In this document: piece after piece, positions 1-64,000 of the stretch | How positions within the stretch are numbered: the stretch's first letter is position 1 | Layout of the letters: each line of letters begins with the position of its first letter | Assembly: GCA_964016885.1 (NCBI GenBank) | Contig: OZ024744.1 | Span: forward strand, 53,134,001 to 53,198,000 | DNA length: 64,000 bases | Source of the DNA: Eledone cirrhosa | Taxonomy: Eukaryota | Direction: 5' to 3' | Notes under the pieces: model-generated | The model's database searches: none | The model's input: the letters and a program-made list of their open reading frames with translations, nothing else | Told to the model about the DNA's origin: nothing | Made by a program: the position numbers and the translations under genes

Positions 1-948
1 CTCGTCTAATTTTCTAACTAGTTCTCCCTCTGCTCTATTTTTCTCTATTGCTAAAGCCTCACTAAACCTAATCGATTCTATTCTAATCGCTCTTTTCAGA
101 GCAAACCACCACTTGTTGTTGACGATGGCCCCCGTCAACGCCCGCTTAACTAGTTCGCTAATCCGGTCTCTGTAGGCCTTGCGCGCTGGTAAGGACGCGT
201 TTAGCTTCCAGTAGCCGGGTCCTCGTCTATGAAGCCTATCTAAGTCAAGCACACAGATCACGAATTTGTGGTCCGTGTAGCTGACTATCTTGAATTGTGG
301 ACAGCCTATGCTAGACCTATATATTTCCCGACAAAATACTCTATCTAGATATGATCTGGATGACCCTATGCAATTTGTCCAAGTCCACATTGGCACATTC
401 GGAAAATCCAATCGGTACCTGTCAGACAGTTCAAAACGCCTGAGCAGGTTGGTGAGGCTCTTGCACCCTCCACCCCTATCCGCTAATCCCACACAGTCCC
501 AGCGTGCATCTAAGATCCCATTCCAGTCGCCCACTAACACTAAAGAGAGGGACGTTCCAAGAAAGGTCTCCAGACGCCGGAAGAAATCAGGCCGCCCTGC
601 TCCTGTCGGGGCATAGACGGCCACTAGCCTGAAAGCTTGCCCGTCTCCGCTGGTCACGTCCAGCACCCCCAGCTTACCCTCTGGGTCCAGGAAGATGGGC
701 CGTATGGCGAGATCCAAACCTCTCCGAAAAAGCACAGCAACTCCTCCACCCGATCCAGGACGGCTGGGAGATGCGTACACATCGTAGCCGCCGAAGATCG
801 GTGCGAAGGCCCGTGCTTCGGAGATTCTGGTCTCGCTGATGGCCACTACATCTATGTTTAGTGACCTGAGGTCGTTGAGCAGGTGACCCTGCTTCCATGA
901 CGACCCCAAGCCACGCGCATTTATGCTGCCTATTCTGAGTGAGGTCAT
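1..948 (-). CDS. Tx1 ORF2 N-terminus (APE-type endonuclease), open to the window edge
   Basis: Manual translation from ATG 948 is collinear with copy C ORF2 (11026) and shows the APE motifs; I saw no stop before position 1. Confidence 0.8.
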   Translation of the reverse strand, partial: MTSLRIGSINARGLGSSWKQGHLLNDLRSLNIDVVAISETRISEARAFAPIFGGYDVYASPSRPGSGGGVAVLFRRGLDLAIRPIFLDPEGKLGVLDVTSGDGQAFRLVAVYAPTGAGRPDFFRRLETFLGTSLSLVLVGDWNGILDARWDCVGLADRGGGCKSLTNLLRRFELSDRYRLDFPNVPMWTWTNCIGSSRSYLDRVFCREIYRSSIGCPQFKIVSYTDHKFVICVLDLDRLHRRGPGYWKLNASLPARKAYRDRISELVKRALTGAIVNNKWWFALKRAIRIESIRFSEALAIEKNRAEGELVRKLDE

Positions 949-1043
949 GTTTAAAATAGAGTGGAAAAGATGGGAAAGACCACTTACCGTACTTTTGGTA
1001 GAGGAGGGATGGTTTTTACATCCCTTTTCACTTGATCGTCTGG

Positions 1044-3092
1044 TTAAGGGACCGTTGAATCGTCCCTTCGGCTGGTCGTCGGCTCTTCTAAGAGAATGTC
1101 TGAATATACTCTTCGATTGATGGTTCCTCCTAGGTCCCTGAAATCACCAACTGCGTTGGGGAATTTCGTTTTAATGTTTGTGTATTGTTTCTGTGCTATT
1201 TTTAGCAGTCTTATGTTAGTTGGCATTTTGATTGGTGCTGGTATTATGTAGTCCTGTTGTGAAATGTCTGTGTGTTCAATTATGTAAGTCATTAGTTTCT
1301 TGTTGTGTGTATTTATTGCCGTGCATTTGTTTTTCTGGGGGTGGGGTGTGGTTCTGCTATTTTCTTGTCGTTGTTGCTGGGTGTGTGTGTTTTGTTGTTG
1401 TGTTTGCGATGTTGGTGCTTGCGGTGGTGGTGTTGAAGGTGTTGTTGGCGGTGGGGTTGTCGCCGGTGGTGATGGTGGTGCTAGTGTGGGTGGTGATGGT
1501 GTTGGTGTTGTTGCTGCTGTGGGTCTATTTGCAGTAGACTTTACCCTTTTCTCATTTCTTTCCTCCCTTTTCAAAGGGGACGATGCGCTGCTTCTGCGTT
1601 TGTGCCTTCTTACGACCTTTTGCCATCCCTCTCCCACCTCACACTCCATGTCTGATTCTGTGAGGTCGGGGAGGGGTACCAGCTCCACTCTTTCACTTGT
1701 TGTTGTTGGTGATGTTTGCACTGGAGTCTCTGTTGCAGCTGCATTTGGTATTGCTGTTGTTGTTGTTAATATATCCACTGCTGCTGCTGTTTTTGATTTC
1801 CGTGGAGTGGGTATGGGTGCCACGGACCTATCGTTCCTGGTTGCCGCTTGTCCTGTTGCTGGTAGCCGTGGAGCCGGATTCGGAAGGAGGGGGGTTTTCT
1901 CCTTTCTCAGGGTCTTCTCGTTGCAGAAGGCCCTGAGGTGAGTCTTCGATCCACAGCGAAAGCATTTCGGGCGTTTGCCCTCAACACTTATGGGCAGTTG
2001 AGTGCCGTTATCGAAGTCTATCACATCCGGGATAGCTTCGATGCACTCCTGGTTGGTTTGGATTAGCATCTCAATGGAGGTGCCTACCCAATCTTCTCTT
2101 ACTTTTTTCTGTACTTGCAGTACAGTTGTTTTGTCCTCGATTCCGACGAGGACAGACGCGGCCAGCCAAGAAGGGGCCATTCCGGGGGGGGGGGGGACGT
2201 GGGTCAGTTTGACCCTCACAATTTTTTGCCCGCAGTAGGAGGGCACCAACACCATTTCCTCGCTACTTAGGGTCACTACTGATTGGGCCTTTGCCTCCTG
2301 GGGTGTGGAAAAAAGTACGTCTACGGTGGCATATTTTTTGCCTCGGGTGATGTGCGTTTTCCGCTGCCACACAGACCCCAAGGCCTTTTGTATTTGGGCC
2401 TCTGTGGCTCTTCCACCCTACGGGATTTTTGTACTTACTGTACGGTACGTGACCGTACAATGCTCTTGGGTTTCGAAAAATTTTTCCGCTGCCTTGCAGA
2501 TTGCTCGGTGTCCATTCTTTGTCACCATCTTCTTCGCTTCCTCTAATTCCTCATTTGTTATGAGGATTGTTTCCAAGTTTTTCGCAATACCTGCAAATGA
2601 AATTGGTTTTTCTCTGCTGCTGCTGTTGTTGTTGTCGTCAGAGCTGCTGGTACTTTTGTTGTTGCTGCAGGTACTACGACTACTGCCTCCGCCGCTGTTG
2701 CTGTGGTTGTTGTTGGTGTTGCTGCTGCTAATTCTGTTGTTGTTTATGCTGCTGGTGATGCTGTTGCGGCTGCTACTGTTGTTTTCATTGTCACTGTTGC
2801 TGTTGTTATTACGGCTGCTACTGCTATTATTCCTGACGTCAGACGAATGAACTGGGTTTTCGTATTTCCCGCACACCTGTTTCGTCGCTGTCGTCGTCAT
2901 CGTGGAGAAACCTTGCACGCTTTGCACGAGACTTTTCTTTTCTTTCGTCACTTGCGAAAGAGAAGGGATGGAGAGAGACACATTTAAAGAAGGGAGGGAG
3001 AGAGACAATCTTCTCTCTGCTGTAGTGATGATTGAGGAAGAAGAAGACGGAATGAGTGGGAGTGACGTATGAAATTTCTTTTTCGTAGCCAT
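1044..3092 (-). pseudogene. Tx1 ORF1 (gag-like: RRM-like region, CCHC knuckle, Pro/Thr linker, C-terminal domain), interrupted by a stop at 2418
   Basis: ORFs 2418..3092 and 1044..2381 are in the same frame and homologous to the other ORF1 copies. Confidence 0.85.
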
Positions 3093-3306
3093 GTTGTTTT
3101 TTGTTTAAAATGAATATTGGGTACAAAATCCCAATAACTGGTTATTTAACCCCGAAGGGCCAAATAACGGACAGAAAGATCCCTCTCACGAGGAGGAGGG
3201 TGTCTTTATCAACAATTTGGTTCAAGTTTTAAACAATTTACAATTGTTTTAACGGTTAAAAATTACTATACCTTACAGAGCCGAGCCTCCGTCAACCATA
3301 GCATTC

Positions 3307-3331
3307 AATAATAATAATAATAATAATAATA
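3307..3331. repeat. (AAT)n junction tract
   Basis: aataataat... seen directly between copies A and B. Confidence 0.95.
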
Positions 3332-6300
3332 CGCCGAGGTGGATGTTCCACCGGTACTAGTGCCCAGCTGGTAGAAGGTTGTGAGCGCTTGGAGACATTC
3401 CAGCTTCCAAACGCTATCCCTCGGTCTTTTTCTGATCCAGGAATGCAGCACCGTCGAGAAGACGAGCTGGGGAAAAACACCTCAGGGAAACGGTGACCAC
3501 ACCTGTTCACCGCCAATGAGAGCACTAGAGATGTCGCAGCCTCAGCGCATGTTTGCGCATCATCAGCCACAGCATGCCTAGCCCTCTACGCAAGGTGGGT
3601 TGACAGTAGATGTATCGTCTGACCATGGGAGCACGTCCCTTCCAAAACAAGTGGAAGAGGAGGCGCTCCATTTTGGTCAGATTTGGGCGGGGCCAACGCA
3701 CGACGGTCAGGCGGTGGCAAATGACGGACGCGATGTACGCATTCGACACCTCCGCCCGACCTTTCTCAGACAGCCTCCTCTCGGCCCATTTCTGGGTGAG
3801 AGAAGCCACCTTGCTCGTCACATTTCTCCATCTGGAGGTACGGACCGAATCAGACCCCGAGCAATTTAACTGGTCCTTCCGTCCAGCGCGCCACGACCCT
3901 GTCGGACGGCATGTACTCGCCTCTCCAGGTGCCGAGTTGCAAGCCCACCGACTTTTTCTGGTTTATCTTTGCTCCTGTCACCTCTTCGTATTCCTTGAGA
4001 GCGGTGCCGAGAATCTGGAGGTGTTTGGTGCTCGACACCACCACTGTAACGTCATCGGCGTAAGTTGATACGGATCTCCCGCATCCCAGTTCGCGAGGGA
4101 CTCCCTCATGGTCTCCAATTTGTGCAGTAATGGCTCGAGGGCCAATACGTACAAGAGGGACGAGAGGGGACAACCCTGACGGTCCGAGCGCATGATGCTC
4201 AACGGGTGCGGCAGGTGACTATTCACCCTCACAATAGAGCAGATATCACGTCGGTTGCGACGCCTGTCCTATACTCCTCTTCTAGCTTTCTAACTAGCTC
4301 TCCCTCAACTCTCTTTTCCTCAATTACTACTTCTTTGCTAAACCTTATCGATTCTGCCCTAATAGCCCTTTTCAGGGTAAACTACCACCTGTTGTTAACG
4401 ATCGGACCCGTCAACGCACGCTTAACTAATTCGCTAATCCAGTCTCTGTAAGCTTTGTGCGCCGGGAACGACGCGTTCATCTCCCAGTAGCCGGACCCAT
4501 GCCTATGGAGTCTATCTAAGTCAATTCACAGATCACAAATTTGTGGTCCGTGTAGTTGACTATTTAAATTATAGACAACCTACACTAGCCTTATCTGTTT
4601 CCCTACAGAATACCCTATCTAAATACGATCTGGATGACCCGATGCGGTTTGCCCATGTCCACATTAGCACATTCGGATAATCCAGTCTATACCTATCAGA
4701 CAGTTGAAAACGTCTGAGCAGGTTGTTGAGGCTTTTTCACCCTCCTGCGCTGTCTAATAACTCAACATATTCCCAGCGTGCATCCAAGATACCGTTCCAG
4801 TCGCCCACTAAAGAGCGGGACGTTCCAAGGAAGATCTCTAGACGTCTGATGAAATCTGACCGTCCTGTCCCTGTCGGGGCGTAGACGGCTACTAGCCCGA
4901 AAGCATTGCCTTCGCTGCCGGTCAAGTCCAGCACCACCGACTTACCTTCTCTCCAAAAAAGCGCAGCAACACCTCCTCCCGCTCCCGGACGGCTAGGAGA
5001 TGTGTACACATCGTAGCCGCCGAAGATCGATGCGAAGGCTCGTGCTTCGGAGATTCTAGTCTCACTGATGGCCACCGCATCTATGTCTAGTGACCCGAGG
5101 TCGTTCAGAAGGTGACCCTATTTCCAAGATGACGCAGGCGACGTACACTTATAATGCCTATTCTAAATACGCCCATGCTGGATGAGGAAACGGGGCAAGT
5201 GAGAAAGGATCACTTACCTTAATCGTGTGGGGAAGGGACAGTAGAACCGTCCCTTCGGCTGGTCATTGGTGTCTCCAAGATGATATCCGTATATATTCTT
5301 TTGGAGAGTGACCCTCTGAAATCCCAAACTGCGTTGGATAATTTTTGCTTTAATTGTTTATAGTCTTCGAGTTTAATTGTAACGTTTCTGGTTAATGTTC
5401 TTGGTGTTGTTGGGGTGTGGTAATTTAAGTCTGTAATGTCTGTGTGTTATTTTATATAGGTTCCATTAATCCTTTGTGTGTGATATTTATATTTTTTGGG
5501 GGGTGGGGGTAGGGTTGATTCTGTTGCTGTTTTCTTGCTGTTACTGTTGGGTGCGTGTGCTTCGTTGTGTTTGCGATGTTGATGTTTTGGGGGATGCTGG
5601 TGGTGGTATGGTTGTTGTTGGTGGTGATGATTGTGGTGGTAATGGTAATGGTGGTCGTATTGCTGTAAGTCTCCTCGCAGCCTTTACCCTTCTTTCTTTG
5701 CCTTTGCTTTTGGAGGGAGAAGCTGTGGTCATTTGGCGTTTGATCTTTTTGCTGACAACCATTTTCCACATCTCACCCGTTTCATGCTCCATATCCGACT
5801 GTGAGATGTTGGGGACGGGTATGAGTTCTACCCTTTCATTTGTCTTTGTTGTTGTTGGTGGTGGTGGTGGTGGAGCCTGGCCTGCCGTATTTGGTACATG
5901 TGCAGCTAGGGCAACTGATTTTATTACTGCAGCAACCACCGTTGTTTTTATTGTCTGTGGCTTCGGTATGGGTGCCACGGACGCTGTCTTCCTACTCTCT
6001 GTAGAAGCTCCCTACTTTTTCGCTGACTGCTCTGTTGGCAGCGGTTTCGGCGTTGGAAGGAGGGGGACCTTGGCCTTTGTTATTTTCTGTTGGAAGCACT
6101 TTGGGCTTCTTCCTTCCAGACACGACCAGCTAACGCACGGGTACGTAGGGCGGGAACTGGGTTACCCTGACATTTGCAATTTTTTCCCGCAGTAAAACAG
6201 GACTAACGTTATGTCATAACTCCGTAGGGTCCTCAGTGAGTGTGATTTTTCTTCCTGGGTGGAAGCAAAAAGGATGTCCACGGTAGCATATTTCTTGTCT

Positions 6301-7141
6301 CGGATGATGTGGGTTTTCCGTGCCCACACAGTTCCCAATGCCTTCTGGATTTGGGCCTCCGAGGCTCTCTCCACACGACGCGATTTCATGGCAATCGTGC
6401 GGTATGACACTGTGCGTCGCTCTTGTTCCTCCAGGAAGTCGGTTGGTGGTTTCAAGGAGACTGACAATTCAGTTCTGGTTAGCACGTGTCTTGCGACCGC
6501 CATCTCCTCCTCTGCGACCAGGACTGTTTCTACGTTGCGAGCCACCTTTGCAAAAGAGATGGTCTCTTTTACAGTGACGTCATTGTTGCCACCGCTACTG
6601 CTGCTACTGGTCTTGTTGTTGGTACTGTTGTTGTTGCTACTGCTACAAACGGTGTTGTTGGTGTTGCTGCTGCTGCTGCTGCCACATGTGTTATTGTTAA
6701 TGCTGCTGCTGTTGCTGCTCCCTTGTCAAATGCATCAGCAGCAGCCCCTTCTCGACCACCGCTTGATGAAGAAGAGAAAGAAATGGCCTTCACCTGACGT
6801 CCACTATGTGACGATGAAGAAGACAAAAAGGAAAGCGAGACACCACGCTGACAGCTGGATGAAGAAAGACGAGGTTGAGAAGGATACCTTGCTGAAGGAA
6901 TAATTTTTGTGTGGAGACATGGTAATGCAAAGTTCAAATTGTGTGGAGACATGCTAATGCAAAGTTCAAATTGGAATTTAGCCCCGTGGCGCTAAATACC
7001 GATTAATTTCGACGACCTCAAGAGAAGCGGTGTGTGTTTAAACACAGAAAATAACATTTTTTACAATAAGTTCGCAATAAAAACTGTTCAAAAATCACAA
7101 ACTTACGGCAACAAAATTTCCAGCGACGTGTATACTTCCAC
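3332..7141 (-). mobile_element. Tx1 copy B, 5'-complete, internally deleted, 3'-truncated in ORF2
   Basis: ORF1 fragments (WARKTHI..KYATVD), ORF2 ATG 5176, APE fragment 4737..5075, RT fragments (RQGCPLS, YADD). A large deletion lies near 4250. Confidence 0.88.
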
Positions 7142-7156
7142 AATAATAATAATAAT

Positions 7157-7343
7157 TGTTTCTCCGTTAGGCACAAGGCCAGCAATTCACCAGTCTATTA
7201 CTGGTACTTTATTTTATCGACCCCGTAAGGCTGAAAGGCAAAGTTAACCTCGGCGGGATTTGAACTCAGAATGGCAAGGGCCGTAACTCTATGCGTCAAA
7301 GCATGGCGTCCGACTCTCTACCGATACTGCCAATCCATCGCAC
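7157..7343 (-). mobile_element. tRNA-derived SINE with (ATT)n tail
   Basis: Sense strand has A-box-like TGGCAGTATCGG and B-box GAGTTCAAATC. It is homologous to copies at 49.6, 50.8, 52.9 and 60.6 kb and is flanked by (AAT)n at 7142-7156 and 7344-7364. Confidence 0.88.
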
Positions 7344-7608
7344 AATAATAATAATAATAATAATGTTTTCATTATTAAACACAAGGGTTCACATAAAGTA
7401 GACATTAAGGACAGTACAGGACAATACAGGACGGTACAAATGGGCATTTCTGCGTGTAAAAAAATCAGAGGATGAATTAAAATAACAAAGAAAAATTCCC
7501 CAATAGGGGGGAGACTTCCGAGGGACATTTGTGGTGAAAGCCCATTAAAAGACCACAGTGGCCCTGACCACCAGGGCAAGTGCCCTCTCCCAGTTTTCCA
7601 CCTTTAAT

Positions 7609-10600
7609 TTACAGACACATACTCAGAGAAGGCCCATTCATTCGGGCCATACTTGCTTCTCTCACCCATCTTTCAACAAAATGCTGGGAAGAGAGCACTT
7701 CCCTCTCTACCCTGATTTTCCTTTTCAGATGAAATTTGAAAAAGTTAATCAGGGCATCACCGAAGAGGTAAGTGCTCGTCTTCAGCCCTTTCAAACGTGT
7801 CCACCATACTATCTCTTTCGCCATGGCCACCAGACAGATAAAAACTGCCTGCCCTTCCCGGCTAAAGGAAGGGGGCGGGGCAATCCTCACGATGGACTCA
7901 GCTGATAGCTGGATCCGTCCTACACGTGACAGCAGGTGTTCGACATAAACCCACAAGTCAGTAATGCTCGGACACCGGACGAGTGCGTGCAGGACGGTTT
8001 CGTCGCCCTGTGCGCATCTCGGACATGCCCGGCTGACGGCACCTCCATGACTGTAGAGTTTATCCCGAACTGGCAAAGCTCCTCGGTAGCACTGCCAGGC
8101 CAGGGATTTCTGGAAGTTGTCCATAGGCCCCGGCCCGAAAGTCCTTCCGAAGAGATTGGCTAGTTGATTTTCATCGACGCCTAGAGTTTCTCCAAGTACG
8201 TCGTCGCTCTTCCCCTCCACTAATCCCCTATAGAACGCCAAGGTGGAGTTTCCACCGATCACATTGCCCGATTGGTCGAGGGCTGTGAGCGCCTGAAGAC
8301 ATTCCAGCCTCCAAGCGCTCCCTCTCGGTCTTCGCTTGACCCAGGACTGCAGTTCCGTCAAGGAGACAAGCTGGGGAAAAACGTGTCTAGCAAACGGCGA
8401 CCACACCTGATCACCGTTGAGGAAGAGGTGGAGATGTCGTAGCCTGAGCGCGTGTCTGCGCATCATCAGCCACGGCATGCCCAGCCCTCCACGTAGCGGG
8501 TGTTGACAGCAGATGGACCGCCTGACCATCGGAGCGCGTCCCTTCCACAAGAAGCGAAAGAGCAAACGCTCCAGCGCAGTCAGGCGGGGCTTAGGACAAG
8601 GTACGACGGTCAGGCGGTAGTAGATGACGGATGCGATGTACGCATTCGCCACCTCCGCTCGACCTTTCAGGGATAGCTTCCTCTCCGCCCATTTCTGGGT
8701 GAGAGAAGCCACCCTGCTCGTCACCTCGTCCCAGTTTTTGTCCGTCTGGAGGTCCGGACCGAACCAGACCCCTAGCAATTTAACCGGTCCGTCCGTCCAG
8801 CGCCCGACGTGGCTGTTGGACGGCATGGACCTGCCTCTCCAGGTGCCGAGCTGCAGGCCCACTGACTTTTCCTGGTTGATCATTGCTCCTGTCACCGCTT
8901 CGTATTCTCTTAGTGTAGTGCCGATCGCCTCGATGTGTTTGGCGTTCGACACCACTACGGTGACATCGTCCGCATATGCTGACACGGATCTTACGCATCC
9001 TAGTTCAGGCGGTACCCCCCTCAACGTCTCCAGTTTGTGCAGTAATGGCTCGAGAGTCAATACGTACAATAGGGACGAGAGGGGACAACCTTGGCGGACC
9101 GAGCGCATGATGTTGAACGGTTCCGAAAGGTGACCGTTCACTCTCACTACAGAGCAGATGTCGCTGTGCATGGCAGCGATCCAGCCTCTGAAGACGGGCC
9201 CAAAGCCAGCCGCCCTCAGGACTGCCGCTAGGTAACGATGGTTGACCCTATCGAAGGCTTTCGATTGATCTAAATTGATCAAAGACCCACCCTTGCCAGG
9301 TTCCCTAGCTACCCTCTCTACGATGTATCGCATGAGGTGGAGGATGTCGTGGATAGATCTGTCGGGAATGGCGCATGTCTGTGCCTCTCCCACCAGACCA
9401 CCAACGACAAGCGCCAACCTCTTTGCTAGCACCTCGGCCAAAATCTTGAACTCTGTGTTTAGCAGAGTTATGGGCCTAAAATTATCTATGTTATCCCCCT
9501 TGTTAGGATCCTTTCTCAGCAGCGCCACCGCTCCTCGGCTCAGAGCTGGGAATTCTCCCGTTCTGTTGCCAGTTGCAGTAGACGTCCGCCAAGAGGCCTC
9601 CGAACAAGTTTGGCATTTGTACGTAAAGTTCATAGGGCAGACCATCCAAACCAGGCGATTTACCCCTTGTGCAACTAGTCATTGCATCCCGTACTTCAGC
9701 GGTTGTTATCGGCTTTTCGCAACACTCCGCCTCAGTGGCCGAAAGCCGCGGCAGTCCGTCGAGGTAGACACTAAAGTTCATCCCTCGATCCGGCCCGCCA
9801 CTGCCCCCGAACAGTTGAGCGAAGTGTCGCTGAAAAGCCTCACACATTTGCCCGGGATCGAGTAGCATGCGCCCGTCGTGGTCCACCAAAGACCGGATCG
9901 TGGCTTTGTTGCCACGACGCGCCTCCGCCACTCGGGCCCATTGAACGGCTTTCGTCCCCTCGTGTCTGAGAGCACGCACCCTATCTCGGACAACGCAGCC
10001 TTCGTGCTTTGCATTGAAGAATTGGTCAAGGGCCAATTTCGCCGCAAGTACGTCGGTCGCGATGCCTTTGCTAAGCGCCTCATCTAATTTTCTAACTAGT
10101 TCTCCCTCTGCTCTATTTTTCTCTATTGCTAAAGTCTTACTAAACCTAATGGACTCTATTCTAATTGCTCTTTTCAGAGCAAACCACCACTTGTTGTTGA
10201 CGATGGCCCCCGTCAACGCCCGCTTAACTAGTTCGCTAATCCGGTCTCTGTAGGCCTTGCGCGCTGGTAAGGACGCGTTTAGCTTCCAGTAGCCGGGTCC
10301 TCGCCTATGAAGCCTATCTAAGTCAAGCACACAGATCACGAATTTGTGGTCCGTGTAGCTGACTATCTTGAATTGTGGACAGCCTATGCTAGACCTATCC
10401 ATTTCCCTACAAAATACTCTATCTAGATATGATCTGGTTGACCCTATGCGATTTGCCCAAGTCCACATTGGTACATTCGGGAAATCCATTCGGTACCTGT
10501 CAGACAGTTCAAAACGTCTGAGCAGGTTGGTGAGATTCTTTCACCCTCCTTCCCTATCCACTAATCCCACACAATCCCAGCGTGCATCTAAGATCACGTT

Positions 10601-11026
10601 CCAGTCGCCCACTAACACTAAAAAGCGGGACGTTCCAAGAAAAGTCTCCAGACGCCGGAAGAAATCAGGCCGCCCTGCTCCTGTCGGGGCATAGACGGCC
10701 ACTAACCTGAAAGCTTGCCCGTCTCCGCTGGTCACGTCCAGCACCACCAACTTACCTTCTGGGTCCAGGAATATGGCCCGTATGGCAAGATCCAAACCTC
10801 TCCGAAAAAGCACAGCAACTCCTCCCCCCGATCCCGGACGGCTGGGAGATGCGTACACATCGTAGCCGCCGAAGATCGGTGCGAAAGCCTGTGCTTCGGA
10901 GATTCTGGTCTCGCTGATGGCCACTACATCTATGTTTAGTGACCTGAGGTCGTTGAGCAGGTGGCCCTGCTTCCATGACGACCCCAAGCCACGCGCAATT
11001 ATGCTGCCTATTCTGAGTGAGGTCAT
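7609..11026 (-). pseudogene. Tx1 ORF2: APE endonuclease + reverse transcriptase + C-terminal Cys motif; one premature stop and one frameshift
   Basis: ORF pieces 10541..11026, 9503..10489 and 7609..9645 carry KSPGLDG, RPITLLN, DQSKAFDRV, RQGCPLS, YADD and CPRC..ETVLHALVRC. Confidence 0.93.
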
Positions 11027-11060
11027 GTTGAAATGGAGTGGAAAAGATGGGAAAGACCAC

Positions 11061-13059
11061 TTACCTTACTTCTCGTAGGGGAAGGACGGTTTTTCCATCC
11101 TTTTCTCTGCTTGTGGCCTCCTCAGGAAGGATGTCCTTATAAATCCTCCTGGAGAGTGCTTGTCGGAAGTCTCCGATGTCTTTGGGGAATTTTTGTTTTA
11201 GTGTCATGTACGTTTTCTGTGTGATGCGAGTGATTTGTATGTGTGGAGGTGGTGTGAATTTTGGGGTTGTTGTGTAGTCTTTTTCTGTGATGCTGGTGTT
11301 GTGTTGGATGTAGTGCAATAATTGCTTGTTGTTCAAATTTAATGCTGTGTAGTGTGTATCGTTTTGGTTGTTTTGTTTTGTTTGCGTTTGTTGTGGGTTT
11401 GTTTCTGTTTCGCCTTTTGGTGACTTTTGTGGTGTAGGTGGTGATGGTGGTGTTGGAGTTAATGATGGTGATGGTGTTGGTGTTTGTGTTGATGGGGTTG
11501 GTGATGCTGGTGTGGATGGTGGCATATCTGTCCTAACTTTTTTGTTTCTTAGTTTATTTGTTCCCTCTGTATTTTGTTTTTGGAGGGGGAAGGAAGAGAA
11601 TTTTTTCTTTTTTGGTTTCTTTTTTTTTTTCCGGATATCGTTTCCCACTCCTCGTCGTCACAATCTGTCTCCAGTTGTGATAGGCCGGGGAGTGGAAAAT
11701 CCTCCACAGCCGTTAGTTTTGGTTGTGGTGTGGTGGATGGTGTAGGCGCTGGTGCTAGTTCTGAAGCGTTGGGTGGTGGTGGTGTTGGTTTTGCTGGTGG
11801 TGGTAGTGGTGTTAGTTTTGCTACTGTTGCTGGGGTTGTTGCTGTTATAGTTGCTTCTGTTGTTGCTGCTACAGTTGTTGCTGGCATCTCTGCTACTGGT
11901 GGTGTTGATGGTTGTGTCATTGGGGTGGGTAGGAGAGGTGGTCTCAACCTTTTAGCCTGAGGGCAGAAAGCCCTTAGGTGGGTTCCTTCACCACAAACGA
12001 CACACCTAGGTCTTCTGCCCTCGACAATTACCGTGAGGTGTCTGCCGTCAGTGAGGTCTATTACCTCTGGGATCTCTTCAATGCTTTTTTGGTCCGCTTG
12101 GATCAGGAGCTCCATCCCAGATCCGGACCAGTTTTCCTGCTTTTCTTTTGCTATTGCTATTATTTTCGTGTTGGTTTCGATGCCGGCGAGGACAGCCGCT
12201 ATTAGCCAGGGAATTTCGATGGCCGGTGGAACGTGGGTCACCCTGATCTTTACGAATCTCTGGCCACAATAGCTTGGGACGAGTGTGAAGTCGTCACTTT
12301 TTAATGGGGCCATGGAGTGTTCTCTAGCCTCCTCTGGTGTTTCAAAGAACACATCCACGGTTCCATACTTTTGCCCACGTCTGATGTGGGTTTTTCTTGC
12401 CCACACATGTCCCAAAGCTTTTTAGATTTGGGACTCGGATGCCCGTTCCACTCGGCGCGATTTTACATTTATTGTTCTATACGACACGGTACATAGGCGC
12501 TGATGCTCCATTTTATTAGGTGGGGGGTGGGGGTGAGGCTGACCCTGTACCCATCTTTCTTTACCATTTGTTTGGCATTTTCTAAATCCTCTTGAGTTAC
12601 CGTGAACGCTTCGAATTGTTTTGCTACGATGGCGAAACTGAGGGTCGGTTTTATAATGTCATTGTTGTTGTTGCTATCGTTATTTGTGTTAATATTAATT
12701 TTAGTTTCAGTTGTGGTGGTGGTGACGTCAGTCGTCTTTGGTGCGGAAGAGTCCATTTTGCTTGATTTCATTTCGACATCACGAGTTAATTTATTTTTTT
12801 CTTCTTTTGTTTCTGTTGTCGCGGTGGTGGTGGGGGTGGTGGTTGTCGCGGTGGTAGTGGTGGTGGAGGCTTTAACACCTGCAGTCATTGGTAATGGCGG
12901 GAAATGAATGTCTGCCTGAGACAAATTTAAAATATTGCTACTGGTTATATTTTTTTTTGTGTTGGCAAACGTAGTAACATTTACAATGGTGGTGTCGGTG
13001 TGAGGTGTTATTTTGTGAGGAAGGCTTTCAGCTGCTTCGTGCAGATGGGAATTAGCCAT
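11061..13059 (-). pseudogene. Tx1 ORF1, frameshifted
   Basis: ORFs 12469..13059, 11549..12415 (CVVCGEGTHLRAFC) and 11061..11648. Confidence 0.88.
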
Positions 13060-13267
13060 TTTTTTTCAAAGAAATTTTTGGATAATAATAAAAGTTAAAA
13101 TTTTGGGCACAAGGCCCCAATCTCTTTGGGTGTCCTTTTCGGAAAACAATGTATGTGTGCTTATAAACAGTTAACAATAAAATTTTCCATAAATGGCAAT
13201 TTTTAACTAACGGAAATAACAAACCTTTGCGGAGCTCACGATGATACGATTTACTACGTAGGTCACC

Positions 13268-13307
<40 letters not shown>
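13268..13307. repeat. (AAT)n junction tract
   Basis: About 13 AAT units between the Tx1 C 5' end and a Dong element. Confidence 0.95.
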
Positions 13308-13310
<3 letters not shown>

Positions 13311-15690
13311 TTGGATAAATGCCTTCACAGAGTCTCATGAGCTGTTAGCCCAACTTTACAATGAAATAGTTAAGGTGCCAGAAAAGATACCTTCATGGCT
13401 AGTTAACGGCATTACATTCCTGCTTCCGAAGAATGATGAGACAAACAATCCTAAAAATTACAGACCGATAACTTGCTTGACCACAATGTATAAAATTTTA
13501 ACATCAGTCCTAACTGAATACACATATGACCACCTGATAACAAATGACCTATTTCCCATTGAGCAGAAAGGGTGTAAACGAGGCTCATATGGCTGTAAGG
13601 AACAGATTTTGGTTAACAAAATGATACTGGAAGATTGTCATAATAGACACAAAAATCTATCAATTGCTTGGATAGATTATAAAAAAGCATTCGATAGTTT
13701 GCCACACAGTTGGATTGAAAAATGTTTAGAGATTTTCAAAATATCTCCCGTTGTCAGGAGGTTCCTGTCATTCAGTATGAAGACATGGAAAACGACACTC
13801 CTTTTGAATAGGGAAAAAAAATCACTGGAAGATGGAGAAGTTAATATTAATTGTGGAATTTTTCAGGGTGACTCTTTATCACCGCTTTTATTCTGCATCG
13901 CACTTATACCATTAAGTAAAATGCTCAATGAAACAAAACATGGATATAAATTCAATGACAAAACCATTAATCACTTGTTCTACATGGATGACCTGAAACT
14001 ATTTGCAGAAAATGATGAACAATTGCAAGGGCTATTATCCACTGTGAAGCAGTTCAGTGATGACATTAAAATGGAGTTTGGACTAGATAAATGCGCCAAA
14101 GCAACGTTCACCAGAGGAAAGCTGTTGAAGAGTTCAGACATTAATCTTGATCGGGGGAACGTGATAAGAGAACTTGATCAAGAAAAAACCTACAAATATC
14201 TAGGTGTTTGTGAAGGAGACAGAATCAAGCACTCAACAATGAGGGAAAGGATAAGGAAGGAATGTTACCGCAGAGTAAGAGCAATCTTAAGAACGGAATT
14301 GAATGCAAGGAATAGGATCGATGCTATAAACACGCTTGCCATACCAGTAGTAACCTACAGTTACAATGTCATCAACTGGTCAAGCACAGAGATCCGTAGG
14401 CTCGATACAAAAATTAGAAAATTCTTAACCATGCACAGAATGCATCACCCTAAGGCAGATATAGATAGAATATATCTCCCTAGGAAAGAAGGAGGACGTG
14501 GGTTAATCCAGTTAGACATTGCGTTGAAAACTGCAACAATTGGATTATCTACATATCTAAGGGAATCACATGATTGGATGATCAAACTCGTTTTGAAACA
14601 CGAAAGCATCAAAAGATCATATTCCATTACAAAAGATGCACAAAGATACAGTAATGGACTACAAATTTCAGAAGTCCCATTTACTGCTGAAATGGAAAAC
14701 ACAGAATAAGCAAAGCAGGTAAAAGTAACTGCAAAGAAAGAACTGCTACAGAAACTGGCTAAGAAATGGCAAGAAAAGCCTCTGTATGGAAAATACCCAG
14801 AGCGAGCTAACAATCCTGATGTTGACAAAACTTTAACCCATCAGTGGTTGGCATCCTCTGGACTGAAATCGGAGACTGAAGGACTGATTATATCGGCACA
14901 AGATCAGTGTCTGCCAACAAAAAATTACCAAGCCAACATAATAAAAAATGGGTGCAGCCCATTATGCCGTGTATGCAAAAAACAACCAGAGACCATTGAC
15001 CATATAATTTCAATGTGCAGTCCTATAGCTCCAACCGAACACCTAAACAGGCATGACAGAGCTGCACAATACATACATTGGATAATGTGTAAGCATTTTG
15101 ACCTGCCCCATCAAAAGAATTGGTGGGAGCATCAACCACCTCTAATACTTGAAAAAGATCACATCTCAATCTTGTGGAACTTTAGCATCCAAACAGACCG
15201 AAAAATAGATGCAAACAGACCTGATATAATATTGAAGGACTTTCAAAAGAGGGTATGCCTGCTAATTGATATGTCTGTTCCAATAGACAAGAATGTATCT
15301 ATAAAAACATTTGAAAAATTGAGCAAGTATAAGGACCTGGAGATAGAAATTGGAAAAATGTGGAAATTGAGAACTAAAACAATACCAGTGGTTGTAGGCG
15401 CTCTGGGAATGATACCTAAGGGGTCTAATGATTACTTATCGCAAATCCCAGGAAATCCGCGTATAGGAGAAATATTAAAGATAGTACTAATGGGAACGGC
15501 CCATATACTAAGGAAGATTCTGTCAATATAAGTACATCACAAGTCTAAACACTAAAGATGCATGTGTGAATATGTATGTTCCTTCTTGAACATGGCGGAC
15601 CTTGTTGTCTCTTGAGGTCACTGGTTGTGACTTGGTGATAACTCGTATGAAAATAAAGCAAGATAAATGCAACTGTAATAATAATAATAA
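13308..15690 (+). mobile_element. R4/Dong-type non-LTR retrotransposon, 5'-truncated, with (TAA)n tail
   Basis: RT (YRPITCL, IDYKKAFDS, GIFQGDSLSP, YMDD), then CRVC..ETIDHIISMC, RHD, RPD..D..K and KY.DL motifs of a restriction-like endonuclease. One stop at 14709. Confidence 0.92.
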
Positions 15691-15700
15691 TTAGTAATAA

Positions 15701-16291
15701 GCCTGGAGACATGATGTGATGGGCAGGGTGATCCACTGGCACCTATGCAAAGTAAACAATTTACCACATTCTTAGAAGTGGTTTGAGCATAAGCCAGAGT
15801 CGGTGATAGAAAACGATCAGGTGAAGGTGCTATGGGATTTTAGGATACAGACGGACAAGAAACTGGAACACAATAGACCTGACCTGGTGGTTTTGGACAC
15901 AGAAAAAAGATCGTGCCTGATTGTGGATGTGGCCTGCCCATTCGACACGAGAGTGCAAGAGAAGGAGAGGGAGATAATTAACCGATACCAGGACTTAAAG
16001 TGGGAGGTAAAAAGGATTTGGAACTGCCATGAAGTCAAAGTGATCCCGATTGTCATAGGCGCACTAGGTACTATCTCAAAAAGTTTCTAGGGATGTTTAA
16101 ATAAAATTGGCCCCGCCCCGTTTTTGGAACACTTCAAAAGGCATGCTTGCTGGGAACAAAAGAATGCTCCGATACGTCCTGAATATCTGAGGCTGCTGGT
16201 AGTGGCTTGATATTCATTTCAACAAACTTTCCAGTTAACTAACATCAATGACTGAGACTCAAAGAACAATAATAATAATAATAGTAATAAT
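15701..16291 (+). mobile_element. Second R4/Dong family, 3' fragment (endonuclease + 3'UTR + (AAT)n)
   Basis: LWDFRIQTD..HNRPDLV..IVDVACP..RYQDL..VIPIVIGALG. Confidence 0.85.
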
Positions 16292-19200
16292 GATTTCTTT
16301 ATTGGCCACAAGGGCTGACATCAAGAAAAACATTACAGACGGCACAGGACGGTACGATGTGGGTTTTGTGCGTGTAAATATTTTTATTATTTATATAATA
16401 AAAGAAAAAAAGACATAGAAACATATATATATATATAAACAATAAAAATGAAATTTGAAACAATGAAAAATTCCCCAATAGGGGGGAAACCTCCGAGGGT
16501 TACTCGTGGCGAAAACCACACAAAAGCCACCCTGACCACCAGGGCAAGCGCCCTCTCTTAATTTTTCCATCTCTCAAACTACAGACGTATATTCAGAGAG
16601 GTACTATTCACTCGGACCATTCTCGCTACATTCACCCACCTTTCAACAAACTTGCTAGAAGGCAGCACTTGCCTCTCCACCCTAATTTTCCTCTTCAAGT
16701 GAAACTTGAAAAAGTTAATTAGGGATTCGCCGAAGAGGAAAGTGTTTGTCTTTAACCCTTTCAACCTTGTCCAGCACACAATCTCTTTAGCCATGGCCAC
16801 CAGGCAGATGAAATCCGCCTGCCCTTCCTCCTCGAAGGAAGACGGCGAGACAATCTGCACAATGGACTCAGTCGACAACCGGATCAGTCCTACACGCGAC
16901 AGCAACTGTTCGACATATCTTTACAAGTCAGCAATGCTCGGGAACTGAACGAGTGCATGCACGACGGTTTCGTCGCTCTGCACGCATTCAGGACAGGCTC
17001 GGCTGACTGCACTTCCGTGCCTGTAGATCTTATCTCGAACCGCCAGCGCTGCCCGGTAGCAGTGCCAGGCCAGTTCACAGTCAAGGAAGCACCAGAGATG
17101 TCGCAGTCTCAGCGCATCTTTGCGCATCATCAGCCATGGCACGTCCGGTCCTCCACGCAACGGGTGTTGACAGCAGATGGATCGTCTGACCATGGGAGCG
17201 CGTTCCTTCCACAAAAAGCGGAAATGGAGTCGCTACATTTTTGTGAGAGTTGGGCCGGGGCAAGGGACGACGGTGAGGCGGTAGCAGATGACGATGTACG
17301 CATTCGCCACCTCTGCCCGGCCTTTCAGGGACAGCTTCCTCTCGGCCCATTTCTGGGTGAGGGAGGGAACCTTGCTCATCACCTCGTTCCAGTTTTTCTC
17401 CATCTGGAGATCCGGTCCGAAGCAGACCCCGAGCAATTTAACCGGTCTGTCCGTCCAACGCCCCGCGACGCTGTCGGACGGCATGGACTTGCCTGTCCAG
17501 GTACCGAGCTACAAGCCCACAGACATTTCCTGGTTTATCTTTGCGCCTGTCACGGCTTCGTATTGCTTGAGAGCGGTGCCGAGTATCTGGACGTGTCTGG
17601 TGCTCGACACCACCACGGTGACGTCATCGGCATAAGCCGACTCGGATTTCCCGCATCCTAGTTCGTGTGGGACGCCCATCATCGCTCCCAGTTTGTGCAG
17701 TAACGGCTCGAGTGCCAATACGTACAAGAGGGACGAGAGGGGACAACCCTGGCGGACAGAGCGCATGACAGGTGACCGTTCACCCTCACATCTGAGCAGA
17801 TGTCGCTGTACATCTCAGCGATCCAACCTCTGAAAACGGGCTGCCTCGAGGACCGCCGCCAGGTACCGATGGTCGACCCTATCGAATGCTTTGGATTGAT
17901 CCAAGTTGATCAGGGTTCCACCCGTTCCAGGTTCCTTAGCCACCCTCTCTATAATGTATCGCATGAGATGGAGGTTGTCGGGTATGGATCTGTCCGGAAT
18001 GGCGCATGTCAGCACCGTCCCACCAGACCCTTGACGACAAGCGCAAACCTTGGCTAAAATCTAGAATTCTGCGTTTAGCAGAGTTATGGGCCTGAAATTA
18101 TCGATAACATCCACCTTGTTCGGGACTTTTCTCAGCAGCGCCACCGTTCCCGGGCTCACAAAACTGACAATGCTCCCGTTCTGCTGCCAGTTGCAGTAGA
18201 CGTCTGTCAAGAGGTCACCGAACAAGACTGGCATAAATGCATAAAGCTCGTAGGGCAGACCATCAAATCTGGCGATTTACCCCTCGTGCAGTTAGCCATC
18301 GCTTCTCGTATTTCACCGGCTATAATTGGCTATTCGCAACACTGTTCTGATTAGGTATCCCCCTACTCTATTTTCCTCTATCACTGCTCCTTTGCTAAAC
18401 CTAATCGACTCTACTTTAATTGCCCTTTTCAGGGCGAACCACTACTTGTTGTTGACGACCGCTCCCGTCAACGCCCGCTTAACTAATACGCTATTCCAAT
18501 CTCTGTAGGCTTTGCGTGCCGGGAAAGACAGGTTCAGCTTCCAGTAACCGGGCCCTTGTCTATGAAGTTTGTATATGGCGATCTATGAAGTTTGTATAAG
18601 TGTAGTCGACTGTTTTAAATTGTGGACAACTTATACTAGCCTTATCTAGTTCTCTGCAGAATACCCTATCGAGATACGATCTGGATGACCCGATGCTGTT
18701 TGTCCATGTTCACATTGGCACATTCGGGTGATCCACTCGATACCTGTCAGACAGTTCAAAACGTCTGAGCAGGTTAGTGAGACTCTTGCACTCTCATTCC
18801 CTATCCACTAGCCACACACACTCCCAGCGTGCATCCAAGATACCGTTCCAGTCGCCCACTAACACTAAAGAGCGGGACGTTCCAAGAAAGGTCTCTAGAC
18901 GTCTGAAAAAATCTGGCCGTCCTGCTCCTGTTGGGGCGTAGACGGCTACTAGCCTGAAAGCATTGCCTTCTCTGCCGGTCACGTCCAGCACCACCGACTT
19001 ACCTTCTGGGTCTAGGAAGATGGTCCGAAAAAGGACGGCAACCCCTCCCCCGATCCTGAACGGCTGGGAGATGCGTATACATCGTAGCCGCCGAAGATTG
19101 GTGCGAAGGCTTGTGCTTCGGAGATTCTGGTTTCACTGATGGCCACCACATCTATGTTTAGTGACCTGAGCTCGTTGAGCAGGTGACCCTGCTTGCAAGA

Positions 19201-20437
19201 TGACCCCAGGCCACGTGCATTTATACTGCCTATTCTGAGTACGGCCATGTTGGATGAGAAACGGGGAAAGTGAGAAAGGCTCACTTACCTTGTTCGTGTG
19301 GTGAAGGGACAGTAGAACCGTCCCTTTCGCTGGTCATGGGTGTTTCCAAGAGGATGTCAGTGTATATCCTCCTGGTAACCGACCCTCTGAAGTCTCCAAC
19401 TGCGTTGGGGAATTTTTGTTTTAAAGGTTTGTACTGTTCTATTGAGATTTCAATGATGTTTATGTTTGTCGGGAGAGTTCTTGGTGTTGGTGGGGTGCAG
19501 TAGTTTTTTTCTGTGATGTCTGTGTGTTGCTTTATATATTGTACGAGTTCTTTTTTTGCCATGTTTATGGCTGTGTACTTTTTTGGGGGAGGGGTGATTT
19601 TGTTGCTGTTTTCTTCTTGCTGCTGTTTGGTGTGTGTGTCTTGTTGTGTTTGCGTTGTTGGTGTTTTTGGTGATGCTGCTGGTGGTGGTGTGGTTGTTGT
19701 TGGCGGTGGTGCTTGTGGTGGTGATCGTGACGGTGGTGGTGTTGCTGCAAGTTTTCTTGCTGCCTTTACCCCTCTTTGTGTGCCTTCGCTTTTGGAGGTT
19801 AAATCTAAGGGTTTTTTGTTTTTTCGTTTTTTTTTGTGACAGACCGTTTGCAACTTCACTCTCGCCTCAAGCTCCATGTCGGATTCCGTAGCGTCTGGGA
19901 GGGGTATGTGCTCCACGGCTGTTGGTGGTGGTAGTGGAGCCCTCTTCGGCAATTTTGTTGCTGGTGTAGCTACTTCAAATGTAGCTATTGGTGTTGCCGC
20001 CACTGATGCTGCTGCTTTAGTTGTCCGTGGCCTTGGTACGGGTGCCACGGACGGTGCTCTCCTACTCACCGTGGAAGGGGCTTCTGCGTTTGTTGCCTGC
20101 CCTGCTCTTGATAGCAGCGGACCAAGTATTGGAAGGAGAGGGGCCTTCTTCTTCGCTGTTTTCTGCGGGCAAAAGGCCCTGAGGTGACCCTTTGACCCAC
20201 AGAGATAACATTTTGGCCGTCTTCCTTCTACGCTTATAGGGAGTTGGAGTCCTTCCTCGAGGTCTACGATATCGGGGATAGCCTCGATACATTCCTGGTC
20301 AGTTTGTATAAGCATTTGCATGCCTATACCTGACCAGTTCTCTCTCCCTATTTTCTCTACTGTGGCGTACTTTCTGCCTTGGGTGATGTGGGTTTTGCGT
20401 GCCCAGACGCACCCCAAGGCCTTTTGGATTTGAGCCT
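16292..20437 (-). mobile_element. Tx1 copy D (B/D subfamily), 5'-truncated in ORF1, multiple internal deletions
   Basis: ORF1 19281..20417 (CYLCGSKGHLRAFC), ORF2 ATG 19248 with APE/RT fragments, and a 3'UTR ending in CCCTTGTGGCCAATAAAGAAATC + (ATT)n. Confidence 0.9.
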
Positions 20438-20459
20438 ATAATAATAATAATAATAATAA

Positions 20460-23400
20460 GGGAAGAGGACGCACGTGGTGGATAGAATGTTATATAATCG
20501 CTCCCGTAAGTTTTTGATTTTTAACATATTTAAAACAATTGTGATATAACAATTCTTAGTATAAATGAGACATAAAGCGCCAGACTCTACTCTCAGAAAA
20601 TTCGGTCCATAATAACCTGTTATATCGCTCAATTATTCAATTTTGTATTATAAATTTCATATTCAAAAAAGAAAATGGTTAAAAATGGAAGAAAATCCCC
20701 TCTGTCTACACTATATAGAACAGCCAAATAACAGCAATTTCAGCAACGCCACAAACTAGATACACTACCTATCCCATCACCCGTCTGTGTACAGTAAATA
20801 CAACAGCCAGATAACGGCAATTTCACCACCACCACCACCAATCTCAGCATAATAATAATAATTACTATTATTGTATCTCAAGTTTTCCCAAAATGTTTAA
20901 TTCAAATATTAAGGAAATTTGTCAACACATATATTGAACATACGCGACAAACCGCATAGATACACAGATCAAACAAACGCATACTACTACAGTCTATTCA
21001 ACAAAACTCAGTAACGACAACGGCATCACTATAGTCACCGCCGCCACCACTCCATCATTGCTACCACTATCCCATCACTACAGTCACCGCCGCCACCACA
21101 CCATCATTGATACCACTTTCCCACCACCGCCGCCACCACTCCATCATTGCTACCACCACTATTCCCCCACTACCTTCTGTAAACTTAAGAAAGGGGAAGG
21201 TGACGGTATCACTAGACAAGGGAGAGGCTAACAAAAGATATAAATAGACTGACTTAGTGACCCGGTCAATGTCAACGACTATGGCACTGCTGGCTCTGCC
21301 CTTCCCCACCAACAATAGAAAAAGCCCCAGCACCACCAACGATATAGCCAACAACAATAACAGGCAACTTCAACAAAAAGTATATTATATTATTAATAAT
21401 AATTTCATTCTTAAGCCACGCAATGCTCACATTAAAGAACCACTCATGATAATAACAATTTAAAAAAAACAACAAAAAAGAAAACCCGTGACCAAGAAAT
21501 ACCGGGATGGCGGCCGGCGGGGAATAGCCGTGTCTCTAGGGGAGGACAACCCCTCTAGTCTTGATTGACACTCGTCCTAGAAGTGGTAACACGAAATGAT
21601 TACTCCTTGACGGTTAACGCTAAAACGCGACAAAATAAAGTAAATGTCAAATGATAAAATCTCATACCGGATCGGCCGTCACCCGGGTCAAAAAGGACCA
21701 GACTGGGGTCGAAAAATCAGCTTATGGTTCAAACCTTCCCATCACTTTGGAGCTGGAGACCTCCCATAATCGGAATACTCCTACTGTTGGCCCTCCATCC
21801 TCCCCATCAAGAAATCCAAAGAAAAAGAGAGATAAATGGTCAAGGGAAGACAATAAAGAAGTTCTTGAGGCTTTCTAGACTGCCATGTACTACCCATCAA
21901 ATAGATCGAATACAGAACAGACATATATCAACTGGAAAAAGAAACATCCCGAAAACAGAGGCTATATTGACAGTAATAAACTAGCTAATATACGAAGAAA
22001 TATTGTTAAAAAAAAGTTACTAACTGATATAGAAATTGATCAGATCAAGCAATTAGCACAAAGTCAGCGAAGGGAAAATGAAACATGTGTCAGTGAAAAC
22101 GAGGTAAACTGTAACACTTCGAATCGCAGGGTTGGGGCGGAATCACTGGCAACAGAACAAATTAAAGAAAGGATAAAAAAAGTGGAGGGAGTGCATGCTC
22201 ATAATGAAACTCAAAATGAAAACAATGAGATCGTAAATGATAAAGAAATGAATAAGAATGAACTTGCCAACTTGAAGGATGAAATTATGATCGATTGGGT
22301 GAAAATGAAAGAATCTGACATGGGGCAACGAGACACCCTCCCTAAGATGCAGAACTCCAAACAGAACCAAAAGATAATACACAAGACTAACATAATTCTC
22401 AAAAACATTATCATCACAAACAAACTAAACATTACTGATTTAAAACATCTCTACTATGCATCGGCTAAAGTCACCACTCACTTATGTGGAGTGAAAATGA
22501 AAAAACAAAGGAATTCCCACAAAAAATCTACTTGGCAAGAGAACATCAATCGCCTAATAAACCTTCTCCAATCTGACATAGAAATGTTAACAAACTACAA
22601 AGTAGGTGAACATGTTAAACAAACTAAACTTAGAAAATTGAAAAGAAAATACAGTATAAAATCAACAAGTGACATTGACATGCTGATAGAAATAATCAAG
22701 CAAAAAGTGTCGGCCAAAGCTGCTCGTATAAGGCGCTTTGAAAAACGATCTAGATTCTATAAGGACAATAATATGTTCAAAAACAACCAAACAAACTTCT
22801 ACAGAAAAATTGGCAAGTCAACAATAACTGCTAAATCAATGCCACCCAAGGAGGAAGTGCAAGAATTCTGGGAAAAGATCTGGGCCGAAGAAAAACTTCA
22901 TAATATACATGCCCTATGGATAGACAGATAAATGAAAGATACAACTGACTTTGAGTAACAAATATGGGAAAATATAACAGTTGAACAGTTGCGTTTGGCT
23001 CTTAGAAAAACCAGCAAATGGAAATCCCCAGGAAAAGACAAAATACCAAATTTTTGGATAAATGCCTTCACAGAGTCTCATGAGCTGTTAGCCCAACTTT
23101 ACAATGAAATAGTTAAGGAGCCAGAAAAGATACCTTCATGGCTAGTTAACGGCATTACATTCCTGCTTCCGAAGAATGGTGAGACAAACAATCCCAAAAA
23201 TTGAAGACCGATAACTTGCTTGACCACAATGTATAAAATATTAACATCAGTCCTTACTGAATATACATATGACCACCTGATAACAAATGACCTATTTCCT
23301 AATGAGCAGAAAGGGTGTAAAGGAGGCTCATATGGCTGTAAGGAACAGATTTTGGTTAACAAAATGATACTGGAAGATTGTCATAATAGACACAAAAATC

Positions 23401-25418
23401 TATCAATTGCTTGGATAGATTATAAAAAAGCATTCGATAGTTTGCCACACAGTTGGATTGAAAAATGTTTAGAGATTTTCAAAATATCTCCCGTTGTCAG
23501 GAGGTTCCTGTCATTCAGTATGAAGACATGGAAAACGACACTCCTTTTGAATAGGGAAAAAAAATCACTGGAAGATGGAGAAGTTAATATTAATTGTGGA
23601 ATTTTTCAGGGTGACTCTTTATCACCGCTTTTATTCTGCATCGCACTTATACCATTAAGTAAAATGCTCAATGAAACAAAACATGGATATAAAGTCTATG
23701 ACAAAACCATTAATCACCTGTTCTACATGGATGACCTGAAACTATTTGCAAAAAATGGTGAACAATTGCAAGGGCTATTATCCACTGTGGAGCAGTTCAG
23801 TGATGACATTAAAATTGAGTTTGGACTAGAGAAATACGCCAATGCAACGTTCACCAGAGGAAAGCTGCTGAAAAGTTCTGACATTAATCTTGATCGGGGG
23901 AATGTGATAAGGGAATTTGATCAAGAGGAAACTTACACATATCTAGGCGTTTGTGAAGGAGACGGAATCACGCACTCGACAATGGGGGTAGGATAAGGAA
24001 GGAATGTTACCGCAGAGTAAGAGCAATCTTAAGAACGGAATTGAATGCAAGGAATAGGATTGGTGCCATACACACGCTTGCCATACCAGTAGTAACCTAC
24101 AGTTACAATGTCATCAACTGGTCAAGCACAGAGATCCGTAGGCTCGATACAAAAATTAGAAAATTCTTAACCATGCACAGAATGCATCACCCTAAGGCAG
24201 ATACAGATAGAATATATCTCCCTAGGAAAGAAAGAGGACGTGGGTTAATCCAGTTAGAGATTGCGTTGAAAACTGCAACAATTGGATTATCTACATATCT
24301 AAGGGAATCACATGATTGGATGATCAAACTCGTTTTGAAACACGAAAGCATCAAGAGATCATACTCCATTACAAAAGATGCACAAAGATACACTGTAATG
24401 GACTACAAATTTCAGAAGTCCCATTTATTGCTGAAATGGAAAACACAGAAAAAGCAAAGCAGGTAAAAGTAACTCCAAAGAACGAACTGCTACAAAAACT
24501 GGCTAAGAAATGGCAAGAAAAGCCTCTGTATGGAAAATACCCCAAAAGAGCTAACAATCCTGACATTGACAAAACTTTAACCCATCAGTGGTTAGCATGT
24601 TCTGGACTGAAATCGGAGACTGAAGGACTGATTATATCAGCACAAGATCAGTGTCTGCCAACAAAAAATTACCAAGCCAACATAATAAAAAATGGATGCA
24701 ACCCATTATGCCGTGTATGTAAAAAACAACCAGAGACCATTGATCATATAATTTCAATGTGCAATCCTATAGCTCCAACCGAATACCAAATGAGGCCTGA
24801 CAGAGCTGCACAATACATACATTGGATAATGTGTAAGCATTTTGACCTGCCCCATCAAAAGAATTGGTGGGAGCATCAACCACCTCCCATACTTGAAAAA
24901 GATCACATCTCAATCTTGTAGTACTTTAGCATCCAAACAGACCGAAAAATAGATGCAAATAGACCTGATATAATACTGAAGGAATTTAAAAGAGGGTATG
25001 CCTGCTAATTGATATGTCCCTGCCAATAGACAAGAATGTATCTATAAAAACATTTGAAAAATTGAGCAAGTACAAGGACCTGGAGATAGAAATTGGAAAA
25101 ATGTGGAAATTGAGAACGAAAATAATACTAGTGGTTGTAGGCGCTCTAGGAATGATACCTCAGGGGTCTAATGATTACTTATCGCAAATCCCAGGAAACC
25201 CGCGTATAGGAGAAATACAAAAGATAGTACTAATGGGAACGGCCCATATACTAAAGAAGACTCTATCAACATAAGTACATCACAAGTCTAAACACCTAAA
25301 GATGCATGTGTGTGTATGTATGTTCTTCCTTGAACATGGCGGACCTTGTTGTCTCTTGAGGTCACTGGTTGTGACTTGGTGATAACTCGTATGAACATAA
25401 ACCAAGATAAATGCAACT

Positions 25419-25450
<32 letters not shown>
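20460..25450 (+). mobile_element. R4/Dong-type element, probably near full length (5' limit uncertain), with (TAA)n tail
   Basis: Same family as 13308-15690. It starts after (AAT)n at 20438-20459. The 20460-21650 region may be the 5'UTR or partly a separate insertion. Confidence 0.85.
21651..25274 (+). pseudogene. Dong/R4 single ORF (Myb-like N-terminus, RT, CCHC, RLE), several stops and frameshifts
   Basis: KWSREDN motif, WKSPGKDKI, QGDSLSP, YMDD, CRVC, KYKDL across ORFs 21651..25274. Confidence 0.9.
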
Positions 25451-25455
<5 letters not shown>

Positions 25456-25477
25456 TAATAAATTATTAATAATTAAT

Positions 25478-25693
25478 GCCTGTGCGTGAAGAATATTTTG
25501 AAAGTGAGGGAAGACTGTGCACTGAGCCAATCCCACTCTCTGAAGAAAAGATCAACATCATCGGTAACTACTGAGCCGCAGGTTTTATGTCGGAGTTAAC
25601 CGAGTTTCCTGAGATGTTCCTGGGCTGGATACCCGATCGCGCAGTGAAGGACCCCTAGCCCTTGTCAGGGCATTCTTTGAGGGAGAAGGAATC
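25478..25693 (-). mobile_element. Short retroposon or LINE 3' end, AT-rich tail towards the array
   Basis: Homologous to 59152-59390. The minus strand ends ...cacgcacaggcattaattatt. Family not identified. Confidence 0.55.
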
Positions 25694-26565
<872 letters not shown>

Positions 26566-27139
26566 ATTATTATCTCCAAATTATTTGTCGAGCAATATTG
26601 GCCATGACTGCTGCTACGGTTGTAGGCAGGCCGCTGTCTTATTAGCAAACCACTTTCCACTGATTGACCTCGATGTCACGTGTTCGATTCTTTTTGAATT
26701 TGCCACAGACGTAGAGGCAGTGATTTTCTCAATGGCTTGGAATTCAGTCCACGCTTCGCTATTTCCTATCCACTGAATTATTTTTTAATAAGTTTCCAGT
26801 GTCCTCGCTTTGCCTGGAAACTTACACGAGAATAGACTTTCCTGACGACGGAATGCTTCTCAATATTATTCTTCGGAAAATATATTTACTCCATTCCAGA
26901 AACTAATTAGTTGGAAGTGATATTTTAGTAAGTAAGTTAATTTTATAATTTTCTTATTTTACGTCTCTTATATTATTGTTCTGCAACCCCATGCATTGAA
27001 CCACACTGTTATTAAGACAAAACCTATATATTTGCTAGCATTGATATGGATCTGTATGTATATATATGTTAAGGGATATGAATTCTTTATTATATATATG
27101 GTTAGGAGTCATAAAAACCACGTTTTATTGAACCTGATT

Positions 27140-27500
27140 TTATATATGTATATATATATCATGTGTATATATATATATATTTTATATGTGTATATATGTT
27201 TATTTTATATATATGTATGTATATATATATGTATATATGTTATATATATGTGTATATGTATGTGTATTTTATATATATATATGTTTGTATGTTTAATGTG
27301 TGTATATATTTTGTGTACGTATATATTGTATGTATATATATTTTATGTATATATATTTTATATATATGTATGTTCTGTGTATATATATATATTTTATATA
27401 TATATACACAGAACATACATATATATAAAATCTATATATATATTTTATATATATATATATGCTTGTGCGTACATACATACATATATATATATACACACCT
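27140..27500. repeat. Degenerate (TA)/(TATG) low-complexity tract
   Basis: Seen directly. Confidence 0.8.
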
Positions 27501-28112
27501 GTATGGATTTGTGTGTGTAGATGTGTGAGTGTCTAAGGGGGTAGGTGTGAGTGTATGTACAAGTCAACCAGCATAAACCTTTTATTTCTAAATTTTCTAA
27601 ACTATCTAAGTATTGGACTCTAACCATTATTTTAAGTATTACCACCCCACATTAATTCCTCAATGTGTATGTGTGGATGTGTGTGTGTGTCTGTGGAGGT
27701 GGATGTGAGTGTACATGCAAGCCAACCTACATAACTCTTTTTATTTGTAAATGTTCTACTCTAACCATAAATTTCAGTAGCACTACTCCACATAAATTCC
27801 TCAATTTAAGAATGACCTGTAGTATCTATTTCATACTATTAACCTTAATTGAATATATACCTGACCAGGAATGCTTTTGTGAAAATCAGTCATATGGAAC
27901 TATTGTCATCTTGCCTGACAGTTTGAACTTTACAACACCACCTGCCTCTTTGAGGTCAAATACCAACCCTACTACCATCTACAAACTGACCGATGAGAAT
28001 CAAGACTATTCCTGCTGACAACATCAAAGTATTCCTAACAAGCTCATATGCCCTAAGGCTATGATACCATCAACACTATAAACACAGAGCTAGCATATCT
28101 AAGAACTGACTA

Positions 28113-28168
28113 ACTGCCTGATGAGGTCATAGCCATTCAATGGCTATCATCGAAATATATATAGCAGT
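28113..28168 (+). ncRNA. Minimal type I hammerhead ribozyme (Penelope/retrozyme type)
   Basis: Stem I ACTGC/GCAGT; core CTGATGA 28118-28124; stem II GGTcATAGCCA-ttcaa-TGGCTATcATC; GAAA 28152-28155; short palindromic stem III; AUA cleavage triplet after 28163. Confidence 0.8.
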
Positions 28169-28209
28169 AAATAAAGGATTATGAGTTCATGCAATTGACT
28201 TATGTTTCG

Positions 28210-28286
<77 letters not shown>

Positions 28287-28509
28287 GCCTCTTACATACA
28301 TACACACACACACACTAACACACACATATTCATATATATATATGCCTCTGTGTGTGTGTGTGTATGCATGTATATGTGCATTTACGCATGTACTTTAAAG
28401 TACTATTATACCTATAAAATACATACGCTGAACTAACTTTGTAATATATAAAGAATTAAGAGGAGGAAAAAGCTAGTATATATTTATATACAAATACTAA
28501 TGCGTTAGG

Positions 28510-28678
28510 CTGGACTTACACATTGTGATTTATTTGTTTTGTTATTTTGTTTATTATTTATGTTCAATATTGCTGTTTGTTATGTATATATTTTCATTAT
28601 TCTATGTTTCCTCTGAATGTTTCCTTCAGCGGATGCCCTTGTGGCAAAATAAATAATAAAGAAACCAATATTATTATT
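28510..28678 (+). mobile_element. 3' terminus of another Tx1-like family with a short (TAT)n tail
   Basis: GCCCTTGTGGCAA...AATAAAGAAA + ttattatt matches the terminal motif of the other Tx1 copies. The 5' limit is approximate. Confidence 0.55.
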
Positions 28679-29724
28679 CCTGATCACCATCGAGGAAGAG
28701 GTGGAGTTGTCGTAGCCTGAGCGCGTGTCTGCGCATCATCAGCTGGGCATACCGTGACTGATGATGCGCAGACACGCGCTCAGGCTACGACATCTCCACC
28801 TCTTCCTCGACGGTGATCAGGTGTGGTCGCCTTTTGCTAGACGCGTCTTTCCCCAGCTCGTCTCCATGACGGAGCTGCAATCCTGGGTCAAGCGAAGACC
28901 GAGAGGGAGCGCTTGGAGACTGGAATGTCTTCAGGCACTCACAGCCCTCGACCAATCGGGCAATGTGATCGGTGGAAACTCCACGATGGCGTTCTATAGA
29001 GGAGCTTTGCCAGTTCGGGATAAACTCTACAGGCATGGAGGGGGCGTCAACTGGGCATGTCCGAGATGCGCGCAGGGCGAAGAAACCGTCCTGCACGCAC
29101 TCGTCCAGTGTCCGAGCATTGCTGACTTGTGGGTTTATGTCGTACACCTGCTGTCACGTGTAGGACGGATCCAGTTATCAGCTGAGTCCATCGTGCGGAT
29201 TGCCCCGCCATCTCCCTTTAGCCGGGAAGGGCAGGCAGTTTTTATCTGTCTGGTGGCAATGGCGAAAGAGATAGTATGGTGGACAAGTTTGAAAGGGCTG
29301 AAGACGAGCACTTACCTCTTCGGTGATGCCCGGATTAACTTTTTAAAATTTCATTTGAAAAGGAAAATCAGGGTAGAGAGGGAAGTGCTCTCTTCCCAGC
29401 ATTTTGTTGAAAGATGGGTGAGAGAGGCAAGAATGGTCCGAGTGAATGGGCCTATTCTGAGTATGTGTCTGTAAATTAAAGGTGGAAAACTGGGAGAGGG
29501 CATTTGCCCTGGTGGTCAGGGTCACTGTGGATTTTAATGGGCTTTCTCCACAAATGTCCCTCGGAAGTCTCCCCCCTATTGGGGAATTTTTTCATTTTTA
29601 TTTTTTTGTTACATCCTCTGTTTTTGTTTTTTACACGCAGAAATGCCCATTTGTACTCTCCTGTATTGTCCTGTACTTTCCTTAATGTCTACTTTATGTA
29701 AACCCTTGTGTTTAATAAAGAAAG

Positions 29725-29755
<31 letters not shown>
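28679..29755 (+). mobile_element. Tx1 (C/E family) 5'-truncated copy with an inverted 5' duplication and (TAT)n tail
   Basis: ORF2 C-terminus 28761..29474, 3'UTR, tail 29726-29755. Confidence 0.92.
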
Positions 29756-32700
29756 GACGACCTACGTAGTAAATCGTATCATCGTGAGCTCTGCAAAGGT
29801 TTCTTATTTTCAGTTGTTTAAAATTGCCATTTATGGAACATTTTTATTGTTAACTGTATATAAGTGCACATACATTGATTTATGAAAAGGACACTCAAAA
29901 ATATTGGGAACTTGAGCCCAAAATTTAAACTTTTTATAATTATCAAACAAAAAAAAATTTCTTTGAAAATCATGGCCGATTCAGAGTCACACCTTCCTCA
30001 CAAGCTAACACCTCACACCGATACCACCATTGTAAATATTACTTCGTTTGCCAACACTAAAAATATATTCAGTAGCAATATTTTAAATTTGTCTCAGGCA
30101 GACATTCATTCCCGCCATTACCAATGACTGCAGGTGTTAAAGCCTCCACCCCCACCACCACCACAACGACAACAGAAACAAAAGAAAAAAATATATTAAC
30201 TCGTGATATCGAAATGTATTCAACCAAAATGAACTCTTCCACACCGAACACCACTGACGTCACCACCACCACAACTGAAACTAAAATTAACAATAACAAA
30301 AATAACGATAACAACAACAGCAACAATGAAATTAAGAAAACTACCCTGTCTTTTGCGAGAGTAACAAAAACGTGCGAAGCGATCGAGGTAACTCAGGAGG
30401 AATTAGAAGAAGCCAAAGAATGGTAAAGAAGGATGGGTACAGGGTCATTATCACCCCCCACCCACACACACACACCCACACACCTAATAAAATGGAGCAT
30501 CATCACCTTTGCACCGTGAATTATCGGACAATTAACATAAAATCGAAATTCCCTGGAAAATGGCTGCCGTTCTCGCCGGCATCGAGGCCAACACCAAGAT
30601 AATCTAAATAGCGAAAGAAAAGCAGGAGGACTGGTCCGGAACTGGGATGGAGCTCCTGATCCAAGCGGACCATAAAAGTATTGAGGAGATCCCAGAGGTA
30701 ATAGACCTCACTGACGGCAGCCACCTCACCGTAATCGTCGAGGGCAAAAGGCCTAGGTGTGTCGTTTGTGGTGAAGGAACCCACGTAAGGGCTTTCTGCC
30801 CTCAGGCTAAAAGGTTGAGGGCCCCTCTCTTACCCACCCCAGAGACTCAACCATCAACACCACAAGCAGCAGAGATGGCAGCAACAAGTGTAGCAGCAAC
30901 AACAGAAGCAACTGTAACAGCAACAACCGCATCAACAGTAGCAAAACCAACACCACCACCACCTAACGCGCCAGAACTAGCACCAGCGCCTACACCATCC
31001 ACCACACCACAACCAAAACTAACGGCTGTGGAGGATTTTCCACTCCCCGGCCTATCACAACTGGAGACAGATTGTGACGACGAGGAGTGGGAAACGATAT
31101 CCGGAAAAAAAAAAGAAACCAAAAAAGAAAAAAATTCTCTTCCTTCCCCCTCCAAAAACAAAATACAGAGGGAACAAATAAACTAAGAAACAAAAAAGTT
31201 AGGACAGATATGCCACCATCCACACCAGCATCACCAACCCCATCAACCCAAACACCAACACCATCACCATCATTAACTCCAACACCACCATCACCTACAC
31301 CACAAAAGTCACCAAAATGCGAAACAGAAACAAACCCACAACAAACGCAAACAAAACAAAACAACCAAAACGATACACACTACACAGCATTAAATTTGTA
31401 CAACAACCAATTATTACACTACATCCCACACAACACCAGCATCACAGAAAAAGACTACACAACAACCCAAAAGTTCACACCGCCTCCACACATACAAATC
31501 ACTCGCATCACACAGAAAACGTACACGACACTAAAACAAAAATTCTCCAAAGACATCGGAGACTTATAAGGACATCCTTCCGGAGGAGGCCACAAGCCGT
31601 GAAAAGGATGCACAAACCATCCTTCCTCTACGAGAAGTAAGGTAAGTGGTATTTCCCATCTTTTCCACTCCATTTCAACATGACCTCACTCAGAATAGGC
31701 AGCATAAATGCGCGTGGCTTGGGGTCCGTCATGGAAGCAGGGCCACCTGCTCAACGACCTCAGGTCACTAAACATAGATGTAGTGGCCATCAGCGAGACC
31801 AGAATCTCCGAAGCACGGGCCTTCGCACCGATCTTCGGCGGCTACGATGTGTACGCATCTCCCAGCCGTCCGGGATCGGGGGGTGGAGTTGCTGTGCTTT
31901 TTCGGAGAGGTTTGGATCTAGCCATACGGGCCATCTTCCTGTACCCAGAAGGTAAGTTGGTGGTGCTAGACGTAACCAACGGAGACGGGCAAGCTTTTAG
32001 GCTAGTGGCCGTCTATGCCCCGACAGGAGCAGGGCGGCCTGATTTCTTCCGGCGTCTGGAGACCTTTCTTGGAACGTCCGGCTCTATAGTGTTAGTGGAA
32101 TCTGGAACGCGAACTTAGATGCGCGCTGGTACTGTGTGGGGTTAGCAGACAGGGGAGGAGGGTGCAAGAGCCTCACCAACCTGCTCAGGCGTTTTGAACT
32201 GTCTGACAGTTGGTTTTGCCGAATGTGCCAATGTGGACTTGGACAAATCGTAGGGTTATCCAGATCATATCTAGATAGAGTATTTTGTAGGGAAATAGAT
32301 AGGTCTAGCATAGGCTGTCCACAATTCAAGATAGTCAGCTACACGGACCACAAATTCGTGATCTGTGTGCTTGACTTAGATAGGTTTCATAGACGAGGAT
32401 CCGGCTACTGGAAGCTAAACGCGTCCTTACCAGCCTCAAAGCCAACAGAGACCAGATTAGCGAACTAATTAAGCGGGCGTTGACGGGGTCCATCGTCAAC
32501 AACAAGTAGTGGTTTGCTCTGCAAAGAGCAAAAAGAATAAAGTCCATTAGGTTTAGTAAGGCTCTAGCAATAGAAAAAAATAAAGCAGAGGGAGAATTAG
32601 TTAGAAAATTAGACGAGGCGCTTAGCAAAGGCATCGCCACAAACGTACTTGCGGCGAAATTGGCCCTTGACCAATTCTTCAATGCAAAGCACAAAGGCTG

Positions 32701-35287
32701 CGTTGTCAGAGCTAGGGTGCGTGCTTTCAGACACGAGGGGACGAAAGCCTTTCGATGGGCCAGACTGGCAGAGGCGCGTCGTGCCAACAAAGCCACGATC
32801 CGGTCTTTGGTGAACCACGACGGCCGCATGCTACTCGATCCCGGGCAAATGTGTGAAGCCTTTCAGCGACAGTTCGCACAGCTGTTCGGGGGCGGCGGCA
32901 GGCCGGGTCGAGGGATGGACTTTAGTGTCTACCTCGACGGACTGCCGCGGCTCTCGGCCACTGAGGCGGAGTGTTGCGAAAAGCCAATAAAAGCCGCTGA
33001 AGTACGGGAGGCAATGACTGGTTGCACAAGGGGTAAATCGCCTGGTTTGGATGGTCTGCCCTATGAACTTTACGTACAGATGCCAGACTTGTTCGGAGGC
33101 CTCTTGGCGGACGTCTACTGCAACTGGCAACAGAACGGGAGAATTCCCAGCTCTGTGAGCCGAGGAGCTGTGGCGCTGCTGAGAAAGGATCCGAACAAGG
33201 GGGATAACAGATAATTTTTGACCCATAACTCTGCTAAACACAGAGTTCAAGATTTGGCCAAGGTACTAGCGAAGAGGCTGGCGCTTATCGTTGGTGGTCT
33301 GGTGGGAGAAGCGCAGACATGCGCCATTCCCGACAGATCCACCCACGACAACCTCCACCTTATGCGATACATCGTACAGAGGGTAGGTAGGGAACCTGGC
33401 ACGTTTGGGTCCTTGATCAATTTAGATCAGTCGAAAGCTTTCGATAGGGTCGACCATGGTTACCTAGCGGCATTCTTGAGGGCGGCTGGCTTTGGGCCCG
33501 TCTTCAGAGGCTGGATCGCTGCCATGCACAGCGACATCTGCTCTGTGGTGAGAGTGAACGGTCACTTTTCGGAACCGTTCAACAACATGCGCTCGGTCCG
33601 CCAAGGATGTCCCCTCTCGTCCCTCTTGTACGTATTGACTCTAAAGTCATTACTGTACAAACTGGAGACGTTGAGGGTGGTCCCGCGCGAACTAGGATGC
33701 GGACGATCCGTGTCAGCATATGCGAACGATGTCACCGTAGTAGTGTCGAACGCTAAACACATCGAGGCGATCGGAACTACACTAAGAGAATACGAAGCGG
33801 TGACAGGGGCAATGATCAACCAGGAAAAGTCAGTGGTCCTGCAGCTCGGCACCTGGAGAGGCAGGTCCATGCCGTCCAACACCGCCGTCGGGCGCTGGAC
33901 AGACGGACCGGTTAAATTGCTAGGGTTCTGATTCTGTCCGGACCTCCAGACGGACAAAAACCGGGACGAGGTGACGAGCAGGGTGGCTTCTCTTACCCAG
34001 AAATGGGCGGAGGGGAAGCTATCCCTGAAAGGTCAAACGGAGGTGGCTAACGCGTATATCGCGTCCGTCATCTACTACCGCCTGACCGTCGTACCTTGTC
34101 CTAAGCCCCGCCTGACTGCGCTGGAGCATTTGCTCTTTCGCTTTTTGTGGAAGGGACGCGCTCCGATGGTCAGGCGGTCCATCTGCTGTCAACTCCCGAT
34201 ACGTGGAGGGCTGGGAATGCGATGGCTGATGATGCGCAGACACGCGCTCAGGCTACGACATCTCCACCTCTTCCTCGACGGTGATCAGGTGTGGTCGCCG
34301 TTTACTAGACGGGTCTTTCCCCAGCTCGTCTCCTTGACGGAGCTGCAGTCTCGGGTCAAACGAAAACCGAGAGGGAGCGCTTGGAGACTGGAATGTTTTC
34401 AGGCGCTCACAGCCCTCGACCAATCGGGCAATGTGATCGGTGGAAACTCCACCTTAGCGGTCTATAGAGGATTAGTGGAGGGGAAGAGCGACAACGTCCT
34501 TGTGGAAACTCTAGGCGTCGACGAAAATCAACTAGCCAATCTCTTCGGAAGAACTTTCGGGCCGGGGCCTATGGATAACTTCCAGAAATCCCTGGCCTGG
34601 CAGTGCTACCGAGGAGCTTTGCCAGTTCGAGATAAACTCTACAGGTATGGAAGTGCCGTCAGACGAGCATGTCCGAGATGCGCGCAGGGCGACGAAACCG
34701 TCCTGCACGCACTCGTCTAGTGTGCGAGCATTGCTGACTTGTGGGTTAATGTTGAACACCTGCTGTCGCGTGTAGGTCGGATCCAGTTATCAGCTGAGTC
34801 CATCGTGAGGATTGCCCCGCCCTTTTCCTTTAGTCGGGAAGGGCAGGCAGTTTTCATCTGTCTGGTGGCCATACAAAAGAGATAGTATGGTGGACACGTT
34901 TGAATGGGCTGAAGACGAGGTTAGAGAGTGAAGTGCTCTCCTCCCAGCATTTTGTTGAAAGATGGGTGAGAGAGGCAAGAATGGCCCGAGTGAATGGGCC
35001 TACTCTGAGTATGTGTCTGTAAATTAAAGGTGGAAAACTGGGAGAGGGCACTTGCCCTGGTGGTCAGGGTCACTGTGGCTTTTTAATGGGCTTTCTCCAC
35101 GAACGTCCCTCGGAAGACCACCCTATTGGGGAATTTTTTCATTGTTCTATTATTACATCCTCTGTTTCTTGTTTTTTACACGCAGAAATGTCCATTTGTA
35201 CCGTCCTGTATTGTCCTGTACTATCCTTAATGTCTACTTTATGTAAACTATTGTGGTTAATAAAGAAAGCATTATTATTATTATTAT
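29756..35287 (+). mobile_element. Tx1 copy E, full length, degraded (C/E family)
   Basis: The 5' end matches copy C. ORF1 pieces lie at about 29972-31640, ORF2 runs from ATG 31680 to about 35020, and the tail is at 35271-35287. Confidence 0.93.
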
Positions 35288-35766
35288 TTTTATCTGTCTG
35301 GTGGCCATGGCGAAAGAGATAGTATGGTGGACACGTTTGAAAGGGCTGAAGACGAGCACTTACCTCTTCGGTGATGCCCTGATTAACTTTTTCAAATTTC
35401 ATTTGAAAAGGAAAATCAGGGTAGAGAGGGAAGTGCTCTCTTCCCAGCATTTTGTTGAAAGATGGGTGAGAGAAGCAAGTATGGCCCGAGTGAATGGGCC
35501 TACTCTGAGTACGTATCTGTAAATTAAAGGTGGAAAACTGGGAGAGGGCACTTGCCCTGGTGGTCAGGGTCACTGTGGTTTTTTAATGGGCTTTCTCCAC
35601 AAATGTCCCTCAGTAGTCTCCCCCCTATTGAGGAATTTTTCTTTGTTATTTTATTACATCCTCTGTTTTTTTTTACACGCAGAAATGCCCATTTGTACCG
35701 TCCTGTATTGTCCTGCACTGTCCTTAATGTCTACTTTATGTAAACCCTTGTGGTTAATAAAGAAAA

Positions 35767-35824
<58 letters not shown>

Positions 35825-35825
35825 G
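35288..35825 (+). mobile_element. Tx1 copy F, short 5'-truncated copy with a long (TAT)n tail
   Basis: ORF2 end (ICLVAMAKEIVWWTR...) plus 3'UTR plus about 19 TAT units. Confidence 0.92.
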
Positions 35826-36739
35826 TTGTTATTGGACTTGTTGTTCTTATTTTCTTCTTTTTCTTCACTTGTATGACAAGCCCAATATTAGTAAGTAAGG
35901 TAGTTCTCTCCACCGACATATTTCTGTAGTTGATTCTGTTCTTGTGCAAGGAGAGAGAGGCGGGGGGGGGGGGGGGGGGGGATAAGAGAGAAATAGAAAG
36001 ATAGAGAGAGAGAAGAGAGAAAGATAGAGAGAGAGAGAGGAGAGAAAGACAAGATAGAGGGAGAGAGAGACACACAGTGAGAGAAAGAGAGAGAGAATGT
36101 GTGTGTATGTGTGTGATGTCGACTTGTCACCCGTTTCTTTCGGTCATAATCAATGTATGTATGTAAGTACCATTGAATAGGAGCATTATAATAGGTCAGA
36201 CATGGCCCACACACCAACCACTCCCGGCCATTTGTTGTCGATACAATCGCTGCAGTTGAAATGTCCTTTATAACCTCTTGGGAATTCTCCTTTTTAGCGG
36301 CTCTCAAATCACATACTTGTAGAATTAGATGTTGGGTTATAAAAGAACCAAATGGAAGGCAAGACAACAACAGCAACAGCAACAACAGAAACAACAATAA
36401 CTGCAACAACAAGAAATGCTTATTTATTTTATGATAAATTCTATTCATGTTTTATCGATATTTTTATTTGTATTTTGTATTTTACTTCTTCATTTTGGTC
36501 ATTGTTGTTGTTGGTGTTGTTGTTGTGTGCTGTTGTGTGTCTAGTTCTTATTGCTGTTACTGTAGTTGTTAGTGTTGTTGCCATTGCTGTTGCAGTTGTA
36601 GTTGCTGCTGTTGTAGTTATTGTTGTTGTTGCCCATGTTATTGCTGCTACTGCTGCTGGATTGTTGCTTTTGTAGTGGCTGTTTTCATGCAGACATTAAC
36701 TGATTTTCAGTCTTGTACGCATACACACACCTATACATG

Positions 36740-36820
<81 letters not shown>
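36740..36820. repeat. (TA)n microsatellite
   Basis: Seen directly. Confidence 0.95.
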
Positions 36821-36827
<7 letters not shown>

Positions 36828-37204
36828 TAAGCACACACATGTTTAAACACTTGTGTGCATATATTAATAATCCAACCTTTAGGAAAAATTAGTGCAACAT
36901 GCCTACATACTTACATACACGTATGCATATGTATATTATGTATATGTATGTATATATGCACATATGTATGTTATGTATATATATATACATATATATGAAT
37001 ATACTGTTATATTTAGCGAAGGTCATATTGTTATAATATTGCCAGAAATAATAACAGAACACATTCACTGTTTGGTTTGTTTTCGCTTCTGTATATTTTA
37101 TATCTCTATAGTTAATTTATTTAGCAATCAATGTTTATTATTGATTGACCAACGGTTAAAATTACAGATATAAATATATATATATAGTCTATCAAAGTTA
37201 TTTC

Positions 37205-38860
37205 GTCACACATCGGTTTCGTTGTCCTGCTCGCATCTTGGACAGGTCCTTTTGGCAGGATCTCTGCCAGGGCGTCCGTGCCTGTAGATTTGTTTCGAAC
37301 TGGTAGAGTTCCTCGGTAGCACTGCACTCGAGGTGCCAAGCATGACACAGGACTGCAGCTGTTAGTGAGACGAGTTGTGGAAGAGCTCGTCTCACAAACG
37401 ACAGCCACACCGGTTTGCCAGTCAGGAATACCTGGCGATGGCGTAGCCTCAGCGCGACTTTGTGCATCATCTGACACGGCATGCCCAGCCCTCCGTTAGA
37501 AGGGTGTTGACAGCAGATGGATATCCTCACCAATGGAGCCTGCTCTTCCAGAGGAACTTGAAGAGTAGGCGTTCCATTTGGTGAGGTATTCGCAGGGACA
37601 AGGCACAACTGTCAAGAGATAGTAGATGCCGGACGCTATGTAAGTGTTCGCCACCTCCGCTCGACCTTTCAAGGAGAGTTTGCACTCAGCCCACTTCTGG
37701 GTGAGTGCAGATACCTACGCCGTGACCTCGTTCCAGTTCTCGTCCACCTGTAGGTCTTGACCAAACCAGACCCCGAGCAATTTCATCGGTCCTTCCGTCC
37801 AGCGTCCAACACTGTCGGAAGGCATGGGTTTGCCTCTCCATGTGCCGAGTTGCAAACCGACAGATTTATTTGGGTTTAGTCTTGCTCCTGTCAACGTTTC
37901 GTATTCCCGTAATAAGATGCCGATTACCCTGATTTCCGAGGTTTTCGACACCAACACGGTGATGTCGTCGGCATAGGCCGACGCTACTCTCCGTAGTCCT
38001 GGTTCGATCGGGATATCCTGCAACAGCTTCAACTTCCGCAGTAACAGCTCGAGAGTCAGTACATACAGAATGGAGGAGAGAGGGCATCCCTGACGGATGG
38101 AACGCATGATTTGTAATGGCTCCGATAGGTAGCCATTCACCTTGACTGCCGAGCGGATGCTGGTGTGCATGGCAGCGATCCAGCCTCTGAAGGAGGAGGC
38201 AAGAGAAGGTTTTTCAGTGGGGTTTTGTGTGTATTGTTGTCTCTGGTCTGTAATGGTAGTGGAGTGGATGTTTGGAGTTTTTATGTTATGTTTATTTGTA
38301 TTATTGTGTTTGGTTTCGGGTGCTGCTGTTGGTGTTTTGGTGTTGGCAGTAGCACCTCTTTTGCTCTTGGTTTCAGAGAGGGCAAATGACCTTTAAGTGT
38401 GTTCTTTTTCCACATTTATAGCACTGAGCACCCCACCCCTCCCCACTAAAAAAACCGGAGATAACATCCTCCTTAAGGGTGATCCTGTCCGGGATTTTCT
38501 CAACTCCCTCTGGCCTCATTTATACCAGAAAATCGATGCAGGTTTCAAACTAGTTATTCCGGTCTGTCATGTCTACAGATAGGAGGGTGTCCTCGCCCTT
38601 CTTCAGGATGCAGCGTAAGATCCACCATATGTATACATCTGCTTGGATTTTTATTTTTTTATTTTGTAGGTTCTTCTTCCCATAGATGTAGGGAAGAAAT
38701 GTGTTGACCCGTTTTTATTGGGTGAACTGAGTGCTTTTGAGCGAGGGTTTTGCTCTTAAAGAGCACAGATATACTCCCATATTGTTTGTATCTCTGGAGG
38801 TATGCCACGTCTGGCATGATGTCTTTCAAAACCGGCCTCAATTGTACTTGTTGGAAGTGT
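37205..38860 (-). mobile_element. Tx1 remnant H (G-like family): ORF1 fragment fused by deletion to mid-RT
   Basis: QYGSISVLFKS (ORF1, as in copy G), RQGCPLS/YADD in 37715..38170, C-terminal fragments. Confidence 0.8.
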
Positions 38861-38926
38861 CAGATAGATATATATATATATATATATATATATAGATAGG
38901 TAGATAGATAGATAGATAGATAGATA

Positions 38927-41900
38927 TATTTCTTTATTTGCCACAAGGGCGCACAAGAAAAGGGGACAATACAAAGACATGCCGGGGATTTTACATACAG
39001 TCGTGTAAAAAATATAAAACAAACAATTACAACAATCGAAATTCCCAATAGGGGGAAGCGCAACAAATGGGTTGTTTAATACCCCGCCGATAGAACAACC
39101 CTCAACTCCAGGAGCGTGTTGTGCAAGTGCTCCTTTCTTCCTTTTGCTCTCTTCTTTAACCTACAGGCTTATAAACAGAGAAGGCCCAATCACTCGGACC
39201 ATTTTTGCCACATTCACCCACCTTTTAGTAAATTTACTGGGGTGCAGTGCCTCTCTCTCCACTCTGATTCTCCTTCTAAAGTGATACTTAAAGAAGGGAA
39301 TCAATTGTTGTCCGGAGAGAAAGGCATCTGTCCTCAGTCCTCTTAATCTCGTCCACCATATAACTTCTTTCACCATAGCCACTGTACAGAGGAAAACCAC
39401 CTCTCGTTTTTTAAAGAGGCTGGCGGTTTAATCCTTACTATGGACTCGGCAGTCAACTGGATTTGTCCCTTAGGCGACAACAGTTGTTCTGCATAGTTCC
39501 ACAGGTCGGTTACGCCCGGGCCGTGTACAATTGCGTGCAGGACGGTTTCAATATCCTGCACGCATCTTGGACACGTCCTTATGGAAGGATCCCTGCCGGT
39601 GCGTCCGTGCCTGTAGATCTTGTCATGAACCGGTAGAGCTCCTCGGAAGAACTGCCAGGCCAAAGACCTCTGGAAGTTGTCCATAGGTCCCGGGCGGAAA
39701 GTCATACCAAACAGACTAGTGAGGCTCATCGTCTTCGACACCCAGAGTCTCTCGGAGCACGTCGTCGCCCTTGTAACGTACAATCCCTCTATAGAATGTC
39801 GAAGTGGAGTCTCTACTGATTGCTGTGCCCGCCTGCCAGAGGACTGTGAGCGCCTGAGCTCATTCAATGTGCAAGCGCCCATCGTTTTCGGTCTTTTCTT
39901 GACCCAGGACTGCAGCTCCGTTAGCGAGACGAGCTGCGGGAAAGCCTGTCTCACAAACGGTGCCCACACCGGTTGGGGGTCGGTGAGGAATACCTGGAGA
40001 TGCCGCAGCCTCAGTGCATGATTTCGCATCATCAGCCACGGCATTCCCAGCCCTCCGTTGGAAGGGTGCTGACAGCAGGCGGATCGCCTCACGAGCGGAG
40101 CCTGCTTCTTCCACAGAATCTGGAAGAGCATGCGTTCCATCTTGGCGAGGTGTTCACGGGGACAAGGCACGACAGTCAAGCGGTAGTAGATGACAGACGC
40201 TATGAAAGTGTTCACCACCTCCGCTCGACCTTTCAAGGACAGTTTGCACTCTGCCCACTTCTGGGTGAGCGCAAATACCTTGGCCGTAACCTCGTGCCAG
40301 TTCTTCTCCACCTGGAGGTCTGGACCGAACCAGATCCCGAGCAATATTACCGGTCCGTCCGTCCAGCGTCCAACGACGCTGTCGGATGTCATCGGTTTGC
40401 CTCTCCACGTACCGAGTTGCAAACCGACAGACTTGTCCGGGTTTAGTTTTGCTCCCGTCAGCGTTTCGTATTCTTTCAGTAAGTTGCTGATCATCCCGAT
40501 TTCCGAGGTGCTCGACACCATTACCGTCACGTCGTCGACATAAGACGACGCCGCTTTGCGAAGTCCCGATTCTAGAGAGATGCCCTGCAACAGCTCCAAT
40601 TTCCGCAGTATTGGCTCTAGAGTCAATACATAGAGAATGGAGGAAAGAAGGCACCCCTGTCGAATGGAACGCGTGATTGCGAACGGCTCCGATAGGCAGC
40701 CGCTCACCTTGCCACTCGAGCAGATGCTGGTGTGCATCGCCTTGATCCAGCCTCTGAAAACGGAACCGAAACCGGCCGCCTTGAGAACAGCTTCCAAGTA
40801 TCGATGGTCGACCCTATAGAATGCCTTATACAGATCCAAATTGATCAGAGCCCCACCGAAGCCGGGTTTACTACCCACCCTCTCTATGATGTATCGCATG
40901 AGGTGGAGGTTGTCGTGTATGGACCTGGTCGGGATTACACACGTTTGCGCTTTCTCTACCAGGTTCTCGACGACAAGCGCCAACATCAACGCTAGCACCT
41001 TGGCCAAAATCTTTAACTCTGTGTTGAGCAGAGTTATGGGCCTGAAGTTGTTAATTTCGTCCCCCTTCTTCTCGTCTTTCTTAATCAGTGTTACTACGCC
41101 CTTGCCTGCAGAACTGGGAATTCTCCCGTTCTGCTGCCAATTGCAGTAGACGGCTTCGAGGACGCAGGAGAACAAGTCCGGCATGCCTATGTAAAACTCA
41201 TACAGTAGACCATCTAGACCGGATGATTTGCGCTTCCCGCAGCGGCCCAGAGCGGTCCGTGATCGGTCTTTCGCAGAACTCGGCGTCCGTGTTCGAGAGA
41301 CGCGGCAGGCCGTCGAGGTATGAACTAAAGTCCATTGCCCCGTTCGGCTCACCGTCGTTCTGCTCAAACAGTAGCGCAAAGTGCTGCTGAAAGGCCGCGC
41401 ACATTTGCTTGTGGTCAAGTAGCACGCGTCCGTTTTGGTCTTTCAAAGAACGAATCATGGACTTGTTGCCACTTTTTGCCTCCGCCACTCGGGCCCAGCT
41501 GGTAGCTTTCGCTCCTTCGTTTCCTAGAGCACGTATTTTGCTTCTGACCATGCATCCTTCGCGTTTCGCATCGAAGAACTGGTCCAGTGCCGTTCTCGAA
41601 GCTAACACACTAGCCGCGTTTCCACTTCTAAGTGCCTCCTCTACCTTGGCTACTATTTCTCTTTCTATTTTCTTTTTCTCTAAGGCTAACTCTCTGCTAA
41701 ACCCTATCGATTCTACTCTAATTTCTTTCTTGAGAGAGTACTACCATCTATTGTTGACGATGGTTCCCGTTAACTGTTGCTTGACTAGTCTACTTACTCG
41801 TTCACTGTCAGCTTTACGTGCCGGCAACGACACGTTCAGCTTCTAGTACCGGGTCCCTGTCTATGTGTTCTGTCACGGTTGACTATGCGGACGACTAGTT

Positions 41901-44696
41901 TGTGATCTGAATAGGCAAGCATGTGCATTCGTGGACAGCTCAACATCTCCTTGTCCCTTTCTCTAATGAAGAACCTATCTAAATACTATATATGTAGATG
42001 TCCCCCTGCGGTTTGCCGACGTCCACTGTGGTGCAGTCGGGAAATCCAGTCGATACCTATCGGCCAGTTGGAATTGGCTGATTAAAGTTTTGAGGCTGTT
42101 GCACCCCCCTCTACTGGGACATGCTCCCACATAGTGCCATCGTGCATCTAGGATACCATTCTAGTCCCCCACTAAAAGTAAGGAGCAAGACGTTCCCAGA
42201 AAAGACTCTAGACGGTTAAAGAAATCTGGCCGTGATTGCGATTGCCCGGTCGGGGCATAAACGGCCACCAGTCTGAAGGCCTCACCTCCAATACTGTTCA
42301 CCTCTAGGACTACGAGTCTACCCTGCGGGTCCAAGTGTACTTGCTGTACTTCGACGTCTAGGTTCTTCCGAAACATGACAGCCACTCCCCTTCCACCTCC
42401 TGGCTGACAGAGAGATGCGTAGATCTCAAAGTCGTCGAAGATGGGGGTTAGTTGCTGCCTTTGTGGGTCCTGGACTTGGTGATGGCTATCACATCCATAC
42501 CGTGTGACCTAAGTTCGTTTAAAAGTTGGCCCTGTTTCCAGAGCATCCCTAGGCCACGCACATTCACGCTTCCAACTCTTAAACTAGCCATGTTGGTGAA
42601 GAAGATTTGGCGAAAAGGACGAAAAGGAGCACTTACCTTTTCGTTTCCTGGAGATCGGGTTATTCAATCTCCATTTCAGTTCTGGTGGGAGTGTTGGGTG
42701 GGGTGGGGTAACATTTTAATAAGATCGGTTAATAGGTTTTTGACAGGGGTTGCCAACATCCTGCGAAAACTGTTCTTTCAATTTCTGATAGGTTTCAATC
42801 GAAACCCTTATTAGTTTTAGGTGTGGAGACGTATCTGCTTTGACGAAAGTTTTGCCCTCCGTCTCCACCTTGGGGTTTTGGGAGATGACCTCCATCGAAT
42901 TCTTGTTGTTTTTGTTGATGTATGCGTATAGTTTGTGTTTTTGTTGTGTTGTTTTAGTTTGTTGTTCGTCCGGGAGTTTTCTTTTTATGGTGGGTGCTTG
43001 TGTTTGGGGTGGTATTGGTGTTGGGTTTGCTGGTAGGGTGTTGTTTGTGTTGTTGTTTGTGTCTGTGGTTGTGTGTTGGTGTTGGTGATTGGAGTTTTGG
43101 GGCTTTCGTGGTGTCTCTTTTTTTGTTTTTAGATTTCCGAGGCTCTTCTTCTTCACTTAAAGAAGAAGCAGCCTCATCTGAATGAATAATCATCGTCAGG
43201 AGTGTGGAGTAGGGATTTGTTGTGTGGTGGTGGTGTTTCGGTGTGTGTGTGTTTGTGGTAGTGTTTGGTGAAATGGGATGGGTGAGGCTGTGTTCTTCAG
43301 GGGTGTTGTCTGTGTTTTTTCTGTTGTTGTTGGTTGAGTGGCTGTGTGTTTTGGTGTGTTTGCTCGTTTCGTCTGTTGTTGTACTTGTGGTCGTGGTTTT
43401 TTGGGTGTTGGTAATAGTGTTGTTGGGGTGTGTTTGTGAAGGACAGGAGGCCTTTAGGTGTGCTCTGCTACCACAGCGAAAGCAATGAAGTTTACGCCCC
43501 ACCACCGAAATCTTTATTTTGTTGTTGTCGTCGATGACTTTTTCGGGCATTTTGGAGACTCTCTCCGGCCTCATTTGCATCAGAATCTCCAAATCAGTAC
43601 CCTCCCACCTTTGTCTAATAGACTTTCGTATTGAAAGAATAGCATCAGTCTCTGGCTCCACGAAGCCGGCCAAGATCCACCAGTTGTTAATGTTTGGTGG
43701 TATATATTTTTTTTTTTTTTTTGTGTCCTTTTTCCCATGTACGTAGGGAAAAGGTGAATGCGTTTGACACCCATTGGTATCACATAATGTTTTGGGGCGA
43801 GTGCCTCGCTTTTAAACAGTACGGAAATACTTCCGTACTGTTTTCCTCGTTGAAGAAAGTCAATATTTGCTAGAGTCTCCTTCAAGTTGGCTTCTATGTC
43901 TCCTTGACTCACAAATATTGGCTTTCTCGTATTTTTTTAGACAGTCCTGAAGGTCACTGTCTTTCGAAATGTCTCTTCTTTTATTTCGATGGGTAAGTTG
44001 ATTCTAAACCTACCCTTGCCTTCGAAAGTTACAGATTTCCTCCCTTGCTGGAGCATATCTCTTGCATTGGAGATGTCAAGATTTATAAAATCTTGTTTTT
44101 TTGTTCACTGTTTCAGCGAAAGACATTTTTTTTGTGGTGTTGCTGTTGTTGTTGGTGTTATCGTTGTTAGCCTCGGTGTTGGAAATCGCAATTTCTTGAC
44201 GAGGTGAAATTTTATCTGTAGATGTATATATGGAGTTGTTGTTATTGGCTGTTTCATGTGTATGTATATTAATAGATTTAATTCCTGTTTTCCTGTGTAT
44301 GTTATTATTTTTCTCCGCTTCGACGGTAGAAATTTTAAAATGTTCAAGTGGCAATCTTATTTTTTCTTTGTTGACAGTCGTATCCATGACGACGTCCATA
44401 GTGGCAGAAGCAGATATGACGTTAATATCTGCCTCTCTACCTCTCTTCTCTCTGTTAACGTTCTCCGGCATTCTTTTCGAGTTATTCATGTTTTATAGTC
44501 GGCAAAATTTGATATTTTTAAACAATTCTTAAATTAAACTTTCGCCCCTAAAGGGGCGAAAAGTGGGATTACCACCCAGCTGACAATTCAGCTTGGGGGC
44601 TAATCTACAAAATGATATGTTTTTTCAAAAAATTAATTCAGTTTTTTGTATAGAAATTTACAAAAAAGCTTACCAGCGATGTTCCACGCGTCAGGC
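38927..44696 (-). mobile_element. Tx1 copy G, full-length diverged family embedded in (GATA)n
   Basis: ORF1 from 44489 (CFRCGSRAHLKASC), ORF2 ATG 42591 to 39161 (APE, RT, CPRC). (GATA)n lies at 38893-38926 and 44697-44870. Confidence 0.92.
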
Positions 44697-44880
<184 letters not shown>

Positions 44881-45339
44881 CACAAACGGACATATAGACG
44901 GATGAATGGGTGGTTGCTTAGATGGACGGATGGATGAAAATGGTGGATGGATGGTAAGATAGATAGTTGCCTATATACACCCCTCCCTAGAAAATGAGTA
45001 GGTAAAGTACATTTGTAGACATATTTCATGAGAACTACTCTGAAATAAATAATTGGAGAAGTCTTTTCAGAAGAATGGTTTTATGTGATTCCCAGTTGAC
45101 CTGCCTTTCACACCATATTATAGTGGCACCGATAGGATTGGGGAAAGTTGATGAAGACAGAAAGGAAGCAGAATTACTTGCATAAGATGATGACGGTAAA
45201 CAGAACAAACAACACGAGGAGGTGAAAGATTGGGGAGGGGGTAGGAGTAGGAAGCGAAAGAAGAGGTGGGATGAATGGCGGAGGCGAAGAGGAGGTAATA
45301 TAAGGAGAGAAAGAAGAAGAACCTAGGTGATGGAGGAGA

Positions 45340-45390
45340 AGGAGAAGAAGAAGAAGAAGAAGAAGAAGAAGAAGAAGAAGAAGAAGAAGA
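45340..45390. repeat. (GAA)n microsatellite
   Basis: Seen directly. Confidence 0.9.
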
Positions 45391-46704
45391 GTTTGTGATA
45401 TTAACCCTATAATTTTACTCGGGAGAACAATGAGGAAAATTATTTTTTTAAACAAGAATAAATAAAATGAGTCCCACCATATTTTTGTGATATTACCCGC
45501 TTTATTTGATTGTATTTGTGTTTGGGGGTCTTTTTTCTTGCTCTTTGTTTAGTTTTATTTTATTTTATTTTTTATATATTCCACTTATCCATTCATTTAT
45601 TTATTGTATGATTCCTATAATTGAAATGATGCTCAGCCTTTTTACAAATTATTATAGGAAATTATATTTGAAAAGGGAAATAAACATCGTCATACAGAAT
45701 CAAAGTATTATGATGCGTATGTGATGTAGCCTAGCATATATCTATGTGTGATTTATGATGTATGATGCGTAATGTGTGAGCCGTTGGACATAATGTTAAA
45801 AATATGTTTAAAAAGAAGGAAACAACAGCTACAAAACAAACCACTAGCAGAGAATTTTTTTTAGGAAGTTTTGAGGCTGCTGTTGGTTGTTACGATGTTA
45901 CTTAAACAGAAAAAGTGTAATTGACGACGTTGATGAAGTACGGAATTGAAATATCGTGTCGTGCCTTTTTTTATGGAATAAGAATTTGAAGGAGCTTACG
46001 ATCAGTGTGAACAATCAGTTTTGTGGGTTTCCAGAGAAAGAGATTGTCTCATGTCGTGAAACGCTGATGTCAAGTTGTCTAAAGAAAGTTGACTGTGACA
46101 AGATGGTGGAACATGATGGCCAGCGATTTCTACTTGACTTTCACACAGAAAAAAAAATATCTCAGTAAACTAACAAATAATTATTGGCCAACGCAAAAAG
46201 AAAAAAAAAAAGAAAAAACAGGTAAACAAAAACCAGAGCAGATGACAAAACTGTTCACTTACTGACTACTACTAAGTTTTATAAGGGAACGGACAATCTT
46301 ACGACCTCCTCCCTCAATAAAAATATAATATTAAATAAATAAAACCTTGCTAGAGGTAGTGAGAGAACAAAAATTACTTTAACAGTGTAAACTCAACACA
46401 CAAAAGGTTTCAGTGCTTTGGAAAGAATTGTAAATAATATAAATTTCTATTGTTTGTTTCAATAAAGATTTGGCATTTGAGAGTCTCGAGAAAGTTTTCA
46501 ATAAGTGCAATCTGCAGTGATGCGAAAATATGTTTCTCAACACGGCTATGAAACATAATTCCTCACAACATTAGCTGTTAATGTGAAAATGCGAGAAAGT
46601 ATGTTATAGAATTTTATCAAACGTACACCATTAGAGTTTCTGATACAAGCGAGAGAATATCTACCTGGTCACTCTGCTCGGTCGCTCTACCTGGTCACTT
46701 TAAG

Positions 46705-47280
46705 TAGATGGATATGTCGAGGGGTGGATGTTTGGATTGAAGGATGCTTGGATGGATGCATGGATCAATAGATGGATGGTTGGATAGTTAGGTGGGTGGA
46801 TGGTTAATTGGATGGTTGGATAGTTAGGTGGGTGGATGGATAAAGGTATAGATGGATGGATGACTGTAGAGACAGATTGATCAATGGATGAATGGATGAC
46901 TGTATGGTTAGATAGATGGATGGATGGACGGATAGATACGTGAATTAAGGTTGGATATATGGAGAGATGGATTGGTGGATAGATAGGTATAAATAGAGAT
47001 GGATAAATGAATAAGTGGATGGATAGTTGAATGAGTTGATGGGTGGGGGATGGAGAAAAGGGTCGATAAATGTTAGATAGATAGCTAGATAGCTAGATGA
47101 ATAGATTAATAAATAGATAGCTAGTTGGATGGATGAAAAGATAGAGGAATCGAAGTGAGTGTAGTAGGTGGGTAATGTTATGATTGGTTCCGTGGTTGGG
47201 GGATTAGGTAAATGGTTGATAGGTGGATCGATTGATTGATACATAGATCGATGGATGCAAAGATAGATGAATGGATATAT
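46705..47280. repeat. Degenerate (GGAT)/(GATA) tract
   Basis: Seen directly. Confidence 0.8.
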
Positions 47281-48299
47281 TGTTGAAATTACGAGAAAAA
47301 ATGGTTGAAATGTTGTCAAATATACACCGTTTTATTTGTTTATACCAACAAGAGAGCCTCTATATAGTCGCTTTACACACTGGACAAAGTAGCCAAATCT
47401 CACACAAATAACACAATATTGTATATTTAGATACAATGTGTCCGAATGGCATTCAATCCTCTTCAGGGCTTAACTGCGGCTTACTAGCAACAGCAACACC
47501 ATATCCTTTTACAGTACACGTTGTCAAATATCTGACTAAGGGGATAATTGATTAGGATTTTGTTAATTGTTGTAGAGGTCTCAGGTTTGGTCCAACTTTG
47601 GGGGATTTTTAGCAAGCTTCATTTAATTTAGCCCTGATCGACCAAAGCCTTGTGAGTGAAATTGTGTAGACGGAAACTGTTTGGAAGCCATTCTGAAGTA
47701 TTGTACTTGTAATTCAAACGACCAATCTTGTCACACATTTTGCCAAACAGAATCTTACTGAGAATTAGGTTGAGTGTACACATGTCTATGAAATTCTCAA
47801 TCAATTGCATGTTAATGGTTAATTGAAATAGAACAGGGCTCTTGGCGAACGAATAAGCAGCTCCAGATTAACAACGGTAAACTACTAGAAGAGATGGAAC
47901 AATGGATTACACTGTTACCTCTCCAAAATCTCTCATTTTGAAAAACATTTCGAAAAACATATTGTAGTTTCCAACCAACGCAGCAGAATTGGCGATGGGA
48001 TGGAAGAACAAGGGCAGGCTGCGTATCCTTATATCCCAGAGAGTTTTGAAGAGATCAAACCTTGAAAATTGGTAACTAGAACGTTATAACCCTTACTAGA
48101 AAGGAGCAGGAAATAGTTTAGGAGGGCAGATAATTCCGGCTAGATATAGTCAGGTATCCATCAGCAAAGATCCGTGGATCTGGCTCTGTAGATTTGGATG
48201 ATGGCTGGCAATCCACTATTTAGGTGCGGTGACAGAAATGACTGCACCGGCGAAAGTGGAGATGCTCACAAACCTCGGATCTCAGAATGTTTATGGACT

Positions 48300-48720
48300 G
48301 TCTCCTATTGGGAGAGAGGTTTTGTCTCTTGAAACTTAGGCTGATAGAAAGGTCTCTGTGAGTGATGCCATTTTATGCACGAAACAGAGAGTCCGAATAC
48401 TGATTCCGGTAACGTTAGATGTAGTCATATATTCCAATAGGAGACTTCAACGCACATGTTGGCACTGACCATCTGACATAGTAGTGACTGGAAGGAATGG
48501 AGATCCCGAACTAAATACGTATTAAGAGGCCTTCTGTTTTAATAATGGGCTCTCTATTATGAAAACCTTCTTCCAGTGCAAAGACATCCATACACACAGC
48601 AGAAGTGCAGCCTCGCGATGTGTAGAGAAAGATTAGTGTCTGCAGTTCTGCTGCAGTTCTGTTTACATGCCAACACAAGAAGAAGAATGACAGAGTCATT
48701 CTACTGATATGGCCTTAAAG
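48300..48720 (+). pseudogene. Decayed APE endonuclease fragment, probably RTE-clade LINE
   Basis: ggagacttcaacgcacatgttggc = GDFNAHVG at about 48440, followed by GRNG..LN and TFF motifs with stops. Confidence 0.6.
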
Positions 48721-49170
48721 AGGCAAACGAATCGAATAACTATTAATATTCGAAAGACTCAGATTATATATATATATATATATATATATACAAACAAACA
48801 TATATAAACATACATACACGCAACCACAAACACACACTTTCACACACACGCAGATACACAATCACAAACTCACTTTCTTATTCTCAGCCTTTTCTATATT
48901 TTCCTCTCTCACTCTCACACACATGCGCATTTACACACACACACACATACATACAAGCACAAACACACACACACACACAGACACACACATACACACACAC
49001 ACTCCTCTTCAATATTCCAGTCCTTTACACCACACTAAACCTCTCCTCCCACCACCACAATTACATTCTCACATTTCAATCACAAATCTTTTCAAATATT
49101 TTTACCAGAACCTGATGCCGTTTCACTTTAATTTCCTCCACCATTTCAAACAATACTTATATTATAGAAC

Positions 49171-49625
49171 AGTAGCAGAAAAACCACTGGTTTTTCTGCG
49201 AGCATGTGTAGTGTGTATATTGATATTATACGCAAATATATATGCATGTAGATATGATACATCAAATAAAATCGTAATTGCCAATATGCACAGACATTGA
49301 AGATAGACTGTCTTACACTGTCTTCTGTAATCAGTAAAGTAATCCATGATACATTTAAAAAAGACGATATTATATATAACCTGCATTACGGTGAAATGTT
49401 ATGAGAACGAAAAAGGAGAAAATTAGCGACAGAAATATATACGCTATGATATAACGATGCAAATATATGAACGTTTATATAAGCGACTAATATAGCAAAC
49501 GTTATATCATAACCGGAAGTATTGACATTTGAAAATGTTAAAAGAAGTGAATCTTAAAATAAGCAATAACATTATTTATGTTTAATCAACTGTTACGTAA
49601 TATTCGTTCATTATTTATTCAAAGT
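49171..49625. mobile_element. Half copy (central hairpin + one arm) of the fold-back element at 50672-51802
   Basis: Collinear similarity with 51346-51727. Central hairpin GCAGAAAAACC-act-GGTTTTTCTGC. Confidence 0.75.
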
Positions 49626-49628
49626 AGG

Positions 49629-49772
49629 ACGGTGGATTGACAGTATCGGTAGAGGGTCGGACGCCATGCTTTGCCGCATAGAGTTATGGCCTTTTATGAT
49701 GTGAGTTCAAATCTCACCGAGCTTAACTTTGTCTTTCATCCTTACGGGGTCGATAAAATAAAGAACCAGTAA
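49629..49772 (+). mobile_element. tRNA-derived SINE (3' end replaced by the minisatellite)
   Basis: A/B-box-like motifs; homology with 7157-7343. Confidence 0.85.
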
Positions 49773-49775
49773 TAC

Positions 49776-50610
49776 AATAGCTGCAACAAAACAGTAGCTG
49801 CAACAACAACAGTAGCAACAACAACAATAGCTGCAACAACAACAGTAGCAACAACAACAGTAGCTGCAACAACAATAGCAACAACAACAACAATAGCAAC
49901 AACAACAGTAGCTGCAACAACAACAGTAGCAACAACATCAGTAACTGCAACAACAACAACAACAGTAGCAACAACAACAATAGCAACAACAACAACAATA
50001 GCAACAACAACAGTAGCTGCAACAACAACAGTAGCAACAACAACAGTAGCTGCAACAACAACAGTAGCAACAACAACAGTAGCAACAACAACAGTAGCAA
50101 CAAGAACAATAGCAACAACAACAACAATAGCAACAACAACAATAGCTGCAACAACAACAATAGCAACAACAACAACAATAGCAACAACACCAATAGCTGC
50201 AACAACAACAATAGCAACAACAACAGTAGCAACAACAACAGTAGCTGCAACAACAACAATAGCAACAACAACAGTAGCAACAACAACAATAGCAACAACA
50301 ATAGTAGCAACAACAACAGTAGCAACAACAACAATAGCAACAACAACAGTAAAAGTAACAACAGTAGCAATAACAGCAACAACAACAATAGATGCGACAA
50401 CAACAATAGCAATAGCAACAACAACAGCAATAACAGCAACAAGAACAACAGTAGCAACAACAACAGTAGCAGCAGCAACAGTAGAAATAACAGCAACAAT
50501 AACAATAGCTGCAACAACAACAGTAACAACAGCAGCAATAAAAATAACAACAATAGCTGCAACAACAACAGTAGCAGTCGCAACAGCAGCAATAAAAGCA
50601 ACAACAAACA
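49776..50610. repeat. Compound (CAA)n-TAG(CTG) mini/microsatellite, ~830 bp
   Basis: Units such as gcaacaacaacagtagct. Confidence 0.95.
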
Positions 50611-50671
50611 ATAAAGAATATAACTGTTATATTATTGTGCTCGTGATAGCCATTATTATTATCGTTATCTT

Positions 50672-51802
50672 AACTATAATAAACAAAGGAGTGCGGGACT
50701 GCGCACAGAATATAAGTGTTTATCCCGTTTGTAAAATAAGTTGGATTACTTTGAATAAATAATGGTTTCTTATATAGGCACAAAGCCAACAATTTTGAGG
50801 GAGGGGAAAGTCGATTAAACCGACCACAGTGCATGACTGGTATTTTATTTTATCGACCCCGTAAGGATGAAAGGCAAAGTTAACCTCGGTGGGATTTGAA
50901 CTCAGATCATAAAGGGCCGTAACTCTTTGCTGAAAAGCATGGCGTTCGACCCTCTACCGATACTGCCAATCCACCGAATAAATAATGAATGAATATTACA
51001 CAATTTATGTACTAAATTTCGTAACTTTTGATTAAATATAAATAAGTTTATTGCTTATTTAAAGATTCACTTCTTTAAAATTTTCAAATGTCAACACTTC
51101 CGGTTAGCGAGCCCGTTATATTATAACACTTATAAAAACATCGCTAATTTTCTCCTAATGTAGTTTATATATAATATCGTCTTTTTTTAATGTATCATGA
51201 ATTACGTTACTGATTACGTAAGACAGTATAACAACAGTCTCTCTTCAATTTCTGTGTATATTGTCAATTACGATTTTATTTGACATATCATATCTACATG
51301 CATATATATTTGCGTATAATATTAATATGCACACTACACTTGCTCGCAGAAAACCCCCCTACGGCGGGTTTTCTGCTTGCATATGTAGTGTGTATATTGA
51401 TATTATACGCAGGTATATATACATGTAGATATGATACATCAAATACAATCGTAATTGACAATATATAATACATAGAAATTGAACGAAGACTGTGTTACAC
51501 TGTCTTATTTAATCAGTAACGTAATCCATGATACATTAAAAAATTATTATATATGAACTGCATTAGGAGAATATTAGTATGTTTATCTAAGCGATGGCCA
51601 ACCGGAATTGTTGACATTTCAGAAATTTTAAAGAAGTGAATCTTTAAATAAACAAAATATATTTAATCAACAGCGACGAAATTTAGTAGATAAATTATGT
51701 AATATTCATTCAATATTTATTCAAAGTAATGCAACTTATTTTACTAATGAGATAACAATTATAAACCGTACGCAGTCCCGCGCTCCTTACTTTATTATAG
51801 TT
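50672..51802. mobile_element. Fold-back/MITE-like element (almost entirely inverted repeat, centre ~51359), interrupted by a SINE
   Basis: Termini aactataataaacaaaggagtgcgggactgcg / cgcagtcccgcgctccttactttattatagtt; the internal arms are complementary. Confidence 0.75.
50764..50976 (-). mobile_element. tRNA-derived SINE with ~10-bp TSD (aataaataat)
   Basis: Homology with the other copies; the duplicated flank is seen on both sides. Confidence 0.88.
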
Positions 51803-51809
51803 TAGATTA

Positions 51810-53590
51810 TCATTTGTTCTTTTATCACAGGTTTTGTAGCAACTTCTGGATTCTTACCTGAGTGGCTTGCTATCTGTAAACTTCTGTACCATATTATTTG
51901 TTCTTTTCAACTACCTAGTACTTTTCCGATAATTCTGGCCCTACCAAAGAGGCAAACGTTTTGCAATAACTCCTAATGTATTCTCTATTACCATTTTCCT
52001 CCTGTTTCTCTCAATATCTTTTGATATTGTACTAAATGACCGACCAACGACGGCTCTATCTTCACCTTTTTCATTTTCCTAGTCGACCTATCTCATATTT
52101 AAGAATATTGTACACATTTAATGTATTGCCTTCCTTAATAATCCGTGAATCAAATAGGCATACCACGTCGACTACAACACATGCATGATTTACTTAGTCC
52201 ACCACCACTAAGCTCGGTTTGTTGTGTCCAAATACCTGGTCCGTTTGTATCGGGAAACCCCACAGGATTTTGCAAGTCACCGACTCAATTAATTTCTAAG
52301 GTTTGTGGTCGCATCGTGTCTAAACACTCTCTAACCTCCACTTTTCACACACTTTCAAATAAAGAACTTTTGGCGACATATTGTATCTCCACTACTTATA
52401 CTGGTTTGGGAGAAGTCTGGGACATTCTGTTACAATATGAGCAATAATTTCGCCAAATTCTTTTACATATTCTGCACATTTCTAACACTGATCTTCCAAT
52501 TTCTGTCCAAAGCTTTGTCTTGCGCAGCAAGTGCATTGCTCTCAGTCTCCTTTGTAAGTGCTCCTTTCTGTAACCAGTCCCACCTGTTTTCTAGCAACTT
52601 TAGTTCATGCGAAATTATTGAGTTGTGCTTCTTCTTATGCTTCTTGTACTTGCTTTATGTTCTCCCTCTTCCCTACATTCAATATGTTCTCTTACCACTA
52701 CTAGTAAGGTTTCCTCATTTTAGTAAGATTTCCTCATTTTATCTCAGCAAGCTCCTTTGTTCAATATGCGCGCAGTTTTCTACACTTATTAGTTTATTGC
52801 AGAAATTGATGTTTCTGTCATTCAGCTTTTAAATCCAATATATTCCTCGACTCTTGCTGTCTTTTCCTTCGTATCATGAATAATTCCATCAGCCTCAATT
52901 ATATCCAGATATTTATATCCATATTCAAGTTGAGCGGCCCTTGCCATTCTGAGTTCAAATCCCGCCGAAGTTGACTTTGCCATTCATCCTTACGGGGTCG
53001 ATAAAATAAAGTACCAGTAATGTACTGGGTAATTGCTGGCCTTGTGCCAATAGTAGAAACAATTATTTCACCACTTTTCATACTTATATCTTCTGTTCTG
53101 ACAAATGATCCTCTTCTCCATCACCATCACAGCATATTTTGTAAGTCAAATCTCCATCTTGATATCATCTGAGAAAATACGCACAGAATGGACTAAACTC
53201 TCTAATTCTGTTTCACATTTTGCGAACAACTTCAATTCATCCATAAATAACAGGTGGTTCAGCTTTCCTTTACCACTTCCCAGATCATACCCCAAATTTG
53301 TCTTCCACAATATGGAGTCACTCAATGGAATCACTCCCAGCACAAAGATCAACGGGGAAACACTGTCTCCTTGGAAGATTCCTCTACTAATTTCCACTTA
53401 TCTTAACACCTGATTCCCTGTTGTCAATTCAGTGCTCCAGCATTTCATTCTGTCTTGTATAAAGCTATTCATAATTACTGCTAATCCATACATTTCCATA
53501 GTTCTTGTTATCCATGAATGTGGTATCATATCGTATACATTCTGATAATCATTCCAAACCATATTCAAGTTTATGTGCTTCCTTCCATAC
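51810..53590 (-). mobile_element. Degraded R4/Dong-type element (RT to RLE), interrupted by a SINE
   Basis: GIFQGDSVSPLIF..NHLLFMDELKLFAK in 53146..53397; further fragments downstream. Confidence 0.75.
52935..53066 (+). mobile_element. 5'-truncated SINE
   Basis: B-box and 3' end ...tagtagaaacaattatt. Confidence 0.8.
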
Positions 53591-53868
53591 GAATAAGGTA
53601 AAAACCCTTTCTCACCTTTCCTTCTCTTTATGTAACACTAGACCCCTTGGGTCACGTTCACTTCAAAATATTTAAAAAAAATCATGTTCACTTAAAAATA
53701 ATTTTTAAATAATTAAAATATACACAGACATGTATATAATGTGAAATGAAATAGGAAGACCCATATATATATATATGTGTGTGTGTATGTATATATATAT
53801 ATATATATATAAATTTTAAAGGATTGTAAATAAAACGAGTAAATCAGACAAAGTTGGAATTCCTTTTA

Positions 53869-53905
<37 letters not shown>

Positions 53906-54660
53906 CGAAGGAGTTGTGGTAAGGAACCAGATGGACCATAACGCAACAGAGTACTCAATACTTAGGGTAGTAGAGTGGGTAATAGTAAAATGTATGACCC
54001 CGACGGCAGAGCTCAAGCTCCCAATCAGCATAATCAACTACATAAAAAATCAATTAAACGAGGCTATAAGTTTAAAATGAAGAAACAATACATAAATAAA
54101 TGATAACTATTTTATCCGCGATCCACAGCCACAGAAGATTTCCCAGTATTTCTAATAGCGCGTAGAAATCGACTAGACATATAGTTAACCATACACAATT
54201 AGGTAGTTGATTATGCTGTATATATTTTATCAAATGAATCTATGGACTTTCTTTCTTATATATATATATATGTGTGGGTGTCTGTGATCTATATTCACTG
54301 GTCATAGACACACACACACATATATACACACATATATACACATATATATACACACCACCAGCTCTTTTTCTTACATTCTCCTTCTCTGTCTCCTCTCTCT
54401 CTCTCTATGTCTCTCTTTCAATCTACTCTCCACAACTACTATCTCTTTTTCTCTATCTTTCTCTCTCTCTGTTTATGAAGGTACCCCGAAAACCCCACAT
54501 CTCGGGAACCCGCGCTTCGATTTACGTGAAACTTGTTTTAATCCATTTGTATTCACATTTCAGAGTCAACTTCCTTTCAAAATATTTTCCCATTATGCAC
54601 CCTTTTGGCTGTATTACACTACAGACAAGCAAGCAATCACAGACTTTTAGTAATATATAG

Positions 54661-55650
54661 ATGGCTTTTCTTAGGATTAGCAGTATAAATGCACATGGCC
54701 TGGGGGAGTTTGCGAAGCAGGGCCACCTGCTCAACGACTTCAGGTCTCTGAACATACATGCTGTAGCCATCAGTGACACGAGCCTTCGCTCCCATTTGCT
54801 GAGCTATGAGGTGTAAGCATCTCCAAGATCCAGGATTGCAGTCACAGTGTTGTTTCGGAATGGCTTGGATCTAAAGATATGGGCCATCTTCTTCGACCCG
54901 GAGGATAAGTTGGTGGTCCTAGATGTGATCAACAAAAATATGTACGCTTTTAGGTTAGTGGCGGTCAATACCCCACTCCTTATTTTTAGTGGGTGATTGG
55001 AACGGCATCTTATACGTAAGCTGGGACTGTGAGGGACTAACAAATAGTGGATGAGGATGGAAAGCCTCGCAAACTTACCCAGGCGCTTCCAACTGTCTGA
55101 CAAGAACCGACTGGATTTCCCAGATGTGCCAATGTGGACCTGGATCGGATCTATAGATGGATTTCAGCTCCTTTCTAGATGGTCTGCCACGGCTCTTGGC
55201 GAGGGAGGCGGGGTGTTGTGAAAAACCGATAACAGCCGATGAAATTTGGGACGCGATGAGTAACTGCACACAAGGCATATCGTCTGTATTGGATGGTCTG
55301 CTCTATGAGCTTTACACAAATATGACTGATTTATTCAGCGACATCTTAGCTGACGTTTACGCCAATTAGCAACAGGGTGGGAGAATTCGTAGTTCTGTGA
55401 ACTGAGGGGTGGTGGCGCTGCCGAGAAAGGGCCCGAATAAAGGGAACTATATAGATAAGTTTAGGCCGATAACTCTCCTAAATGCAGAATTTAAAATTTT
55501 GACCAAAGTATTAGCAACGAGGTTGGCGCTTGTCGTTGGTGGTCTGGTGGGAGAGGCGTAGACATGTCATACCGGATAGATTCATTGACGACAACCTCCC
55601 CCTTGTATCAGAGAGGATGGTTAAGGAACTTGGTACGGGTGGGGCCTGGT
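54661..55650 (+). pseudogene. Old Tx1 ORF2 remnant with deletions
   Basis: MAFLRISSINAHGLG..KQGHLLND, LDGLPRL, RPITLLN homologies. Confidence 0.8.
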
Positions 55651-55973
55651 AGCATTGGGTGTCTTTATTTTAAATATATATATATATATACATACACACA
55701 CAAACACACACACATATATATATAAATGAAAGGTATAGAAAACATTGTAGCAAAAAGCCAACAGTATTCCATAATATATAAGTGACTACAGCGTCAAAAT
55801 GGGAAAATAGTTAACGTAAGATGTGGGAAAAATAATTCAAACTCAACTCAAAGAGAATCAGGATATAGATTTATCCACAGAATTTAGTGAAATTCAGGGA
55901 AAAAATCAATAGAGCCTTAACTCATGATAAAATAAAGTTTAAAAAACTCATCCTTCAATTTGGAAAAACTTCA

Positions 55974-56005
<32 letters not shown>

Positions 56006-56094
56006 ACGTAAAAGGTAAACAGAAATAAAAACACAATCGGTACATTATATGGAAGGAATATATTAGGTTAACTCTTGAAATAGCAGGAAGAGGG

Positions 56095-56130
56095 TCTTAA
56101 CGTTTCGGACGCTAGTCCTTTATCAGAAGA
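56095..56130 (-). ncRNA. Degenerate minimal hammerhead (core G8->A)
   Basis: TCTT-CTGATAA-A-GGAC(tagc)GTCC-GAAA-CGTT-AAGA. Confidence 0.5.
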
Positions 56131-57466
56131 AAGGATGAGAAATAAAATAGATTGAGGGGACGGGCGGGCTGCAATTGGGAAAAATGTCTTTAGATAGAAA
56201 TAACTGGTCCATTCATGTTGAAAGCCATAATATATATTTTAAGTCATAGCTTACTGATGAGTTTACGGCATCTTAATTAATATCTATTCGTTTACCGGAA
56301 CGAAACCGCGATATCAGCACCAATTTGTAGGTGAAATTTTATTTTTATTTTAAAATATATTTTTTGCTTATAATGCTTAATTTAATATACTGTAAATTTT
56401 TCACCTAAATACAATTTTGGAAAAAACGAAAAAACTCTACAAATTATAGTTTTTAGCCTATATATAGTATTTGAGCTATTTAAGATGTAATATGACTGAA
56501 ATAATTATATTTTAGTTCATTTTATATTTCCCTAAAAGTAGGGAAACAAATATGTTTTTCGCTCTTTACATCTGTTTACATAAGTTTCCCATGTTCACAC
56601 ACACATACACACACACACACACATAGACGCACACACACATGTAGATATAGATACAGATGTAAATAAATGAATAAATATATAAGAATACATTCAAGAATAT
56701 ATATATATACGACAAGATGAAGGACCCCGACGGCTGAGCTCTGGCCGTTTCAACAGCTAGATCCGATAGCTATATATATATTTATATATTTGTGTGTGTG
56801 TGTGTGTGTATTTGCAAATGTGTATGTATATATATGAACATAAACACACCTCCACCACCATTCAGCTGGTCTGCATTCTCTTCCATTCTGTATTTTTAAC
56901 ATTTTTTTTACCACTCTTTCTTCATCTCTCACTCACTTTTTCTCATGCATATACACGCATTCTCTCCTCCTCTCTTTCTCTCCTTCTCCCCTTCACTGTC
57001 TCTGTATGTCTGTATGTCTGTCTCTCTTTTCTAGTCCTTGCCTTTCACTCTTTATCGACCACTCGTTTTCTTCTCAACATCTCTGTAATATTCTCCATCC
57101 ATCCATCTCCTCACAACTTCTGTTTGTCCAGATACATTTTTTTGTTCTTGTTCCCCCATCAACCGCCCCAAAACTCTTACTCCACCTCCTCTTTACCTTC
57201 CCCCTTCACCACCTCCACTCCCTCAAACTTTTTGAGTTTTCCGGAACCATTACTTCTTCCCCGAAAACATTAATAGATCGTCAGCACAAAGTTTACACAA
57301 GTGAAAGGAGAGTATTATCAGAGATCTGGCTACAATAAGCTCTCAGAATATAGCTGCAGTGCGTGTTGCCAATTATATATTATATGTCGGAGAGACTCTC
57401 ATTGCTAGTGAGTATTCAACAGCCAAGGATTGGTCTTACAACCACACAGTCTGTATTGGCAGACAA

Positions 57467-57470
<4 letters not shown>

Positions 57471-57527
<57 letters not shown>
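57471..57527. repeat. (TC)n microsatellite
   Basis: Seen directly. Confidence 0.95.
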
Positions 57528-57531
<4 letters not shown>

Positions 57532-58147
57532 CTCACACTCTCCCTCTCTCATTCTCATTCTCTTTCTCAAACCTCACCACACCACACCATACCACACCAC
57601 AGCACACTACACCACACATATCCCATCCCCATCGTAATTCTCGTAATATTGAGCTTGTCCAACACAAACAATAGCAATGGCGACTTAATCAATGGGATCT
57701 TGTGTACCCGGTCTAAAACGTTTCCATGACAACGGCAGACGCGGCCTCACCGGTGCGTGACTCTATGAATGCATCAAACCCCAAGAGAAAGGCTTAGTAG
57801 ATAATCTTTAATTTCGGGGTGTACAAGAACTGGATAGTTTCTAGCATACTGCCCACCAGATGGTGTGTCTTTGGTAATAGTGCCGCTAATATAAAGAACA
57901 CGTTCGATTTTTTGACTTGATGAGCCAGCCTCTGTGTTCTGTAAAGGATATTTCCGTTCGCTAATGAAATCTCTATTACTTTACAGTACTCAAAGGATGA
58001 ACAAGGAAAAGCCAGAACTATGGCCATTAGCCAGAGACGGGATAACTTGAAAATCTACTACGCTACAAAGACATACGTTATCATTTCCCCACTCTCCTTC
58101 TTCCTTTCTCATTTTATTTCTTTAATAATTTTGTTTTCTTGGATAAG

Positions 58148-59073
<926 letters not shown>

Positions 59074-59151
59074 ATGTCCCCTCGTTATCGAGTATGGCCA
59101 TTGCATGATATACCATTATTAATAGTTACTAATTAATTCTATCGTGCAATT

Positions 59152-59390
59152 CCTGTGCGTTAAGATATTCTTTAAAGTGAGGAAAGACTGTGCACTGAGT
59201 CAATCCCATTCTCTGAGCGACAGTAGCTATGACCCGAAAAGAAGAAAAGATCAACATCATGGGTAACTACTGAGCCGCAGGTTTTATATCGGTGTTATTC
59301 CAGTTTCCTGAGTTGCCTTCTTCTAGAAGAATGCCCTGACAAAGGCTATGGGTCCTTCACTCTCAGTGGTTTAACCGCGCGATCCAAAAG
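59152..59390 (-). mobile_element. Second copy of the short retroposon at 25478-25693, with an inverted 5' part
   Basis: Direct similarity over 59152-59313. gaatgccctgacaaaggctatgggtccttcact is near-reverse-complementary to 25643-25675. Confidence 0.65.
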
Positions 59391-59469
59391 AACATACATA
59401 CATACATACATACATACATACATACATACATACATACATACATACATACATACATACACTCATACATAC

Positions 59470-60352
59470 ATTCACAAAATACCTGATTCACAAAAGAGAT
59501 AGGGATGCAGGCAAAAAACGTAGATGTGATAACAAGTGCAGACACTGCAGAATTAACATCGAAGATGTCACCCATGTCAAAAGCAGCTGTCCAAAGATGT
59601 CATCGCGGTACTATCTACCTATGAGGCATGATGTAGTGGCCAAAACACTGTACACTGCAATCCGTATAAAAGATAGCCCCGATAATAAACACATTAAAAG
59701 CTACAGTAATGTGGAAGACATCCATATACATAATGTGAAAGAGTACTGGTGGAATGTTCCAGTAAAAACCCTAATAAAATGCAGGCATAACAGACCAGAT
59801 ATAATGATATGGGACAGGGAGAAGAAAGCATGCACAGTAGTGGAAATTAGCTGCCCAGCAGATGCCAATCTAATATCAAAGATTAGGGAAAAAGAGAATA
59901 TTTATGCAGAACTGATGAGAAATCTGCAGATACTCCACCCTGATTACACCTTCAGATTTATGCCTGTGATTATTGGGGAACTGGGGTATGTTAGTAACTG
60001 CCTCAATACAAATCTTGAGAAGCTAGGCTTCACAAGAACAGAAAGAACACAACTAGTTAGGAAATTACAAGTACAATCCATTAATGGAACAGTAAAAATA
60101 TGTAAAACATTCCAAAAATGTTGCATCTAATAACTGCATATACACATGTACAGATACTAAGCATATATACATGCACACATACAACTCAAAACATACACAA
60201 CCACACATACAATAACATCCATATCTACACATGCATGCATACATAATCTACTTAGTTGATGTTGTGTAAATTCCAATGAGAGAGTCTTGTGTCCATGTTA
60301 GAAACCGACTCTCTCTCTATTGGTAAACATTTGTGAAATTAAAAAACCAGAA
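59470..60352 (+). mobile_element. Diverged R4/Dong-type 3' fragment (RLE) flanked by (CATA)n
   Basis: ORF 59597..60130: RHDVVAK..WWNVP..HNRPDIMIWD..VVEISCP..KENIY..PVIIG. Confidence 0.82.
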
Positions 60353-60592
60353 GAACATACAAATATACATCCATCCATACATACATACATGTACATATAT
60401 ACATATGATGGCGAAATGAAGTGACCTTTTCATAGAAGAAATTTATTTCGTTTGTGCTCCTGGTCACTCTCTTCTGTTTCTCTATTTCTTCTTTCATGCC
60501 ATTGCACATTGGGACAGGAAAACAGGTAGAAACAAACTTTGCCTTTAGGCGAATTACACACACCACACACACATACATATATATGCAATAAT

Positions 60593-60772
60593 TGTTTCTA
60601 CTTTTGGCACAAGACCAGCAATTACCCAGTGCTTACCGCTCTTATGGCCCTTTGCATTATTAGTTCAAATCCTGCCGAGGTTAACTTTACCTTTCATCCT
60701 TACGTGGTGATGAAATAAAGTACCAGTAATGCACTGTGGTAATTGCTGGCCTTGAGCCTAAAGTAGAAACAA
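60593..60772 (+). mobile_element. Truncated SINE with an inverted copy of its own 3' end at the 5' side
   Basis: 60593-60636 is near-reverse-complementary to 60726-60771; B-box-like ttagttcaaatc in between. Confidence 0.75.
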
Positions 60773-60776
60773 ATCA

Positions 60777-60810
<34 letters not shown>

Positions 60811-60812
60811 AT

Positions 60813-61235
<423 letters not shown>

Positions 61236-61341
61236 TCATATATTTTACACTCTGTATAGCTCTACACATCACCACAGAAGTGAACCTAAACATCGAGTGC
61301 TCACCCGGGTGAACCTGCAGTAACTCCTAGTTACATCCACT

Positions 61342-61386
<45 letters not shown>

Positions 61387-61834
61387 TGGTGAAGAGTAAC
61401 CTGGAAAGCAGGGCATGCAGTCCAATTGCCATGGCGGAAAGTGGGGCTGTGCAGCCTTACCCTCCTCCCAATTCCCTCTAAATGACCCTCCCGGTCAAAG
61501 CCGCATGTAGCGTTATCTAGTGTGTGTGTGTGTGTGTTATCTTTTTATGTGTCTACGATTTAGTAAGCAGCCAAAATTCTGCTTGCTTCAACCGACGCAA
61601 TTGACCAACTGAAGATTCTATAACGCATGCACTGCATGCGTTGCATGCACGCACCCTTCGCCCCTGATATATACATATGTGTATGTGTTGGAAAGCTGCA
61701 TTATGCTATTTATCTTGATACTTTAGTTTACAAGATTGGCTGCCACAATACTAATGCCAACACGAAGGTGGAAAGTAAATCACATGAATGGTAGCTACTT
61801 TAGCAGTGAGTCTAAATTCTGTCTCGCGCTAAAA

Positions 61835-62040
61835 GTTTCATCAGGCCGGTTCTTATCCCGGTTTTCGTTGCGTGAAGTGATTGAGTGTATAATATCTCCC
61901 CTGGACAGGACGTCAGTCCACCACTGATTTAAACCCCCTAGCTATTGCTTATATGCATTTTCAGTGTAACGACGTCAAATAAAGTGATTTGTTTACATCC
62001 CAGGAATCGAACACTTAACTCTAGGCCACGCAGCTTCGCA
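61835..62040 (-). mobile_element. Second SINE family, probably a Nin-domain SINE
   Basis: tcccctggacaggacgtcagtccacc resembles the Nin central domain (from memory). The minus strand begins with a tRNA-like gcgtggcctagagttaag..gttcgattcc. Confidence 0.5.
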
Positions 62041-62616
62041 TTTAGCAGGGGAGACGATTTAAATGGTATAAATCATCAATCCTCAGTACTAGAAATTCTA
62101 GAAATTAGTTCTCTTTTTCTTGTTAAGATTCGGTTGGTGTGTCCATTGATATGAAGTTTCTCGTTAAGATGGGAATGGAGTTGTTATTGGTGGTGGTGGT
62201 GGTGTTACTGGTTGTAATGGTGTTTATAGTGTTGGTCGTGGTAGAGTTCATGGATATTTGCATGCATGTGTGTCTGTTAGTGTATGCAAGTGTGTGCGTA
62301 AGTGTCTATTTATCTGTGTGTGAGTATGTGGTGTGAATGCATGTGTATATGGTACGTGTGTTTGTGAGTATATGGGTGTCTGTGTATCTACATGCATATG
62401 TTTGAACGTATGGATGTATGTGCATTGATGTGCGTGAATTTATGTTTAAGTATGTCTATGTGTATGTATACGTGTGTATGGGTGTATATGGGTAAGTTTG
62501 TATCTGTGTGTATGTGTAAATGTGAGTATGTGAGTAAGTGTAAATATGAGTATTTGTGTGTATGTGTGTATCTGTATGTATGTTCGCGTCTGTGTTTCTA
62601 CTCGGTCGTTTTATCT

Positions 62617-62780
62617 CAGGCATGGGAAACCCTTTTCGAGCAGTGGGCCGCATAGGATGTGACTTATGATATGGCGGGCGGCACTACTAAAAAATACAAG
62701 GCAATTTTGGAATTAGGCGTATCATTCAGAAAGCCAAACGGGCCGCATGCCGCTTGCGGGCCGCAGTTTGCCCATGACTG
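62617..62780. mobile_element. hAT (Charlie-like) MITE
   Basis: TIRs CAGGCATGGGAAAC / GTTTGCCCATGACTG, subterminal GGGCCGCA motifs, imperfect 8-bp TSD ttttatct/ttttagat. Confidence 0.7.
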
Positions 62781-63159
62781 TTTTAGATTAATTGTTGGAT
62801 AAAGTCTCAGCAACCAGGCTGGTATATGCTTACCAGTCCTATCTTGTTACATCCACACATATCCGAACACATTTAACCCTTTTGTGGCCATACTTCTAAT
62901 GAAAGACACTACTTGTGATATACATGATTTTGGAGAAGTCTAGTAATGTATCTAACTTTCGTATTATTAATATGCTGTTTTGAACTTAGCAAAGGAGGAA
63001 TGGTTCGTATAACGTGAAGTAATAAGTTTTAAGCAAAATATTTTTTAGATACGAGATTTAAATTTGGATTATTTTTTGTGTCCTTCCCAACTTCTTATTT
63101 TCATTTCATTTCATAGAGACCATTGCCATAGAAACAACGTGCATCAAACTATATATATA

Positions 63160-63918
63160 TATGAAAAAGTTTGTCCTCATCAGTGGCCTTCCAACCGTCG
63201 TAGGCATTTCGTCGCATTAAAGGCCATATACCTCAGGTTGGTGCGAGCAACGGCTAAAAATAGTCGTTGGGACACGTAAATAAAGGGGACGCTAGGGTAA
63301 ACAGACAAAATGGTTTAAGCAGCAGAAAGTTATGAAGAAGAAACAAGTCCCAGATTTCTATGAATATAAATTCGGTGGAATCGTGAACGAGAGAATAAAG
63401 ACCATCAAACCTGGTTGAAATGTGAGCAAGGAAAGAATTTCGCACAGGTCTAACGGGAGGAAGAAGGGGTCTGGTCTGCGAATTCGGTAAACATAAGTTC
63501 TGTGAAGTCGCATACGAGAGAGAGAGAAAAAAAATTCATACCGGCTTGGCCAAGTGTCCGCGAGAAAAGGATTATGGACAGGTCAAACGGGAAGAAAGGG
63601 GAGGAGGAGAGGTAGTGACAGAGAGTGAGTGAGTGAAAGGTGAGGAAGAGGCTAACAGAGAGAGAGACTGCTAGAAAGGGTAAAGACACAAAGAACGAAA
63701 CAGACTGGTGGCAGCGGAGGAAAAAATATATGTGTAAATATGATAATAATGGAGCTGCGGCGCTGCAAATGGGTTACATATGAAAATGTTTGTCCTCATC
63801 AGTGGCCTACCAACCGTCGTAGGTATTTCGTCGCATTAAAGGCCATATATCTCAGGTTGGTGCGAGCAACGGCTAAAAAAAGTCGTTGGGACACGTAAAT
63901 AAAGGGGACGCTAGGGTA

Positions 63919-63922
<4 letters not shown>
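63160..63922. repeat. ~143-bp direct repeats (63160-63303 and 63779-63922) flanking a ~475-bp spacer
   Basis: Near-identical copies seen directly; flanked by (TA)n. Confidence 0.8.
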
Positions 63923-63982
<60 letters not shown>

Positions 63983-64000
63983 GTGTGTGTTACCTTTTCA

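Follow-up and report, generated by a model that had tools for sequence, protein, structure and literature searches.

LINE copies in the window

The window, a stretch of 64,000 nt from the 3.0 Gb genome of Eledone cirrhosa, is a nest of LINE copies, often placed head to tail within each other's tails. Copy C (7344–13267, minus strand, the 7344 end being approximate) is a full-length two-ORF LINE of about 5.9 kb located between (ATT)n runs. Both ORFs are broken in this copy: the A-rich ORF1 (11061–13059, minus strand) is frameshifted, and ORF2 (7609–11026, minus strand, ATG at 11026) encodes an endonuclease, a reverse transcriptase (RT) and a zinc finger. Copy C is 96–97 % identical to young copies, and its young relative L034 has an open ORF2 of 1139 aa with all three domains. 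At least 1,074 junction-bearing copies of this family, termed family C, were found by genome search.

The features of L1-group LINEs are present, namely two ORFs, an ORF2 with AP endonuclease, RT and zinc finger, no LTRs, a simple-repeat tail and 5′ truncation. The best solved match of ORF2 is L1 ORF2p (5e-53), ahead of R2 (2e-20). The element is presumably a member of the Tx1 clade. Insertion into specific repeats is common in that clade, and full-length 5′ ends here adjoin (ATT)n in C-type copies and (TCTA)n in G and K copies. Two target classes are apparent overall, (ATT)n for C, A, D and H and (TCTA)n for G and K. Kibi and Koshi are placed in Tx1 as well. These are likewise APE-RT LINEs in simple repeats, but the targets here are (ATT)n and (TCTA)n, and no junction donor is mentioned for Kibi and Koshi in the available portion of their description (PMC3812793).

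The 3′UTR of copy C contains a C-run/G-run hairpin motif (7498–7511, minus strand) that is common to the families. In the 3′UTRs this hairpin is followed by a U-rich tract and then, in most families, by a TTTACACG-like motif; the shared set is a candidate RT recognition signal. Another RT-bearing family (RVT_1), presumably RTE-like, is represented in the window by two copies 95 % identical to each other (13306–15700 and 23052–25443, plus strand).

A splice donor motif at the end of ORF1

In copy C the end of ORF1 reads AAG|GTAAGT (11059–11067, minus strand; −3 to +6), with the stop codon TAA forming +2 to +4 (11063–11061). A pyrimidine-rich spacer follows (11027–11058, minus strand), ending in a conserved AAC-type start context of ORF2. 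The initial annotation had reported GTAAGT at this junction in six copies, and the hexamer is indeed present in each of them: A (982–990, minus strand), B, a member of family D (5212–5220, minus strand), C, D (19283–19291, minus strand), E, a member of family C (31639–31647, plus strand), and G (42631–42639, minus strand). The donor-to-ATG distances of 39, 41, 38, 40, 38 and 45 nt in A, B, C, D, E and G bear out the annotation, as do the phases (2 in A, C, E and G; 1 in B and D) and the first-AG intron lengths of 52–53 nt. The preceding AAG, described as usual, occurs in five of six copies, with ACG in A. In copy D, ORF1 ends Gly-Lys-stop and the donor is predicted to be paired with the spacer.

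Two statements held in part. The spacer was said to contain no AG in five of six copies; this applies to A, C, E and G, but B has an AG at +40 and D at +9, the latter too close to be used. Likewise, a donor in every copy is correct for all six copies that have the junction, but decayed copies lose the donor and variants of the consensus exist. GTAAGT occurs 37 times in the 128 kb of both strands, and the six-site pattern exceeds chance.

One window copy, an old one, is cut at the ATG (54660–54980, plus strand): its first letters are the ORF2 ATG itself, and the unrelated sequence before it ends in AG. No close relatives of this copy were found by genome search. The ORF1 end of family A looks duplicated, with a D-like unit without a donor followed by a C-like unit with one (985–1090, minus strand), so that a single donor is left at the stop. 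C-type copies also carry an antisense GAG|GTAAGT within the 3′ end of ORF2 (7768, plus strand; 29315 and 35363, minus strand), which is no junction site.

Conservation of the motif across lineages

Junctions were gathered by ORF2 similarity, blind to the donor, from the 584 kb surrounding the window (23 rows, of which one was spurious and one cut at the ATG) and by an ORF2-only genome search. Each type was then enlarged with junction queries, and the enlarged sets lean towards the query. Eleven lineages were compared (C, A, C2, D, N, M, H, H2, G, K and K2), of which C2, H2 and K2 are single copies; G2 was left out because its donor loss is private to one copy. The phase of N was taken as 2 by homology, one broken copy reading phase 0, and that of H2 is likewise based on homology, for a single copy. 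Major clades share 42–57 % identity at four-fold ORF2 sites, and synonymous identity among the 11 lineages goes down to about 45 %.

Donor positions −2 to +6 are kept in 10, 11, 11, 11, 10, 10, 10 and 11 of the 11 lineages, respectively, so that the proposed check against neighbouring positions favours the motif: −3, −4, +7 and +8 agree in 6, 4, 8 and 4 lineages. Two further positions, +12 and +13 (T), agree in 10 of 11. The spacer is 82–92 % C/T in all 11 lineages. Nine lineages have an ORF1 ending Arg-stop, with the stop at +2 to +4, and the terminal Arg codon has G as its third letter in 9/9 phase-2 lineages despite an A content of 32–42 % in ORF1. This silent G at +1 and the non-coding T at +6 are invariant over all 11 lineages. 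The consensus variants are GTAGGT (K), GTGAGT (K2) and GTAATT (M). Among 76 four-fold ORF2 sites used as a null set, 10 are invariant and 24 show at most one departure. Assuming independence, and with 3 of the 11 lineages being single copies, the joint chance comes to roughly 2e-4 for the five donor positions outside the stop and to 0.013 for the three silent or non-coding positions.

A motif that arose once by accident could have been carried along with the stop codon by plain descent. The lineages are related and recombining, M having a C-like ORF2, and the silent positions differ from the null at the level of 0.013 only. However, the neighbouring positions, the spacer length (36–53 nt over the 11 lineages) and the ORF1 tail have all turned over around the donor. 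A donor-like control inside ORF2 (ORF2 nt 272; 10750–10758, minus strand) has decayed over the same lineages: it scores 7–8 of 8 in 6/11 and is lost in K, K2, G and H2, whereas the junction donor reaches that score in 11/11. Descent by itself is a quite improbable explanation.

A role in translation would explain the motif differently. The Arg codon, a strong stop context, hairpins, the pyrimidine tract and the start context would together promote ORF2 translation by termination-reinitiation or internal initiation, and likeness to a donor would be incidental. The variants GTAA, GTAG and GTGA correspond to TAA, TAG and TGA, the exact set of stops; A carries CGG, which is still Arg yet runs against the donor consensus; hairpins are predicted; and the AAC start context of ORF2 is kept in 10–11 of 11 lineages. 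Against this, the motif of D and H stands in phase 1, where it is not a stop and ORF1 ends Gly-Lys-stop. D and H are not sisters in the trees, and the donor has survived two independent ORF1 frame shifts. Nor would translation account for the invariance of the silent G at +1 and of the non-coding T at +6, and the stops of ORF2 lack such a context, being preceded by CTG or CTA rather than AGG. A purely translational element is thus unlikely.

Conservation across lineages and the comparison with the ORF2-internal control support selection on a U1-type site at the nucleotide level, partly bearing out the splicing- or U1-dependent control proposed in the initial annotation. The ORF1-end motif is probably a functional U1 site of some kind, at which U1 would be expected to bind. 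It appears to be a real, selected cis-element; there are fair odds that its function is linked to U1.

Decayed copies lose the donor at about the background rate (+1, 11/191; +2, 3/192). Host selection against the donor after insertion was considered and rejected, as +1 and +2 decay like background (p 0.20 and 0.38). In family N, 5 of 25 copies have A at +1 (two of them duplicates) and share few other changes, possibly a donor-less sublineage. The ORF2 of family M is near A and C on the tree and its ORF1 end and spacer differ (L209, L285–L309), an indication that the junction has recombined; M junctions joined to different 3′ ends are present in L202 and L206.

Outside this genome, no relatives of the LINE were found in a first metagenome scan or in a viral scan, and relatives of 39–78 % identity matched elsewhere came without DNA. 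A donor at the ORF1 stop was seen at none of the 14 distant L1-group metagenome loci, out of 28 found in a second scan, for which the start of ORF2 could be read, which limits the trait to this clade as far as seen.

Genomic copies and the proposed fusion of ORF1 to ORF2

The main model of the initial annotation was a short intron, 52–53 nt in the window copies and 50–61 nt across lineages, the removal of which would fuse ORF1 to ORF2. The first AG is in frame in 7/11 lineages, as the model predicts, but these in-frame AGs are mostly the Arg5 or Ser3 codons of ORF2, and in the remaining four lineages, D, H, M and N, the first AG falls out of frame. LINE RNA that encodes RT is copied back by its own product (cis preference). 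A fused RNA would encode RT and should therefore be copied back, so that intron-less copies are expected. In family C, none accompanies the 1,074 unspliced copies (95 % bound about 0.3 %), and none is present among three off-pattern matches in family G. With neither an in-frame acceptor in all lineages nor intron-less progeny, the fusion was rejected as the main route and is a most improbable account of the donor.

The genome-wide searches for spliced copies were confined to families C and G. For family C the pattern was the exon end followed by non-G and non-T, which both predicted products would match; the single off-pattern match reads TG for GT and has an intact spacer. The family G pattern detects only junctions differing at +3 and +5, and its three off-pattern matches, against an uncounted denominator, all have the spacer intact. 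A further 150 ORF1-end matches in fetched DNA (incompletely de-duplicated) are all collinear. Genomic copies lacking the donor-to-acceptor interval, of the kind known as SpIREs in human L1, were thus not found in the C and G searches or among the ORF1-end matches; spliced copies make up about 2 % of full-length human L1 events (PMC5860796). Signs of an ORF2-only RNA or internal start were also sought: one of 47 5′ ends in the 584 kb falls in the spacer/ATG zone, with no pile-up.

ORF2 as a possible facultative intron

The explanation tentatively preferred here is that this LINE clade has a facultative donor at the ORF1 stop, yielding an ORF1-dedicated RNA that is not copied. Most of the RNA would stay unspliced and be copied, and a share would be spliced from the ORF1 end to a downstream acceptor, losing ORF2. 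The spliced RNA would serve as an ORF1 mRNA and presumably raise the ORF1p:ORF2p ratio. Making no ORF2p, it would not be expected to be copied, and the absence of spliced copies from the genome is then expected.

In families C and A, the best-scoring AG within 3.6 kb downstream is a 3′UTR site 72–73 nt before the poly(A) signal. In copy C this acceptor-like site, a U-rich tract with CAG, lies at 7450–7470 (minus strand) and closes a predicted intron of about 3.6 kb; the ranking is by a generic score of our own. Use of this acceptor is predicted to remove all of ORF2 together with the 3′UTR hairpin. The product would add 19 codons to ORF1, with a stop 12 nt before the poly(A) signal, inside the last exon. 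The 3′UTR acceptor is absent from G (L200 and the window copy), K (L193) and C2 (L207); D and H have other 3′UTR AGs. No best acceptor is homologous across families, and a shared acceptor of the copia type is therefore lacking. Within the first 880 nt of ORF2, none of the 16 conserved AGs has a strong tract.

Pairing with the pyrimidine spacer is predicted to mask the donor in part. ORF2 may, again with some reserve, be regarded as a facultative intron in which a hairpin-gated donor within the ORF1 stop makes an uncopiable ORF1 mRNA. All 11 lineages show some predicted pairing at the donor (mean 0.35–0.78 over −3 to +6), but local donor–spacer pairing clearly beats shuffles (z ≤ −3) only in G, D and N. 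Masking by a universal hairpin was rejected, being strong in these 3/11 lineages only. One D copy, read by eye, is changed on both hairpin arms. Another hairpin is predicted 20–40 nt upstream of the donor in copy C (11082–11102, minus strand), and A, D, N, G and H have predicted hairpins of different sequence in the corresponding position. An Rfam search returned nothing credible.

No run recorded as RNA was found to contain this stretch. Contigs from four runs were compared with a full-length copy, and no donor joint is among the 15 of 585 joints listed; contigs drop rare forms, and the kinds of run were unrecorded. A 237 nt contig from a run of another organism (X5) matches exactly across the unspliced donor (L034:3215–3451), reflecting either a close relative or contamination.

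5′UTR sites and a possible role of U1 without splicing

Donor-like sites are also located 30–65 nt from the 5′ end (window 44668–44676 and 13219–13227; L200, L193 and L207). That of copy C reads AAG|GTTTGT (13219–13227, minus strand) and is followed by a U-rich tract, and that of copy G (44668–44676, minus strand) marks the start of about 69 nt resembling an intron, with branch-like and acceptor motifs. The G stretch is retained in 100 of the 100 copies listed, out of 182 counted, which implies that splicing may not occur at all at donor-like sites in these elements.

These sites bear on the closest rival of the facultative donor, a splicing-independent U1 role. U1 would bind at the ORF1 end and at the second, 5′UTR site, helped by the U/C-rich tract, and would guard full-length RNA from cleavage at poly(A) hexamers in ORF1, or stabilize the RNA. 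The 5′UTRs of C, C2, G and K all have donor-like sites with U-rich tracts, and retention of the G stretch, the strongest support for this reading, is telling in that splicing there would spare both ORFs. The lack of a conserved acceptor, the presence of up to 10 poly(A) hexamers in ORF1 and the same U1 role in copia (PMC5580714) point in the same direction. The hexamers, however, lie upstream of the donor, the nearest being 279–491 nt away in C, where two young copies have 6–7 AATAAA/ATTAAA hexamers in ORF1. Their number (0–10) is also about that expected from ORF1 composition, and a D copy (L205) has none upstream. Moreover, an unused perfect donor before 3.4 kb rich in AGs should be costly. 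Protection or stabilization by U1 without splicing is, on this evidence, somewhat unlikely. In the copies read, ORF2 has 0–1 poly(A) hexamers over its first 3.2 kb, leaving copia-like early termination without an obvious site, a point against the facultative donor.

Comparison with known elements

The closest parallel to a facultative donor at the ORF1 stop is in plant Ty1/copia elements (EVD; Oberlin et al. 2017, PMC5580714), in which a U1-type donor is conserved close to where the structural gene ends. There, a spliced subgenomic gag RNA provides the structural protein, and U1 also blocks early termination of full-length RNA (PMC5580714). This LINE likewise has a conserved U1-type donor where its structural gene ends. 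However, copia has LTRs, a single gag-pol ORF, a short, defined intron generating the stop and coupled early termination (PMC5580714), whereas this LINE, known here from DNA alone, has two ORFs, a donor overlapping an existing stop and no conserved acceptor.

The balance of ORF1p and ORF2p in two-ORF LINEs is still an open question (PMC3894237). If the donor in the ORF1 stop is indeed a selected U1 site, this LINE would be exploiting the spliceosome or U1 of its host deliberately instead of bearing it as a liability, and thousands of strong donors would have been spread through the genome. Were the donor also used as proposed, splicing would set the ORF1p:ORF2p ratio, a non-LTR counterpart of the copia subgenomic gag RNA. 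With over a thousand near-identical young copies, the question of the ORF1-stop donor is readily decidable.

For unspliced LINE RNA, UAAUG coupling in SART1 and IRES proposals (PMC3894237) involve a similar bicistronic layout with a short structured spacer, but this LINE has no overlapping stop-start; such overlapping junctions are present at several of the distant loci. The available text of that review of ORF2 translation contains no occurrence of ‘splic’ (PMC3894237). The introns of TART are antisense (PMC1636488), and L1-Tx1 families are listed as recently active in Octopus vulgaris, in an account that gives no junction detail in its available portion (PMC13282606). The literature searched, chiefly non-subscription and exclusive of repeat databases and supplements, yielded no description of a conserved donor at the ORF1 stop of a LINE.

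Human L1 is also a LINE with conserved splice sites and a 5′UTR donor, as seen in SpIREs (PMC5860796) and SpORF2 (PMC2896524). There, however, the donors discussed are in the 5′UTR, one being explained by a RUNX3 site, and the products remove ORF1 or parts of the 5′UTR and occur as spliced copies in the genome (PMC5860796, PMC2896524); in this LINE the ORF1 stop holds the donor, and the searches brought no spliced copies to light. A different arrangement is seen in H and M, where a strong acceptor within the spacer follows the donor after 28 and 48 nt, respectively. Their spacers (L195–L198, L209) end in this acceptor 5–9 nt before the ORF2 ATG, and by analogy with human SpORF2 it could join to a 5′UTR donor to give an ORF2-only mRNA.
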